This document shows positions 1-50,980 of a DNA stretch of 50,980 nucleotides, one piece after another; the first letter of the stretch is position 1, and each line of letters begins with the position of its first letter. The DNA comes from Candidatus Eiseniibacteriota bacterium (GTDB lineage Bacteria; Orphanbacterota; Orphanbacteria; Orphanbacterales; Orphanbacteraceae). The notes under the pieces were generated by a model, which saw nothing but the letters and a program-made list of their open reading frames with translations, was not told where the DNA came from and did no database searches. The translations under genes and the position numbers were made by a program. The stretch lies in contig JBDROZ010000036.1 in NCBI GenBank assembly GCA_043809585.1, positions 1 through 50,980 of the forward strand. The letters run 5' to 3'.

Positions 1-49
1 GTGCGGCCGGCGATGGCGGGCGGACGTAAGTTGGCGCGCCGGCTCGAAA

Positions 50-232
50 CTAGAACCGGTTTCACAACCTCCATTCTACTGCGATCGGCTGCAAGGCCCG
101 GCGGTTGCGTACTCGGGTAAAAACGTCCTCAATGGCCTTCTTAGGCCACCTCCGAGCGTTTTCCCCCTTGATCCTTGCCGCCGGACCTTTCGCTCGATCT
201 CGCGACGAAGGAGGTTGTGAAACCGATTCTAG
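50..232. mobile_element. MITE-like non-autonomous element, copy A (183 bp)
   Basis: TIRs CTAGAACCGGTTTCACAACCTCC (50-72) and GGAGGTTGTGAAACCGATTCTAG (210-232), with CTAG at both ends. Near-identical inverted copy at 19144-19326 and a diverged copy at 4160-4341. No transposase. Confidence 0.8.
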
Positions 233-394
233 GCAAAGTCGCCCGATGTCGGTTTTTTCGAGCTTTCGAAAACTCGTCCCTTGCGCCGGATGACGCGGTA
301 TCATTATATCGTTTCCGCGTCGGCGGTTCAATCGTCTCGGGCTCGGAAGGCGGCGTATCGATTGATGATGGTTAATGGTTCGACTCGAAAGGGA

Positions 395-967
395 ATGTTC
401 GTTCTTCTTCTCGTGGCGTTTCTCACGCCGGCGGAGACCGCCGTCGCCGGTTCCCCTTCGATCGCTTTCCACGGTGAGAGGATCGTGCTCACCGTGCTCG
501 AGGGCCGGATCCGGGTGTGCGGCGAGTACCGCTTCCGGAATGACGGGCCCGAGGAGGCCGGAGAGCGCCTCTTCTATCCTTTTCCCGTGGATTCGATGCA
601 CCCGGCCCCCGACACGACCTCGATCGAGACGGGGGGGGAGGCGGTCCCCTTCCGGGTCGGCGCCCGGGGCGTGGCCTTCACGGCGGAGGTCCCGGCCGCT
701 TCGATGCGCACTTACCGGATCTGCTACGAACAGGAGTGCTCGGTCCCCGCCGGATGTTACATCCTGACCACCACGGCCGCCTGGCCGGAGCCGCTCGCGG
801 AGGCGGAATTCGAGGTGATCGTGCCGGGCGGTTTCGCGCTCACCCGTCTTTCCTACGAGCCGGACGAGACGGAACATCGCGACGGCGGCACGGTCTATCG
901 GTTCCGGCGCACCCGGTTCCTCCCCGACCGGGACCTTTGCGTGGAGTGGCGGAGACGGGTGGAGTAG
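395..967 (+). CDS. Secreted hypothetical protein (DUF4424-like)
   Basis: The ATG at 395 gives a signal peptide MFVLLLVAFLTPAETAVA. Motifs E-x-I...Y-x-F-x-N, YILTT-x-x-x-W-x-x-P and C-terminal F-x-P-x-x-DL recall DUF4424-type proteins (from memory, not searched). Confidence 0.6.
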   Translation: MFVLLLVAFLTPAETAVAGSPSIAFHGERIVLTVLEGRIRVCGEYRFRNDGPEEAGERLFYPFPVDSMHPAPDTTSIETGGEAVPFRVGARGVAFTAEVPAASMRTYRICYEQECSVPAGCYILTTTAAWPEPLAEAEFEVIVPGGFALTRLSYEPDETEHRDGGTVYRFRRTRFLPDRDLCVEWRRRVE

Positions 968-1112
968 CCCTCTCGGGCACTCTGTCGACGGAATTCCCTT
1001 CCCTTTTCATCCGTGCTATGGTGGCCCTGTCACGGCAACCGCCCCCCGCGGGGCGGAACCGGGGGCCCCCCCGGATGGAATCGAAGGACCTTTTTCGGAC
1101 GGAGTAATAGAC

Positions 1113-2477
1113 ATGGGAAAACGCCCTTATCTGCGCGCGGTGCTCGCGGGCGCTCTCGCCCTCGCCATCGGATGCGGCGGCGGCGGCGACTCCGGCGGCG
1201 GAGAGAAGGCCGCCGGTCTGCCCGCCGGACCCCACCCGATCGTCTTGATCGACATCGGCACCCTGCGGGCGGATCACCTCGGCTGCTACGGGTACGACAG
1301 AGCGACGAGCCCGAACATCGACGCCCTCGCCGGCGAATCGGTTCTCTTCGAGTGGGCTTTTTCCCAGGCGCCGATGACCGGCCCCTCCCAGGCGTCGATC
1401 CTCACCGGCCTCTACCCGACGAGCCACGGCATGGCGGAGGAGGGGACCCGTCTCACCGACGAGGCGACGACGCTGGCGGAAGCCCTCGCCGCCCACGGTT
1501 ACACGACGGCCGCCTTCGTCGACGGCGGCTACCTGAGCGAGGGCTTCGGGCTGAATCAGGGTTTCGGCGTGTACGACAACAGTCAGGGGGGCGGGCTCGA
1601 GGCGATCGGGCCGAAGGCGATCGAATGGCTGCGCGGCCATGCATCCGAGAATTTCCTCCTTCTCGTCCATACCTACGACGTGCACACGCCCTACGCCCCC
1701 CCGGCGCCCCACCGGGATCTGTTCACGAACGGGATCACGCCGACCGCGGGCTTCGAACCGACCGCGGAGGCGATGGAAGCGGTGCGCGCCGGCGACGCCC
1801 CGGCCCTCGGCGAGAACGACCTGGCCTACGCGAAAGCGCTCTACGACGGCGAGATCCACTACGTCGACGAGTGGGTGGGCAGTTTCCTCGGCGTGATCCG
1901 GGAACTCGGCCTCGACGGCAGGGCGACGATCGTCCTCTTCTCCGACCACGGCGAGGAGTTCGGCGAGCACGGTTCGGTGCTTCACGAGAAACTCCATGCC
2001 GCCGTGACCCGGGTGCCTCTCGTCATCCGGATGCCGGGGGGCGCCGAGGCGGGGCGGATCTCCCAGGTTGTGGAGATGATCGACCTGATGCCGACGTTGC
2101 TCGAGCTCTCCGGCGCCCCCACCCCCGGCGTGATTCAAGGGGAGAGCCTGGTCCCCCTCGTTCAGGGGCAGGGACAACCACCGTACGTGGCGTTCAGCGA
2201 GTCCCCCCATTTCGGCGGACAGCATGCCATGGCGATGGGCGGGTACCACATGATCTACCGAGAAGAGGGGGGCGAGGCGGAGTTCTACGCCCTCGGGAGG
2301 GACCCTCTCGAGCAGAAGAACCTCGCCGGGACCGAAGGCGAGCGGCTCGAAGTGATGAAGCGTCAGGCCGGCGTCTGGCGGGAGAAAGTGAGCGCGTTCT
2401 CCTTCGCCGGAGGCGAGGCGGCCGCGGTCGGCGAAGAGACTCTCGAGCAGCTCAAATCGCTCGGATACGTGCAGTAA
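1113..2477 (+). CDS. Sulfatase-like hydrolase/transferase (alkaline phosphatase superfamily), lipoprotein
   Basis: Lipobox LAIGC; TLRADHLGCYGY, TGPSQASILTG, HTYDVHTPY, YDGEI, SDHGEEFGEHG and C-terminal LKSLGY. Confidence 0.9.
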   Translation: MGKRPYLRAVLAGALALAIGCGGGGDSGGGEKAAGLPAGPHPIVLIDIGTLRADHLGCYGYDRATSPNIDALAGESVLFEWAFSQAPMTGPSQASILTGLYPTSHGMAEEGTRLTDEATTLAEALAAHGYTTAAFVDGGYLSEGFGLNQGFGVYDNSQGGGLEAIGPKAIEWLRGHASENFLLLVHTYDVHTPYAPPAPHRDLFTNGITPTAGFEPTAEAMEAVRAGDAPALGENDLAYAKALYDGEIHYVDEWVGSFLGVIRELGLDGRATIVLFSDHGEEFGEHGSVLHEKLHAAVTRVPLVIRMPGGAEAGRISQVVEMIDLMPTLLELSGAPTPGVIQGESLVPLVQGQGQPPYVAFSESPHFGGQHAMAMGGYHMIYREEGGEAEFYALGRDPLEQKNLAGTEGERLEVMKRQAGVWREKVSAFSFAGGEAAAVGEETLEQLKSLGYVQ

Positions 2478-2502
2478 GCGAGGGAAAGGAAGTCCAAACG
2501 CG

Positions 2503-2531
2503 AAGGGGACGGGCGCCGGGCCCGTCCCCTT
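2503..2531. terminator. Hairpin between convergent genes (probable bidirectional terminator)
   Basis: AAGGGGACGGGC-gccgg-GCCCGTCCCCTT, a 12-bp perfect stem. Confidence 0.6.
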
Positions 2532-2599
2532 ATTCGTCTTCTCGGATCCCTTCGGCCCGAGAGGCTCGGAAACGGTCGCCGGTGATCGTCACCGCCTCT

Positions 2600-3370
2600 T
2601 CAGGGAGAGGCGCCGGCGGTCGCCCATGTCCCCCAGACGCCGGAGAGGACTTCGAGGCCCGACCCGGCGGGGTTCATGGGGAAGAAGGATCCGTTCGAGT
2701 GGCAGACAAGGGCGGTGATCTCGGAGGCGCTCGCGATGTAGGCGACCTCGTGGTTATAGACCGTCACGCGTGTGGATTCCGAGGCGTCGGTGGATAGCCA
2801 GTGGACGAGGTATCGTCCGGTTTCGACCTGCTCATAGAGAAAGACCTCGATGGAACCTCCCCGGAGCGCGGGATTGTCCCAGACGAGGGTGTTGCCCGCC
2901 GTCGCCGGGGAGGTCACCCACAGGGCGTCGGGACGATACAGGAAGAGTCCCGACGGAGCGCCGGGGGCGACCGCCGAGGCCGAGACCGAGGCCCGTCCGT
3001 CGCCGACGGCGATCTTGACCGTATCGCCCGGCTCGATGCCCGGCGCCACGCCGGTGTAGGCGTTCCACGCCGGGTCGTAGGAGAGACGCTCGCTGTTGGC
3101 GAACGCGACGAGGTTCGTGACGGGGTTGCCGTTGGCGGAGCCGTCGCGCACGTAGACGACGGCGCCCTCGGGCGCGCCGGCGGGTGCGCCATGGGGGAAC
3201 ATGTAGTAGAAGCCGCTGATCCAAAGATCCCGCACATCCCCACCGGCGGCGTTCCCAGAATCCGGGCCGGCGGGCGACGAACCGTCGTCGGAGCAGCCGA
3301 GCAGAAGGGCGCTGAGGAGGATTCCTCGGAGGAGGAGGACCGGGGAGACGGGGAATGAGATCCTGTTCAT
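2600..3370 (-). CDS. Hypothetical lipoprotein
   Basis: 256-aa ORF with lipobox LLGC followed by an SDDGSSPAGP linker and a beta-rich body. Confidence 0.75.
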   Translation of the reverse strand: MNRISFPVSPVLLLRGILLSALLLGCSDDGSSPAGPDSGNAAGGDVRDLWISGFYYMFPHGAPAGAPEGAVVYVRDGSANGNPVTNLVAFANSERLSYDPAWNAYTGVAPGIEPGDTVKIAVGDGRASVSASAVAPGAPSGLFLYRPDALWVTSPATAGNTLVWDNPALRGGSIEVFLYEQVETGRYLVHWLSTDASESTRVTVYNHEVAYIASASEITALVCHSNGSFFPMNPAGSGLEVLSGVWGTWATAGASP

Positions 3371-3514
3371 GTTTCACCGCGCCGGGAAATTCTTGAAACC
3401 AATATAGCGCTGATTAGGGCAATCGTCCATGGGGGCCGCCACGGCGTCTCCCGGTCGGCCGGGAAGCCGAGGAGGACCGCGAGGGTGCCGAAGCTCGCCG
3501 GCGATGACGGCAGA

Positions 3515-3964
3515 TCAGTCCTCTTCGATCCAGAGAAGGACCTGGCCCGCCCGGGGAAGAACGAATTCGATCCAAAGGCCGGACCCCGTGGCCACCGGGT
3601 CGGGGGTCGCCTCGATCGAAAGCGGCACGGGTTGGAACCGCCCGGCGGCCGGTCCGATCGTGCCCGGTGCGGCGGGATGGGCTCCGGGAGAGGGCTCGGC
3701 GTCGACGATCGAGAAGACGTCTTCGGCGGTCTCGTTCTCGAGCCGCACGACGGCGCGGTACACCCCCGCAACCGCGGGCGCGCCCCCATGATCAAGGAGG
3801 TCCCAGACGACGGTGTGGGAGCCGGCTTCTTCGGCTTCATCGACCAGTGTCCGAACCAGGGTGTTCGAGTCCGGGCCGGCCGGGCCGTCGTCCCCGCCGC
3901 AACCGAACAGCATTGCGACGAAGGCGACGACGAGGCCGATCCGGGAAATGCCCGCGGCTTTCAT
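3515..3964 (-). CDS. Lipoprotein with circularly permuted FlgD-Ig/CTD-like domain
   Basis: Lipobox LFGC, then LVRTLVD..EAGSHTVVWD..D..G.P...GVY, then ATPDPV..GLWIEFVLPRAGQVLLWI. GGAGG SD upstream. Confidence 0.75.
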   Translation of the reverse strand: MKAAGISRIGLVVAFVAMLFGCGGDDGPAGPDSNTLVRTLVDEAEEAGSHTVVWDLLDHGGAPAVAGVYRAVVRLENETAEDVFSIVDAEPSPGAHPAAPGTIGPAAGRFQPVPLSIEATPDPVATGSGLWIEFVLPRAGQVLLWIEED

Positions 3965-4159
3965 AGGGGGTCCTCCCTCCTAGCCTGGATTATGCATGAA
4001 TCTCCGTTACGAGGGCTCGGATCGCCTGACGAGAAGCTGACTTGGACGAGCCGCCACCGGAGGCGTAGTCATGCACTACGTCGAGGAGGCGGCGAAGGAA
4101 AGGAGGCTTCGCAGGCGGCTGATCCGAGATCGCAGTAGGAGATTTGTGCATGATCCAGG

Positions 4160-4341
4160 CTAGAACTCATTTCAAAACCCCTTCCTGCTGTGGCCGGCTG
4201 CAGGGACGGCCTGCTTCGTCCTCGGGCGAGAATGTCCTCATCGGCCCTCCAGGGCCGCCTCCGGGCATTCTCGCCCTCGATCCTCGCCGTCCGTCCCTTC
4301 GCTCACCCTCGCAACGAAAGGGGTTTTGGAACGGGTTCTAG
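4160..4341. mobile_element. MITE-like element, diverged copy C (182 bp)
   Basis: CTAGAACTCATTTCAAAACCCC ... GGGGTTTTGGAACGGGTTCTAG. Colinear internal similarity to copy A with the same nested hairpins. Confidence 0.7.
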
Positions 4342-4412
4342 GGAACCGGCGACTGCCCGAGGGTCTTCGATCCTCACGAGATCATCTTACCGATTATTCT
4401 CTCGACACTCCA

Positions 4413-4441
4413 TTGACTTGAAGAAGGGAGATGCCTATATT
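4413..4441 (+). promoter_or_regulatory. Sigma70-type promoter of the metal-efflux operon
   Basis: TTGACT (4413-4418), 17 bp spacer, TATATT (4436-4441). It overlaps the ATG at 4431, so the real start is probably GTG 4485 (SD GGAGG at 4470). Confidence 0.65.
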
Positions 4442-4484
4442 CAGCAAGGGCGTTTTGGACGAATTCCCCGGAGGTACCCCGGCC

Positions 4485-4898
4485 GTGATCTCGAGGTCTT
4501 GCCTATCTCTGCTCCTCGTTCTCTTCCTGTACTCCGGGATCTTCTATCCGTATGTCCACTTCCACCATGATCATGAAGCGGACCCCCGTGTCGTCGTTTC
4601 GGTTCATCCTGTCGAATTAGGCCATGCCGCGCCCGGTCATCACGAACACCACGATCGCCACGATCAAGACCGGGGACAAGACCGCGACCGAACACATCAT
4701 CAGTATCAGGAACGAAACTACTTGCGGCCGGGGATCGCGAAGATGGGCGGTGTCGATCCCGGAGTCGCCGCAATTCCCGCCTCTCCGGTTCTTATGGATC
4801 CTACGCCTCGCCGTCGGGCGGTGATTCCGGAGGTCCCTCGGTCCCCCGGAGTACCGCCGCCGGAACCTCTTGGTCGGGCCCCCCCGTTCGCCGTCTGA
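4485..4898 (+). CDS. His-rich exported leader protein with C-terminal RAPP motif (putative ribosome-arrest metal sensor)
   Basis: Hydrophobic N-terminus, HFHHDH...HHEHHDRHD, Pro-rich tail ending LGRAPPFAV*. Lies directly upstream of the TolC gene. Confidence 0.7.
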   Translation: MISRSCLSLLLVLFLYSGIFYPYVHFHHDHEADPRVVVSVHPVELGHAAPGHHEHHDRHDQDRGQDRDRTHHQYQERNYLRPGIAKMGGVDPGVAAIPASPVLMDPTPRRRAVIPEVPRSPGVPPPEPLGRAPPFAV

Positions 4899-4957
4899 TC
4901 CTCCGCCAGTCATTCGTTCCGAGTCGAATCGAAACTCTATCCAGGGGAAGTGTGCTC

Positions 4958-6211
4958 ATGGGCGGAATGTCCATTCTTCGGCGCGCCTCGCGTGCCGTCA
5001 TGTGCAGCGTTCTCTTCTTCATCTCCGCAGCGGAGGCTTCGACACTTTCGCTCGAGTGGGGCGACGTGCCGGCCTGGGCGGAGAGACATGCCCCCGAGCT
5101 CGCCGCGTTCGAGGCCGGCCTTCGAGCCGCCCGGGCGGAACGGGACGTTCATTTTCAGTGGGCCCATCCGGAACTCGCCTATGACAGAGAGGAAGTCGGA
5201 GAGGAGACGGAGCAGCGCCTCACTCTCGAGAAGACCATGGAAAACCCCTGGCTTCGAGGTGTCCGCGGCGAGTACTGGAATGCCCGCCTCGGGGCCGCCG
5301 AAGCGGATCGGGCGTACCGGGCGGGAGAGGTGGTTTACGAACTGCGCCGGGACTACCTGCGGCTGCGGCTCGCCGAAGGGCTTCTCGAGGAGCTCCTCGC
5401 GGCCTATGCGGCGCTGACGCGGCTCTCCTCCTCCGCCGTCGCCGGGGAGGAAGAGGGGAGCCTCTCTGCCATGGAAGCCGGCTTGGTCCGATCCACCCTC
5501 ACGGGAATCCATTTCCGCATCGTCTCCCTGGACCGGGACAGGGAGGTTCGGGAAGCGGAATGGAGGGCGCGCATGGGGATCGAGCCGACGACCGATCTCC
5601 TGCTCGTAACGAGGATCGGCATGCCGACCGTTCGGCTGCCGGAGGAGGATGCACTCCTCGCGGATGCGACCGGATCGGCCGGGGTTCGGGCGCTGGAAGG
5701 AGAAGTGACGGCCCGGCGAAGACAGGCGTCGGTAGAGCGCCGTCGGTCCTTGCCGGCGCTCCGGCTCTCCGGTGGATACAAGTACGTCGACCCCGGAGAA
5801 GGCGGGTACGCGGCGGGGGCCGCGATCACATTCCCTCTGTTCCATGCGAACGGCGCCGCAGTGGCGAAGGCCCGCGCGGAGAGGGAGGAATCGGAGGCAC
5901 GGCTTTTCGCGCTTCGTGGCGAAATCGAGGGGGAAGTTCGCGCCCTCCGGGAGAGCGTGCACCGGATGGCACCGGTCTTGGTCGAATCCGGCGCCTCCCC
6001 CTCGCCCGGTGAGCTCATCGAGCGCCTCTTGACCGCCTACGAGGAGGGGTGGATACCCATGGGCGAGCTTCTCACCGGTCTCGGGATCGCCTTCGACGGG
6101 GCGTTCGATCGTGCCCGTCTTCTCGAAGAGTACTACGACGCCATCCTGCGTCTGGAGTGGGTCACCGGACGGGCGATTCTCGCTCCGGGAGAAGGAGGAT
6201 CGGAACAATGA
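4958..6211 (+). CDS. TolC-family outer membrane efflux protein (CzcC/CusC-like)
   Basis: Signal peptide; HPEL, LPALRL...G..ITFPLF and AYEEG OEP-repeat motifs. ATGA overlap with the next gene. Alternative start at 4952. Confidence 0.85.
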   Translation: MGGMSILRRASRAVMCSVLFFISAAEASTLSLEWGDVPAWAERHAPELAAFEAGLRAARAERDVHFQWAHPELAYDREEVGEETEQRLTLEKTMENPWLRGVRGEYWNARLGAAEADRAYRAGEVVYELRRDYLRLRLAEGLLEELLAAYAALTRLSSSAVAGEEEGSLSAMEAGLVRSTLTGIHFRIVSLDRDREVREAEWRARMGIEPTTDLLLVTRIGMPTVRLPEEDALLADATGSAGVRALEGEVTARRRQASVERRRSLPALRLSGGYKYVDPGEGGYAAGAAITFPLFHANGAAVAKARAEREESEARLFALRGEIEGEVRALRESVHRMAPVLVESGASPSPGELIERLLTAYEEGWIPMGELLTGLGIAFDGAFDRARLLEEYYDAILRLEWVTGRAILAPGEGGSEQ

Positions 6212-7746
6212 AATGGAAGCTTCTGCTTTCGGTGTTCTTTGTCGGGGCGGCCTTCGCCCTCCTCGGCGGTTCCGATCCCGATCACGGGGAGGAATCGAGC
6301 GCCCACGAGGGGGAGGCCCATTCCCCCGACGACGGTCACGGCCATGGGGACGGCGGCCACCCTACGAGAGCCGTGACTCTCTGGACGGATCATCTGGAGC
6401 TCTTTCTGGAGTACCCGCTGCTCTCGCCCGGCGAAACGGGGCGGTGCCTCGTTCACCTCACGGACCTTCGGGATTTTCAGCCGATCCGGGAGGGCACCGT
6501 GACCGTCCGTTTCCGTGGCGCCGGCTCTCCGGAGGAATTCACCGCGCGAGAGGTCCTGCGCGAGGGGATCTTCACTCCCGAGATCCGGTTCTCCGCCGCC
6601 GGGCCTCGGTCGTTCACGTTGGAGTACGCGGGCCAAGGCCTTACCCAGAGCTTCGCCATCGACGGTTTCGAGGTCTATCCGTCGGTGGACGGGGTCCCGG
6701 GAGAAGACGAGGGGGACGACGGAAGCATCTCTTTTCTCAAAGAGCAACAGTGGAAGATCGAGTTCCGAACCGACCAGGTCGAGGTCCGGTCGATTCGCGC
6801 CCTCCACCCGGCCGTGGCCCTCGTCCTTCCGAACCCTGCCCGGTCGGCCGTCGTCGCTTCTCCCGTGGACGGGTTTGTCGAGCCACCGCAAGGGGGGGCT
6901 CTCGTCATGCCCGGCGCTCGAGTCCGCCGCGGCGAAGAGGTCGCCCGGCTCCGGACGTCCGCGGTGGGCGAGAACGGTGGGGCGTCGGTGAAGGCGTCTT
7001 ACGAACTCGCCGCCCGTGAGATGGAGCGGGCGGGGCGCCTCCGTGAACGGGGCGCTGTCTCCCCCCGCGAATTCGACGTCATCGAGCAGGAGTATCTCGC
7101 ACGCAAGGCGGGCTTCGAGTCCTTCGAAGAGGGGGAGGAGCATGGTTCGGTCGTGATGCGTGCGCCGGTCGCCGGCGTCGTAACCTCGGGTTCCATGACC
7201 CGGGGGCAAGCCGTATTCGCCGGCAAAGAACTGTTCGCGATCGGCGACCCGGACCGGGTTCTGCTCCGAATCCTCCTCCGGGAAAGCGACTCCTACGAAG
7301 CGGCGTGTCCTTCCGCCATCGGACTCCGCATCCCTGGCCGCGAGGACCTGCTCCTCCTCGAGAAAGACGACTTCTTGCTCACAGGCGATGGGGCCGTAGC
7401 CGACCCTGACGGGGGCGGCATTCCCCTTTTCTTGGAGGCCGTGAATCCGGAACGTCTCTTGCGATTCCATCAGTCTCTACCGGTGGAGGTGTACACGGGG
7501 GGGGGCGAGCCCACGCTGGCCGTCCCCCGGCGGGCCCTGTTCGAAGAGGAGGGCGCATCGGTCATCTACGTGCAGACCGGCGGCGAGTCCTTCGAGATGC
7601 GGGTCGTTGAACTCGGTTCGCGGGATGGGGAGTGGGTCGCCGTCCGGCGGGGAGTCCTCGGCGGTGAGCGGGTCGTTACCCGAGGAGGATACCAGGTGAA
7701 GCTGGCCGCCACGACGGCCGAGATCGGCCACGGCCACGCCCACTGA
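6208..7746 (+). CDS. RND efflux periplasmic adaptor (CzcB/CusB-like), His-rich
   Basis: Start MKWKLLL at 6208; HSPDDGHGHG, ISFLKEQQW, V.SPVDG.V, RAPVAGVV and GERVVTRG; C-terminal GHGHAH. Confidence 0.9.
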   Translation: MKWKLLLSVFFVGAAFALLGGSDPDHGEESSAHEGEAHSPDDGHGHGDGGHPTRAVTLWTDHLELFLEYPLLSPGETGRCLVHLTDLRDFQPIREGTVTVRFRGAGSPEEFTAREVLREGIFTPEIRFSAAGPRSFTLEYAGQGLTQSFAIDGFEVYPSVDGVPGEDEGDDGSISFLKEQQWKIEFRTDQVEVRSIRALHPAVALVLPNPARSAVVASPVDGFVEPPQGGALVMPGARVRRGEEVARLRTSAVGENGGASVKASYELAAREMERAGRLRERGAVSPREFDVIEQEYLARKAGFESFEEGEEHGSVVMRAPVAGVVTSGSMTRGQAVFAGKELFAIGDPDRVLLRILLRESDSYEAACPSAIGLRIPGREDLLLLEKDDFLLTGDGAVADPDGGGIPLFLEAVNPERLLRFHQSLPVEVYTGGGEPTLAVPRRALFEEEGASVIYVQTGGESFEMRVVELGSRDGEWVAVRRGVLGGERVVTRGGYQVKLAATTAEIGHGHAH

Positions 7747-7772
7747 GGCGAGAAGGACAAGAGGGTGGAACG

Positions 7773-10700
7773 ATGCTCGAACGACTGATGAGGATCGGCC
7801 TGAAGAACAGGCTGATCGTCCTCCTCGCCGCCGCCGGGATGGTGGTGCTCGGCATTCTGACGATCTCGAACATACCGATCGACGTCTTTCCCGATCTGAC
7901 GGCGCCGACGGTGACCGTGATGACCGAAGCCCACGGAATGGCGCCGGAAGAAGTGGAACGACTCGTTACCTTTCCCATCGAGACGATCCTTAACGGCGCG
8001 TCCAAGGTGCGGCGCGTGCGCTCCAATTCGATTCAGGGGCTTTCGACGGTATGGGTCGAGTTCGACTGGGGGACGGAAATCTACCTGGCCCGCCAAATCG
8101 TAACCGAGAAGCTCCAGGCCGTGACCGGGGCGCTTCCTCCGGGCGTCGACCGGCCGGTGCTTGCACCGGTGACATCGATCATGGGGGAGATCATGCTCGT
8201 CGGCATGACCGCGAACGAGACCCCGCCGATGGAGCTCAGGGCAATCGCCGACTTTGACGTCCGGCGGCGCGTTCTCTCCGTGCCCGGCGTGTCGCAGGTC
8301 CTGGTCTATGGCGGGGAGACGCAGGAATTCCAGGTGCAACTGGACCCCTACCGGCTGGAAGCCCGGGACATCACGGTTCGTGAGGTTGTGCGCGCCGTGG
8401 AGGAGACGAACGAAAACGCGACGGGCGGCGTGCTCGTTCAGTCGGGCCAGGAATACCTGATTCGGGGCCTCGGGCGGGCGCGGGGCACGGCGGATCTCGA
8501 GAACACGGTAGTCGCCCTCCGCGGAGGAACACCCGTGCTCGTTGGCGACGTGGCCGACGTGAGGGTTGCGCCGGCGTTTCGTATCGGCACGGCGTCGATC
8601 AACGACAAGGACGGTGTGATCCTCGTGATCGCCAAGCAGCCCGAGGCGAACACGCTGGAACTGACGCGGCTGATCGAGGCGAGACTCGAGGAGATGAGGA
8701 GCTTTCTGCCGCCCGACATTCGTCTTCATACCGACATTTTCCGGCAGGCCGATTTCATTCAGGTTGCCATTGACAACGTGGTGAGGGGACTCCGAGACGG
8801 AGCAGTGCTCGTAATCCTCGTGCTCTTCCTCTTTCTGCTGAACCTCCGGACCACGTTCATTTCGGTGGTGGCGATACCTCTCTCCCTGGTCGTGGCCTTT
8901 CTCGTCCTCAAGATCGTGGGGCAGACGATCAACACGATGACCCTAGGAGGTATGGCGATCGCCATCGGGGTTCTCGTCGACGACGCGATCATCTACGTGG
9001 AGAACGTCTTTCGTCGGGTGAAGGAGAATCGGCGGAAACCGGAGAGGGAAAGGCGGACTTTCGACGAAACGGTGGCGGCCGCCTCGAACGAAATCCGATC
9101 GCCCATCGCGATGGCGACATTCATCGTAGTCGCCGTGTTCATACCCCTCTTCTTCCTTGGCGGCGTGGAGGGGAGAATGCTCCGCCCCCTCGGCATCGCC
9201 TACGTCGTAGCCGTTCTCGCGTCCCTCCTCGTGGCGGTGACCGTGACGCCGGCCATGTCTTCCTACCTGCTGCGCGGGGCCGGTGACGGGAGGGACGGTG
9301 ATTCATGGGTGGTGCGCCGCCTGAAGACGGCATACGAGCCCGGACTCCGCTTCTTTCTTCGCCGTCGGACTCTTACGGTCCTTCTGGCGGGGATTCTGGT
9401 CCTGGTATCGTTGGCGATGTTGCCCTTCCTCGGGCGGGCGTTCTTGCCGGAGTTCAACGAAGGAACGCTGAACATCAGCATGGCGACCCTCCCCGGCACA
9501 TCCCTCGAGGAATCGGACGCCATAGGCTCCCTCGTCGAATCGATCCTTCTCGCCCATCCGGCGGTGGTCTCCACGGCGCGCCGGACGGGGCGCACGGAGC
9601 TTGACGAGCACTCCCTCGGATCCCATGCGCACGAGATGGAGGTAAACATCGATCTCCGAGACATCTCGAAGGAGGAGCTACTGGGCGATCTCCGCAGAGA
9701 CCTCGGGCTCGTGCCGGGCACGAACATCACGATGGGGCAACCGATCAGCCATCGCATCGATCACATGCTTTCGGGGACACGGGCCAATATCGCGGTGAAG
9801 ATCTTCGGACCCGATCTGTACGGGCTCCGGCGGGTTGCCCGGCTCGTGGAGAGCGAGATGGAGAACGTCCGGGGGATCGTCGATCTGTCGGTGGACCTGC
9901 AGGCGGACGTCCCGCAGGTGAGGATTCGCGCGGACCGTGGGCGGATGGCGGCCTACGGCCTGCGAATCGGTGACATGGACGAACACATCGATGCCGCGTT
10001 TCTCGGGATCAGAACGTCGGAGATCTTCGAGGGGGAACATCGGCACCAGGTGGTGGTTCGATACGGGCCGCGCTTTCGGGACGACCTCGAGGGCATCCGC
10101 CGGAGTCTGCTCGACACGCCGACGGGCGCCCGCATCCCTCTCGATATGGTGGCCGACGTGTCGATCGACCGCGGACCGAACTACATCAGCCGGGAGCGCG
10201 TGGAGCGGAAGATCGTGGTGCAGGCGAACGTGGCGGGACGGGACCTTCGAAGCACCGTGGAGGACACGAGGGCCCGAATCGCGGCGAACGTCCCGATGCC
10301 CGAAGGATATCATGTCGAATTCGGCGGCCAATTCGAGAGCGAGGAGCAGGCGACGCGAACGGTTCTACTCCTCAGCCTTGTATCGATCGCGGCCATCCTC
10401 GTCACGCTCTACATCGAGTTCGGGAGCTTTCGCCAGGCGATTCTGGTGATGGTGAACCTTCCCCTCGCGCTGATCGGCGGCATCATGAGCGTGCATCTCT
10501 CCGGCGGGGTCCTCTCGATCGCGTCCCTCGTCGGCTTCATCACTCTCTTCGGCATCGCCGTACGAAACGGCATTCTCATGGTCTCCCACTTCAATCATCT
10601 CATCGACGACGAGGAGATGGCGGTGGATGAGGCCGTCCTGAGAGGCTCGATGGAGAGGCTCAGCCCGATCCTGATGACCGCTCTCACCACGGGGTTGGCT

Positions 10701-10856
10701 CTCTTGCCGCTCGCTCTCTCGGGCGACAAGCCGGGGAGCGAGATCGAATCGCCCATGGCGTTTGTGATCCTGGGCGGACTTCTGACGGCCACGTTCCTGA
10801 ACCTGGTGGTCGTGCCGGTTCTCTATCTGCGATGGGGCCGGGCGACAAAGGGATAG
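7773..10856 (+). CDS. CusA/CzcA family heavy-metal efflux RND permease
   Basis: 1027 aa; PIDVFPDL, NTMTLGGMAIAIGVLVDDAIIYVEN, FLPEFNEG, GFITLFGIAVRNG and RLSPILMTA. Confidence 0.95.
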   Translation: MLERLMRIGLKNRLIVLLAAAGMVVLGILTISNIPIDVFPDLTAPTVTVMTEAHGMAPEEVERLVTFPIETILNGASKVRRVRSNSIQGLSTVWVEFDWGTEIYLARQIVTEKLQAVTGALPPGVDRPVLAPVTSIMGEIMLVGMTANETPPMELRAIADFDVRRRVLSVPGVSQVLVYGGETQEFQVQLDPYRLEARDITVREVVRAVEETNENATGGVLVQSGQEYLIRGLGRARGTADLENTVVALRGGTPVLVGDVADVRVAPAFRIGTASINDKDGVILVIAKQPEANTLELTRLIEARLEEMRSFLPPDIRLHTDIFRQADFIQVAIDNVVRGLRDGAVLVILVLFLFLLNLRTTFISVVAIPLSLVVAFLVLKIVGQTINTMTLGGMAIAIGVLVDDAIIYVENVFRRVKENRRKPERERRTFDETVAAASNEIRSPIAMATFIVVAVFIPLFFLGGVEGRMLRPLGIAYVVAVLASLLVAVTVTPAMSSYLLRGAGDGRDGDSWVVRRLKTAYEPGLRFFLRRRTLTVLLAGILVLVSLAMLPFLGRAFLPEFNEGTLNISMATLPGTSLEESDAIGSLVESILLAHPAVVSTARRTGRTELDEHSLGSHAHEMEVNIDLRDISKEELLGDLRRDLGLVPGTNITMGQPISHRIDHMLSGTRANIAVKIFGPDLYGLRRVARLVESEMENVRGIVDLSVDLQADVPQVRIRADRGRMAAYGLRIGDMDEHIDAAFLGIRTSEIFEGEHRHQVVVRYGPRFRDDLEGIRRSLLDTPTGARIPLDMVADVSIDRGPNYISRERVERKIVVQANVAGRDLRSTVEDTRARIAANVPMPEGYHVEFGGQFESEEQATRTVLLLSLVSIAAILVTLYIEFGSFRQAILVMVNLPLALIGGIMSVHLSGGVLSIASLVGFITLFGIAVRNGILMVSHFNHLIDDEEMAVDEAVLRGSMERLSPILMTALTTGLALLPLALSGDKPGSEIESPMAFVILGGLLTATFLNLVVVPVLYLRWGRATKG

Positions 10857-10868
10857 GGCGCGAAAAGA

Positions 10869-10888
10869 CGGGGCGCCCGGGCGCCCCG
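10869..10888 (-). terminator. GC hairpin between convergent genes
   Basis: CGGGGCGCC-cg-GGCGCCCCG, followed on the minus strand by TCTTTT. Confidence 0.45.
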
Positions 10889-10914
10889 CGGATGCCTCGT
10901 GATGCCGTGAACCG

Positions 10915-12972
10915 TCAGGCCGTCCGCTGCTGGAAGAGCGATCTCCCGTTCATCTGCTGCGGTTTGGGGATCCCGAAGAAATCGAGGATGGTGACCGGCA
11001 GGTCCCAGATGTTCGCCTGCCCCTCGGGGAGGTTCTTGCTCGCGAAGAGGGAGCCCGGGATCAGGTCCTTCGCCATCGAGTGGTCGCCGGACCAGGCCCA
11101 CGGGTTCAGGTCGATGATCGCCTTGCCCGTCTCGCCGAGGACCGACGGGGACGAGCACCGGTAGCCGGGCGTGTACCCGACGAGCATCTCCGGCATGATC
11201 GGCGTCGAATCGCCCGAGTACATCTCCTCCTTGCGGTAGACCCGGTGCACGGGCCGGATGCCCGTCTCCGGATCCTCGATCCTCTCGAGTTCGCGGCTGA
11301 TCCGGGCGACCAACTCTTCCGCCTTCGGGCCGTCGATGATGCCCTGGCCCTCGCGGCCCTTCCGGTTGATGTAGAGGCCGTTGAAGCCGATGCCGTAGGC
11401 GGCGGTGGCGCTCCAGTCGACGTCGAGGATCGTGGTCTCCTCTTTGAGCGCCGCATTCCCCTCCAGCGTCAGGTAACCGTTCTCCCGGAGCCACGTGTTC
11501 AGGTGGAACTGGCGCCCGAACTGGGCGAAGCCGTGGTCGGAGCAGATGAGAAGGAGCGTGTTGTCGTCCACCGCGGGGAGAACCTTGCCGACGAGCTTGT
11601 CCATCTTCTCATAGAGGTGATGGATGTAGCCGGCGAAGCGGACGTCGCTCCGGTCGTGCATCGGATGGGTCTTGTCCATGTTCCGCCAGAGCATGTGCGC
11701 GTCCTGGTCGGTGTTGGAAACGTAAAAGTAGAGCATGCCCGACTCAAAGCGCTCCCACTCGTAGTCGAAGATCGCGAGGCGCTCCTCGAGGAGCAGCTCC
11801 GCCTGGGCGACGTAGGCCTCGTCATCGATGACCCGGTAGTCGAAGGCCTTCGTGTCCGCCGGCAGGCCCTTCGTCCAGAAGGGGCCGATCGCCCGGGCGA
11901 GGTCCTCGCCGTAGCTCTTGGGGTACGTGACCGGCATCGCCTGGTTGCCCGGGTCGATGTTGATCGGCGTGACGTACACCTTGATGTGGGGGTGCACTTC
12001 CTTGACGTAGAAGCGGGCGATACCCGAGACCGTGCTGATCACCGGCATCATCTCGAAGTTCACCGGCACCCAGTCGCTGTACTCCCCCTTCTTGAGGAGA
12101 ATGCTCTTCTCGTCCACGTCGATGCGTACCGAGTCCCGGCTCGGGTCGCGGTAGATCCGCACCGGCACCTTGGCGTAGTTGACGACCTTGTCCCGCTTGT
12201 CGTCCTTCGGCTTTTTCATCGAGTTGAGGGGGCCGGGGAGGAAGGTCTCCGCGGCGTGGTTCTTCACTTCCACGTAGTGGATGTTGCCGCCCGAGACGTT
12301 CGGGTAGTCCTCGAAGGTGTCCGAAGTGTAGTAGTTGAACATGCCGTACGAATCGACCAGGTCGGGGGTGCCCATACCGCTGATGGCGCGGGTGGCGGTC
12401 TCGTCGACGGGGAAGTTCGTCGGGATCTTGACGACCACCAACGGGATGCCCGCCTCGGTCAGGTAAGACCAGAAGGGGGTTCCCTTGCGGAGGTTCCGGA
12501 CGTCGCCCCCCTGGAGGGGGATCTGCCAGTCGCCGAGGGAGAGCTTGCGGCCCACGTCATCCGCCTCGTAGATGGAGAAGACGGGCATGTAGGTCTTCGG
12601 GTCCCGGGCGATGAAGTCGGCGATGCCGTGGCCCCCCGGATTGAGGCCGGTGATGAAGCTCGACCAGGCCACCGGGGAGAGGGCGGGCATGGTGGTCCCG
12701 AGAGAGCGAAAAGTTCCCATCTCCTTTAATTTCTTGAAGTTGGGCGCGCGCCCCATGTCGATGAGCGCCTGCACCATGTTCGGATCGAGGCCGTCGAGGC
12801 CGAGGACGATCACCTTCTTCGCCGTTGCAGACTTGGTGGAGGTGCAGGAAGCCAAGGGGAGTCCCATGGCGCCCACGGCCAGGCCGCCCGCTGTGGCTCG
12901 AAGGAAGTTCCGGCGGGAGACCCTCCGCGCCGCCGCCGCGTCCAATCGGCGATCCTGTCGTCCGTCTGTCAT
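10915..12972 (-). CDS. Alkaline phosphatase family / type I phosphodiesterase-nucleotide pyrophosphatase, Tat-exported lipoprotein
   Basis: SRRNFLR twin-arginine motif with lipobox LASC; VLGLDGLD, PALSPVAWSSFITG, DQDAH, SDHGF and SGDH. Confidence 0.88.
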   Translation of the reverse strand: MTDGRQDRRLDAAAARRVSRRNFLRATAGGLAVGAMGLPLASCTSTKSATAKKVIVLGLDGLDPNMVQALIDMGRAPNFKKLKEMGTFRSLGTTMPALSPVAWSSFITGLNPGGHGIADFIARDPKTYMPVFSIYEADDVGRKLSLGDWQIPLQGGDVRNLRKGTPFWSYLTEAGIPLVVVKIPTNFPVDETATRAISGMGTPDLVDSYGMFNYYTSDTFEDYPNVSGGNIHYVEVKNHAAETFLPGPLNSMKKPKDDKRDKVVNYAKVPVRIYRDPSRDSVRIDVDEKSILLKKGEYSDWVPVNFEMMPVISTVSGIARFYVKEVHPHIKVYVTPINIDPGNQAMPVTYPKSYGEDLARAIGPFWTKGLPADTKAFDYRVIDDEAYVAQAELLLEERLAIFDYEWERFESGMLYFYVSNTDQDAHMLWRNMDKTHPMHDRSDVRFAGYIHHLYEKMDKLVGKVLPAVDDNTLLLICSDHGFAQFGRQFHLNTWLRENGYLTLEGNAALKEETTILDVDWSATAAYGIGFNGLYINRKGREGQGIIDGPKAEELVARISRELERIEDPETGIRPVHRVYRKEEMYSGDSTPIMPEMLVGYTPGYRCSSPSVLGETGKAIIDLNPWAWSGDHSMAKDLIPGSLFASKNLPEGQANIWDLPVTILDFFGIPKPQQMNGRSLFQQRTA

Positions 12973-13281
12973 AATTGATTACCCATCAGTGAGTTGCGGC
13001 CAATCGCGCACTTTCTCCGCCCATCGTCGCTCTCTCTACCCTATCTTATATAGAATCGGAATACCTTCCCGGGAACGTTACACAATAACATAAGAAGAAA
13101 GAGCATTTCGGTCGACCCCTCGCCCTCCGGGGGACCCGGGGGGACATCTTCGATGATCCCCGAAGCCGGGGACGGCCACCGGCGTCATTCCCCCAAAAAA
13201 GACGGCGGAACCTCCTTCGGGCTTCCGTTGTTGAAAGGGGCAGGAACTCGGCCCGCGGCATCCCTCGAACCAGGACCGGCA

Positions 13282-13719
13282 ATGAGCGCACGGCTTCTCA
13301 TTCCCCGGAATCAGGACCGTCCCCGTGCGGGCAAGGTCGTGCGCTTCGCCCGCCGGCTCTGGCGGTTGGACGACCGGGCCTTCGTCCATCTCGCTTTGAT
13401 CGCCTTTCTCCTTCCCATGCCGGTCGCGAACCTCCGGGCCTTCACCGTGCGGGTCATGGTACCGGTCGCTCCGCGGGCGGCGACGTGCTGCGCTCCGTGC
13501 GCTTCCGATGAGGAGGCGGCCACGCCGGTGTCCCGGGGCTGCACGACCGCTCCGGCCTGCTTGCTCTGTTTCTTCCTCGGCGAAGGGTATCTTTTCGACT
13601 CGGGGAGTCCGGTTTGGTCCGACGGCATCACGCCTCTCGGCCGGGTCGCGAAGTGCGACACGATCCCGCCCGCCTCTCTTCATGCCCGTCCCCCCGTTCC
13701 CCCTCCGCGGGCGGTCTGA
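13282..13719 (+). CDS. Cys-containing leader-like protein with Pro-rich C-terminus (DUF2946/CutF-like; start uncertain 13282 or 13339)
   Basis: Hydrophobic segment VHLALIAFLLPMPVA; CCAPC and CTTAPACLLC motifs; ends ARPPVPPPRAV*. Confidence 0.55.
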   Translation: MSARLLIPRNQDRPRAGKVVRFARRLWRLDDRAFVHLALIAFLLPMPVANLRAFTVRVMVPVAPRAATCCAPCASDEEAATPVSRGCTTAPACLLCFFLGEGYLFDSGSPVWSDGITPLGRVAKCDTIPPASLHARPPVPPPRAV

Positions 13720-13788
13720 TCCGAACCCGTCCGCGTCCGCCTCCGGGCGGACAAGACCGGAAACGAAATCACAGGAAAGGACAGGGCC

Positions 13789-13950
13789 ATGAAGCCCATG
13801 AAGCGTCTCATGCTGATCGCCCTTGTTCTCGGCGGCGTGCTCGTCGGCGCCTACCAGCTCCAGGCGGGCGACAAGCAGTCGTGCGCGCCGGGGAGCGAGT
13901 GCTGCCCGGAGCAGTGCGATCCCGCTGACTGCGGGACGAGCTGCAACTAG
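13789..13950 (+). CDS. Small secreted Cys-rich peptide (53 aa; not in ORF track)
   Basis: SD GGAAAGGA; MKPMKRLMLIALVLGGVLVGAYQLQA-GDKQSCAPGSECCPEQCDPADCGTSCN*; host-like codons; followed by a terminator. Confidence 0.75.
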   Translation: MKPMKRLMLIALVLGGVLVGAYQLQAGDKQSCAPGSECCPEQCDPADCGTSCN

Positions 13951-13968
13951 GCGGCGCCTCCTGACAGG

Positions 13969-14011
13969 ACGCCCGGCGGGTTCACCGCCGGGCGTTTCGT
14001 TTGTTCGTTTT
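13969..14011 (+). terminator. Rho-independent terminator
   Basis: ACGCCCGGCGG-gttca-CCGCCGGGCGT, then TTCGTTTGTTCGTTTT. Confidence 0.75.
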
Positions 14012-14025
14012 CGGAACCCGGCGAC

Positions 14026-14991
14026 TCAGCGGATGAGCACGAGTTTCTCCGTCGCCCGGCGGAGGTCGGTACGAAGCACCGAGAAGTAGACGCCCGAGGG
14101 GAGAGGGTTCCCCCCGTCGTCCAGGCCGTTCCAGACGACCGATTTCCCGCCGCCCGTCTCCTCGCCGCTCACGAGGCTCCGCACGCGCCTCCCGCGAACA
14201 TCGTGGATGTCGATACTCACGTGGCCCCCGGGTCCGGGGATCTCGTACTCGATGGTCGTCAGCGGATTGAACGGGTTGGGCATCGCCCGGAGATCGAAGG
14301 CGACGGCCGGAAGCGCCGCGCCCACGCCCGTCGGCGTTCCGGGCCCGCCCATCTGGAAGCGGTCGGTTCCCGTCGTCGATCCGGCCAACCCGTCGAGCGG
14401 GCTTCCGGGGGCCCCCGTGAAGTCGATCCGGTAGGTGATGTCGAAGAAGCTGTCCACGGCGAAGTCCCCGCTCGGGAGTTCGGTGAGCGTCGTCACCCCG
14501 GGAGCGGGCAGACTGAAGTGCGTCCCCGTCAGGACCTGCAGGTAGTCGAAATCCGGATCGCCGAGAACCTCGCCGACCATGGCGAAGATCAGGGCCTCGA
14601 ATTCCTGCACCGGATCTCCCGGCACGCGGGGCGCCGTGTGAAACTCGACGATCACCGGAAGCGCGATCAAACGCTCGAAGCCCGTCAGGTCTCCGGTTCC
14701 CGTCATGACCAGGTGAAGGAGGGCGCCGCACTGCTGGATCTCCCCGTCCAGGAGACCACCGTCCCACCGGAGGATGTTGGCGAAGTCTCCGAGCCTCCCC
14801 TCGATGTCGATCGTCGTCCCCGGCGGCAGCCCGTCGAGGATCTGCATCGGCCCCTCGTACCCTCCCGGGCACTGGGGGGGGAGGTCGATGGTGCCGGTCC
14901 CGTTGTCGGGGAGGGCGCAGGGCAAGGCGAGGGTCGCGGGGACGATGAGAGCCGAGCCGAGAATGGCGGCGAGAAGCGTGCGAGTGAACAT
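14026..14991 (-). CDS. Secreted protein with C-terminal FlgD-Ig/T9SS-CTD-like domain
   Basis: Start MFTRTLLAAIL (SD GGGAG); C-terminal PNPFNPLTTIEY...VRGRRVRSLV...WNGLDDGG..LPSGVYF...KLVLIR. Confidence 0.85.
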   Translation of the reverse strand: MFTRTLLAAILGSALIVPATLALPCALPDNGTGTIDLPPQCPGGYEGPMQILDGLPPGTTIDIEGRLGDFANILRWDGGLLDGEIQQCGALLHLVMTGTGDLTGFERLIALPVIVEFHTAPRVPGDPVQEFEALIFAMVGEVLGDPDFDYLQVLTGTHFSLPAPGVTTLTELPSGDFAVDSFFDITYRIDFTGAPGSPLDGLAGSTTGTDRFQMGGPGTPTGVGAALPAVAFDLRAMPNPFNPLTTIEYEIPGPGGHVSIDIHDVRGRRVRSLVSGEETGGGKSVVWNGLDDGGNPLPSGVYFSVLRTDLRRATEKLVLIR

Positions 14992-15280
14992 CGTTTCGCT
15001 CCCATGTTCGGGTTGAACCGACGAAGCACGAACCGGGAAAGCGTTGCCGGCCACCCGTGCTGAGGCATAGAAAATACTCTAATACAGTCTCATTATACCA
15101 TGGCGAACGGCATGGGAGCCAATGGACCCGCGAAACTTGAATCTGTTCTGTGGCAACAAGTTACCGTATGAGCACCATCTTCGCCGCCGCCCGCCCCCGG
15201 TCGGTCCTGAGCAGGGAGAAATAGACCACTACGATCGTGTCTCAACCTCGATTCCATGAGACTGCCGCCACGGAAAGGTC

Positions 15281-18172
15281 TCACTCCGGCGGCAGCTGGG
15301 GCATCTTGATGCCGAACTTCTTCAGCTTGTAGCGGAGAAGCTGGCGTGAGATGCCGAGGATCTCCGCCGCCGTGCCGGGGCTGCCGCCGCTCTCCCGGAC
15401 CGCCTCCTTGATGCGGTCCTCCTCGAACTCGGCGACCGCCCGGAGGAGTCGATGCTGGGGGGGGCGGCGCTTGATTGCTCCGGACCGCACGACCCGCGAA
15501 AGATCGGCCGGCCCGATCGCCCGCCCGGCGGGCAGGAGCGCGATCGCCCGGCGGATCTCGTTCTGCAGCTCCCGCACGTTCCCCGGCCACGGGTGTCTCG
15601 CGAGAAGTCTCACCGCTTCCGGCGTGATGCCATCGACGGTCTTCCGCTCTTCTGCGGCGCACATCTTGACGAAGTGCTCGGCGAGGAGGGGAATGTCCCC
15701 CGGCCGGTCCCGTAGCGGGGGCACCTGGACGCGGATCACGTGCAGCCGGTAGAAGAGGTCGCCCCGGAACCGTCCCCGGTCGACTTCCGCCTCGAGGTCC
15801 CGGTGGGTTGCCGCCACGACGCGCACATCGATCTCCCGGTCCTCCGCCTCGCCGACCCGTTTCATTCGTCCTTCCTCGATCACCCGGAGGAGCCGGATCT
15901 GCACGGCGCTCGAGAAGTCGCCCACCTCGTCGAGGAAAAGCGTCCCCCCCCGGGCCCGTTCGAAAAGGCCTTCCTTGTCCGCCACGGCGCCGGTGAAGGA
16001 GCCGCGGGCGTGGCCGAAGAGTTCGCTTTCGAGGAGGGTCTCGGGGAACTCGGCGCAGTGGACGTGAACGAAGCGGCCCGCCCGGCCCCGGTCGCCCATC
16101 TCGTGGAGGAGCCTCGCGAGGAGGCCCTTGCCCGTCCCGGTCTCCCCCTCGATCAGCACCGTGGCGGGGGAGTTGCGGACCGAAGCGATCCGGTCGACCA
16201 GATCCTGCATGACCCGGCTCCCCGCGATGATGCGGGGGTGCGTTCGCGAAGAGGCCTCCGGCCTCACCGACGGGACCCTTCGGAGAAGCGCCTTCCCCCG
16301 GGCGGTGAACTCGCCCGCCTCCTTCTCGCTGAACGGGTCGGCGCCGATCCGCCGTTCCACATAGAGAAGGGATCCCTCCGCGTCGTCCGGGCGGAACGCG
16401 AGGTAAGGTCCGTGACATTCCTCCGGCCCGCCGGTGGTCCGCCCGGCGGAGACGATCAGGCGGCGGTCGTCCGTGTCTCGGAGGCGTTGGAAAACCGGTG
16501 CGGCCGACTCGGCGCCGGCGCCGACGAGGCGGTTCCCCTCGGGGGCGCCGGGAAGGTGAAGGAAGGCGATCTTCGCGCCGAGACGGCGCCCGAGGGCGCG
16601 CACCGACGGCTCGATCCCGCACTCCTCTTCGCCGAGGAGAACGGGGCCTTCCTTCTCGAGGGCGATTCGGGCGGTCTCCATCTCGAGATCGGCCCGAAGG
16701 CGCTCGATCTCTCGGAAAGCGACGACGGGATGAAAGGGGCGCAACCCGTCCTCCGCGTCCCGGAGGAGACGAAGGCACTCGTGGGGTGTGATCGTCCCCT
16801 GCAGGGCGCGCACCCCTTCGACGAGAAGAAACCCCCGGCGGCGGCCGAGGTCGAGGTCCCGGAAGATCGCGGCGGCTCTGTCGAAGTCCCGCAGGCTCCG
16901 GCGCCGCTCCTCCCGGGTGCGCCGGGGGGCCGCGGCCCTCTGCCTCGCACGCTCGGCAAAGGAGAGGGCGAGCTCGAAGCGGGCGCCCACATCTCCCAAT
17001 ATCCGAAGGCTCTTCTTCAGCGACGCCTCGGCGGATTGAATTCGCCCGCCGCTCGCGAACAAGAGCCGCGCCTTGACGCGATGGAGAATGCCCTCCTCCC
17101 GCCGGTCGCCGATCTTCTCGGCCAGACCGAGGGATGCCTCCAGTTCCCGCCGCGACTCCGCGAATTCCCCCCGCTCCAGATGCCACTCCGCCAGACGGCG
17201 GCCGATTTCGCAAACCACGTCCCCTTCCGGCGCGATCCGGAGCCCGATCTCCATTCCCTTCCTATAGAGGGTTCCCGCTTCCTTCCCGTCCCCCGCCGCC
17301 CGGTCCAGATCGCCGAGAAACTCGTACCCCAGCGCCTCCTCCCGCGGGAACCCGACCTCCACCGCCATCTCCAGACCCTTCCGGAGGTGCTTCCGCGCGC
17401 TCGTGAAATCCTCGAGGAAGAGATACGTCCGGCCGAGGGAGAGGTGGGAGGTAATTACAGTTCGTTGACGATGGGACCTATTCGCCCGTTTGAAGGCCTC
17501 TTTGAACCGGACAAGTGAACTCTGAAACTCACCAAGCCAAAAGGCAATATGTCCACTTCCCTGGTACCAATCGGCGACACTAGACAAGTTCTCTGCAACA
17601 CCCACCCGAATCGCCTTATCAACAGATACCATTGCAGAGGCAAGATCTCCGCGATTCTTGTGTGCCAGAGAAAGATTGTGGAGTGAGTGGCCTTCGGCCC
17701 ATTTGTCTCCGAAGTGACTTGCGAAAGCTGCAACTTGGCTGCATACCTCCTTGGCTCGCTCGTAGTCCCCGAATCTCAGCAGCAAGCTCTGGTATGTCAC
17801 CATAGGCGGGAGGGCTTCACGCGAGACAGATTGGCAGCTCCTTTTAAGAACCAGGTCAACGTAGGAGAGAGCGATTTCATAATTCCCAAGACGATGGTGG
17901 ACCCTGGCTAACAGATGAGCGGCTGAGAAGAGATGAGCATTAGGCAGATTCGGAGACTCTAAGTCAAGACCCGCAACCTCGTCGAGAGCAGACTGATACT
18001 CACCAAGGATGGCATAGCACCATCCTGAGAGAATCTGAGACTCCATAGTGGGTGAGGCATCGGTAGTCGGAAGTGTCTCAAGGAGACCACGGATCTCCAA
18101 GGAGGACCTGGCGCTTTCCGGCGCAAGAGGCTGACGGCTCAGCTCTCGAATTCTGCTCCAGGTATCCGACAT
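15281..18172 (-). CDS. Sigma54-dependent transcriptional activator (bEBP) with N-terminal TPR region and C-terminal Fis-type HTH
   Basis: Walker A GETGTGK, ESELFGHARGSFTGA, LFLDEVG, FRGDLFYRL, WPGNVREL and AAEILGISR. About 500 aa of TPR-like helical repeats at the N-terminus, with no REC domain. Confidence 0.92.
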   Translation of the reverse strand: MSDTWSRIRELSRQPLAPESARSSLEIRGLLETLPTTDASPTMESQILSGWCYAILGEYQSALDEVAGLDLESPNLPNAHLFSAAHLLARVHHRLGNYEIALSYVDLVLKRSCQSVSREALPPMVTYQSLLLRFGDYERAKEVCSQVAAFASHFGDKWAEGHSLHNLSLAHKNRGDLASAMVSVDKAIRVGVAENLSSVADWYQGSGHIAFWLGEFQSSLVRFKEAFKRANRSHRQRTVITSHLSLGRTYLFLEDFTSARKHLRKGLEMAVEVGFPREEALGYEFLGDLDRAAGDGKEAGTLYRKGMEIGLRIAPEGDVVCEIGRRLAEWHLERGEFAESRRELEASLGLAEKIGDRREEGILHRVKARLLFASGGRIQSAEASLKKSLRILGDVGARFELALSFAERARQRAAAPRRTREERRRSLRDFDRAAAIFRDLDLGRRRGFLLVEGVRALQGTITPHECLRLLRDAEDGLRPFHPVVAFREIERLRADLEMETARIALEKEGPVLLGEEECGIEPSVRALGRRLGAKIAFLHLPGAPEGNRLVGAGAESAAPVFQRLRDTDDRRLIVSAGRTTGGPEECHGPYLAFRPDDAEGSLLYVERRIGADPFSEKEAGEFTARGKALLRRVPSVRPEASSRTHPRIIAGSRVMQDLVDRIASVRNSPATVLIEGETGTGKGLLARLLHEMGDRGRAGRFVHVHCAEFPETLLESELFGHARGSFTGAVADKEGLFERARGGTLFLDEVGDFSSAVQIRLLRVIEEGRMKRVGEAEDREIDVRVVAATHRDLEAEVDRGRFRGDLFYRLHVIRVQVPPLRDRPGDIPLLAEHFVKMCAAEERKTVDGITPEAVRLLARHPWPGNVRELQNEIRRAIALLPAGRAIGPADLSRVVRSGAIKRRPPQHRLLRAVAEFEEDRIKEAVRESGGSPGTAAEILGISRQLLRYKLKKFGIKMPQLPPE

Positions 18173-18190
18173 CGCATTCCTTGTAATGTC

Positions 18191-18463
18191 CTACAAGAAC
18201 AACTGCGTCTTGAAGAGGACATCGATAACAAGTCGGAGGCTGGTTAGGAGTTCGGGTTGCCCAAACGTGTGTCCTCCGCCTTCAATATCGCCAGGAGTAT
18301 CCGGATCCCCATCAATCGGCTTTTCCTGTGCATCCTGCGCCGGCAGGAACCGGTCATACCCGTGCGCGACGGAGGGCAAGAAGATACCGACACCGAAAGT
18401 GAGGATCAGGAAGATCGAAACGATCGCGGAGACGGAACGATTGAGATTACCGATCGGGGCCAC
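18191..18463 (-). CDS. Small secreted peptide/protein (90 aa) upstream of the TPR-bEBP
   Basis: Strong SD AAGGAAGGAG before GTG; signal peptide ending VAHG; acidic GDPDTPGD core; hydrophobic C-terminal tail. Stops 18 nt before the bEBP ATG. Confidence 0.7.
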   Translation of the reverse strand: MAPIGNLNRSVSAIVSIFLILTFGVGIFLPSVAHGYDRFLPAQDAQEKPIDGDPDTPGDIEGGGHTFGQPELLTSLRLVIDVLFKTQLFL

Positions 18464-19143
18464 GGTACTACTCCTTCCTTGCGAGTGGAGAGGGAAAATC
18501 TTTTTCCCCTACAACGATTGACTGCTTACGTAGTTACCGTAGCAGCAACCGCACCACCCTGCAAGAAAACCGCGACTTCAGCCCCCGAATCCACGGGTGC
18601 TCCGAAATGGGAAAAGCAGCCGGAAAACGAACGAAAACGGACACTTCCGGCCCCGAAAGTCCACGGACTCCGGGCATCCGTGCCGATGCGGAATCGGCCG
18701 GAGCGCCGTGATTCCAAGGGGTTAAGAAATCTCGCCCGGGGAGGACCCTTGGAGCCGTTCCATTCCGGGATAAAGAAACCCCCCGAGGTCCCGAGGGCCG
18801 GGGAAAAATCTTTCCCGCGCCAACGTCCGGCGACCCCTGAGTTTCGGTCCCGCTCTTGGATTCTACCGACCAGCTCCGGCAGGAGAGAACCGGCGATGCA
18901 TCGAGCCCAAAACACCAATCATCGCGCACGCCGGTCCTTCCGATCCGCAACGAAATCCTATCACGCAACCTCATGAAATGTCAACCGATGATGACCATGC
19001 TGTGAAGGTCGTGTACAGAGAAGAGAAGAAACCGGCCCCGATCCCCCGGCTCCCGCCCGCCGAATTCAGGGCCGCAGTTTCTGCAAGATCGAGGCTCGAG
19101 ACCGTAGGAACCTGGTTCCCTTTTCTTGCCCGGCGCGGATTTC

Positions 19144-19326
19144 CTAGAATCGGTTTCACAACCTCCTTCGTCGCGAGATCGAGCGAAAGGTTCGGCGGCA
19201 AGGATCAAGGGGAAAAACGCCCGGAGGTGGCCTAAGAAGGCCATTGAGGACGTTTTTACCCGAGTACGCAACCGCCGGGCCTTGCAGCCGATCGCAGTCG
19301 AATGGAGGTTGTGAAACCGGTTCGAG
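19144..19326. mobile_element. MITE-like element, copy B (inverted relative to copy A)
   Basis: Reverse complement of 50-232 with about 5 mismatches. Identity continues through 19327-19375, which equals the reverse complement of 1-49. Confidence 0.85.
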
Positions 19327-19464
19327 TTTCGAGCCGGCGCGCCAACTTACGTCCGCCCGCCATCGCCGGCCGCACCGCGCCCGTTCATCCCCCGGCCGGC
19401 AGAGTTCATTCTTTCGATGTGTTTCCCGTCTGGGAGCGCCCTCGCACGAAATGGAGGAACAGCC

Positions 19465-21189
19465 ATGAACCACCGCGAGATCCCGATTCTGATTTCGCTC
19501 ATCCTGCTCCTCGCCGCCGGGGCGGGCGCGAACCCGCTGCCCGAACCGGTCCCGACCTGGTACGCCATGCCCCCTTTCGCGGCGCCGGGGGAACCGATCG
19601 CCCTCGCGCTCTGGAACACCACATTCGAGACGATCGAAGTCCCGAATACGGCGCCGTGGCGCATCCTGGATCCGGACAGCAACATCGTCGCGAGTCCGGG
19701 GTTCTCCTTCCCGATGATCGTTCCCGTCCCCCCGGGGGGCTTTCTCACGTGGGGATGGAACGCCTACGGCGACGACGGCGAACCGATCGATCCGGGCGAC
19801 TACGACGCGATGGTGCCGTGGCACTACGACTACGACACGGTCTGGCATGATCTGAGAACGCCGGTCCGCATCATCGGCCACCCGGCGTGGAACACCGAGC
19901 CGGTGATCATCTTCCAGAGCGATCCGGCCGATCTCTACTTCCGGAATCTGTCGGACCAGGAGTACACCTTCCCCGTCACCTCACCCTGGAGAATCACGGA
20001 TCTCTCCGGAACGGGCGTCTATTGGCCCGTTTCTCTACCCATGCCGGATACCGTCCTTCCCGGAGAATGGCGGCATTGGTCGATGGACCCGGAGTTCGTC
20101 TGGCCTTCTCCCGGGACCTACGTCGGGGTGATCGAGTTTACCGACGAGGGCTTCGAGCATGTGGAGAAACACGACCCCTTCGCCGTGGTCGACAGCGTGG
20201 AGGGGGGCGTCGTCTGGATGGTGGAGCCCCTCGTGAACGGCACGAGGAGCGCCGTCACCCTGACCCTGACCAACGCGACGGCGGACACCGTCTTCCTTCC
20301 CGACCTCGGCCCGTGGTGGATCGAACATGCGGACACCCTCGTCTACGCGCCGGCGTCGGTTCTGATGATCTGGCCCGTGCCGCCGGGCGGCTCCATGGCC
20401 TGGTCGTGGGACGAGAAGGACTACCTCGAGAACTGGGTCGACGCCGGGGTCTACCGGGCTTCGGTCACGTACTCCCCCACCCGGGACCCCTGGGACGGAA
20501 TCCGGATGGACTTCGACTTCACCCTCGTCGACGTCGATCCCTCAGGTCCCTGCCTCTTCCTCGACCCGGAGCAACCCTCCTACTGCCAGGGCCAGACCGT
20601 GCGGTGGACATTCACGAACTGCGCCCCCGATACGATCGGCATGCTCGGACAGCACACGTGGTGGGTGACGGACCAGTACGGAACCCCCGTGTACATTCCG
20701 ATCGTGCTCTGGGCCCTCGACCGTTTCGCCCCCATGGAGACGGAGACCTTCGCCTGGGATCAGATCGACCTAAGCGGCGACTTGGTGGAGCCGGGGACGT
20801 ACTACGGGTGGGCGACGTTCACGGACAAGCTCTATCTCACGAGGCACACGGTCGTCTCGCCTCCGGTCACCATCGAGCCGTGCACCGGCGTGGAAGAGGG
20901 GCCGCCGCCCTTCCGGACGGTCTCGAGCTACCCGAACCCGTTCAATCCTTCGACGACAATCCGATTCGTCACGGCCGAGACCGGACCGGTGCGGCTCACG
21001 CTTGTCGATCCGGCCGGGCGCCACGTGCGCACCCTGGTGGACGCCGTTCTTCCTTCCCGTCCGGAGGGGCACGAGGCGGCCTGGGACGGGCGGGACAACG
21101 CCGGGCGCCCGGCGCCGAGCGGGATCTACTTCTACCGCCTCGAGGCCGCGGGGGAAACGCACACCGGAAAGTTGACCCTGATCCGCTAG
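19465..21189 (+). CDS. Secreted protein with four tandem Ig-like repeats and C-terminal FlgD-Ig/CTD domain
   Basis: SD GGAGG; signal peptide; 4 repeats of N....I......W.I.D..G..VY.P......PG....W.W...D..G..V.PG.Y; C-terminal YPNPFNPSTTIRF...WDGRD..G.PAPSGIYFYRL. Confidence 0.85.
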   Translation: MNHREIPILISLILLLAAGAGANPLPEPVPTWYAMPPFAAPGEPIALALWNTTFETIEVPNTAPWRILDPDSNIVASPGFSFPMIVPVPPGGFLTWGWNAYGDDGEPIDPGDYDAMVPWHYDYDTVWHDLRTPVRIIGHPAWNTEPVIIFQSDPADLYFRNLSDQEYTFPVTSPWRITDLSGTGVYWPVSLPMPDTVLPGEWRHWSMDPEFVWPSPGTYVGVIEFTDEGFEHVEKHDPFAVVDSVEGGVVWMVEPLVNGTRSAVTLTLTNATADTVFLPDLGPWWIEHADTLVYAPASVLMIWPVPPGGSMAWSWDEKDYLENWVDAGVYRASVTYSPTRDPWDGIRMDFDFTLVDVDPSGPCLFLDPEQPSYCQGQTVRWTFTNCAPDTIGMLGQHTWWVTDQYGTPVYIPIVLWALDRFAPMETETFAWDQIDLSGDLVEPGTYYGWATFTDKLYLTRHTVVSPPVTIEPCTGVEEGPPPFRTVSSYPNPFNPSTTIRFVTAETGPVRLTLVDPAGRHVRTLVDAVLPSRPEGHEAAWDGRDNAGRPAPSGIYFYRLEAAGETHTGKLTLIR

Positions 21190-21223
21190 CCCGGATTCTG
21201 TCGTGCGAAGGCCCGGAAACGAG

Positions 21224-21249
21224 GCCCCCGCCGCCGGGCGGGGGCTTTT
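21224..21249 (+). terminator. Rho-independent terminator
   Basis: GCCCCCGCC-gccg-GGCGGGGGC-TTTT. Confidence 0.75.
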
Positions 21250-21368
21250 CCCGTCTCCTTCGCGGGTTGATGGAGCGAACCCCGTTACGTTACACTTGAA
21301 AGGCACGGGGATGCCGCCCCCGCCGGAGAACGCCGACAACCGAACCCCGCCGCAACGAAGAGGTAGCC

Positions 21369-24300
21369 GTGCCACGGGCCGTCATCCCGATCATCCCGGC
21401 GAAACTCACTACGCCCCCCGTACCGGCCTCGTGCGTCCCCCGTCCCCGCCTCGACCGCCTTCGGGAGGGTTGGACGGGGCGCCGGTTGGTCCTCGTCACC
21501 GCGGGCGCCGGGTTCGGAAAGACCACCTTCCTCGCCGAACACGCCCGCGCCTCGGCCCGTCCCGTGGTCTGGTACACGCCGGACGAGATGGACGCCGGCG
21601 TCGCCGCCTTCGGCGCCCATCTCTGCCACGGCCTCGGTTGCGGGGGAAGGGGCCGGGAGGCCTCGGTGGACGGGAGGGACCCGGACCAGCTCCTTGCCCG
21701 CCTCGCCCGCGCCCTCCGGGAGGCCGAATCGGATGTGACCCTCGTGATCGACGACTTCCATCTCGTCGCCGGCGCGCCGGGGATCGACCGGTTCGTGGAG
21801 TGGCTGGCCCGCTACTTCCCCCCCGGGGGCACGCTCATCCTCTCCTCGAGAGAGGCGCCCACCATCTCCACGATGAAGTTGCGCTCCCTCGGCCAGGTGG
21901 CGGAAGTGGGCGCTTCGGACCTCCGCTTCACCGAAGAGGAGACCGCCGCGCTCTTCCGCCGGCGCTTCGACGGCGCCGAGATCGACCTCGAACTTTGCCG
22001 GCGAGTGACGGCGCGCACCGAAGGATGGGCCGCCGGCCTCGCCATCTTCTTCCAGGTCCTCGACTCGCCGGCGCCCCACCGGGTGGAGGAAGCCCTCTCG
22101 TCGATGAGCGCCGCCGGTTCCGGCTGGTTCTCCTATTTCACCGAAGAGGTCCTCCGGAGGCTCGACGATGAAACCCGGGAATTCCTCCTCGGCACTTCCC
22201 TTCTCCCCCGGCTCGAGCCCGCCCTCTGCGACCGGGTGCTCGGAATCGACGGGAGCGGGAAGGTTCTGGAGCGCCTCGCATCCCGGAATCTCTTCACCTT
22301 CAGGTCCGAGGGAGGGGGAAACGCCTACCGATACCATCACCTCTTCCGGGAGTTTCTCCGGGACCGGCTCGAACGGTCATGGGACGGGGCGGCAATCGGC
22401 CGGCGGCTGAAACTCGCGGCCACCGCCCTCGAAGAGAACGGGGCTTTCGCCGAGGCGGTTGTGGCGTGGGCCGAGGCGGGCCGGAACGACCAGGCCCTCC
22501 GGCTCGTGGAGAAGCTCGGGGAGGACCTCCTCGCCGCCGGCCGGTTCGAGGTGATCCGCCGCGCCCTGGAGCGCATGCCCCCCGGACTCCTCGACGAACA
22601 CCCGGCGGCGCTCCTCGTGCTCGGCCGGGCGACGGAGATTCCGGGGCGGGGCGAGGAAGCGGAGAAGATCTACCGCCGGGCCCTCCGGCGCGCCGACGCG
22701 GGCCCTCTCCGGATCGAGCTGATGGCGCTCATCGCGCAGAACCTCCAACGCCGGGGGGAGCACCGGAAGTGCACGACCCTCTGCCAAAAAGCCCTCGGCG
22801 AACCGCGTCCCATCCCGGCGCGCACCCGGGGACGGCTGCTCAACATGCTCGGCATATCGGCCTGCGAACTCGGCCGCCTCGACGAAGCGGAAGCGTATCT
22901 CGAAGAAGCCACGCTGCTTCTCCGGCGGAGCGGCGAACGGGACATCCCCACCTTCTATCTGCTGCCGGGGAACATCCACTACCGGCGCGGCGATTTCCAG
23001 AGGGCGAAGGAGGCCGCGCGCCGGGCGCTCCTCGAGTTCAAGAAAAGGAAGGACCGCCGCCGCTTCTGCCACAGCCTCGGAGTGCTCGCCCATGTGACCG
23101 CCGAGGCGTGCGAGGTTCGGGAGGCTCGGGCCCTCGCCGGGGAAGTGCTGCGCCTCGCGGAGGCCCTCGACTATCCCCTGATGCAGGGCTACGGCCACAT
23201 GGCCCTCGGCCGCTGTCTCCGCGTCGAGGGCGATCTCCGGGGGGCGCGGGAGTGTTTCGAGGCGGCCCAGGGGATCGGCGAACGCGTGGGTGAGACGGGA
23301 CTCCGAACGATCCCCGCGAACCGGCTCGCCGATATCGCCCTCCGGGAGGGCAACCGGCCGCGGGCCGCCCGCCTCGCCGGGCTCGCCCTGGAAGAGGCGG
23401 TCGCCGCCGGAGAGATTTACGAAGAGGTGGAGAGTTGCCTGCTCCTCGGAGACCTCCGGGCCCGGACGAGACCGGCCGAAGGGGAGAGATGGCGGGCCCG
23501 GGCGGAGAAGATCATCCGGCGCGTCGGAATGAACTTCGAGCTTCACCGCCTCCTCCTCGGCCGCCTCGATTCCGGCAGACTCTCCGACGACGAAGCCCGG
23601 GCCGCCCTCGAGGAACTCCTCACGGGCGCCGCAGCCCTCGGCCACGACTTCCTCTTCCTCTCCCTCGAGCAGGAACGATCCATTCCCGTGCTCGCCCGGG
23701 CCGTCCGAGAGGGGGTGGAGCCCGAATACGCCTCCCGACTTCTCGGGGCGATCGGAGAACCCGCGGTCCCCTCCCTCACGCCCCTCGCGACGCACGCGGA
23801 TGAAGAGACGAGGACCAGGACGATTCACCTCCTCACCCGGATCGGGGGAAACGAGGCGTGGCGGGTTCTCGCCCGCGCGGCGGAAGGGGGTTCCTCGGAC
23901 GCTCGGGAGGCGCGGGCGGCGATGGAGGAGATCGGGGCCACCCCCCGCTCCCCCCTCCGGATCTACGCACTCGGCCCCCTCCGCGTCGAAGGGGGGGGGC
24001 GGTGTCTCGAATTGGGCGACTGGAAATCGGCCCGCGCCCTCCGGCTCTTCCAGCTCCTTCTCGTACACCGCTTCCGGTGGGTCCCCCGGGACCAATTGAT
24101 CGAGACGCTCTGGCCGGACGGCGACCCGGCGAAGGGGACCAACAACTTCCGCCAGACGATCCACTTGCTCCGCCGCGTCCTCCGCTCCGGCGGGGAAGAC
24201 GCGAAGAGTTCCCCGTACATTCTCGTGCACAACGAATCGTGCCGCCTCGAAGCGGGCGAAGGGGCCCGCTACGACGTGGCCGAGTTCGAAGAGACGATCC

Positions 24301-24722
24301 GGCTCGCCGAGGAATCGCGGCGATCCTCGGTGCCGGAAGAGGCGAACCGGCTCCTCCGGCGGGCGATCGAGATCTACCGGGGTCCCTTCCTCGCCGAATC
24401 CCCGTACGAGGAATTCGCCGCCGACGACCGGGAGCGCCTGCGGGATCTCTTCCTCCGCGGTCTCGAACGCCTCGTCTCCACGTTGTTCGAGGAAACCCGA
24501 TGGGAGGAAGCCGCGGCCTATGCGAGGAGGGGTCTCGCCGAAGACCCGTACGAGGAGGAGTTCCACTTCCACCTCGCGGCGGCCCACGAGCGGCTCGGCC
24601 ACAAGCAGGAAGCCCTCGCGGCGTATCACCGTTATGAGGAGATGATGATTCGGGAGCTCGACCTGCTCCCCTCGGAACGGATGAAGAAACTGGCCGACCG
24701 GATCGTTCGTCTGGGGGGATAG
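21369..24722 (+). CDS. MalT-like STAND ATPase transcriptional regulator with TPR region and C-terminal OmpR-wHTH/BTAD (SARP) domain
   Basis: AKLTTP...PRPRL, Walker A AGAGFGKTT, VIDDFH, TEGWAAGL, YRYHHLFREFL; then IYALGPLRV, LIETLWP, YRGPFL, DPYEE and ELDLLPS. Confidence 0.88.
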   Translation: MPRAVIPIIPAKLTTPPVPASCVPRPRLDRLREGWTGRRLVLVTAGAGFGKTTFLAEHARASARPVVWYTPDEMDAGVAAFGAHLCHGLGCGGRGREASVDGRDPDQLLARLARALREAESDVTLVIDDFHLVAGAPGIDRFVEWLARYFPPGGTLILSSREAPTISTMKLRSLGQVAEVGASDLRFTEEETAALFRRRFDGAEIDLELCRRVTARTEGWAAGLAIFFQVLDSPAPHRVEEALSSMSAAGSGWFSYFTEEVLRRLDDETREFLLGTSLLPRLEPALCDRVLGIDGSGKVLERLASRNLFTFRSEGGGNAYRYHHLFREFLRDRLERSWDGAAIGRRLKLAATALEENGAFAEAVVAWAEAGRNDQALRLVEKLGEDLLAAGRFEVIRRALERMPPGLLDEHPAALLVLGRATEIPGRGEEAEKIYRRALRRADAGPLRIELMALIAQNLQRRGEHRKCTTLCQKALGEPRPIPARTRGRLLNMLGISACELGRLDEAEAYLEEATLLLRRSGERDIPTFYLLPGNIHYRRGDFQRAKEAARRALLEFKKRKDRRRFCHSLGVLAHVTAEACEVREARALAGEVLRLAEALDYPLMQGYGHMALGRCLRVEGDLRGARECFEAAQGIGERVGETGLRTIPANRLADIALREGNRPRAARLAGLALEEAVAAGEIYEEVESCLLLGDLRARTRPAEGERWRARAEKIIRRVGMNFELHRLLLGRLDSGRLSDDEARAALEELLTGAAALGHDFLFLSLEQERSIPVLARAVREGVEPEYASRLLGAIGEPAVPSLTPLATHADEETRTRTIHLLTRIGGNEAWRVLARAAEGGSSDAREARAAMEEIGATPRSPLRIYALGPLRVEGGGRCLELGDWKSARALRLFQLLLVHRFRWVPRDQLIETLWPDGDPAKGTNNFRQTIHLLRRVLRSGGEDAKSSPYILVHNESCRLEAGEGARYDVAEFEETIRLAEESRRSSVPEEANRLLRRAIEIYRGPFLAESPYEEFAADDRERLRDLFLRGLERLVSTLFEETRWEEAAAYARRGLAEDPYEEEFHFHLAAAHERLGHKQEALAAYHRYEEMMIRELDLLPSERMKKLADRIVRLGG

Positions 24723-24785
24723 GCCGGGCGGAGTCGGTCCCCCGGTCACTCCGGAGTGCAGTGCCAGATCGGGTTGATGGTATGC

Positions 24786-26048
24786 CTACTCCGCGACTGC
24801 CTCGCCCGGCTCCAGAATATGGGGCGTGATCAGCGTGATCAGCTCGCTCTTCGACTTCGCGATCACCGTGCTCCCGAAGAGGTTTCCGAGAATCGGGATG
24901 CGGCGGAGTACCGGAATCCCTTTTCGGTTCTCCTCCTCCCTCTCCCGGATCAGCCCGCCGATCAGAAGCGTGTGCCCGTCCTTCACCAGGACTTCCGTGC
25001 TCACCTCGGTCGTCGTCTTCGAGGGGAGCCCCTCTTCGACGACGCCGTCCGAAAGCTCCGGATGGATCTTCATCAAGATGTAGCCGTCGTCCGTGATGAT
25101 CGGAGTGATTCTGAGCTGGGCCCCCGTGTCGAGGAACTGTACCGACTGGATCACCGTGTTCTCCACGGTGGTCACCACCGAGAACCCGAGCTGGCCGCCG
25201 ATGATGATCTCCGCCTGCCGCCCGTCGATGGCGAGAAGCCGCGGCGCGGCGAGAGAATTCAGCTCGTCCACGCCTTCCAGTCCTTGGAGGGCGGCCGTGA
25301 AGTCCCCTTCCCCCCAGGTCATGAAGAGCCCCTCGGTCCCCGAGTTGGCGGGGGCCGCGAAGCCCTCGACCACCATGTCCCCCTCCCCGGCGCCGTGGGA
25401 GAAGAAGAGGGACCAATCGATCCCGAATCGGGAGTCCTTCGACATCCGGGCCTCGATGATCCGCGCCTCGATGAGCACCTGCCTCGGCGCCCGGTCGAGC
25501 TCCCGGACCACCTGGTCGATCCGGGCGAGCACGTCCGGCCGGTCCTCGACGATGATCGTCCGGAGCGCCGCGTACGACGACGCCTGGCCGATCGGCGAGA
25601 GCATGTTCTGCACCACCGAACGCACGTCCTCCGGATAGGCGTAGTTGCACCGGTACGTGTAGACTTCCTTCAGGGAAAGGACCTGGACGTCCTGCTCCCC
25701 GGCGGGGCGGTGGATGTAGTAGATGTCCCCCTTCCGCACGACCTGGTAGCCGGCCATGGAGACCACGGCGTGGAGCGCGTCCTCGAAGGGCACGCCGTCG
25801 ATCTCGATCGAAACCCGGCCCGTCACCTCGCCGCCGCTCACGATGTTGACCTTCTGGCTGCGGGCGAACATGGCGAGGACTTCGCGGATGTCGATGTCCT
25901 GTGCCGAGAGCGTGATCGTTCCGGGTCCCTCACCGGACGCCGGCGGGTCGCCGCCGGAGGGGGCGGGCGCCGAGCCGATCAGCAGGGCGACCGCGATCAG
26001 GACGAGCCCTAAGCGGGCGCCGGACGCCCGTCGATGTCGAGTCCTCAT
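24786..26048 (-). CDS. Type II/III secretin (PilQ/GspD-like), short form
   Basis: IDIREVL..FA, QVLIEARIIE, APRLLAIDGRQA.I.IG, DTG..LRITP, VKDG.T..IGGL, GIPVL..IPILG.LF and ELI.LITP.I. Confidence 0.92.
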   Translation of the reverse strand: MRTRHRRASGARLGLVLIAVALLIGSAPAPSGGDPPASGEGPGTITLSAQDIDIREVLAMFARSQKVNIVSGGEVTGRVSIEIDGVPFEDALHAVVSMAGYQVVRKGDIYYIHRPAGEQDVQVLSLKEVYTYRCNYAYPEDVRSVVQNMLSPIGQASSYAALRTIIVEDRPDVLARIDQVVRELDRAPRQVLIEARIIEARMSKDSRFGIDWSLFFSHGAGEGDMVVEGFAAPANSGTEGLFMTWGEGDFTAALQGLEGVDELNSLAAPRLLAIDGRQAEIIIGGQLGFSVVTTVENTVIQSVQFLDTGAQLRITPIITDDGYILMKIHPELSDGVVEEGLPSKTTTEVSTEVLVKDGHTLLIGGLIREREEENRKGIPVLRRIPILGNLFGSTVIAKSKSELITLITPHILEPGEAVAE

Positions 26049-26584
26049 GACTTTCCTCCAGGACGAAGGGCGAGCAAGGATCCGTCCTTCTCGAGAATGA
26101 CCCCGTCCGCCACGATTCGAACAACCCGGTAACCGTTCACCTCGTCCCCTTCGCCGACGGCCCGGCCGCTCAGGACCGCCATCGGCGCGCCGGTTCCGAC
26201 GAACACGGCCGAGAGCTTGGGGGCCTCCGCCCGGGGCGCGGCCCGTGTCGGCGCGGGCGCCTTTTTCAAGGTCGGCAACTTCAGTTCTTTCGAAGGGGCG
26301 AAGAGGTCCCTTTCGAGCCGGCTCCGGCCGCTCGAAGCGAAGATCGTTTCAGCGGCGCCGGCCTCGCCGCCGAAGGACGGGGCCGCTCCCGACGAGTCCA
26401 TTTGGGAGAGGAGGGACAGGTACGCCTGCCGGGCGTCCGCCGCCGGGTTCTTCACGATCCGCCCCTCCCTGCCGGCCGGAACGAAGATCACCGCCAGCGC
26501 GGCGATCGCACCCGCCGCGGCGAGGAGGGCCGGCCGGTTTCCCAGCCTCCGCCAGATCGGTCCGTCGGGCGTTCCTGCGACCAT
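26045..26584 (-). CDS. Pilus/T2SS assembly protein (GspC/PilP/MshK-like)
   Basis: TM helix, RDLF, Pro-rich linker and LSAVF.G...MAVLSG..V.EGD.VNGY.V..I....V.L; lies between pilO and the secretin. Confidence 0.65.
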   Translation of the reverse strand: MVAGTPDGPIWRRLGNRPALLAAAGAIAALAVIFVPAGREGRIVKNPAADARQAYLSLLSQMDSSGAAPSFGGEAGAAETIFASSGRSRLERDLFAPSKELKLPTLKKAPAPTRAAPRAEAPKLSAVFVGTGAPMAVLSGRAVGEGDEVNGYRVVRIVADGVILEKDGSLLALRPGGKS

Positions 26585-26586
26585 CG

Positions 26587-27126
26587 TTACGCGCCGTCCT
26601 CCCGGGCGAAGAAGAGCGAGAGCGTCATCTCCGCCCGGCACTTGCCCTCCCGGTCCGATTCGATCTTCATCCGATCGATCCGGCAGAGACGGCTCCCGTG
26701 TTCCAATTCGATCAGCAAGTCGTAGACCGAGAGGAAAGGCCCCGTGACCCGCACCTCCACGGGCAGCTCCATGTAGAGCCGGTGCTCGACCGGCACCTTC
26801 GGAGTGAGCTTCTCGATTCGCGTTTCGGTCTCTCCGGCCGCCTTCCCCACGTATTCGAGAAAGCCGTCCAGGTTGACCGTTCGCGGAAGGAGCGCGCGGC
26901 TCTCGGCGATCTCCGTCTCCACGGAGCGAATCTCGCGATCCAGGCGGTCCACGCTTCCCTCGGCGTCGGCCAGGATCTCCACCGCGTCCCGGAACGCCCC
27001 GAGATCGCGCCGGGCCGCCATCAGGGGACGAACCGCCTGATGAAAGACGACGGCGGCGAAGACCGCGACGAGCAAGACCACCGTCACCCGTCCGACCGCG
27101 TCCACCCTTTCCGGATCGTGCCTCAC
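26587..27126 (-). CDS. pilO: Type 4a pilus biogenesis protein PilO-like
   Basis: N-terminal TM, coiled coil, LP, Y.ELPV.V.V.G.F...DLL..LE...RL; gene order M-N-O. Confidence 0.75.
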   Translation of the reverse strand: MRHDPERVDAVGRVTVVLLVAVFAAVVFHQAVRPLMAARRDLGAFRDAVEILADAEGSVDRLDREIRSVETEIAESRALLPRTVNLDGFLEYVGKAAGETETRIEKLTPKVPVEHRLYMELPVEVRVTGPFLSVYDLLIELEHGSRLCRIDRMKIESDREGKCRAEMTLSLFFAREDGA

Positions 27127-27145
27127 CCGATTCTCCCGGTGCGCC

Positions 27146-27751
27146 TCAAGGGCTCCCCGTCCCTGCCGTCAGCGTGCAGAAGATCTCGAACTCGACCCCC
27201 TCCGCCCGTTCACGGCCCGGCGTTTCGTCCACCGAAACCAAAGCCACTTCCTCGAAGCGGCCCGTGTCGAACATGCCCCGGATGATCCGCCCCACCTCGG
27301 GGTGGTCCGGCGCCGTCCCCCGGACCCGGAGGGTGGCGATGCACGGCGCCGATCCGAGACCCGTCCATCCCTTCGATCCCGCCTGGGCGCAGAGATCCAG
27401 GTCGAGCCGGGTCAGGAAACACTCTTCCGGGAGGCTCCCGCCGATCGCTTCGAGATGGGACCCCATGGTCGGCCCCCGCCGGATCGCCTGGATCGCCTGC
27501 CGGTGTTCGGAGAGCCGGTCCCGTTCGGCGATCAGGCTTTCCGCCTGCCGGAGCCGGTCCTGGAGGGTCGCGTATCGTCCGGACATCCGAACCAGCTCGG
27601 CGTTGCCCGACTCGGCCATGCGCACGAGACCGACGTAGAGCGCGGCCCCGGCGGCCGCCCCCAGGGCGAGCCGTCTCCCCCAGGCGCGAAGGCGGCGGCG
27701 CGCCTCGCGGCGCGTATGGGTTTCCTGGGGAATGAGGTCGATGGACGTCAC
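27146..27751 (-). CDS. pilN: PilN-domain protein
   Basis: GTG start overlapping the pilM stop; IDLIP motif (INLLP-like), TM, LP..C.L..L, L.VRG.A and F..V.L. Confidence 0.75.
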   Translation of the reverse strand: MTSIDLIPQETHTRREARRRLRAWGRRLALGAAAGAALYVGLVRMAESGNAELVRMSGRYATLQDRLRQAESLIAERDRLSEHRQAIQAIRRGPTMGSHLEAIGGSLPEECFLTRLDLDLCAQAGSKGWTGLGSAPCIATLRVRGTAPDHPEVGRIIRGMFDTGRFEEVALVSVDETPGRERAEGVEFEIFCTLTAGTGSP

Positions 27752-28842
27752 GGCCCCTCCCCCCGGGGCCAGAGCGCGGAACAGGCGGCCGTGGCGAAAG
27801 GCCCCGCGTCTTCGCCCTCCTCGAGGCCCGGAATGTCCAGGCCGTCCCGGGCGTCCAAGACCGGAAGTCCGAGCCGCCGCTCGAGGAGCGTGCGCAGGGG
27901 ATCGCAGTTCGCCAGGGGACCGATGAGCACCGCCGCGGCGGTGCCCGCGCTCCGGAAGAACGAATTGCAGTAGCCGAGGCAACCGCCCGCCTCGCGGGCC
28001 ATGCCTTGAAAATCGGGATCCAAGACCTGCTGCAGCGCGGCGGTCATGGGGTCCGGCGTATCGTCGTCCGGATCTTCGTCCCCCTCCGCCTCCACGGGCC
28101 CGCCGACGAGCAGGCGCCGGCACTGGGCCTCGTCCAGCTCCAGTTCCGACCGGAGTCGGGCGATCAGATCGCGGACGCCCCAAGAAAGAATTCGTTCGAG
28201 GAGGACGTGACCGTTCTGGACGACGGAAACCGATGTCGATTGCTCGGCGGTCGCGATCAGGATGTTGCGCGTTCCCGGTTCCGAGGCGACGACCCGGGGC
28301 GCGAGCACGCAGGCCGGCGTGAGCAGCCGGTCCACCTCGACGCCGATCGACTCGAGCCTCTCGAGCAGTCGGTTCACGAGAGCCCGGTCGGCGGCGAAAA
28401 CCAGGGCCGCCGTGGCCTTCTCGCCCTGACGATTCACCTCCTCCGGGAGCAACGCGTAGTCGAGCACCGATTCGGAAATCCGGTTCCCGAGATGTCTCCG
28501 GGCCTGCTCGACGACCGCCGCGACCGGATCGCCGGGCGCACCGGCGTCGACGTGCACCGGAAAGATGTCGACCCGGGGGGAAGTGAGGGCGCAGACCGCC
28601 CGCCCTTTCCGGATGCCGCTCCGCCGTGCCTCCTCTCGAAGACGTATCTCGGCCCTCTTCGAACCTCCCGAGGGATCAGGATCCATCGAAAGTTCCGAGA
28701 AGCTCCATGTGTCACCCGGTCCGCTCCGAACCGCCGATCGCAGCCAGCTTTCCCCTGCCTCGATCCCCCCGGTACCGGAGCCTCCCCGGGACCGCGGCCG
28801 GATCCTTTCGAGCAGTTCCGTTCCGGACGCCAACGCAGGCAT
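27748..28842 (-). CDS. pilM: PilM-like actin-fold pilus assembly protein
   Basis: GGIEAG...LR, LDY, TSV.VV.NG....ER....G, FATAACSAL; position upstream of pilN/pilO. Confidence 0.7.
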   Translation of the reverse strand: MPALASGTELLERIRPRSRGGSGTGGIEAGESWLRSAVRSGPGDTWSFSELSMDPDPSGGSKRAEIRLREEARRSGIRKGRAVCALTSPRVDIFPVHVDAGAPGDPVAAVVEQARRHLGNRISESVLDYALLPEEVNRQGEKATAALVFAADRALVNRLLERLESIGVEVDRLLTPACVLAPRVVASEPGTRNILIATAEQSTSVSVVQNGHVLLERILSWGVRDLIARLRSELELDEAQCRRLLVGGPVEAEGDEDPDDDTPDPMTAALQQVLDPDFQGMAREAGGCLGYCNSFFRSAGTAAAVLIGPLANCDPLRTLLERRLGLPVLDARDGLDIPGLEEGEDAGPFATAACSALWPRGEGP

Positions 28843-28894
28843 GGGTCTCCCCTGTTCCCGGGAACTCGAACCGAAGGTCCCCGCGCGCCCGTCC

Positions 28895-29413
28895 CTAGTT
28901 CGTGTCGTGCGCGCCGTCGTTGGCGATCAGCCGGCCGGTCTGGGTGTAGAACTTCCACCCCGCCGCGCCGCCGGAGGCGACCGCCGTGATGTCCGTCTCC
29001 ACGATGTCGCAGATCACCGTATTGTCGGCGTTGAACGGGTTGACCGGGACTCCCTTCTTCATATAGGGACCGTACTTGTAGGTCGCGTCTTTCGAGTTGC
29101 TCGTCACGCCCGTAATCGCGGTGTAGAGCGTCAGCTGGTTGACAAAGGCCGTGGCCGCCTCGGCCGCGCTCCCCACGGGGGTCCCGTCGGTGTCCTTCTT
29201 CTCGCCCGGGTAGGCCGCGCCGTGCTGGTGGTAGTACAGCTCGATCGAGTTCCGGAGTTCCGAGAGCGTCATGTCGAGGGCGGAGAGCCTCGCGTCTTCC
29301 GTGCTGCTGGTGAACTGGGGAATCGCGATGGCGGCAATCACCCCGAGAATGATGACCACGATGAGAAGTTCCACGAGAGTGAAACCCGAGTGGTTCTGCG
29401 CCTTTCCAATCAT
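28895..29413 (-). CDS. Type IV pilin / major pseudopilin
   Basis: Class III signal MIGKAQNHSG|FTLVELLIVVIILGVIAAIAIP; strong SD AGGAGGAG; GPY..KGVPVNPF. Confidence 0.92.
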   Translation of the reverse strand: MIGKAQNHSGFTLVELLIVVIILGVIAAIAIPQFTSSTEDARLSALDMTLSELRNSIELYYHQHGAAYPGEKKDTDGTPVGSAAEAATAFVNQLTLYTAITGVTSNSKDATYKYGPYMKKGVPVNPFNADNTVICDIVETDITAVASGGAAGWKFYTQTGRLIANDGAHDTN

Positions 29414-29487
29414 CGACTTGCTCCTCCTGTTTCCGGTCGCCCCAACCTCCCGGTTCCTGTTTCCGGTCGGAGGGTCCGCTCCGGGTG

Positions 29488-30663
29488 CTAGTGAACGGCC
29501 TTGGACATCTTCATGATGGGAAGGATGAACGAGATCGCGACGAACCCGACGACCACTCCCATCAGAATCAACATCACCTGTTCGAAGACCAGACTCAGCT
29601 TCTTGATCCCCCCTTCCAGGCTCTCCCGGTAATGATCCGCAAGGCGGGCCATCACCACGTCCAGCGCGCCCGACGTCTCCCCGGTGGAGATCATCAGCTT
29701 CACCGTGCTCGGAAGGAACGACGCCTCCCGGAACGCCACCGCGAAGCCGCGGCCCGCTTCCACGTTCCTCGCCAGCTTGTCGAAGAACGACTCGTAGTAA
29801 GCGTTCCGGACCACCTCCTTGGCGATGCCGATCGCCTCCATGTGGGGCACCCGGCTGCGAAGGAGCAATCCGAAACTCGAAAACAACTGAAACAGGTACG
29901 CCTCGCTCGTGATCGCCCCCACCACGGGCGTCCCGATCTTGATCCGGTCCCAAAGGAGTCGGACCGGCGGCGTCTTCCAGAGCATCCGAAACGCGAATCC
30001 GGCAACGACCAGGCCCAGGACGACCACGTACCACCGCGTTCGGAGGAAGTCGGCGGTGCCGAGGAGCATGCGCGTCGAGATCGGCAGTTCGTCTCCCATG
30101 GAATCGAATATGTCGGCGAATTTCGGAACCACGTAGGTCATGAGGAAGATCACCGTCGCGCCCATCACGCAGGTGAGCACCGCGGGATAGGTCATGGCGT
30201 CCTTCATGCGGCTCCGGAGACGGCGCCGGACGTCGAGGATCCCCCCCAGGCGGATCAGGCTCTCGTGAAAGGCGCCGCTCGCCTCGCCCGCCTTCACCAG
30301 GCTGACGTACAGGTTCCCGAACACCTTCGGGTGCTTCCGGAGAGACACGGACAGATCGTTCCCCTCCTCGAGGTTCCGGTGAATGCTCGCCAGCACCTTT
30401 CTCATCGCCGGCGATCCGGCCTGGGAAGAGAGGGCGTCGATCGACGGCACCAGACCGTTCCCGGTCTCGATGAGGAGCACGAGCTGCTGCGTGAACAGCA
30501 CGGTCTCGTCCAGACCGACCCGCCCCGACCCGAACAGCCGGATCTCTTTCCAGCCCCCCTTTCGGGGCGCTTCCTTCCTCTTCTCCATCGGCGTGAGCGC
30601 GCCGCGGTGATCCCGCGTCGCCGGAGCCTTTGGAGACTCGAGCTCGGCGATTTCGATGGCCAT
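29488..30663 (-). CDS. pilC: Type II secretion system F / PilC platform protein
   Basis: FTQQL..LI.TG, HPKVF..LYVSLVKAGEASG, AMTYP, VVPKF..IF and GETSGALD. Confidence 0.92.
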   Translation of the reverse strand: MAIEIAELESPKAPATRDHRGALTPMEKRKEAPRKGGWKEIRLFGSGRVGLDETVLFTQQLVLLIETGNGLVPSIDALSSQAGSPAMRKVLASIHRNLEEGNDLSVSLRKHPKVFGNLYVSLVKAGEASGAFHESLIRLGGILDVRRRLRSRMKDAMTYPAVLTCVMGATVIFLMTYVVPKFADIFDSMGDELPISTRMLLGTADFLRTRWYVVVLGLVVAGFAFRMLWKTPPVRLLWDRIKIGTPVVGAITSEAYLFQLFSSFGLLLRSRVPHMEAIGIAKEVVRNAYYESFFDKLARNVEAGRGFAVAFREASFLPSTVKLMISTGETSGALDVVMARLADHYRESLEGGIKKLSLVFEQVMLILMGVVVGFVAISFILPIMKMSKAVH

Positions 30664-30860
30664 ATCTCTCCCTCCTCCGGAATATCGGACCGAACCGGCG
30701 AAGCCTTGAGTAGCCGGAAGAGGCCTAGCACATCGGACCTCAGGCCTTATGTGTTCCGCGGGGATTCGAGACTATCTTCACGACCATGCGCGACAACTCA
30801 TGCATATTCATTGGGTTGCAAAATGGTCGCGAAGAGAGACGGGGGCGGCCCGGGGCGTGA

Positions 30861-32570
30861 TCAATCGACGAAGACCCGGCGATTGAGCTCTTCCAGCGTC
30901 GTCCGCCCCTCCAGAACGAGCCTGATGCCCTCGGAGCGGAGCGTGGGCAGCTCCTTCTTCGCCTGGTACCGGCGGATCTGATCGAGGGTCGGGTGGGCGA
31001 GGAGCAGATCCTGGAACTCCTCGCTGCTCGTCAGAAGCTCGTAGATCCCGACCCGGCCCCGGAACCCGGAGTCGTAACATTCCGTGCAGCCCCTGCCGCG
31101 GGTCAGGCGGAGGTTCTTGTTCTCCGGCGCACCGATGGCTCGGGCCTCCGACTCGGAGGCATAATAAGGCGTCTCGCAGGAAGGGCAGACGGTGCGGACC
31201 AGGCGCTGGCCGATCACGCCCACGAGGGAAGGCGCCAGAAGATACGGCTCGACTCCGATCTCGAGGAGCCGGCTGATCGAGCTGGCCGCGTCGTTCGTGT
31301 GCATCGTCGAGAGGACCAGATGGCCGGTCAGGGCGGCCTGCACCGCGATCTTCGCCGTCTCCGAGTCCCGGATCTCCCCCACCATGAGGACGTCGGGATC
31401 CTGCCGAAGCGTCGCCTTCAGGATGCGGGCGAAGGTGAGGCCGATCTCCTCCTTCACCTGGTTTTGGTTGATGATCTCGAACTGGTACTCCACCGGGTCT
31501 TCGATGGTGACGATGTTCTTCTCGATGCTGTTCAGCTCCTGGAGCCCGGCGTAGAGGGTCGTCGTCTTCCCGCTGCCGGTGGGGCCCGTGACGAGCACGA
31601 GCCCGTACGGGCGCTCCAGAAGCGAGCGAAAGGCGCAGAGCGTATCGGGGCAGAATCCGAGTTCGTTCATGCCGAGGACGCCCTTGTGCTTGTCGAGCAC
31701 CCGGAGAACGATCTTCTCCCCGTACACGCCGGGGAGCGTCGAAAGCCGGAGATCGACGGTTCGCCCCTGGGCGACCACCTGGATGCGCCCGTCCTGGGGG
31801 AGACGGCGCTCGGCGATGTCGAGGTTCGCCATCAGCTTCAGCCGTGAAATCACGGGAGCGTGAAGGTCCGAGCGCTGTCGCATCACCTCGTAGAGAACGC
31901 CGTCGATGCGGAACCGGGCGCGAAAGAACTTCTGCTCCGGCTCGATGTGGATGTCGCTCGCCTTATCCTTCATCGCCTTCAGGATGATCTGGTTCACGAG
32001 GTTGATGATCGGGCTCTCGCCCGCCATCTGGGCGATGTCCTCGACCTCCCGCCCCGAATCGATCGAGACGAGCTCGAGCTCGCCTTCGGCCATGTCGTCG
32101 GCGAAATCCTCCATCGATCCGCTCTCGACGTCGTAGGTCTCCTCGATCATCCGGATGATGTCTTCCCGCAGGCTCACCACCGGACGCACGTCGCATTCGG
32201 TGAGCTTCCGGATCACGTCGAGGACGAAGATCTTGTTCGGGTCGCCGACCGCGACGGTCAGACGATTGTGAATCCGGAAGAGGGGGAGGACCTCGTACAT
32301 GGCCGCCTTCTCCCGCGGCACGAGGCCGACCACGCGCGGATCGGCCAGTCCCTTCCGGAGACGGAAGAAAGGGAGCCCCGCCTGCTCGGCCAGGACCCGG
32401 GCGATGTCCTCCTCGCCCAGGACCCCCCACTCGATCAGGATCTCGCCGAGACGGCGGCCGCTCTCCCGGTTCGCGGTGAGGGCCTTCTCCTTCTGCTCCG
32501 GCGTGATGAGCCCCTTCCGGACCAGAATGTCCCCGAGGAGGGCTTTCTTCGCGACACCCGGCGGACTCAA
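30861..32570 (-). CDS. pilB: GspE/PilB assembly ATPase with N-terminal MshEN c-di-GMP-binding motifs
   Basis: LLGDILVRKGLIT...RRLGEILIEWGVL; LDIAERRLPQDG, GPTGSGKTTTLY, TIEDPVE, LRQDPD..MVGEIRD, TGHLVLSTMHTND; CPSC/CTEC zinc motif. Confidence 0.93.
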   Translation of the reverse strand: MSPPGVAKKALLGDILVRKGLITPEQKEKALTANRESGRRLGEILIEWGVLGEEDIARVLAEQAGLPFFRLRKGLADPRVVGLVPREKAAMYEVLPLFRIHNRLTVAVGDPNKIFVLDVIRKLTECDVRPVVSLREDIIRMIEETYDVESGSMEDFADDMAEGELELVSIDSGREVEDIAQMAGESPIINLVNQIILKAMKDKASDIHIEPEQKFFRARFRIDGVLYEVMRQRSDLHAPVISRLKLMANLDIAERRLPQDGRIQVVAQGRTVDLRLSTLPGVYGEKIVLRVLDKHKGVLGMNELGFCPDTLCAFRSLLERPYGLVLVTGPTGSGKTTTLYAGLQELNSIEKNIVTIEDPVEYQFEIINQNQVKEEIGLTFARILKATLRQDPDVLMVGEIRDSETAKIAVQAALTGHLVLSTMHTNDAASSISRLLEIGVEPYLLAPSLVGVIGQRLVRTVCPSCETPYYASESEARAIGAPENKNLRLTRGRGCTECYDSGFRGRVGIYELLTSSEEFQDLLLAHPTLDQIRRYQAKKELPTLRSEGIRLVLEGRTTLEELNRRVFVD

Positions 32571-32902
32571 AGGAAGCTCCTCCCCGCGCCGTCGAGGTCT
32601 TCATAGACCGGGATCACCTGATCGAGTTCGGTGATGGCGAGCGCTTCCCTGCAGAGGCTGTTCACGTTGGCGAGGCGGAGCGAGCCCCCGCCCTCCCGGA
32701 GGCGGTGGGCGAGGTCGAGGAGGAACTCGAGCCCCATGCTGTCGATGAGGGGCACGTTCTTGAGATCGAGCACGATGTTGGTCGGCCCGTCTCCCCCCGC
32801 GGCGCGGACGCTCTCGCCCAGCCCTTCCACGTTGTCGGCCGTCAGGGCCGAGTCCGGCGCGAGGTAAACCGCCACTCCGAGCTGGGTCGTTCTGACCTTC
32901 AT
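32567..32902 (-). CDS. STAS domain protein (anti-sigma factor antagonist-like)
   Basis: IVLDLKNVPLIDSMGLEFL...GGSLRLAN...LAITEL; its stop overlaps the PilB start. Confidence 0.88.
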   Translation of the reverse strand: MKVRTTQLGVAVYLAPDSALTADNVEGLGESVRAAGGDGPTNIVLDLKNVPLIDSMGLEFLLDLAHRLREGGGSLRLANVNSLCREALAITELDQVIPVYEDLDGAGRSFL

Positions 32903-32909
32903 GGGATCC

Positions 32910-34355
32910 TCACGAGGTGGCGGATTCGTGGCTCTCCTTCGCCTCCCCGCCGATTTCCCCCTCGGCGACGAGGTTGAGGAACGCGCTCACCACCTTCGGA
33001 TCGAACTGGCTGCCCGCCGCGGCGCGGATCACCCGGAGGGCGTATTCGTACGTGTCCGCCGGCCGGTAGGGGCGGGCCGAAACGATCGCGTCGTACGTGT
33101 CGGCGACGGCGATGACCCGGCTGATGAGGGGGATGTCCTTCCCCCGGAGCCCGTCGGGATATCCGGTCCCGTCCCACCGCTCGTGGTGATGCCTGATCCC
33201 CGGCAGGATCGACTCGAGCTGCTCGATCGGCTCGAGCATCTTGCAACCGGCCACGGGGTGGCTCTTGACTCTCTCGAACTCCTCCTCCGAGAGCCGGTCG
33301 GGTTTGTTCAGGATCTTCTCGTCGATGGAGATCTTCCCGATGTCGTGGAGGAGGGCCGCCCAGCTGAGGGACTGGACGTCGTCGGGCGGGAGACCGAGCC
33401 TCTCTCCGATGCGCACGGAGAGCATGAAGACCCGCTCCGAATGACCCCTGGTGTACTTGTCCTTCGCCTCGATGGCGTTCACGAGGCTTCGCACCACGTT
33501 GAAAAGGAGATGGCGAAGCTCCAGGCGGAGGTCCATGGTGGTAACGGTGGTCGAAATCTCCTTCGCCAGGCTCTCGAGAATGCGAATCTCCCCCGTCTCG
33601 ATCGGCCCCGTCCCATCGGCCGCGAAGATGCCCACGAAGCCGACCGTGTCGGAGCGCACCCAGATCGGGAGAACCATGTACGAGACCGAACCGGGCGGAG
33701 GCATCAAGGTCCCCCGGTGACGGGCGTCTTCCGGCGACTTCGCCCGTTCCACCTCCTGGCGAAGCTCCGACTGGATCCGCCGGAGCGCGGCCCGGTTCTC
33801 GGTCAGCCAGACGATGCTCGGAGGGGGCTCGTACCCGGGCTCGGTGCTCCACGTGAAGAAGTCCCGCTTCGGCAGATAGAGCACGAGGAGGCGCCGTTCC
33901 ACCAGTTCCCCCGCCTCTTGGAGAAGCCGCTTGGACGTCTCCGAGAACCCGCCGTCCGGACGGAGGACCCGGGTGAACCGGTAGAGAAGATTGATCTGGT
34001 CGTACGCGTCGGTGAGATCGTCGGTCATCTTCTCGAGGTCCCGCTCGAGGGCGTACCGGTTCCCGATCTCGCCGGCGAGTGATTCGAGGAGGGGCCGGAT
34101 TTCGCTCTCCCCCCCGGGGGCCACGAGACGGCCCACGGGGTCGCCGGAGAACCGGATCGGCGCGGCCAGGTCCGAAGTCCCGCCGCTTCCGGACTGCTCC
34201 CCCTCTTTCGCGGGGGAGACCTCGAGAATCACCTCCCCCTCCGGACCGAGGACGGCGAGGGCGGTCTTCGTCGCCTTCGAGAGGTGCTCCACCAAGTCCG
34301 CGCATTCGAGGCGGATGAACTCGGCGAACTCGTTCTCTTCCCGCTTCACCGTCAT
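32910..34355 (-). CDS. HD-GYP domain phosphodiesterase with N-terminal sensory (GAF-like) region
   Basis: AIEAKDKYTRGHSERV, LLHDIGK, HHERWDGTGYPDGL.G..IP, VADTYDA and RPYR. Start MTVKREE overlaps the response regulator stop. Confidence 0.9.
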   Translation of the reverse strand: MTVKREENEFAEFIRLECADLVEHLSKATKTALAVLGPEGEVILEVSPAKEGEQSGSGGTSDLAAPIRFSGDPVGRLVAPGGESEIRPLLESLAGEIGNRYALERDLEKMTDDLTDAYDQINLLYRFTRVLRPDGGFSETSKRLLQEAGELVERRLLVLYLPKRDFFTWSTEPGYEPPPSIVWLTENRAALRRIQSELRQEVERAKSPEDARHRGTLMPPPGSVSYMVLPIWVRSDTVGFVGIFAADGTGPIETGEIRILESLAKEISTTVTTMDLRLELRHLLFNVVRSLVNAIEAKDKYTRGHSERVFMLSVRIGERLGLPPDDVQSLSWAALLHDIGKISIDEKILNKPDRLSEEEFERVKSHPVAGCKMLEPIEQLESILPGIRHHHERWDGTGYPDGLRGKDIPLISRVIAVADTYDAIVSARPYRPADTYEYALRVIRAAAGSQFDPKVVSAFLNLVAEGEIGGEAKESHESATS

Positions 34356-34777
34356 GGGGTCCTCGTCGGCTCCCGATCCGGGCCTTCGGCGACGCCGGCC
34401 AAGAGGCGCTCTTTGACGAGCCGCAGGAGATTCCTCGGCCCGATCGGTTTCTCGATCACCCGAACCCCGGGAAGGGCGGACACCCACTCCCGCTCTTCCC
34501 GTTCCGTCCGGGAAGTGACGACGAATGTCACGTCGGGGATGTAAGGCCCGTGCTCGGCGATGTGCTCGCAGAGCTGCCGTCCCGTCATCTCGGGCATGTT
34601 GATATCCGTGACCATGACGTCGAACCGGCGGTCTTCGGCGGAGGCCCGCAAGGCCTCGAGCGCCAACAGGCCGTTCGGCATGGCGGTGACGTCGAAGCCC
34701 GCCTGGTCGAAGACCCGGGCGAGAACGCGCCGGACGCTCGAGTCGTCTTCCGAAATCAGAATCCGCGTTCCTTCCAT
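34352..34777 (-). CDS. Single-domain response regulator (CheY-like)
   Basis: ILISEDD, DVMVTDINMPEMTG, VTS and EKP. Confidence 0.9.
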   Translation of the reverse strand: MEGTRILISEDDSSVRRVLARVFDQAGFDVTAMPNGLLALEALRASAEDRRFDVMVTDINMPEMTGRQLCEHIAEHGPYIPDVTFVVTSRTEREEREWVSALPGVRVIEKPIGPRNLLRLVKERLLAGVAEGPDREPTRTP

Positions 34778-34802
34778 CCCCCACCCCCGGCTCGTTCGCG
34801 AG

Positions 34803-36674
34803 TCATGCGAGAACCTCGACCACGTCGGCCCGGGTTCCCGCTTCCCGGACCGGCAACCAGATGACGAACCGGCTCCCCTCGCCGACCGTGCTCTCCAGGG
34901 ACACCTTGCCGCCGTGCATCTCCACGATCTCCCGAACCAGCGCGAGACCGAGGCCGGTGCCCCCTTTCTCCTGAACCTCTTCCCGTCCGGATCGGTAGAA
35001 CCGCTCGAACACCCGAGCGTGTTCTTGCTCGGGAATCCCGATGCCCGTGTCCTCCACCGAGACGGCCACTCCCCCCCCCGCGGCCGACGCCTCGATCGAG
35101 ACGACCCCTCCGGGATTCGTGTATTTGACCGCGTTCGAAATCAAGTTGTTCACCGCCACGCCGAGGAGGTCCTTGTCCCCCAAGACGGCGGGCAGGTTCT
35201 CCGGCACGTTCACCCGGAGGCTCAGGCCCAGGCCCTCGGCGTGCCGTCGGAGCGAGTCGGCCTGGGACGCGACCAGGTTCCCCGTCTTGACGTGGGAGAA
35301 GTTCGCCGACAGGTTGCCGAGCTGGATCCGGGAAAGTTGGAGAAGATTCGAGATGAGTTGCGCCATCCGGCCCGTCTCGGCGTTTAGCGAATTGAAATAA
35401 TCCTTCCGCTCATCCGCGCCCAGGCCGTCGTTCTCGGCGAGTTCCTCCACGAACGTGATGACCGTGTTCAGGGGCGCCTTCAACTCGTGCGTCACCTGAG
35501 AGAGGAACTCGGCCTGGGCCTTCTGCGACGCTTCCTGGGCGGTCACGTCCCTCATCATGTAGAGGGTGCCCGCCGTGCGGCCGCTCGACTTGGTCAGGGG
35601 AGTCCGGGTGACGGCGATGATCCGCTCCGATCCGGCCACCGCCGCGGTCAGCAATGAGCGGCCCGCCTTGTCCGCTTCTCGGATCAATCGGGCCAGCTCG
35701 GCCGAATCCTGGAGACCGGATCCGTCATCGCCCTCTTTTTCCGGGATCCGGAGATATCGGGTCGCCTGCCGGTTCAGGTAGACCACTTCCTTCATGGTGT
35801 TGGTGACGAGCAGTCCGTCCGGGAAGCCCTCGAGGATCAGCTCCATCCGGCGCTTCTCGTAGCCGAGAAGCCGGTTCTTGATGACGAGACCGTCCTTCGT
35901 CTCCATGAGCGCATTGATCCGGGTGACCGTTTGATCGAGGTCTTCCTCCGGCTTGGAAGGGCTCTCCCCGAACGCCCCCTCCCCCCCTCCGGTCGATTCG
36001 AGGGTGACCGAGAGTTTCTCCAGGAACTCCGCGGCGGGCCGGACCGCCGCCCGGACCAGCATCTGGCCGAAGACGACGAACGCCAGCATCAGGATGACGG
36101 CGGGGAGCAGGTATCTCACCATTTCCGGACCGAAGAGGGCGCTCCGGGCGGCGGAGAGCTGTATGGCCACGGCCCCATGGAATCCCTCGGAACCGATCAA
36201 AGGATGGAGAAGCACCCGGCCGGAATGCCCGCCGAAGATCTCCCGGGCCGCTTTCGGGTCTTCGTCGGACGGGTTCACACCCAAGGTCGAGAGGCCGGTC
36301 GCGCGACCGATCATGGCCACGTCGGTGTGGGCGACGATGCGCCCCTCCCCGTCGAGAACGGCGGCCGAGGCGAGGTCCCCGACGCGGGTCGCCCCTTCGA
36401 GAATCCGGAGGAGCCGGGACGAGTCGTCGAAGGTGACGTTCGGGCCCGCCGCCTGGGCGAGCAACTCGGCCAGGGACCGTCCCCGAGCCGTCGCTTCCCG
36501 CTCCGCCTTGAGCGATTCCCCCCGCTGTATCAGCCCCGCCGTGGCGAGGGCGAGGGCGAGAAGCGCGCCCCCCTGAAGCAACATCCATTTACGGGGAAGA
36601 CCGAACGAGGGACGGCCCGTGTTCCGGCCGGATCCTCCCGTCCGCGGTTCTTCCGTCCCCATCTTCCGCGCCAT
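34803..36674 (-). CDS. Membrane sensor histidine kinase (2 TM, PAS-like, HisKA, HATPase)
   Basis: THELKAPL, NLISNAVKYT, DTGIGIP, FERFYR and GGTGLGL. Confidence 0.93.
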   Translation of the reverse strand: MARKMGTEEPRTGGSGRNTGRPSFGLPRKWMLLQGGALLALALATAGLIQRGESLKAEREATARGRSLAELLAQAAGPNVTFDDSSRLLRILEGATRVGDLASAAVLDGEGRIVAHTDVAMIGRATGLSTLGVNPSDEDPKAAREIFGGHSGRVLLHPLIGSEGFHGAVAIQLSAARSALFGPEMVRYLLPAVILMLAFVVFGQMLVRAAVRPAAEFLEKLSVTLESTGGGEGAFGESPSKPEEDLDQTVTRINALMETKDGLVIKNRLLGYEKRRMELILEGFPDGLLVTNTMKEVVYLNRQATRYLRIPEKEGDDGSGLQDSAELARLIREADKAGRSLLTAAVAGSERIIAVTRTPLTKSSGRTAGTLYMMRDVTAQEASQKAQAEFLSQVTHELKAPLNTVITFVEELAENDGLGADERKDYFNSLNAETGRMAQLISNLLQLSRIQLGNLSANFSHVKTGNLVASQADSLRRHAEGLGLSLRVNVPENLPAVLGDKDLLGVAVNNLISNAVKYTNPGGVVSIEASAAGGGVAVSVEDTGIGIPEQEHARVFERFYRSGREEVQEKGGTGLGLALVREIVEMHGGKVSLESTVGEGSRFVIWLPVREAGTRADVVEVLA

Positions 36675-36725
36675 GTCCCCTCCCAGGACAAATCGTTCAA
36701 GATGCGATCACTCTCCCCGCCTTCA

Positions 36726-36741
36726 CGCAAGTTGGATGCCA
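36726..36741 (-). promoter_or_regulatory. Sigma54 (-24/-12) promoter upstream of HK-RR-HD-GYP-STAS-pilB
   Basis: Minus strand TGGCAT-CCAAC-TTGCG with exact GG-N10-GC spacing, about 50 bp upstream of the HK ATG. Confidence 0.7.
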
Positions 36742-36984
36742 CGAAAGGAGTTCGGCGGCCCCGGCGAGACCTGATCGCGCAAGACACTTTCAATTAACGG
36801 GTTACAGTGCCTACTCGCGGCGGACCGGAGAGAGCACCCCTCCCGTCACCCACCGGCCGCCCCTCGAGACGGTTGCATCTTGCACGGGGGGTCGAAAAAT
36901 GCACAAGGTCGGAGTCGGAATCGGGGAACGTCTCCGCCATGATAGAATCGAGTGGAATCGGCCGGAGGCCGGGGGGGAGGGATC

Positions 36985-37975
36985 ATGGCAAGAGGGGGGG
37001 TTCTCGTCACCGGCGCGACCGGATTCGTCGGCTTCGCGCTCTGCCGCAGGCTGGCCGACGAGGGGGAAAGAGTCGTCGCCTTCGTGCGCGACCGGGATCG
37101 GGCGGAGCCATTGGAGCGGCTCGGCGTCGAGTGCCGGCGTGTCGACATCCGGCGTCCGGACGAGGTCATCGCCCGATTTCCCGCGGGGGTCGAAACCGTC
37201 TACCACATGGCGGCCGCTTTCCGGACCGAGCATGCCCGCCGGGAGGAGTTCCACGCGGTCAACGTGGAAGGAACCCGCCATCTCCTGGACGCGGCAAAGA
37301 CCCGCGGCGCCGGCCGCTTCGTCCACTGCTCCACCGTCGGCGTCCACGGGGCGATCGCCGACCCGCCGGCGGACGAAAACGCTCCGTTCCGTCCGGGCGA
37401 TCATTACCAGCGAACGAAGGCGGAGGGGGAGCGCGTCGTCCGGGAGCGCGCCGGCGGCGGCCTCCCCGCGGTGATCGTGAGGCCCGTCGGCGTCTACGGG
37501 CCGGGGGACACCCGCTTTCTGAAGCTCTTCCGCGGCATCGGGCGGGGCCGGTTCGTCATGATCGGATCGGGCCGCAATCGATACCACATGACTTACATCG
37601 ACGATCTGATCCGGGGGATCCTCCTCTGCGGCCGGGACAACCGGGCTCTCGGAGGGACTTTCATCGTCGCGGGGGGCGATTGCCCGACCGTCCGGGAGTT
37701 GGTCGACCGGATCGCCGCCGTGCTCGGCCGGCCGAAGCCCCGGCTCCGTGTTCCTTACGGGCCGGTCCTGGTCGCTTCCTTCTTCTGCGACCGCCTCTGC
37801 CGCGCCCTCCATCTCTCCCCCCCCCCTCTATCCGAGGAGGCTCCAGTTCTTCCGGGAGGAACGGGCATTCCGCATCGACAAGGCGAGGAAGACGCTCGGG
37901 TACCACCCGGAGATCGGCCTCGACGAGGGACTCCGCCGCACCTCGGCCTGGTACCGGGAAAAGGGGATGCTCTGA
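36985..37975 (+). pseudogene. NAD-dependent epimerase/dehydratase (SDR), frameshifted at a C10 tract
   Basis: VTGATGFVG, HCSTVGVHG and YQRTK. The conserved C-terminus (PPLYPRR..FF....FRIDKARKTLGY.P.I.LDEGLRRT..WY) lies in the +1 frame after C10 at 37817-37826; C9 would restore the frame. Confidence 0.8.
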
Positions 37976-38132
37976 GCCCGCCCGAGACCGCCATGTCGGC
38001 ATTGAGGCGGGGCTGCCGATACATATAATGAGACCACCGGCGGACGGGCGCGCGGGTGCGTCCGTTCCGTGACGGAAGGCGGCGGCGCCCGCGGCGGATG
38101 ATGTTCCGGACCGGGAGGAGCGGACGAGGGGC

Positions 38133-39266
38133 ATGTCGGACGCATCGACGAGAAAAAGTATCCTCTATCTCTCCCTTCACGACCCCCACGTCCCCCTCAC
38201 CGGAACGGGCACGCGGGTCGCCGCGTTCGTGGGCCGGCTCTCCCGTTTCTTCGATCTCGATCTCGTCGCGATGGCGGGATCGGGGCAGCCCCCCCTCCCC
38301 GAGGAGGGGGGCCGGCCCCGGCCGATCGGTCCCGTGCGGTCGGAGACCATCGTCCCGTTCCGCTCCACCGGTTACTTCATCTTCAGCCGCGAGTTTTTCC
38401 GGGAGGCGAAGAGGCTTCTCGATCGGAACCGGTACGACTTCATCGTCGCCGACTACGGGTTGACCGCCGTCTACGGCCTGCTCCTCGCGCGGCGCTCCGG
38501 AGTACCGCTCATCTACTCCTCCCACAACATCGAGCACCGGGCCTATCTCGACAAGGGCCGGAGCGACCCGCGGCGGCTCCTTCTCGCCCCCTACGTCTAC
38601 GGGGCCGAGCGGCGGGCCGTGGAACGGTCCGCGATTCTCGTCCCCATCACGGAAGAGGAAGCCGGCTTCTTCGCCCGATGGACCGACAGGTCGAAGATGA
38701 TCGTCGTTCCCCAGGGGTTCGACGACGAGATCTTCCATCCCCCCCCGAACGGGACCGGACCGCCGGCGCCGATCGTGCTCTTTTGCGGGAACTTCCGCAT
38801 CCCCTTCAACCGGGAGGCGGCCGCCGCCGCCCTCGAGCGCGTGGTCCCCGCCGTGGCGGAGAAGCGCCCGGACGTGCGCTTCCTTTTCGTCGGCGCCCAT
38901 CCTCCCAAACACGCGCCCCATCGGAACGTCGAGTTCCCCGGGTATCTCGACGACTACGCGGGCGAGCTCAGGGCCTCGGCCGTGGTGATCTCGCCCATGC
39001 TCCGTGGATGGGGCGCACCGACGAAGATCGTGGAGGCCCTCGCTTCGGGGAAGCCGGTCGTCTCCACCCCCGTCGGCGCCCGGAGCATCGAACGGGACTT
39101 CAAGCACCTCCGCGTTTGCGACCTGGACGAATTCCCGGCGGCGATCCTGGACGGTCTGGACCGGCGGCCGGAAGCGGATCCGGCCGAGTTCGAAAAGCTG
39201 AAGGAACGCTACGCGTGGGACCGGATTCTCGCGCCTCTCGTGGAACGGATGGAACGGTTCTCTTGA
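38133..39266 (+). CDS. Glycosyltransferase family 4
   Basis: SHNIEH, FCGNF...N and G.PTKIVEALASGKPVVST..GA. Confidence 0.88.
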   Translation: MSDASTRKSILYLSLHDPHVPLTGTGTRVAAFVGRLSRFFDLDLVAMAGSGQPPLPEEGGRPRPIGPVRSETIVPFRSTGYFIFSREFFREAKRLLDRNRYDFIVADYGLTAVYGLLLARRSGVPLIYSSHNIEHRAYLDKGRSDPRRLLLAPYVYGAERRAVERSAILVPITEEEAGFFARWTDRSKMIVVPQGFDDEIFHPPPNGTGPPAPIVLFCGNFRIPFNREAAAAALERVVPAVAEKRPDVRFLFVGAHPPKHAPHRNVEFPGYLDDYAGELRASAVVISPMLRGWGAPTKIVEALASGKPVVSTPVGARSIERDFKHLRVCDLDEFPAAILDGLDRRPEADPAEFEKLKERYAWDRILAPLVERMERFS

Positions 39267-39294
39267 ACGGCGCCCCTCTCCCGAGGTCGGTCGA

Positions 39295-40638
39295 ATGTTG
39301 AAAGGCCCCACCCTTCTGCTCTTTCTCGCCCTCCTCTTCCGGGTGAGCGGTTCGGCGGTCCGGACGGGACGGTTCTGGCTACCCCATCCGGGAGCGGGGT
39401 GGATCGCCGTCGCCGCCGGGGTCTGGCTCTATGCCGGCGCGGCCGGCGCTTGGGTCTCCCCGGTCGCGGCCCTCTTCGCGGGCATCGCGGCGGCCTTCGC
39501 GGACCCCGTGATCCGCCGCCCCCGGATTCGCTTCCTCTTCGACCCGGCGGTGGTCGTCATTCTCGGGCTTCTCTCCCTCCCGGCCTTCGGCCTCTCCCGG
39601 CTCGGCGCGGCGGCCCTCGTGGCGGCGGCGCTGGGATACGTCATCGACCGGGTCGTCGGCGGGGTGCCGCAGAAGGCGCGGTCGGCCGCCGCCGTTCTTC
39701 CCGCGGCCGCCTTGGTGCTTGCGGTCCTCTTCCGGCCCTGGCTGCCGGCGGCGATCTACGACCTCGTCGAGGAGCCGATGTTGGAGGGGCGGCTCGCCCG
39801 CATCACCCTCGCCTCGCCGGCGGAACCGCGGCGGGAGGTCCTGGACACGGGCGCCGTCGCCTGGATCGAGAAGAGCCCCGGCGCGGGAACGGGATACGGC
39901 GCCCTCTTCTTCCACGGGGCGAACCCCATGGGGGCGATGCAGCCGGCGGCGGAGGTCCTCCGCCGCGCTCTCCGCGCCGCCGGATACACGGTGCTCTCCC
40001 TCGACGCGGCCGGTTTCGGCGGGAGCCCCGCCCCGCCCGAGGGAGCCCCCCTCGCCGCGTGGGACCCGGAACCCCATGCCCTCTCCGCCCTCGCGAGACT
40101 CCGCGCCGAACCGGGAGTGGAGAAGGTGATCGTCGTCGGCCATTCCATGGGAGTGTATGAGGCGATCCGACTTTTCGACCATGCCCCGGAGATCGCGGGA
40201 GTGATCCTCTTCGGCGGCTCCCTGGGCGGGGGCGGGCTGACCGACTACTGGTACGAGCGGTTCCACCGAGACCGAAGACTCTCCTACCGCCTCCCCCGGG
40301 AGAGTGTGGAGGAGATCGGCCGGCGGTTCTCGGATATTCACGAACTCGTCGAGAAGATTCGGCCGGACCATCCGCCGGTCCTCTTCGTCCGGTTCGAGAA
40401 CGAGTTCGACGACATCCTGTCCGCCCGAAGCGCCCTCGAAGCGGCTTTTTCCGGCGAGATCGAAGCCTGGGACGTGAAAGATTCGAATCACTACTTCAAC
40501 GGACAGCGACGGCTCGATCTCGTCTCGGCGGACGCGGGGGTCGCCCGGGCCGTCGCCGCGAAGCTCCGCGAGTTTCGCATCGGGCGGGAAGCGGGCCCGG
40601 CCGATCTCGGGTCGGGAGAGAAGATTCCCGGAGAATGA
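39295..40638 (+). CDS. Membrane-anchored alpha/beta hydrolase
   Basis: Several N-terminal TM helices; FFHG, D..GFG.S, GHSMG nucleophile elbow and a C-terminal His (SNHY). Confidence 0.75.
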   Translation: MLKGPTLLLFLALLFRVSGSAVRTGRFWLPHPGAGWIAVAAGVWLYAGAAGAWVSPVAALFAGIAAAFADPVIRRPRIRFLFDPAVVVILGLLSLPAFGLSRLGAAALVAAALGYVIDRVVGGVPQKARSAAAVLPAAALVLAVLFRPWLPAAIYDLVEEPMLEGRLARITLASPAEPRREVLDTGAVAWIEKSPGAGTGYGALFFHGANPMGAMQPAAEVLRRALRAAGYTVLSLDAAGFGGSPAPPEGAPLAAWDPEPHALSALARLRAEPGVEKVIVVGHSMGVYEAIRLFDHAPEIAGVILFGGSLGGGGLTDYWYERFHRDRRLSYRLPRESVEEIGRRFSDIHELVEKIRPDHPPVLFVRFENEFDDILSARSALEAAFSGEIEAWDVKDSNHYFNGQRRLDLVSADAGVARAVAAKLREFRIGREAGPADLGSGEKIPGE

Positions 40639-41474
40639 GGGCGATGGAGCGACCGGTGTTCGAACACACTCTCGTGGACGGCCATGTCCACTTCCATCGC
40701 TGCTTCGATCCTGTCCGCTTTCTCGCGGGTGCCCGCGCTCATTTTCGGCGTGCCGCGAAGAGCCTCGGGCTGCCGGCGACGACGCCGGGCGTTCTCCTCC
40801 TCACCGAGAGCGAGGGGGAGGACGGGTTCAGTCTCCTCCGGGAGGTTCCGGCGGCGCTTCGGGACGGAGGATGGACCGTCGACGAAACGGGCGAGCCGGT
40901 CTCCCTCCGCGCTTGCCACCCGGGCGACGGGGACATTATGCTCGTCGCGGGAAGGCAGATCGCCTGCCGTGAGAGGATCGAGGTGCTCGCCCTCGGGCGG
41001 ACCGCGCCCTATCCGGACGGAGCGCCGGTCGAAAGAGTCCTCCGGGATATCACGGAGGGGGGCGACCCCGCCGTCCTGCCCTGGGGATTCGGCAAGTGGT
41101 GGGGCGGCCGGGGGCGAATCATGGAGGGCCTCCTCGAACGGGCGGACCCGAGGACGACATTTCTCGCCGACTCGGGCGTGCGCCTTCGCGGCACGCGGCG
41201 GCCCCGGCTCCTCCGGGAGGCCGAGAACCGGGGATTCCGGATCCTCGCGGGGAGCGACCCTCTCCCCTTCCGGGGTCAGGAGGGGGTGGCGGGACGGTAC
41301 GGGTTCCTCCTCCGCCGGCCTCTCGCCCCCGAGGCGCCGATGGCGTCGATCCGGAAGGCACTCTTCGAGGAACAGGAGTTCATGATCTGGGGGCGCCTGG
41401 CCGGGTGGGCCGAGTTCGTGCGAAGCCAGACCGCCATGCAGCTCCGGCGGCGCCGGGGCGGGGAGACGGGATGA
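40635..41474 (+). CDS. PHP-like metal-dependent hydrolase, hypothetical
   Basis: DGHVH, LTE, GRQI...E.IEVL, LPWGFGKW and GSDPLP. Confidence 0.65.
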   Translation: MRAMERPVFEHTLVDGHVHFHRCFDPVRFLAGARAHFRRAAKSLGLPATTPGVLLLTESEGEDGFSLLREVPAALRDGGWTVDETGEPVSLRACHPGDGDIMLVAGRQIACRERIEVLALGRTAPYPDGAPVERVLRDITEGGDPAVLPWGFGKWWGGRGRIMEGLLERADPRTTFLADSGVRLRGTRRPRLLREAENRGFRILAGSDPLPFRGQEGVAGRYGFLLRRPLAPEAPMASIRKALFEEQEFMIWGRLAGWAEFVRSQTAMQLRRRRGGETG

Positions 41475-42634
41475 GAGCCCTGGTGATCGCCCCCCAACCG
41501 TTCTTCACGGCCCGGGGCACGCCGTTCAGCGTCTACTACCGGACCCTCGCGCTCGCGGGGCAGGGAGTGGAGGCGGACATCCTCACCTATGGCGACGGCG
41601 AGGACGTGGACATCCCGGGCGTGGTGATCCACCGGATCCCGCGTTTCCCGTTTCTCGGGCCGGTGAAGATCGGCCCCTCCTTCCTGAAGCTCTTTCTCGA
41701 CGCCGTGCTCTTCGGCAAGCTTCTCTGGATGTTGCTCGGACGGCGCTACTCCTTCGTGCACGCCCACGAGGAGGGGGTGTTTCTCGCCCTCCTCCTGAAA
41801 CCGGTCTTCCGGTACAAGCTCGTCTACGACATGCATTCGAGCCTCCCCCAGCAGCTCGTCAACTTCCGGTTCACCGGCTTCCGGCCGCTCATCGGCTTGT
41901 TCGAACGGCTCGAAAAGCTCAGCCTCCGCCATGCGGACGCGGTGATCGTCGTCTGTCCCGACCTCGTCGACATCGCCCGCCGGGAAGGGGTGGAGGACTC
42001 GAAGCTCTTTCTCATCGAGAACTCGATTTACGATGAAGTGAACCTCGCCTCGAACGCGGGCGCCGGCGCCGGACTCCCCGAACTCCCCGCGAAACGGCCG
42101 CTCGTGATGTACGTAGGGACCTTCGAGGCGTATCAGGGCATCGACCTCCTCCTCCGGTCGTTCGGGAAAGTCGTCGAGACCATTCCCGGCGCCCATCTCG
42201 TTCTCGTGGGCGGCACGCCCGACCAGGTGAGCGGCGCGGCCGCCATGGCGGCCGGCCTCGGCCTGGACGGCCGGGTGTCGGTCCACGAGCGCGTCCCCCA
42301 GCGAACCGCCCACAAACTCCTCGAGTCGGCGGACCTCCTCGTCTCCCCCCGGGTGAGCGGCACGAACACCCCCCTCAAGGTCTACGAGATTCTCGGCCGG
42401 GGCATTCCGCTCGTGGCGACCCGCATCCTCTCCCACACCCAGGTCCTCCGCGACGACGTCTGCGTTCTCGTCGACCCGACGCCCGAGGCGATCTCCGACG
42501 GCATCGTGGCGCTGCTCCGGGATCCGGAGAGGAGGGAGCGCCTCTCCGCGGCGGGCCGCGAACTCTACCGCGCCCGCTACTCCCGAGAAGCGTACGACGA
42601 GAAGACGAGGGCCCTGCTCCGAGTGATCTCCTGA
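41471..42634 (+). CDS. Glycosyltransferase family 4
   Basis: APQPFF..RGTP, HAHEE, YDMHSSLP, YVGTFEAYQG and GTNTPLKVYE...GIPLVAT. Confidence 0.9.
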   Translation: MRALVIAPQPFFTARGTPFSVYYRTLALAGQGVEADILTYGDGEDVDIPGVVIHRIPRFPFLGPVKIGPSFLKLFLDAVLFGKLLWMLLGRRYSFVHAHEEGVFLALLLKPVFRYKLVYDMHSSLPQQLVNFRFTGFRPLIGLFERLEKLSLRHADAVIVVCPDLVDIARREGVEDSKLFLIENSIYDEVNLASNAGAGAGLPELPAKRPLVMYVGTFEAYQGIDLLLRSFGKVVETIPGAHLVLVGGTPDQVSGAAAMAAGLGLDGRVSVHERVPQRTAHKLLESADLLVSPRVSGTNTPLKVYEILGRGIPLVATRILSHTQVLRDDVCVLVDPTPEAISDGIVALLRDPERRERLSAAGRELYRARYSREAYDEKTRALLRVIS

Positions 42635-44508
42635 TGTGCGGAATCGCGGGGATCGCGGCGTGGGGGGCGGCCGAGCCTCCCTCGGAGGGGACGGTCCGCG
42701 CCCAGTGCGCCGTGCTCCGGCACCGGGGCCCGGACGGCGAGGGGGTCGTCGTCGAGGCGGGCGTCGGCCTCGGGATGACGCGGCTCGCCGTGATCGACGT
42801 CGAAGGCGGGGAGCAGCCGGTCTTCAACGAAGACCGCACGGTCCGGGTCGTCTACAACGGAGAGATCTACAACTACCGGGAGCTTCGGAGAGAGCTCGAG
42901 GCGAAGGGCCATCGCTTCCGAAGCGCCTCGGACACGGAGGTCATCGTTCATCTCTACGAAGAGGACGGGCACGGTTTCCCCGCCCGCTTGAGCGGCATGT
43001 TCGCCCTCGCCCTGCACGACACGAAACGAAAGCGCCTTCTCCTCGCCCGCGACGCGATCGGCGTCAAGCCCCTCTACTACGGTTTCGCGGGCGGGCGGAT
43101 TCTCTTCGCCTCCGAGGTGAAGGGGATCCTCGCCGCCGGCATCGTGCGGCCCACCCTCGACGTGGGCGCCCTCGCCGAGTTCCTCGCATGGGAGTACGTG
43201 CCGGCCCCCCGAACTCTGATGAAGGAGATCCGGAAGCTGGAGCCCGGATGTTCCCTCGACATCGACCTCGATTCGGGAGAGCGGACGGAGCGGCGGTGGT
43301 GGTCGATTCCCCCCGCGGGAGAGCGGGCGGCACGGACCGAAGCGGAGTGGGAAGAGGCGGTGGACGGGAAGCTCGCGGAGTGCGTCCGGCGCCAGCTCGT
43401 CAGCGACGTCCCCCTCGGCGCGCTCCTCTCGGGGGGAGTGGACAGCTCCCTCGTCGTCGCCGGAATGGACGGCGCCCGGACCTTCTCGATCGGCTTCGAG
43501 GACGAGACCTACGACGAGCGGAAGTACGCCGAGGCGGTGGCGGTCCATCTCGGGGCCTCCCACCGCTCGGAAGTGCTCCGCCCCGATCTGGCCGGGCTCT
43601 TCGACCGGCTCATGCCCCATCTCGACGACCCGATCGGCGATTTCTCCGTCTTCCCCACCTATCTCGTGTCGAGGCTCGCCCGGGAAGAGGTGACGGTGGC
43701 CCTCTCCGGCGACGGGGGGGACGAGCTCTTCGGCGGCTACGAAACGTACGTGGCGGAGGAGAAGGCGCGGACGTGGAAGCGTCTCCCCCGCTTCGTGCGA
43801 CGGGGCATCATCGAGCCGGCCATCGGGTCCCTCCGTCCGGGACCGCGGAAGAAGGGGTGGCGGAACAAGGCGATCCGGTTCGTCGAAGGCCTCGCTCACG
43901 ACGAAGCGCTCGGGCACGCGCGGTGGCGGCTCTTCGTGGGGGAGGCCCTCGGCCGCTCCCTCTTCAGCGACGAAGCGCGGAGGGCGATCGATACGCCCCC
44001 GGAGGCGCACATTCTCCGTCTCGCCGCGGAGGCGGGGGGACGGGACGCCGTCGACCGGGCCCTTTACATCGACACGAGAAGTTATTTGACCGATAATTGC
44101 CTCGTGAAGGTGGACCGCATGTCGATGGCCTGTTCCCTCGAAACGAGGGTGCCCTTCCTCGACACGGAACTCGTGGAGCTCGCCTTTTCCATGCCCTCGT
44201 CCCTCAAAGTGCGGGGGGGCGAAACGAAGCGCCTGCTCCGAAGGGTCGCCCGCCGCCACGTACCGGCATGGTGCGTGGACCGGCCGAAGGAGGGCTTCAG
44301 CATTCCGATCAAGCACATGCTCCGAAGCGAGCTGAAGCCGCTCATGACCGACCTCCTCTCCGAGGGGCGCATCGAGCGGGAAGGCGTCTTCCAGGTATCC
44401 GCGGTCCGGCGGCTCGTGGAGGAACATCTGAAGGGGGAGGCGAACCACAGTCACGCGCTCTGGTCCCTCATGGTTTTTCACGATTGGCGAACGAGGTGGT
44501 CCGTATGA
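42634..44508 (+). CDS. asnB: Asparagine synthase (glutamine-hydrolysing) family amidotransferase
   Basis: N-terminal MCGIAG, HRGPD, NGEIYN, SDTEV, LSGGVDSS, SGDGGDELFGGY and KVDRMSMA.SLE.RVPFLD. Confidence 0.95.
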   Translation: MCGIAGIAAWGAAEPPSEGTVRAQCAVLRHRGPDGEGVVVEAGVGLGMTRLAVIDVEGGEQPVFNEDRTVRVVYNGEIYNYRELRRELEAKGHRFRSASDTEVIVHLYEEDGHGFPARLSGMFALALHDTKRKRLLLARDAIGVKPLYYGFAGGRILFASEVKGILAAGIVRPTLDVGALAEFLAWEYVPAPRTLMKEIRKLEPGCSLDIDLDSGERTERRWWSIPPAGERAARTEAEWEEAVDGKLAECVRRQLVSDVPLGALLSGGVDSSLVVAGMDGARTFSIGFEDETYDERKYAEAVAVHLGASHRSEVLRPDLAGLFDRLMPHLDDPIGDFSVFPTYLVSRLAREEVTVALSGDGGDELFGGYETYVAEEKARTWKRLPRFVRRGIIEPAIGSLRPGPRKKGWRNKAIRFVEGLAHDEALGHARWRLFVGEALGRSLFSDEARRAIDTPPEAHILRLAAEAGGRDAVDRALYIDTRSYLTDNCLVKVDRMSMACSLETRVPFLDTELVELAFSMPSSLKVRGGETKRLLRRVARRHVPAWCVDRPKEGFSIPIKHMLRSELKPLMTDLLSEGRIEREGVFQVSAVRRLVEEHLKGEANHSHALWSLMVFHDWRTRWSV

Positions 44509-45959
44509 TCCGCCGGGACCCGAAAGGGGCCGTGAAACGCGATCACGATCTAATCGTCGTGGGGGGCGGGATCTACGGAGTCGCCGCGACCCTGGAGGCG
44601 GCGCGCCGCGGTCTCCGTCCGCTTCTCCTGGAGCGGAACGACTTCGGCGGCGCCACGAGCCGCAATTCCCTCGCCACGATCCACGGCGGTCTCCGTTACC
44701 TTCAGAACCTCGACATCAGGCGGTATCTCGAATCCACCGACGAGCGCCGCCGGTTTCTCCGGGAGTTCCCCGACCTCGTGGCCCCTCTCCCCTGCTTGAT
44801 GCCGCTCTACGGGAAGGGGACAAAGCGGCCCGGTCTCTTCCGGATCGCCAACGCGATGAACGAGGCGCTCTCGGCGGACCGGAACGAGGGGGTCCGGATA
44901 GACCGGCACCTCGGCAAGGGAGAGGTGATCGGGCCCGAGGAGACGATCCGCCGCTTTCCCGCGGTGCGCCGGAAAGGCCTGCGAGGGGGGGGCGTCTGGT
45001 GCGACGCCTCCACGGTCAACGCGCCGCGCCTCCTCCTGGAGATGCTGCGGTGGGCCGCGGCATGTGGCGGAGAGGCCTTGAACTACGTCGAAGCGACGGG
45101 TCTCGTCGAGAGGCGGGGGCGGGCGACGGGAATCGAGGCCGTCGATCGCCTGACCGGGGAGGCCCATGCCTATCGGGCGCGGGCGGTGCTGAACTGCTCG
45201 GGGCCTTGGTCCCGCGACGTCGCCTGCGCCTTCGACCGGGACGTTCCCGATCTCTTCCGCCCCTCCCTCGCGTTCAACGCTCTTCTCGATCGCGAGCCCC
45301 CTTCGGACCACGCCATCGCGGCGGCCCCGCCGGAGAAGGGGGGCCGCGTCTACTTCCTGATCCCGAGAGGGCGCCGGGTTTTCGCGGGCACCTACCACGC
45401 GTCCACGTCCGGCTCGGCCCGCTTGGCGGAAGTTCCGGACGAGGACCTTTCCCGCTTCCTGGGCGATCTGAACCGGGCGGTGCCCGAGTTCGGCGCCCGC
45501 AAGGCCCACGTTCTCCGGCTCTACGCGGGGCTCCTCCCGGTGCGGGAGAGAGAGACGGTCCACCTGGCGACGAGAGAGATCATCTACGACCACGGCGAGT
45601 CGGAAGGACCCCGGGGGCTTCTCTCCATTTCCGGAGTGAAGTACACGACGGCGCGCCTCGTGGCGGAGAAGGCCCTCGACAAGCTCTTCATGGGAGAGGA
45701 CGTGGATCTCCGCGTCCGGCCGGGCGCCGTCCGGCCCGAGCCCCTCGGCGGCATCGATCTCTCCTTCCCCGGCGAGTTGCTCGCGAAACCGGACTCCGAA
45801 GTCCTCCCCCCGCTCCGGCGTATCGTCGACGAGGAAGCGGTCGTCTACGTCGAGGACCTCGTCGACCGGCGCACCGATTGGGCCGCCGGGACGGCCGAGG
45901 GAGAGGCGTGCGCGGACAGGGTCGCCAGGCTCATTCCGGAACTTCCCCTCCGCCCTTGA
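44505..45959 (+). CDS. FAD-dependent oxidoreductase, glycerol-3-phosphate dehydrogenase (GlpD)-like
   Basis: DLIVVGGGIYG, DFGGATSRNS...IHGGLRYL, NCSGPW and GVKYTTAR..AE. Confidence 0.85.
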   Translation: MIRRDPKGAVKRDHDLIVVGGGIYGVAATLEAARRGLRPLLLERNDFGGATSRNSLATIHGGLRYLQNLDIRRYLESTDERRRFLREFPDLVAPLPCLMPLYGKGTKRPGLFRIANAMNEALSADRNEGVRIDRHLGKGEVIGPEETIRRFPAVRRKGLRGGGVWCDASTVNAPRLLLEMLRWAAACGGEALNYVEATGLVERRGRATGIEAVDRLTGEAHAYRARAVLNCSGPWSRDVACAFDRDVPDLFRPSLAFNALLDREPPSDHAIAAAPPEKGGRVYFLIPRGRRVFAGTYHASTSGSARLAEVPDEDLSRFLGDLNRAVPEFGARKAHVLRLYAGLLPVRERETVHLATREIIYDHGESEGPRGLLSISGVKYTTARLVAEKALDKLFMGEDVDLRVRPGAVRPEPLGGIDLSFPGELLAKPDSEVLPPLRRIVDEEAVVYVEDLVDRRTDWAAGTAEGEACADRVARLIPELPLRP

Positions 45960-46156
45960 CCCGCCCCTCACGGGATATCCTTCTTTCGCCCTCGGTAGAT
46001 CGCTCCTCCCCCGCCCGGCCGATCCCGGCGGTCTTGATGACCACCCTTCTCTCTACTCGGGCACCCGCTTCCGGTTCTGATCCGAGAGGCCCGAATGGCG
46101 ATTCGGCGGAGTGCCGCGGGCGCCCCCCTGTTCATATGTTTCACACAAGTGAACAT

Positions 46157-46207
46157 TTAATTTCTATCAATCGATCGCTTGACATGCCGATCCTCGGAGT
46201 GGATACT
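46157..46207 (+). promoter_or_regulatory. Sigma70 promoter with upstream FNR/Crp-like box for the cytochrome operon
   Basis: TTAAT-ttct-ATCAA (46157-46170; 1 mismatch to TTGAT-N4-ATCAA); TTGACA (46179-46184), 17 bp spacer, GATACT (46202-46207). Confidence 0.5.
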
Positions 46208-46390
46208 GGGGACGCCGTTTGACGATGGATGACCTCTCCAAGGGCAATTCCGGTAAGGAGTTGTCTGGTTCCGGGTGCCGGGCCGTGACCGGCGCCGGGG
46301 CGCTCCCCTTTCCTCCGGCTTCCGAACCCGGATCGAAGTCCAGATAGTCCGGAAGGACGTTCCGGCTCCCCATGGGAGAGGAGGCGATCA

Positions 46391-48187
46391 GTGCGGGCCT
46401 GTAGGATCCGGACGGCAGCGGCGGCGGCCCTCGCCTTCTTCGCCTTCGCGGGCGCGGCCCTTGCCCAATTTTCTCCCGGACCCCTCTCCATGGCCCACGA
46501 GAAGCTCGAGGGAACCCGGAACTGTCTGAAATGCCACGGCATGGACAAGAACGGTCCGATGGAAGCGCAGTGCCTCGCCTGTCACGAAGAGATCGCCTGG
46601 CTCATGGACCGGGAGCGCGGCCTGCACGGGAGAGACGTCGAGGAGTGTTCCCACTGCCACATGGAGCACGCGGGAAAGGACTTCGACCTCGTCGATCCGA
46701 AGGCCGTCGATCCGGAGCACTTCGACCACCGGACCGCCGGCTGGGTGCTCGCAGGAAAACATGGCGAACAAAAGTGCGGTGCCTGCCACAAGGCGGAGCT
46801 CCGCGTCTCTCCCGCGATCGCCCTCGCCCCCGCGCCCCTCGGCGGAGGCTCCTTCCTCGGCCTCGAGCGGGAGTGCCGGGCCTGCCACGAAGATCCCCAC
46901 AAGGACCGTTTCGGAAACAAGTGCGGCGAGTGCCACAAAGACACGGGTTTCCACGACGTCGATCGGAAGGCCTTCGATCACGATCGCACCCGGTATCCGC
47001 TCCGGGGCGCCCACGCCCGGGCCGAGTGCGCTCTCTGCCACGACGAGACCAAGGCCTGGGGCGTCCGGCCGGCCTTCGAGACTTGTTCCGGGTGTCACGG
47101 TGAGGCCCACGGGACCCAGCTCGCCGCGGGCGGAGGCGCCTCCGATTGCTCCGCCTGCCACGACGTCGAGCGGTTCCGTCCCTCCACGTTCACCGCCGCC
47201 CGTCACGGAGAGACGGTCTTCCCCCTCCGGGGCCGCCATTCCGGAGTCCCGTGCGACAAGTGCCATCCCAAGCACCCGTCCGGAGTCCCCGCCGCCGTGG
47301 TGGGCCGCTCGGGCGTGCACCTCCGGCCCGGCTACGACCGGTGCGCCGCCTGTCACGCCGACGCGCACCGGGGCGAGCTCTCCCACCGCCCGGATCGGGG
47401 CGCGTGCGAATCGTGCCATTCCGTCGACGGATGGAGGCCGAGCCTCTACACCGTGGAGCAACACCGGACCCTCTCCTTTCCCTTCGACGGTCGTCACGCC
47501 GAGGCGAAGTGCGCCGCCTGCCACCGGGCGGGGGGCGATGAGGGGGGGGGTGGGACGGGGCTCCGCTTCGAAGATGAATCGTGCACCGCCTGCCATATGG
47601 ATCCCCATGCCGGGCGGTACGCCGCCGCGGCCCCCGCCGGCGAGAAGCGCTTCTCCTGCGTGGACTGTCACGAGTTCTCGGGGTTCCGCCCGGGCACGGT
47701 GGACGCGAGGAACCACGACCGTTTCCGGTTCGCCCTCGAGGGGGCCCACCGCGCCACGGCCTGCTTCGAATGCCACGGGAGTCTCGAGCCTTCCCCCGCC
47801 GGCGACCGGCCGACGATCCTTCCCGCGGTCTGGACCTCCGAGCCCATTCAATTCACCGCGAACCACGATCGATGCCGGGATTGCCACGACGATCCCCACC
47901 GGGCCCAGTTCGAAGGGGATTGCGCCCGCTGCCACGACACGGCCCGCTTCCGGCCCGCCGCCCGGTTCGTCCATGACCGGGACTCGAAGTTCCCTCTCGC
48001 GGGGGCCCACGCCAAAGTCGCCTGCGACAAGTGCCATCCCGCCGCCGCCGGGCCGGACGGGGAGGCGGCGGTGACCTACAAACCGACGCCCGTGAAGTGC
48101 GAAGCGTGCCACGCCGGAGGAATCGAACCTCTCGATGCCGCGGCGCCGGGCGGGGAAGCCCGATCGCCCGGGAGGATCTCCGGATGA
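46391..48187 (+). CDS. Multiheme c-type cytochrome (20 CxxCH)
   Basis: Signal peptide ending ALA|QFSPGPLS; 20 CxxCH motifs counted; triheme repeat F.H...F.L.G.H....CxxCH. Confidence 0.93.
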   Translation: MRACRIRTAAAAALAFFAFAGAALAQFSPGPLSMAHEKLEGTRNCLKCHGMDKNGPMEAQCLACHEEIAWLMDRERGLHGRDVEECSHCHMEHAGKDFDLVDPKAVDPEHFDHRTAGWVLAGKHGEQKCGACHKAELRVSPAIALAPAPLGGGSFLGLERECRACHEDPHKDRFGNKCGECHKDTGFHDVDRKAFDHDRTRYPLRGAHARAECALCHDETKAWGVRPAFETCSGCHGEAHGTQLAAGGGASDCSACHDVERFRPSTFTAARHGETVFPLRGRHSGVPCDKCHPKHPSGVPAAVVGRSGVHLRPGYDRCAACHADAHRGELSHRPDRGACESCHSVDGWRPSLYTVEQHRTLSFPFDGRHAEAKCAACHRAGGDEGGGGTGLRFEDESCTACHMDPHAGRYAAAAPAGEKRFSCVDCHEFSGFRPGTVDARNHDRFRFALEGAHRATACFECHGSLEPSPAGDRPTILPAVWTSEPIQFTANHDRCRDCHDDPHRAQFEGDCARCHDTARFRPAARFVHDRDSKFPLAGAHAKVACDKCHPAAAGPDGEAAVTYKPTPVKCEACHAGGIEPLDAAAPGGEARSPGRISG

Positions 48188-50980
48188 TGCGCCGAACTCT
48201 TCGATTCACGGTCCCCTTCGCCGCCGCGGTCCTCGCGGGATTCCCTCTCCTCGGCGGACATGCGGGCGCGGAGGGGGAGAAAGCGGAAGGCTACCCGCAC
48301 GGGGAGTACCGGGGAGAGTGCGAACTCTGCCACGCTCCGACGGCGTGGAAGCCGCTTCGCTTCGCGGAACGGTGGAGCCACGACGACTTCGGATTCCCCC
48401 TCGAAAGCGCCCACCAGGACCTGGACTGCGCCCGGTGCCACCGCTCTCTCGACTTCACCGTCGCCAGCCACGCCTGCATCGACTGCCACCAGGACATCCA
48501 TCAAGGGGAGTTCGGGCTCGAGTGCGCCCGCTGTCACGGCCCCCGGGACTTCCGGGACCGGTCGTCCTTCGTTCTCGCCCATCGGATCACCCGGTTCCCC
48601 CTCACCGGGGCCCACGCCAGCGCCGAATGCGAGGCGTGCCACGCCGGCGAGAGCGAGGACCGTTCCCGATTCGTGAACACCCCCGTCGAGTGCGAGGCGT
48701 GCCACCGTTCCGAGTACGATGCGACCACGGATCCAAACCACGAAGCGGCGGCGTTCCCGGCCGACTGTTCCTCCTGCCACGAGACGACCGGTTGGCCGGG
48801 CGCCGGCTACGACCACTCCTTCTTCCCCTTGGAGGGGGGGCACGGGGGGCTCTCCTGTTCCTCCTGTCACGGCGACGCGCCCTACGAGGAGACCTCCGCC
48901 GCCTGCCTCTCCTGCCACGGAGACGACTACGACGGGGCCTTCGAACCGGACCATTCGGCGGGGTTCCCCACGGAGTGCACGGTGTGCCATTCGACGGCCC
49001 GGTGGGAGGGCGCCGACTTCGGACACGAGTCATTCCCCCTCGAGAAGGGGCACGCCGGCGTCCTTTGCGCCACCTGTCACGAAGGCGTAGGTTTCGAGGA
49101 GACGCCCGTGGATTGCTACGCCTGCCACCGGGACGACTTCGACGGGACCGCGGATCCCCGTCACGAGGACGCCGGTTTCCCCACCGACTGCGCCACCTGC
49201 CACGAGACGGAAACGTGGCCGGGCGCCCTGTTCGATCACACCCACTTCCCCTTGGAGGGGGGGCACGGGGGGGCCGCCTGCGCCACGTGCCACGGCGACG
49301 CCCCGTACGAGGCGGCTTCGCCCGAGTGCTACTCGTGTCACGCGGTCGACTACGAGGGCGCGTCCGATCCCGACCACGGCGCCGGGTTCCCGACCGACTG
49401 CGCCCGATGCCATACGACCGCCGCCTGGGGCGGCGCCCTCTTCGAGCACATGACCTTCGCGCTCACCGGCGCCCACGGCACGGCCGACTGCTCCGGCTGC
49501 CACGGCGACGGCGTGTTCGAGGGAACGGCGGGGGAGTGCGCCCTCTGCCATCAGGAAGAGTTCGCCGCCACCACGAATCCCGACCACGGGGCCGCCGGTT
49601 TCGGGACCGATTGCGCCACCTGCCACGAGACGGAAACGTGGCCGGGCGCCCTGTTCGATCACACCCACTTCCCCTTGGAGGGGGGGCACGGGGGGGCCGC
49701 CTGCGCCACGTGCCACGGCGACGGTCCGTTCGAGGCGACCTCCCCCGACTGCTATTCGTGCCACGCCGCCGACTACGGTGCGGCGTCCGATCCCGACCAC
49801 GGCGCCGGGTTCCCGACCGACTGCGCCCGGTGCCACACTACCGCCGCATGGGAGGGGGCGGAGTTCGGGCACACCGCGTTCGCCCTGACCGGCGCCCACG
49901 GGACGGCCGACTGCTCCGGGTGTCACGGCGGCGGCGTGTTCGAGGGGACGACGAACGACTGCGCGTCGTGCCACATGGAGGAGTACGCCGGGACCGCCAA
50001 CCCGAACCACGGGAGCGCCGGATTCGGGACCACGTGCGCCGGCTGTCACAACACGGCGGGGTGGGCATCGTCGGGCAGCGTCGACCACGGGTTCTTCCCG
50101 CTCACGGGCGTGCACGGCGGACTTTCGTGCAACGCCTGCCACGGCGACGGCGTCTACGAAGGGACATCGGCGGAGTGTTCGATCTGCCACATCGAGGATT
50201 ACGACGGCGCGGCGGACCCGGACCACCGGGCGGGCCTCTTCCCCACCGACTGTCTTCTCTGTCACGACATGGGCGGCTGGCCGGGGGCGACCTTCGACCA
50301 CTCGTTCTTCGCCCTCTCCGGCGGCCACTCGGGACTGACGTGCGGCTCCTGCCACGCCGGAGGCATCTTCCAAGGGACCTCTCCGGACTGTTACGAGTGC
50401 CACCAGGCCGACTACGAGTCGACGACCGATCCGAACCATGTCGCCGCCGGCTTCCCGACCGACTGCGCCCAGTGCCATGACATCAACGGCTGGCCGGGGG
50501 CGACCTTCGACCACTCGTTCTTCGCGCTCAGCGGCGGTCACTCGGGCCTGGGGTGCGGCTCCTGCCACGCCGGAGGCATCTTCCAAGGGACCTCTCCGGA
50601 CTGTTACGAGTGTCACCAGGCCGACTACGAGTCGACGACCAATCCGAACCATGTCGCCGCGGGGTTCCCGACCGACTGCGCGGCGTGCCATGACATCAAC
50701 GGCTGGCCGGGGGCGACATTCGACCACTCGTTCTTTGCACTTAACGGCGGGCACTCGGGACTGACGTGCGGTTCCTGCCACGCAGGCGGCATCTTCCAAG
50801 GGACCTCTCCGGACTGTTACGAGTGTCACCAGGCCGACTACGAGTCGACGACCAATCCGAATCACGCCGGCGCGGGGTTCCCGACCGACTGCGCGGCGTG
50901 CCAAGACATCAACGGCTGGCCGGGGGCGACCTTCGACCACTCGTTCTTCGCCCTCTCCGGCGGCCCCTCGGGGCTCACGT
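48184..50980 (+). CDS. Very large multiheme c-type cytochrome (at least 36 CxxCH), truncated at window end; missing from ORF track
   Basis: ATG overlaps the previous stop; signal peptide MMRRTLRFTVPFAAAVLAGFPLLGGHAGA; open frame to the end; 36 CxxCH plus a final CAACQ by manual translation. Confidence 0.92.
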   Translation, partial: MMRRTLRFTVPFAAAVLAGFPLLGGHAGAEGEKAEGYPHGEYRGECELCHAPTAWKPLRFAERWSHDDFGFPLESAHQDLDCARCHRSLDFTVASHACIDCHQDIHQGEFGLECARCHGPRDFRDRSSFVLAHRITRFPLTGAHASAECEACHAGESEDRSRFVNTPVECEACHRSEYDATTDPNHEAAAFPADCSSCHETTGWPGAGYDHSFFPLEGGHGGLSCSSCHGDAPYEETSAACLSCHGDDYDGAFEPDHSAGFPTECTVCHSTARWEGADFGHESFPLEKGHAGVLCATCHEGVGFEETPVDCYACHRDDFDGTADPRHEDAGFPTDCATCHETETWPGALFDHTHFPLEGGHGGAACATCHGDAPYEAASPECYSCHAVDYEGASDPDHGAGFPTDCARCHTTAAWGGALFEHMTFALTGAHGTADCSGCHGDGVFEGTAGECALCHQEEFAATTNPDHGAAGFGTDCATCHETETWPGALFDHTHFPLEGGHGGAACATCHGDGPFEATSPDCYSCHAADYGAASDPDHGAGFPTDCARCHTTAAWEGAEFGHTAFALTGAHGTADCSGCHGGGVFEGTTNDCASCHMEEYAGTANPNHGSAGFGTTCAGCHNTAGWASSGSVDHGFFPLTGVHGGLSCNACHGDGVYEGTSAECSICHIEDYDGAADPDHRAGLFPTDCLLCHDMGGWPGATFDHSFFALSGGHSGLTCGSCHAGGIFQGTSPDCYECHQADYESTTDPNHVAAGFPTDCAQCHDINGWPGATFDHSFFALSGGHSGLGCGSCHAGGIFQGTSPDCYECHQADYESTTNPNHVAAGFPTDCAACHDINGWPGATFDHSFFALNGGHSGLTCGSCHAGGIFQGTSPDCYECHQADYESTTNPNHAGAGFPTDCAACQDINGWPGATFDHSFFALSGGPSGLT
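50275..50980 (+). repeat. 213-bp coding tandem repeat (71-aa triheme unit), 3.3 near-identical copies
   Basis: GGCTGGCCGGGGGCGAC recurs at 50275, 50488, 50701 and 50914. Confidence 0.9.

What the first reader, a model, noticed from the sequence alone, without database searches (positions are those of the whole stretch)
15281..18463. Candidate peptide-signalling system: secreted pro-peptide gene coupled to a TPR-sigma54 enhancer-binding protein (RRNPP-like logic in a diderm)
Seen: a 90-aa ORF with a strong SD, a Sec signal (..PSVAHG|), an acidic GDPDTPGD core and a hydrophobic tail ends 18 nt before a 963-aa bEBP. The bEBP input domain is about 500 aa of TPR-like repeats with no REC or PAS, and its AAA+ core (GSFTGA) and Fis-HTH are intact. 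Established: in Firmicutes, RRNPP receptors (Rap, NprR, PlcR, PrgX, AimR) are TPR proteins encoded next to a small secreted pro-peptide that is processed and re-imported. Inference: this is an analogous peptide-TPR switch wired to sigma54, which to my knowledge is not described for this kind of lineage. Alternatively the small protein could be a membrane-tethered anti-activator.
Basis: partly seen in the sequence, partly recalled or inferred. Interest (0 to 1): 0.85.

Follow-up and report, generated by a model that had tools for sequence, protein, structure and literature searches.

The report
Exported mini-protein paired with TPR sigma-54 activator
In an uncultured Eisenbacteria genome, a tiny exported protein is always encoded just ahead of a sigma-54 gene activator with a large TPR sensor domain; this undescribed two-gene unit may be a peptide-sensing switch, but binding has not been shown.

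Summary
Both genes lie on the minus strand. A 90-aa ORF (18191-18463) has a Shine-Dalgarno site, a signal peptide (AHG|Y), a DGDPDTPGD core and an amphipathic C-terminal helix. It ends 18 nt before a 963-aa sigma-54 activator (15281-18172).

- **Pairing in the phylum:** 28 of 30 TPR-activator loci in the 10 genomes of the phylum (named Candidatus Eisenbacteria by database records) have such an upstream ORF. The other two are cut by contig ends.
- **Pairing elsewhere:** 5 of 5 metagenome loci and 4 of 4 Krumholzibacteriia loci also have one.
- **Paralogues:** The pair exists as four ancient lineages (four pairs in this genome). Each activator clade has its own peptide motif: DGDPDxP, GDGDIPE, GGGDPDNPVP or VDPDGLEG.
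- **Status of the small protein:** It matches no Pfam or NCBIfam family, and five literature searches found no description.
- **RRNPP comparison:** It is not an RRNPP member; receptor length and architecture fail, and the TPR is LGN/kinesin-light-chain-like.
- **Still open:** Peptide binding, re-import and the sigma-54 targets are unshown.

I judge it a new variant of a known kind: the genomic evidence is strong, the mechanism is open.

The parts
18800..18816 (.). Distal A/T-rich inverted repeat (GGGGAAAAATCTTTCCC on the + strand), a candidate operator
   Evidence: GGGAAA-N1-7-TTTCCC occurs 4 times in the 4.24-Mb genome, and two of those lie here, 308 bp apart. A similar element sits about 290-350 nt upstream of the small ORF in the 4 orthologous loci with upstream sequence. 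Which protein binds it is unknown.
18536..18564 (-). Sigma-70-type promoter: -35 TTGCAG (18559-18564), 17-nt spacer, extended -10 TGC-TACGGT (18536-18544)
   Evidence: These blocks are conserved in the alignment of 5 group A upstream regions. Group C paralogues have TTGACA-N17-TAAAAT at the matching place. My earlier sigma-54 reading of 18541-18556 falls inside this promoter and is withdrawn.
18492..18509 (.). Proximal inverted repeat GGGGAAAAAGATTTTCCC in the 5' leader, a candidate operator or leader hairpin
   Evidence: It is conserved at the same place in 5 of 5 group A loci and is rare in the genome. The leader RNA 18455-18545 folds with z -2.92.
18471..18476 (-). Shine-Dalgarno site AAGGAG, 7 nt before the GTG start
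   Evidence: Read directly. GGAG is conserved in 5 of 5 group A loci.
18191..18463 (-). Small ORF of 90 aa (stop included): precursor of an exported mini-protein
   Evidence: Homologous ORFs occupy the same position in 28 of 30 loci of the phylum. There are 52 clusters with E <= 0.001 among 1.84 billion representatives. No Pfam or NCBIfam match.
18359..18463 (-). Signal peptide, residues 1-35, with a predicted cleavage at AHG|Y
   Evidence: Small residues at -3 and -1 follow the hydrophobic core in the 27 aligned family members, judged by eye; no signal-peptide predictor was available. The h-region has mean hydrophobicity 0.88 and hydrophobic moment 0.14.
18287..18313 (-). Acidic core DGDPDTPGD (residues 51-59), containing the family-invariant D53 and D55
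   Evidence: D53 and D55 are the only invariant columns in 27 sequences, and P41 is at least 90% conserved.
18194..18250 (-). C-terminal amphipathic helix (residues 72-90)
   Evidence: The last 18 residues across 27 members have median hydrophobicity 0.41, moment 0.35 and 2 charged residues. The signal-peptide cores give 0.78 and 0.07.
15281..18172 (-). Sigma-54 enhancer-binding protein, 963 aa (stop included)
   Evidence: Orthologues align from residue 1. The public gene call is only 695 aa, starting near M269.
16805..18046 (-). TPR solenoid, residues 43-456 (21 helices, about 10-11 repeats)
   Evidence: Pfam TPR_12, TPR_2, TPR_8 and TPR_10 match. The AlphaFold2 model of residues 1-510 has pLDDT 94.4 and pTM 0.91. 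Columns invariant across all four paralogue groups include R277, R325 and R326.
16277..16615 (-). Unassigned alpha/beta domain, residues 520-632 (GAF/PAS-like by order of secondary structure only)
   Evidence: The AlphaFold2 model gives helix, five strands, helix. No Pfam match. The fold identity was not confirmed.
15467..16231 (-). AAA+ sigma-54 interaction domain plus lid (residues 648-902), with Walker A GETGTGK and GSFTGA
   Evidence: PF00158 at 210 bits and PF25601 at 78.5 bits. Foldseek matches ZraR, NtrC1 and FleQ at E about 1e-20.
15314..15436 (-). Fis-type HTH (residues 913-953)
   Evidence: PF02954 at 35.6 bits against a cut-off of 22.

Best explanation
This is a self-contained two-gene signalling module.

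Shown:
- A sigma-70-type promoter precedes the small gene, which ends 18 nt before the activator gene.
- The first product is a precursor with a Sec-type signal peptide. Its mature part (about 55 aa here) has an invariant acidic D-x-D/Pro core and a C-terminal amphipathic helix.
- The second product is an activator of sigma-54 RNA polymerase with no predicted membrane segment. Its N-terminal input is an 11-repeat TPR solenoid followed by a small alpha/beta domain.
- The pair duplicated as a unit into at least four ancient lineages, each with its own peptide motif.

Inferred:
- The two genes are co-transcribed and the first product is exported.
- The mini-protein, or a fragment holding its acidic core, is the cognate ligand of the TPR domain. 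After passage through the envelope (export, trimming, then re-entry by a peptide importer or release from the membrane), it binds the basic TPR groove.
- Binding releases or imposes control on AAA+ ring assembly, so that envelope or extracellular information reaches sigma-54 promoters.

This is RRNPP-like logic built from unrelated parts. About 0.4 for this reading as a whole, and about 0.3 for the re-import route specifically.
For: - Strict linkage: an upstream same-strand ORF of 70-114 aa, with a signal peptide, a D-x-D motif and a hydrophobic tail, is found in 28 of 30 TPR-activator loci from all 10 genomes of the phylum. The two exceptions are cut by contig ends (and 14 for the partial ORF). 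It is also found in 5 of 5 metagenome loci.
- A looser version occurs in 4 of 4 Krumholzibacteriia loci: a signal-peptide ORF with acidic Pro motifs.
- Neighbouring genes are not conserved among group A orthologues; only the pair is.
- The four activator clades have 100/99 to 100/100 support, and each corresponds to one peptide motif class.
- The small ORF evolves fast (dN/dS 0.43-1.21 in 11 pairs) while its core stays invariant. The TPR region gives 0.10-0.36 for the same pairs. Pro-peptides with a short active core show this pattern.
- In group B the invariant GDGDIPE starts 1-2 residues after the predicted signal-peptidase site.
- The TPR model is confident (pLDDT 94.4). It is nearest to peptide-binding TPRs: LGN/Pins, kinesin light chain, and APPBP2 bound to a degron.
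- Arg/Lys columns invariant across all paralogues (R277, R325, R326; K172 and R133 in at least 90% of sequences) could pair with the invariant acidic D53 and D55. This is inference.
- The genome has rpoN and two OppA-family binding proteins, so both the output and an import route are possible.
Against: - No binding, processing or import was shown by any search.
- The mature part (45-85 aa) and its conserved C-terminal helix are unlike the 5-10-aa RRNPP peptides. The motifs are invariant across genera rather than diversified into pherotypes.
- The conserved promoter is sigma-70-type. No strong sigma-54 consensus lies near the module, so there is no sign of autoinduction.
- In a diderm the peptide would have to cross or stay within the outer membrane.
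- No RRNPP receptor is among the Foldseek matches listed (ranks to 50).
- The second input domain (520-632) could be the real sensor.
- Adjacent genes co-diverge whether or not their products touch, so one search shows stable linkage, not co-evolution.
Confidence: 0.4

Rival explanations
1. Export-coupled partner switch. The unexported precursor binds the TPR domain in the cytoplasm and holds the activator off (or on). Export through Sec removes it, so the activator reads export flux or precursor supply. The logic is that of FlgM or of the TPR chaperone IpgC with MxiE (both recalled, not tested here).
For: - This route needs no re-import and fits a cytoplasmic TPR.
- The genes lie 18 nt apart here (median gap 47 nt across 27 loci). 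The window's junction RNA pairs the activator start codon with the end of the small ORF (z -2.34). Both suit coupled translation in fixed proportion.
- A conserved amphipathic helix at the extreme C-terminus is a plausible TPR ligand.
- Strict linkage and clade-specific motifs fit any direct-binding model.
Against: - Four paralogous pairs that all report on the same Sec pathway would be redundant.
- The most conserved element is an acidic core placed close behind a conserved signal-peptidase site, which points to a function after cleavage.
- The junction structure is not a family trait: median z -0.06, and 1 of 27 loci below -2.
Confidence: 0.2
2. No direct contact. The mini-protein works in the envelope as a small periplasmic or membrane-surface factor, possibly metal-binding through its Asp-rich core. 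It is linked to the activator only through an unidentified membrane transducer, or as a co-expressed accessory. The TPR or the alpha/beta domain senses something else.
For: - The signal peptide and cleavage site are conserved in all aligned members, so the mature protein belongs outside the cytoplasm.
- Group D loci carry a third conserved gene for a 60-aa membrane protein with a cytoplasmic tail (5 of 5), which could be such a transducer.
- The activator has a second, unassigned input domain.
Against: - Groups A and C have no third conserved gene, and group A has no conserved neighbours.
- Keeping a private mini-protein for each of four activator clades over the depth of a phylum is hard to explain without specific recognition.
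Confidence: 0.2
3. Regulatory leader. The small ORF is a SecM, VemP or MifM-like monitoring substrate, and its translation or export sets the translation of the downstream activator (those systems are recalled, not tested here).
For: The layout fits: an N-terminal signal peptide, a small ORF directly upstream, and in the window an RNA structure that pairs the activator start codon with the 3' end of the small ORF.
Against: - The C-terminal residues are variable and lack a conserved Pro/Gly arrest motif.
- The downstream gene is not a Sec or YidC component.
- The junction shows no family-wide unusual folding.
- The invariant residues lie 35 residues before the C-terminus in the window protein, not at it.
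Confidence: 0.07

Closest known systems
RRNPP(A) peptide quorum-sensing systems of Bacillota (Rap-Phr, NprR-NprX, PlcR-PapR, PrgX, AimR-AimP)
   Same: A small Sec-type pro-peptide gene lies directly beside the gene of a cytoplasmic TPR protein that is itself the regulator. Several cognate pairs occur per genome. The pro-peptide evolves fast around a short conserved core. Four of the five signature features in PMC10075063 (passage read) are met.
   Different: - The receptor is 963 aa, not 250-500.
- The TPR is N-terminal and LGN/kinesin-light-chain-like.
- The output is an AAA+ sigma-54 activator with a C-terminal Fis HTH.
- The pro-peptide gene is upstream, 18 nt from the activator gene on the same strand.
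- The mature part is 45-85 aa with a C-terminal helix.
- The host is a diderm candidate phylum.
- No homology beyond generic TPR similarity: RapJ scores E 1.1e-14, well behind LGN at 1.8e-34.
Sigma-54 enhancer-binding proteins with sensory N-terminal domains or protein partners (NifA-NifL, NorR, DmpR/XylR, PspF-PspA)
   Same: It has the full AAA+ core with a GAFTGA-type loop, lid and Fis HTH, and rpoN is in the genome. An N-terminal input region presumably gates ring assembly.
   Different: The input is a 410-residue TPR solenoid plus an unassigned alpha/beta domain. The constant partner gene encodes an exported mini-protein rather than a cytoplasmic anti-activator. Searches of the literature for TPR-type activators found nothing relevant.
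LGN/Pins, kinesin light chain and APPBP2 TPR domains
   Same: These are the best natural matches in sequence profile and fold. They bind extended, often acidic, peptides inside the solenoid (recalled).
   Different: They are eukaryotic scaffolds. The resemblance is in fold class only and carries no functional inference beyond peptide binding.
MalT and AfsR-type STAND regulators with TPR sensor domains
   Same: A bacterial transcription activator has a TPR-like sensor next to an ATPase module. MalT domain III matches with TM-score 0.74 normalised to the target, and AfsR matches at E 6e-18.
   Different: These use a STAND NTPase rather than a sigma-54 AAA+ domain, have no partner mini-protein, and act with sigma-70.
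Secretion-coupled TPR co-activators (IpgC-MxiE, SicA-InvF) and FlgM export (recalled)
   Same: In diderms, a TPR protein binds a secreted substrate before export, which couples secretion to transcription.
   Different: Those use type III secretion and a separate AraC-type activator. Here the TPR is fused to the activator and the substrate carries a Sec signal.

Membership tests
RRNPP quorum-sensing systems (signature as listed in PMC10075063) | Propeptide of 10-100 aa | tested here: met
   The window ORF is 90 aa. Across 27 loci the lengths are 70-114 aa, and 7 exceed 100.
RRNPP quorum-sensing systems (signature as listed in PMC10075063) | Propeptide secreted by Sec and matured outside the cell | tested here: inconclusive
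   A positive N-region, a hydrophobic core and small residues at -3/-1 are seen in all 27 aligned members. This was judged by rule and by eye. No predictor, experiment or evidence of maturation was available.
RRNPP quorum-sensing systems (signature as listed in PMC10075063) | Receptor of 250-500 aa | tested here: not met
   The window protein is 963 aa. The 8 complete relatives are 836-984 aa (L032 966, L035 979, L039 864, L045 952, L047 836, L059 984; L077 976; L073 836, which is the same locus as L047). The rest run off their loci.
RRNPP quorum-sensing systems (signature as listed in PMC10075063) | Receptor carries TPRs | tested here: met
   Pfam TPR_12 at 77.7 bits against a cut-off of 30.1. 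The model shows 21 paired helices.
RRNPP quorum-sensing systems (signature as listed in PMC10075063) | Propeptide and receptor genes directly adjacent | tested here: met
   The gap is 18 nt in the window and -4 to 162 nt (median 47) in 27 loci.
RRNPP quorum-sensing systems | Receptor related to known RRNPP receptors, with an HTH or phosphatase N-terminal to the TPR | tested here: not met
   The architecture is TPR, alpha/beta domain, AAA+, HTH. No RRNPP receptor is among the Foldseek matches listed (ranks to 50). RapJ appears only at E 1.1e-14, about rank 45 of 246. Pfam AimR scores 19.2 bits, below its cut-off of 26.7.
RRNPP quorum-sensing systems | Mature peptide is re-imported and binds the TPR groove, changing activity | not testable with these tools
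   This needs binding and reporter assays. The genome does hold two SBP_bac_5 (OppA-family) genes, which permits import but shows nothing.
Bacterial enhancer-binding proteins (sigma-54 activators) | Sigma54_activat AAA+ domain above the curated cut-off, with a GAFTGA-type loop | tested here: met
   PF00158 at 210 bits against 20.2. GSFTGA and GETGTGK are present. The fold matches ZraR, NtrC1 and FleQ.
Bacterial enhancer-binding proteins (sigma-54 activators) | DNA-binding HTH, and sigma-54 present in the genome | tested here: met
   HTH_8 at 35.6 bits against 22. One rpoN at G000:C72, 213 bits.
Bacterial enhancer-binding proteins (sigma-54 activators) | Identified sigma-54 target promoter with upstream activator sites | tested here: inconclusive
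   No match with up to 2 mismatches lies within 15 kb of the module. The two rare inverted repeats at 18492-18509 and 18800-18816 are candidate binding sites of unknown owner.
SecM/VemP/MifM-type monitoring (arrest) peptides | Conserved C-terminal arrest motif, with a downstream gene for an export component | tested here: not met
   The C-termini are variable with no shared Pro/Gly motif. The downstream gene is a transcription activator. Junction folding is not unusual across the family.
PEP-CTERM-type C-terminal sorting signals | Signature motif directly followed by a transmembrane helix and a basic cluster | tested here: not met
   In the window protein the D-x-D core ends 16 residues before the tail. 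The tails have median hydrophobicity 0.41 with 2 charges and no terminal basic cluster. P0002 has no Pfam match. The PID-CTERM look-alike rests on a model with pLDDT 0.54.

The most novel reading that the evidence does not exclude
Eisenbacteria, and in looser form Krumholzibacteriia, run up to four orthogonal peptide-signalling channels. Each consists of a Sec-exported pro-peptide and a cognate cytoplasmic TPR receptor fused to a sigma-54 AAA+ activator. This would be the first receptor-in-the-cytoplasm peptide communication system (RRNPP logic) outside Bacillota and their mobile elements. It would have arisen independently in a diderm lineage, with an ATP-driven sigma-54 output.
Probability: 0.3. 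Interest if true: 0.85.

Novelty: new variant of a known kind. Interest (0 to 1): 0.7.

Why it matters
Sigma-54 activators are usually controlled by phosphorylation, small-molecule domains or cytoplasmic anti-activators. Peptide signalling with cytoplasmic TPR receptors is regarded as a trait of Bacillota: the large survey in PMC10075063 searched only Firmicutes and viruses (passages read).

Here a candidate phylum keeps four private pairs of exported mini-protein and TPR activator per genome, with strict linkage and clade-specific motifs. If the mini-protein is the ligand, this adds a new input class for sigma-54 regulation. It would also be an independent invention of genetically encoded peptide sensing in diderms, with short defined motifs that can be synthesised and tested directly.

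It also corrects annotation. The public gene call drops the first 268 residues of the sensor. The mini-protein family has no name in any library searched.

Tried and rejected
- **Complex prediction.** I submitted TPR residues 1-480 with the mature mini-protein (36-90), each with an alignment. The tool gave no answer (score 0.01, mark 0.32) and did not run controls. This counts neither for nor against binding.
- **My first sigma-54 promoter guess (18541-18556).** Rejected. Alignment of orthologous upstream regions shows it lies inside a conserved sigma-70-type promoter.
- **Sigma-54 consensus scans.**
  - The window gave 1 match with up to 2 mismatches against 3.2 expected by chance.
  - The genome gave 131 matches, none within 15 kb of the window's module.
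  - Nothing strong turned up beside the rare inverted repeats elsewhere.
  - The regulon remains unknown.
- **Rfam on the whole window.** No match.
- **Synteny.** Window neighbours are not conserved next to group A orthologues, so adjacency gives no target gene.
- **Expression.**
  - One metatranscriptome run holds two exact contigs inside the activator gene (15654-15799 and 17825-18062).
  - None lies on the small ORF.
  - DNA carry-over cannot be excluded, and contigs cannot show a transcript, so translation of the small ORF is not addressed.
- **Junction RNA switch.** The window junction folds with z -2.34. Across 27 loci the median z is -0.06, and only 1 is below -2 (mononucleotide shuffles).
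- **ESM Atlas.** No hit by features. The structure look-alikes (PID-CTERM mini-proteins, arabinogalactan peptides) rest on a low-confidence model and share only the layout of signal peptide, linker and hydrophobic tail.
- **The search for related loci with the 29-row alignment A3.** It failed for lack of a conserved stretch. I repeated it with the 6-row group A alignment.
- **Recent horizontal transfer as the cause of the low-GC 5' part.** Rejected, because the same dip is present in all five group A orthologues.
- **Earlier notes of this scan.** Look-ups by sequence and by words returned nothing.

Full report
**1. What is in the window**

Both genes lie on the minus strand.

The small ORF (18191-18463, GTG start, 90 aa) has the following features:
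- AAGGAG sits 7 nt before the start.
- The product begins with a short positive N-region and a 20-residue hydrophobic core, followed by PSVAHG|Y.
- YDRFLP comes next, then the acidic core DGDPDTPGD (residues 51-59).
- It ends in a 19-residue hydrophobic, charge-interrupted tail.
- Its stop lies 18 nt before the ATG of a 963-aa ORF (15281-18172).

Pfam places these domains on the large protein:
- TPR models between about 44 and 400.
- Sigma54_activat at 648-815 (210 bits against a cut-off of 20.2).
- AAA_lid_14 at 821-902.
- HTH_8 at 913-953.

NCBIfam matches only the AAA+/HTH part of named activators, always far below their equivalog cut-offs. The small protein matches nothing in either library.

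**2. Architecture of the activator**

An AlphaFold2 model built on 38 relatives (mean pLDDT 87.2, pTM 0.70) shows these parts:
- 21 paired helices from residue 43 to 456.
- A long helical linker at 463-506.
- A separate alpha/beta domain at 520-632 (helix, five strands, helix).
- The AAA+ module.
- The HTH.

The alpha/beta domain has no Pfam match. I could not confirm its fold class; it looks GAF- or PAS-like only by the order of its elements.

The N-terminal 510 residues modelled alone reach pLDDT 94.4 and pTM 0.91.
- Foldseek against the PDB puts these first: APC5, TONSOKU, LGN/Pins, APPBP2 bound to a degron (TM-score 0.63-0.69 normalised to the query) and MalT domain III (0.74 normalised to the target).
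- No RRNPP receptor is among the matches listed (ranks to 50).
- A sequence profile of the TPR region against PDB sequences finds LGN at 1.8e-34, then OGT, kinesin light chains and AfsR (6e-18). The RRNPP member RapJ appears only at 1.1e-14, about rank 45 of 246.
- The whole-protein model matches ZraR, NtrC1, FleQ and LuxO AAA+ domains at E about 1e-20.

**3. The pairing is a rule, not an accident**

Source names attached to homologues identify the organism as Candidatus Eisenbacteria.

The small protein has no paralogue detectable by sequence in its own genome. Weak hits in five same-family genomes all fell directly upstream of orthologues of the activator.

I then searched all 10 genomes of the phylum with the TPR region.
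- All 10 have matches, with 33 places and 30 loci.
- A script found an upstream same-strand ORF in 27 loci. Each is 70-114 aa with a strongly hydrophobic N-terminal segment, a D-x-D motif and a hydrophobic tail.
- In one further locus (L049) the script had picked the wrong strand. By hand it shows the same ORF 61 nt upstream.
- The remaining two are cut. In L032 the contig begins inside the small ORF, with DGDPDLP and the tail visible. L053 has only 58 nt upstream.
- The count is therefore 28 of 30, with no locus that has upstream sequence but lacks the ORF.

A scan of metagenome contigs with the group A TPR alignment gave 5 confirmed loci. All 5 have the ORF with [DE]GDPDxP, at gaps of -17 to 29 nt.

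In species-representative genomes the same query reached two Krumholzibacteriia MAGs.
- In those two genomes, 4 of 4 TPR-activator loci with upstream sequence have a signal-peptide ORF 18-42 nt upstream.
- Their acidic Pro motifs are looser (GEDPHL, GDDPGL, VDPGGL).
- Two of the four have the hydrophobic tail.

**4. Four ancient paralogous pairs**

This genome has four such activators, on C36 (the window), C32, C3 and C76. They are among about 25 strong Sigma54_activat hits.

In the alignment of 27 mini-proteins, only D53 and D55 are invariant, and P41 is at least 90% conserved. The motif around them falls into classes:
- **A:** DGDPDxP, preceded by [YF]xxxLP. The window belongs here.
- **B:** GDGDIPE, 1-2 residues after the predicted signal-peptidase site.
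- **C:** GGGDPDNPVP.
- **D:** VDPDGLEG.

A maximum-likelihood tree of the TPR regions (29 rows, IQ-TREE) recovers clades with 100/100, 100/100, 100/100 and 100/99 support.
- These clades coincide with the classes: C 8 of 8 and D 5 of 5 as single branches.
- A and B are single branches once the two contig-edge loci are counted with them.
- The two pairs from the other class of the phylum form their own branch.

I defined the classes from the mini-proteins and built the tree from the activators. Because the genes are adjacent, this shows duplication and retention as a unit, not co-evolution.

Neighbouring genes are not shared among group A orthologues, so the pair is the conserved unit. Group D has a third conserved gene, a 60-aa membrane protein, in 5 of 5 loci. 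Groups A and C have none.

**5. How the mini-protein evolves**

- Nei-Gojobori dN/dS for 11 pairs is 0.43-1.21 for the small ORF and 0.10-0.36 for the TPR region of the same pairs.
- The frame, the length class, the signal peptide, the core motif and the tail are kept everywhere, so the ORF is coding. Most positions, however, are weakly constrained.
- The closest database relative (63% identical; sequence read) keeps AHGYD..LP, DGDPDTPGDIEG and TSLRL..DVLFKT, and varies in between.
- The last 18 residues have median Eisenberg hydrophobicity 0.41, moment 0.35 and two charged residues. The signal-peptide cores give 0.78 and 0.07. The tail is therefore amphipathic rather than a typical membrane anchor.
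- The family is small: 33 proteins in the word-indexed search, all called hypothetical, from Eisenbacteria-labelled MAGs and one labelled Latescibacterota. There are 52 clusters at E up to 0.001 among 1.84 billion representatives.

**6. Cis elements**

Alignment of group A upstream regions shows a conserved sigma-70-type promoter. In the window the -35 TTGCAG lies at 18559-18564 and the extended -10 at 18536-18544. Group C has near-consensus TTGACA-N17-TAAAAT. My first idea of a sigma-54 promoter here was wrong.

A rare inverted repeat (GGGAAA-N1-7-TTTCCC) occurs 4 times in the genome.
- One copy lies in the leader (18492-18509) and another 308 bp upstream (18800-18816).
- Both positions carry similar elements in the orthologues.
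- They may be operators, perhaps for the activator's own HTH. This is inference.

No strong sigma-54 consensus lies near the module, and no Rfam family matches. rpoN is present.

**7. Mechanism**

The data show a cognate, self-contained pair of an exported mini-protein and a cytoplasmic TPR activator. They do not show contact.

I favour direct recognition of the mini-protein, or of a fragment with its acidic core, by the TPR groove after passage through the envelope (0.4). Re-import is the leading route (about 0.3). My reasons are:
- Only the RRNPP paradigm matches an adjacent Sec-type pro-peptide and a cytoplasmic TPR regulator.
- The TPR class binds extended acidic peptides (recalled).
- Basic residues invariant across all paralogues (R277, R325, R326) could meet the invariant Asp pair.
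- In group B the core begins at the mature N-terminus.
- OppA-family genes exist.

Rivals:
- An export-coupled switch in which the precursor binds before export (0.2).
- An envelope role with no direct contact, possibly through a transducer such as the group D membrane protein (0.2).
- A SecM-like leader (0.07). This is disfavoured by the variable C-termini and by the lack of family-wide junction structure.

**8. Comparison and novelty**

Measured against the RRNPP signature in PMC10075063 (passages read):
- Small pro-peptide, Sec-type signal, TPR receptor and adjacency are met by sequence.
- Receptor length is not met.
- Architecture, output and fold neighbours differ.

It therefore works like an RRNPP system at most, and is not a member. 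That survey covered only Firmicutes and viruses.

Five full-text searches found no description of a TPR-type sigma-54 activator with an exported partner:
- enhancer-binding protein, tetratricopeptide, sigma-54, signal peptide.
- RRNPP with sigma-54.
- Eisenbacteria with sigma-54.
- bEBP with TPR.
- RRNPP, Gram-negative, TPR, propeptide.

I saw only listings and abstract starts, except for PMC10075063. The library holds open-access papers and preprints only.

I class the finding as a new variant of a known kind. It is a sigma-54 activator family with a new input module and a constant exported partner, confined so far to Eisenbacteria and Krumholzibacteriia.

Noticed in passing
window 17350-18550; also L032, L033-L036: GC falls from about 0.70 to 0.52-0.56 over the small ORF and the first ~280 codons of the activator. 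The same dip occurs in all five group A orthologues and is weaker or absent in groups B-D. It is therefore old and lineage-specific, not a recent transfer. The cause is unknown.
   Followed up: partly
window 15281-18172: The public gene call for this activator is 695 aa, starting near M269 (P0038). It omits the first 268 residues of the TPR sensor, exactly the low-GC part. Orthologues align from residue 1.
   Followed up: yes
window 13789-13950 (+): A 53-aa ORF carries a signal peptide and a Cys-rich mature part (CAPGSECCPEQCDPADCGTSCN), with no Pfam match. A homologue lies about 2.7 kb downstream of the group A activator in G005 (L066, E 8e-7).
   Followed up: partly
window 14026-15054 (-) and 19417-21189 (+): Both genes flanking the module encode secreted proteins that end in a FlgD_ig-type domain, the T9SS-like tail noted earlier in this genome. 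They are not conserved beside the orthologous modules.
   Followed up: partly
window 21369-24722 (+): A 1117-aa regulator combines an AAA_22 NTPase, a MalT-like TPR region, HEAT repeats, Trans_reg_C and a BTAD domain. This is a SARP/STAND-type activator and a second large TPR regulator within 3 kb.
   Followed up: no
L055, L056, L058, L059, L060 (group D loci, e.g. G000:C76): A conserved gene for a 60-67-aa single-pass membrane protein (motif ARFCAVNAGWEKIA after the helix) lies 180-350 nt upstream of the group D mini-protein gene in 5 of 5 loci. Groups A and C have none. Three of 7 group B loci show a different small hydrophobic ORF.
   Followed up: partly
L048, L050, L051, L052 (group C loci), about 155-170 nt before the small ORF: GG-N10-GC elements of the form GGAACG-N4-5-TGC lie at matching positions about 50 nt upstream of the sigma-70-type promoter in four genera. 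They may be a sigma-54 promoter of this subgroup. The group C leader also has conserved complementary blocks.
   Followed up: no
G000 whole genome: There are about 25 strong Sigma54_activat hits (E < 1e-57) in a 4.24-Mb genome. Four of them are the TPR type described here.
   Followed up: no
L037, L038, L044, L049 (group B loci): A gene for a protein beginning M(N/T)EPWY..AFG..Y...YAHR(D/N)DEEAA lies upstream of the group B mini-protein gene in several genera. Group B may therefore keep a conserved neighbour, unlike group A.
   Followed up: no

Follow-up and report, generated by a model that had tools for sequence, protein, structure and literature searches.

The window analysed here, a whole stretch of DNA of 50,980 nt, contains a low-GC segment of about 0.9 kb that takes in the 3' part of a small gene and the 5' part of the adjacent regulator gene. 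This segment is most likely an allelic cassette, donated through homologous recombination by another member of the gene family with a lower GC, and there is good reason to regard the locus as a real mosaic made by recombination. The break in composition, the intact reading frames, the homology of the exchanged module, the conservation steps that coincide with that break and the mosaic pairs found among relatives lead together to this reading. More tentatively, the variable tail of the small protein and the variable TPR module of the regulator might form a signal-receptor specificity unit, in which the small protein would act as the ligand of the TPR module. The coordinates of all features are collected in Table 1.

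Table 1. Features of the locus, with positions counted along the whole window.
Feature	Position	Strand	Description
Sigma-54 activator (bEBP), 963 aa, predicted cytoplasmic	15281..18172	-	TPR solenoid aa 1-415, helical linker, GAF-like domain, AAA+, HTH_8
AAA+ sigma-54 interaction domain, aa 648-815	15728..16231	-	Pfam PF00158 Sigma54_activat, E 2.4e-62
GAF-like alpha/beta domain, about aa 520-632	16277..16615	-	Conserved; AF2 model pLDDT 76.8
Conserved C-terminal part of TPR solenoid, aa 241-415	16928..17452	-	Host-like GC3; left recombination flank
Left junction	17441..17458	-	Codons 239-244, just ahead of invariant block HLSLGRTYL (from residue 243)
Variable N-terminal TPR module, codons 1-240	17453..18172	-	GC 0.526, GC3 0.525; larger part of cassette
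Spacer, small-ORF stop to activator ATG	18173..18190	-	18 nt; AAGGAA 6 nt before ATG
Small secreted-type protein, 90 aa	18191..18463	-	GTG start, AAGGAG 7 nt upstream; signal peptide, acidic block, variable hydrophobic tail
Hypervariable C-terminal 32 residues, aa 59-90	18194..18289	-	Amphipathic hydrophobic tail at end; candidate specificity determinant
Conserved acidic motif, aa 51-58	18290..18313	-	GDPDxP invariant; A/T-ending codons here, inside cassette
Right junction	18326..18349	-	Codons 39-46 of small ORF, within conserved YDxxLP...KP block; from GC3 likelihood, codon log-odds and alignment
Upstream leader, promoter-like region	18464..18984	-	Sigma-70-like site 18984-18955; membership of the system uncertain

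The sequence-only reading had reported an abrupt fall of GC inside the activator gene. Its four 60-nt counts (44/60, 31/60, 30/60 and 27/60) are exact on recounting, and both raw GC and the GC3 change point bear out the fall. Against a raw GC of 66.7% for the whole window, positions 17441-18330 constitute its lowest-GC 890-nt stretch, with a GC of 0.526 (890-nt windows: mean 0.668, sd 0.034), and the lowest 300-nt window, at 0.503, starts at 17451. The GC3 of the cassette lies 6.4 sd below that of the host (1257 host 240-codon windows: mean 0.857, sd 0.052), its synonymous-codon log-odds of -0.334 are lower than in any of the 321 host windows, whose minimum is -0.131 and whose mean is 0.375, and GC1 in the cassette part of the activator gene is about 0.6 vs about 0.75 in the rest. 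The low GC is real, and the cassette is confirmed as atypical in composition. The reading frames run intact across both junctions, as had been claimed, and the limits proposed earlier (17450-18340) are close to our estimates of 17453 to about 18334, which delimit roughly 0.88 kb.

The left junction is sharp. A single-change-point model over the 963 codons of the activator gene (15281-18172, minus strand) places the GC3 break at codon 240 (window position 17452), with a GC3 of 0.525 before and 0.862 after it, a log-likelihood gain of 53.6 and a 2-lnL support interval of codons 239-244. In the AF2 model this position lies within or directly behind the loop formed by residues 230-236, which precedes helix 237-252. 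Conservation among relatives changes in the same region: maximum-likelihood change points of identity fall at residues 235-262 in 7/10 pairs, six of them with an LLR of at least 12, and the pair P0002-P0006 places the change at residue 240 (range 235-243, LLR 49.5).

The right junction is soft and less secure than the left one. A two-state GC3 likelihood favours codon 43 in the small ORF, with a 2-lnL set that comprises codons 39-44 and 46 (about 18326-18349 in the window). Treating the whole small ORF as cassette-like costs 5.7 lnL and treating it as host-like costs 14.8 lnL, and its codon log-odds pass from +0.22 (codons 2-43) to -0.19 (codons 44-90). The codons of the signal peptide do differ from those of the mature part, as the sequence-only reading had noticed, but this contrast is weaker than the step at the left junction (GC3 27/35 vs 32/55, Fisher p = 0.073). 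When raw GC is segmented, the right edge moves outward to 19272 (range 18534-19365). In this regard, the 953-nt non-coding stretch 18464-19416 has a GC of 0.596, inside the range of the other seven putative non-coding stretches (0.554-0.708); since such intergenic GC is ordinary for the window, raw GC cannot separate the cassette from intergenic DNA.

Judged from its conservation, the small ORF is a real gene. It has three relatives in the 50%-identity representative library and six in the 90% library, 88-91 aa in length, and it matched no family in Pfam, NCBIfam or PADLOC. The predicted signal peptide (aa 1-35), judged by eye, ends in A-x-[AG] followed by Y/F-D and has a hydrophobic core at residues 14-28 with a KD(15) of 2.67; 7/7 small-protein sequences retain its n-region, hydrophobic core and A-x-[AG] site. 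Residues G52, D53, P54, D55 and P57 are likewise invariant in 7/7, the commonest form being DGDPDTPGD (residues 50-58). The low-GC part that had been described as mature does use A/T-ending codons, but it is not variable throughout, for it carries this invariant GDPDxP motif. The term mature peptide is the label of that earlier reader, and cleavage and processing are putative. The variability resides in the tail (aa 59-90), where identity is 9-31% in 20/21 pairs and reaches 59% between the window protein and P0089.

The small gene and the activator gene look like one operon. By its domains the activator is a sigma-54 enhancer-binding protein of the NtrC type: its AAA+ domain carries GETGTGKG (Walker A, residue 676) and GSFTGA (a GAFTGA-type loop, residue 724), and it has an AAA_lid_14 and a C-terminal Fis-type HTH (HTH_8, PF02954, residues 913-953, E 7.6e-9). 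All NCBIfam equivalogs stay below their cut-offs (AtoC, the best of them, has 310 bits vs 714 required), and no hydrophobic or membrane segment is present in the protein (maximum KD(19) 0.98). The N-terminal region matches TPR_12 (E 7.7e-22) and is modelled by AF2 as a 21-helix solenoid (pLDDT 88), with residues 1-240 modelled confidently as TPR helices (mean pLDDT of 10-residue blocks 67-97) and the conserved TPR part comprising the helices of residues 237-414. About six TPR repeats, counted from the N-terminus, lie in the cassette. The GAF-like domain is not recognised by Pfam; the best Foldseek matches of its model are GAF domains (DosS/DosT, phytochromes), at a weak E of about 1e-3. A point against the proposed signalling role is the scarcity of -24/-12 promoter sites for sigma-54. 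At two mismatches or fewer, the consensus TGGCAC-N5-TTGCW occurs three times in the window vs a chance mean of 7.6, and none of these sites lies within 13-22 kb of the window, where the locus is situated; the region has only weak GG-N10-GC sites with 8/11 matches, such as that at 18556 on the minus strand. No rpoN was seen in the window.

Comparison with relatives points toward exchange between conserved flanks. Five activator relatives were found among 84 matches, those with names being MAGs of Eisenbacteria and Latescibacterota. The sequence-only reading had predicted conserved signal-peptide and C-terminal flanks around a divergent middle, and both predictions hold on proteins. In every comparable activator pair, identity is 30-46% over residues 1-240 and 69-84% over residues 241-400, and the conserved TPR part (aa 241-415) has many invariant columns; relatives of the small protein, in turn, keep residues 1-58 and not 59-90. 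In addition, some pairs of protein records may represent different alleles in near-identical backgrounds. P0002 and P0005 are identical at 718/718 positions from the equivalent of window residue 244 to the C-terminus, whereas the 17 residues of P0005 visible upstream of this junction (window residue 243/244) are unalignable to P0002. This mosaic is read from protein records only and rests on those 17 residues, which lie upstream of the start that a gene caller chose. The same residues match P0003 in frame (9/17 identical), which shows them to be genuine coding sequence of another allele type. Among the small proteins, P0086 and P0090 share 28/34 plus 18/22 residues (46/56) and then 5/32 in the tail, and P0088 and P0091 share 23/35 plus 16/22 and then 7/32. 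The claim of exchange between conserved flanks is thereby well supported.

As modelled, the imported N-module is a working homologue, since it aligns to P0002 and P0006 without large gaps, adopts a TPR fold with high confidence and is joined at or just behind an inter-repeat loop. Homologous replacement fits better than the insertion of a genomic island borne by a mobile element, as there is no tRNA in the window, no repeat was found at the junctions, no plasmid or phage match was obtained, and the cassette contains parts of two genes and nothing else. Such an island was considered and set aside: the composition is atypical, though the integrase, transposase, tRNA or flanking repeats that mark an island did not accompany it.

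The cassette could have recombined without the small protein being the ligand of the TPR module, both parts varying together merely by adjacency in one exchanged segment; we regard this as a minority reading with an appreciable chance of being correct. The N-module would then have a different target, for instance a protein partner, or work together with the GAF-like domain, and the small product would be an unrelated polymorphic protein, secreted or membrane-associated. Its invariant acidic motif and hydrophobic tail are in line with this notion, and its Atlas model (low confidence, pLDDT 0.54) superposes on small proteins that combine a signal peptide with a sorting-type tail at the C-terminus, e.g., PID-CTERM. 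Furthermore, the variable tail is predicted to be extracellular and the TPR part cytoplasmic, and the GAF-like domain, a second putative sensor, adjoins the AAA+ domain. Against this, the junctions fall where the two proteins pass from conserved to variable, in the window as well as in independent mosaic pairs, as would be expected of variable parts that have to fit each other; the genes lie 18 nt apart in what looks like one operon; and a small secreted peptide beside a TPR neighbour is the layout of the RRNPP signature (PMC10075063).

The composition itself admits other origins. The hypervariable segment might have been low in GC for a long time in every lineage, without recent import, either because diverged alleles do not recombine with one another and so escape GC-biased gene conversion or selection, or through fast diversification under AT-biased mutation. 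The N-modules of all relatives are indeed poor in G, A, R and P (0.25-0.32 vs 0.32-0.45 in other segments, the 14-residue stub of P0005 set aside), gene callers cut the N-terminus in three records (the window's own P0001, of 695 aa, P0004 and P0005) as if its composition were atypical, and no donor turned up, there being no N-module closer than about 38% identity among the 84 matches and no match at all among 1178 shorter candidates. The residue composition and the cut N-termini would, however, suit a recent import equally well. Of 66 pattern matches in a search for the DNA of relatives, only two loci came back, both unrelated and weak. We nevertheless consider such drift in place improbable, as the synonymous-site step is large (0.34) and resolved to six codons, where drift would have to stop exactly at the recombination boundary, P0002 and P0005 need an exchange to be identical downstream and unrelated upstream, and the full-length N-termini of P0002 and P0006 are called normally. 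Long-lived alleles could also be exchanged, which makes drift partly compatible with the import of a cassette. The joining of reads from a related lower-GC population across two short shared stretches, in which case no one genome would have the mosaic, has a slim chance of explaining the pattern. The window is a complete metagenomic contig, both junctions adjoin strongly conserved protein blocks, and the contigs with the six small-ORF relatives are very short (789-1804 nt), which is compatible with assembly breaks at the locus, short contigs being common there otherwise too. A chimera would require, however, two in-frame switches 0.9 kb apart with a return to the same genome, and genomes 0.34 apart in GC3 would rarely share exact k-mers, even where codons are conserved; were the other population a strain with the same flanks, the polymorphism of the cassette would still be real. 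The mosaics P0002/P0005 and P0086/P0090, for their part, stem from different data sets. It is highly improbable that the low GC is selected codon usage at the 5' part of the operon that tunes translation or mRNA structure with no exchange. The first 35 codons of two neighbouring secreted-protein genes do show reduced GC3 (0.71 and 0.63), and codon-usage effects at gene starts usually span tens of codons; here the affected span is 240 + 47 codons, the drop ends sharply at a domain boundary, GC1 falls too, and the mosaic relatives would be left unexplained.

The layout of an exchanged cassette has counterparts in known systems. A variable block over a putative signal gene and the input end of its receptor, between conserved flanks, is the arrangement of comQXP and agr pherotypes, and it is found here. 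In ComQXPA of Bacillus subtilis, polymorphism extends over the signal genes and into the receptor gene no further than its 5' (input) end, beyond which the sequence is conserved; the variable block here comprises the 3' part of the small gene and the first 240 receptor codons. ComP is, however, a membrane histidine kinase and ComX an isoprenylated peptide made by ComQ in a Firmicute host, whereas the receptor of this locus is a soluble protein of the TPR/GAF-like/AAA+ sigma-54 kind, no modifying enzyme is evident and signalling is putative. In staphylococcal agr, a portion of the processing gene, the peptide gene and the AgrC sensor half make up a variable region that is bordered by conserved sequence on both sides, a similar succession of flank, variable signal plus sensor input, and flank, but its thiolactone peptide, AgrB protease and membrane kinase have no equivalent here.

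With RRNPP systems (Rap-Phr, NprR-NprX, PlcR-PapR, PrgX, AimR-AimP) the locus shares a small propeptide, predicted to be of Sec type, beside a cytoplasmic TPR receptor. In several members the active peptide derives from the C-terminal part of the propeptide. The signature as set out in PMC10075063, namely a propeptide of 10-100 aa, Sec export, a receptor of about 250-500 aa, TPRs and direct neighbourhood, agrees with the locus in four of five features, Sec export being judged by eye only. The receptor differs in its 963 aa and in having AAA+ and HTH_8 instead of an RRNPP effector domain, and the locus lies outside the Firmicutes. Pfam AimR reaches 19.2 bits, below its cut-off of 26.7, no RRNPP receptor is among the 13 PDB sequence matches, and Rap of pLS20 appears only at rank 48-50 of the fold search, a generic TPR similarity. 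The likeness is one of working principle, not of membership. The AAA+ domain with GSFTGA, the HTH_8 and the GAF-like domain just upstream resemble GAF sigma-54 activators of the NifA/FhlA/NorR type, from which the protein differs by an extra 415-aa N-terminal TPR solenoid. The nearest solved TPRs are those of LGN/Pins (GPSM2; fold E 3e-10, sequence E 7e-12), which hold long extended peptides inside the groove of their superhelix; being eukaryotic polarity proteins with 16-18% identity, they offer a structural analogy only.

These comparisons allow us to propose a model for the exchanged cassette. One crossover would have occurred beside the invariant HLSLGRTYL block, near activator codon 240, and the other in the conserved YDxxLP...KP block, near codon 43 of the small gene, and the cassette would carry exactly the two parts that are hypervariable in the family, i.e., the C-terminal tail of the small protein and the first TPR repeats. 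The small Sec-type protein would be exported and processed, and a fragment with the variable tail would re-enter the cytoplasm of a presumably diderm host and lodge in the groove that the variable TPR module forms; this binding would in turn control AAA+ assembly and sigma-54-dependent transcription. If true, a swap of the cassette would alter the signal along with its receptor, in the manner of comQXP, agr or PlcR-PapR pherotypes. A complete peptide-pheromone system with the working principle of RRNPP outside the Firmicutes, its cassette traded from lineage to lineage at two fixed junctions to create pherotypes, is a speculative prospect that we consider rather unlikely; it would sit in an uncultured high-GC lineage, with a sigma-54 AAA+ activator as the receptor that senses the propeptide tail. 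Upstream of the small gene, a palindrome of the type GGGAAAA-N3-TTTTCCC is present in two copies, at 18492-18508 and 18800-18816.

The locus is a sharp compositional mosaic with intact reading frames. Within a complete metagenomic contig of 50,980 nt and 66.7% GC, the lowest-GC 890-nt stretch starts at 17441 and has a GC fraction of 0.526 (mean 0.668, sd 0.034). In a single-change-point model of third-position GC (GC3) along the activator reading frame, the left junction falls at codon 240 (window position 17452), with a log-likelihood gain of 53.6 and a support interval of codons 239-244. GC3 is 0.525 before this break versus 0.862 after it, and the N-terminal module (codons 1-240, hereafter N-module) is lower in first-position GC as well, at about 0.6 against about 0.75. 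The GC3 of the N-module lies 6.4 sd under that of 240-codon host windows (n=1257), and its synonymous-codon log-odds, -0.334, is under those of all 321 host windows (minimum -0.131).

The right junction, within the small ORF that precedes the activator, is softer and statistically modest. Third-position G or C occurs in 27/35 signal-peptide codons and in 32/55 of the remaining ones (Fisher p = 0.073), and a two-state likelihood prefers a switch at codon 43 (set: codons 39-44 and 46) over an ORF that is all cassette-like (5.7 lnL worse) or all host-like (14.8 lnL worse). In codon log-odds, codons 2-43 score +0.22, against -0.19 in codons 44-90. Segmentation of raw GC places the right edge of the low-GC segment at 19272 (range 18534-19365). 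In this regard, GC3 is the better guide, since the 953-nt non-coding stretch (GC 0.596) is not below the contig's other non-coding stretches (0.554-0.708), and since the hydrophobic signal peptide, whose coding region has a raw GC of 0.581, dictates A/T at the first two positions of its codons. We estimate the cassette at 17453 to ~18334, near the 17450-18340 of an earlier sequence-only reading, whose four 60-nt GC counts proved exact and whose claim of an intact frame is borne out, as both reading frames are continuous through the junctions. The abrupt GC fall described there inside the activator gene holds; on the right, the boundary is spread over codons 39-46. Elsewhere in the window, the lowest-GC 60-nt stretch (0.35) lies at 13041-13100, between a gene at 10915-12978 (-) and an ORF at 13054-13719 (+).

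The small ORF and the activator gene lie on the same strand, 18 nt apart (see the table). Judged by eye, the small protein has a typical signal-peptide layout, with A-H-G at its end followed by Y-D. The activator carries GETGTGKG at residue 676 and GSFTGA at residue 724, and no membrane segment was found in it. From N- to C-terminus, its modelled architecture is variable TPR, conserved TPR, GAF-like domain, AAA+ and HTH. An AlphaFold2 model of residues 1-421, built with five relatives, is a confident 21-helix TPR solenoid (pLDDT 88), in which the left junction falls in or just past the loop 230-236, ahead of helix 237-252 and between repeats; the imported module is homologous to the N-modules of its family and, on this model, folded. 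The closest solved structures to the TPR part are the LGN/Pins TPRs, both by fold (E 3e-10) and by sequence (E 7e-12). Residues 422-648 are modelled as a helical linker and an alpha/beta domain (pLDDT 76.8), whose best Foldseek matches, weak at E ~1e-3, are the GAF domains of DosS/DosT and phytochromes; placed beside the AAA+ domain, it is a possible second sensor module. Identity as a PEP-CTERM-associated regulator was rejected (NCBIfam PEP_resp_reg, 288.7 bits versus a cut-off of 502.6).

Features of the small-ORF/activator locus and its upstream region
Feature	Position	Strand	Basis or detail
Activator ORF, 963 aa	15281-18172	-	ORF reading
TPR repeats	activator N-terminus		Pfam TPR_12, E 7.7e-22
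GAF-like alpha/beta domain, conserved	activator residues ~520-632, 16277-16615	-	predicted structure, without Pfam recognition
Sigma-54 interaction AAA+ domain and lid	activator residues 648-815 (AAA+)		Pfam, E 2.4e-62
Fis-type HTH	activator residues 913-953		Pfam
Small ORF, 90 codons	18191-18463	-	GTG start, AAGGAG 7 nt ahead of start
Stretch without convincing gene, 953 nt	18464-19416		between small ORF and divergent gene at 19417
Palindromes of GGGAAAA-N3-TTTTCCC type, two copies	18492-18508, 18800-18816		one exact, one with 2 mismatches
Two terminator-like hairpins in putative leader	18797-18780, 18660-18643
Sigma-70-like site	18984-18955	-	TTGACA-18-TAGGAT with TG

A search of 5.8 billion proteins returned 84 matches among 8000 candidates scored, and only five of these (P0002-P0006, 53-65% identity) are full-family relatives of the activator; those with names come from Eisenbacteria and Latescibacterota MAGs. 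Every comparable pair shows 30-46% identity at residues 1-240 and 69-84% at residues 241-400. A change-point analysis of identity was restricted to those 10 pairs that overlap sufficiently at the N-terminus, the five P0005 pairs being left out because P0005 begins at residue ~228. Seven of the ten place the step at residues 235-262, six of them with a log-likelihood ratio (LLR) of at least 12, and it is strongest for P0002-P0006 (residue 240, range 235-243, LLR 49.5). The other three pairs all involve P0004, which has 71 N-terminal residues only, and give weak steps at 202, 419 and 428 (LLR 4.3-6.2). Conservation and composition thus change at nearly the same place, a few codons apart at most. 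P0005 (735 aa) and P0002 (966 aa) are moreover identical over 718/718 residues, beginning at a leucine that corresponds to window residue 244 and running to the C-terminus, and the 17 residues of P0005 upstream of this block do not align to P0002. These same residues align in frame to P0003 (9/17 identical), the rest of which is only 74% identical to P0005, so they are not a frame artefact. This mosaic is read at the protein level, from those 17 visible residues; we infer that two independent breakpoints would fall within ~4 codons of each other in a 963-codon gene with a chance of <1%.

The small protein has three relatives besides itself in a HMMER search of 1.84 billion representatives, and a profile search yields six (P0086-P0091, 88-91 aa). 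The resulting seven-sequence alignment shows a signal peptide with A at -3 in 7/7 and A or G at -1, a Y/F-D-x-x-L-P block and an invariant G-D-P-D-x-P motif (mostly DGDPDTPGD), followed by ~32 last residues that are almost unconserved and end in a hydrophobic, partly amphipathic tail. Over residues 1-35, 36-58 and 59-90, identity is 28/34, 18/22 and 5/32 for P0086-P0090, 23/35, 16/22 and 7/32 for P0088-P0091, and 66%, 65% and 59% for the window protein and P0089. At the family level, the variable segment therefore begins at about residue 59; the window junction (codons 39-46) lies somewhat upstream, so that the conserved acidic motif is here within the imported DNA. The alignment thus makes the small protein a member of a genuine family, hypervariable in its tail. 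It has no family in Pfam, NCBIfam or PADLOC and no feature match in the ESM Atlas, where the structure rows rest on a model of pLDDT 0.54; a likeness to small proteins with a C-terminal sorting-type tail was noted but not adopted. P0086-P0091 all lie on very short contigs (789-1804 nt), either because assemblies could break at a polymorphic locus or because the sources could simply be so. No size match was found between these contigs and those of the activator relatives, so that the pairing of the two genes is seen in the window itself.

Taken together, the protein alignments show the same two boundaries in relatives, with apparent mosaic pairs in both genes. Most probably, an allele of ~0.88 kb from a lower-GC relative took the place of the resident allele through recombination within the conserved blocks that flank the cassette. 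At least one family member, P0004, is richer in lysine and FYMINK, which points to a lower-GC genome. Recombination between conserved flanks had been proposed from the sequence, and the relatives' conservation steps and the mosaic pairs in both genes support it. The window contains no integrase, tRNA or border repeats; tblastn against plasmids and blastn against phages gave no match; and searches of the window for silent cassettes or paralogues (tblastn, blastn) returned only self matches, the next best at E 0.051. These results favor homologous replacement over insertion of a mobile element. None of 1178 short or partial candidate proteins resembles the N-module, and no donor was found among these or the 84 protein-search matches, which counts against the replacement.

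Two other, less probable explanations were considered for the mosaic. It may have been made by an assembly chimera, to be set beside the recurrence of the boundaries in relatives. Alternatively, low GC may be long-standing in all alleles rather than imported, as hinted by the N-modules of all activator relatives, which are poor in G/A/R/P residues, and by shortened N-termini in three records. The window's own record (P0001, 695 aa) starts at M269; owing to their composition, the gene caller left off the first 268 residues and with them the entire variable module. The P0004 and P0005 records also begin inside the N-module, and the family's annotation is thus systematically truncated at the N-terminus. 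Amino-acid composition was dropped as a proxy for the relatives' GC, since function and base composition are inseparable by it. A genome-contig search for the relatives' DNA with an alignment of the family-specific activator residues 241-640 matched 66 stretches, of which two were confirmed, both unrelated: weak TPR matches in one Prosthecobacter MAG and one Gemmatimonadetes MAG.

We propose, with lower confidence than for the recombination, that the two variable parts form a matched pair: the exported small protein would be processed, a fragment would re-enter the cytoplasm, and the variable TPR repeats would sense it and control the AAA+ activator. It counts against this model that processing and re-import are required by it, as the variable tail is predicted outside the cell and the TPR inside. 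The ligand-receptor and pherotype reading, also put forward from the sequence, is a good hypothesis, under which a sigma-54 activator of an uncultured lineage would carry a polymorphic cassette of signal plus sensor, much like a pherotype locus. When residues 1-420 of the TPR part and residues 36-90 of the small protein were submitted to complex prediction, the score was 0.01 and the mark 0.32, which is no evidence on binding either way.

In Gram-positive quorum sensing (comQXP, agr, PlcR-PapR), a signal and its receptor's input domain are known to be replaced together, in the manner of a cassette. The cassette layout mirrors the polymorphic comQ-comX-5' comP block (PMC6334282). Of the five criteria that make up the RRNPP signature (PMC10075063), the layout here would fit four, counting Sec export, which was judged by eye only. 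Unlike RRNPP receptors, however, the activator has 963 aa, a different output module and no significant similarity to them, and Rap of plasmid pLS20 ranks only 48-50 by fold against its TPR part; the pair is not an RRNPP member. Among the papers listed by full-text searches, judged in part from titles and abstracts, none describes a sigma-54 activator that bears TPRs and is paired with a small secreted protein. If the proposal is true, co-replacement of signal and receptor input also operates in an uncultured, presumably diderm phylum, cassette exchange acts on a different output machine, the sigma-54 AAA+ activator, and the two fixed junctions with the conserved DGDPDxP propeptide offer a handle for finding peptide signalling where none is known. 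Function aside, the locus provides a clean example of a probable recombination junction inside a gene, placed between TPR repeats, and an annotation warning, its variable N-module having been lost by the gene caller.

Regarding the upstream region, no sigma-54 promoter consensus was found near the locus, which counts against the proposed model, and Rfam gave no match in the whole window. The sigma-70-like site implies, if used, a leader of ~490 nt, which is only a little more stably folded than shuffled sequence (z -2.57). Within the window, the palindrome is confined to this region (5 overlapping matches at 2 sites, chance mean 1.6), and its copies may serve a regulator as binding sites or form RNA hairpins. 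The flanking genes at 14026-15054 (-) and 19417-21189 (+) encode secreted proteins ending in an FlgD_ig / T9SS-type C-terminal sorting-like domain, and are possible targets of the activator. Adjoining the locus, 21369-24722 (+) encodes a second large TPR regulator, of 1117 aa, which has a C-terminal BTAD/SARP domain besides its TPRs and a MalT-like NTPase (213 bits against NCBIfam MalT, under the cut-off). At 24786-32600 (-) lies a gene set of the type IV pilus / T2SS kind (secretin, PilO, T2SSF, T2SSE ATPase), and two large multihaem cytochrome genes with Cytochrome_C7 repeats occupy the contig end at 46289-50979 (+).
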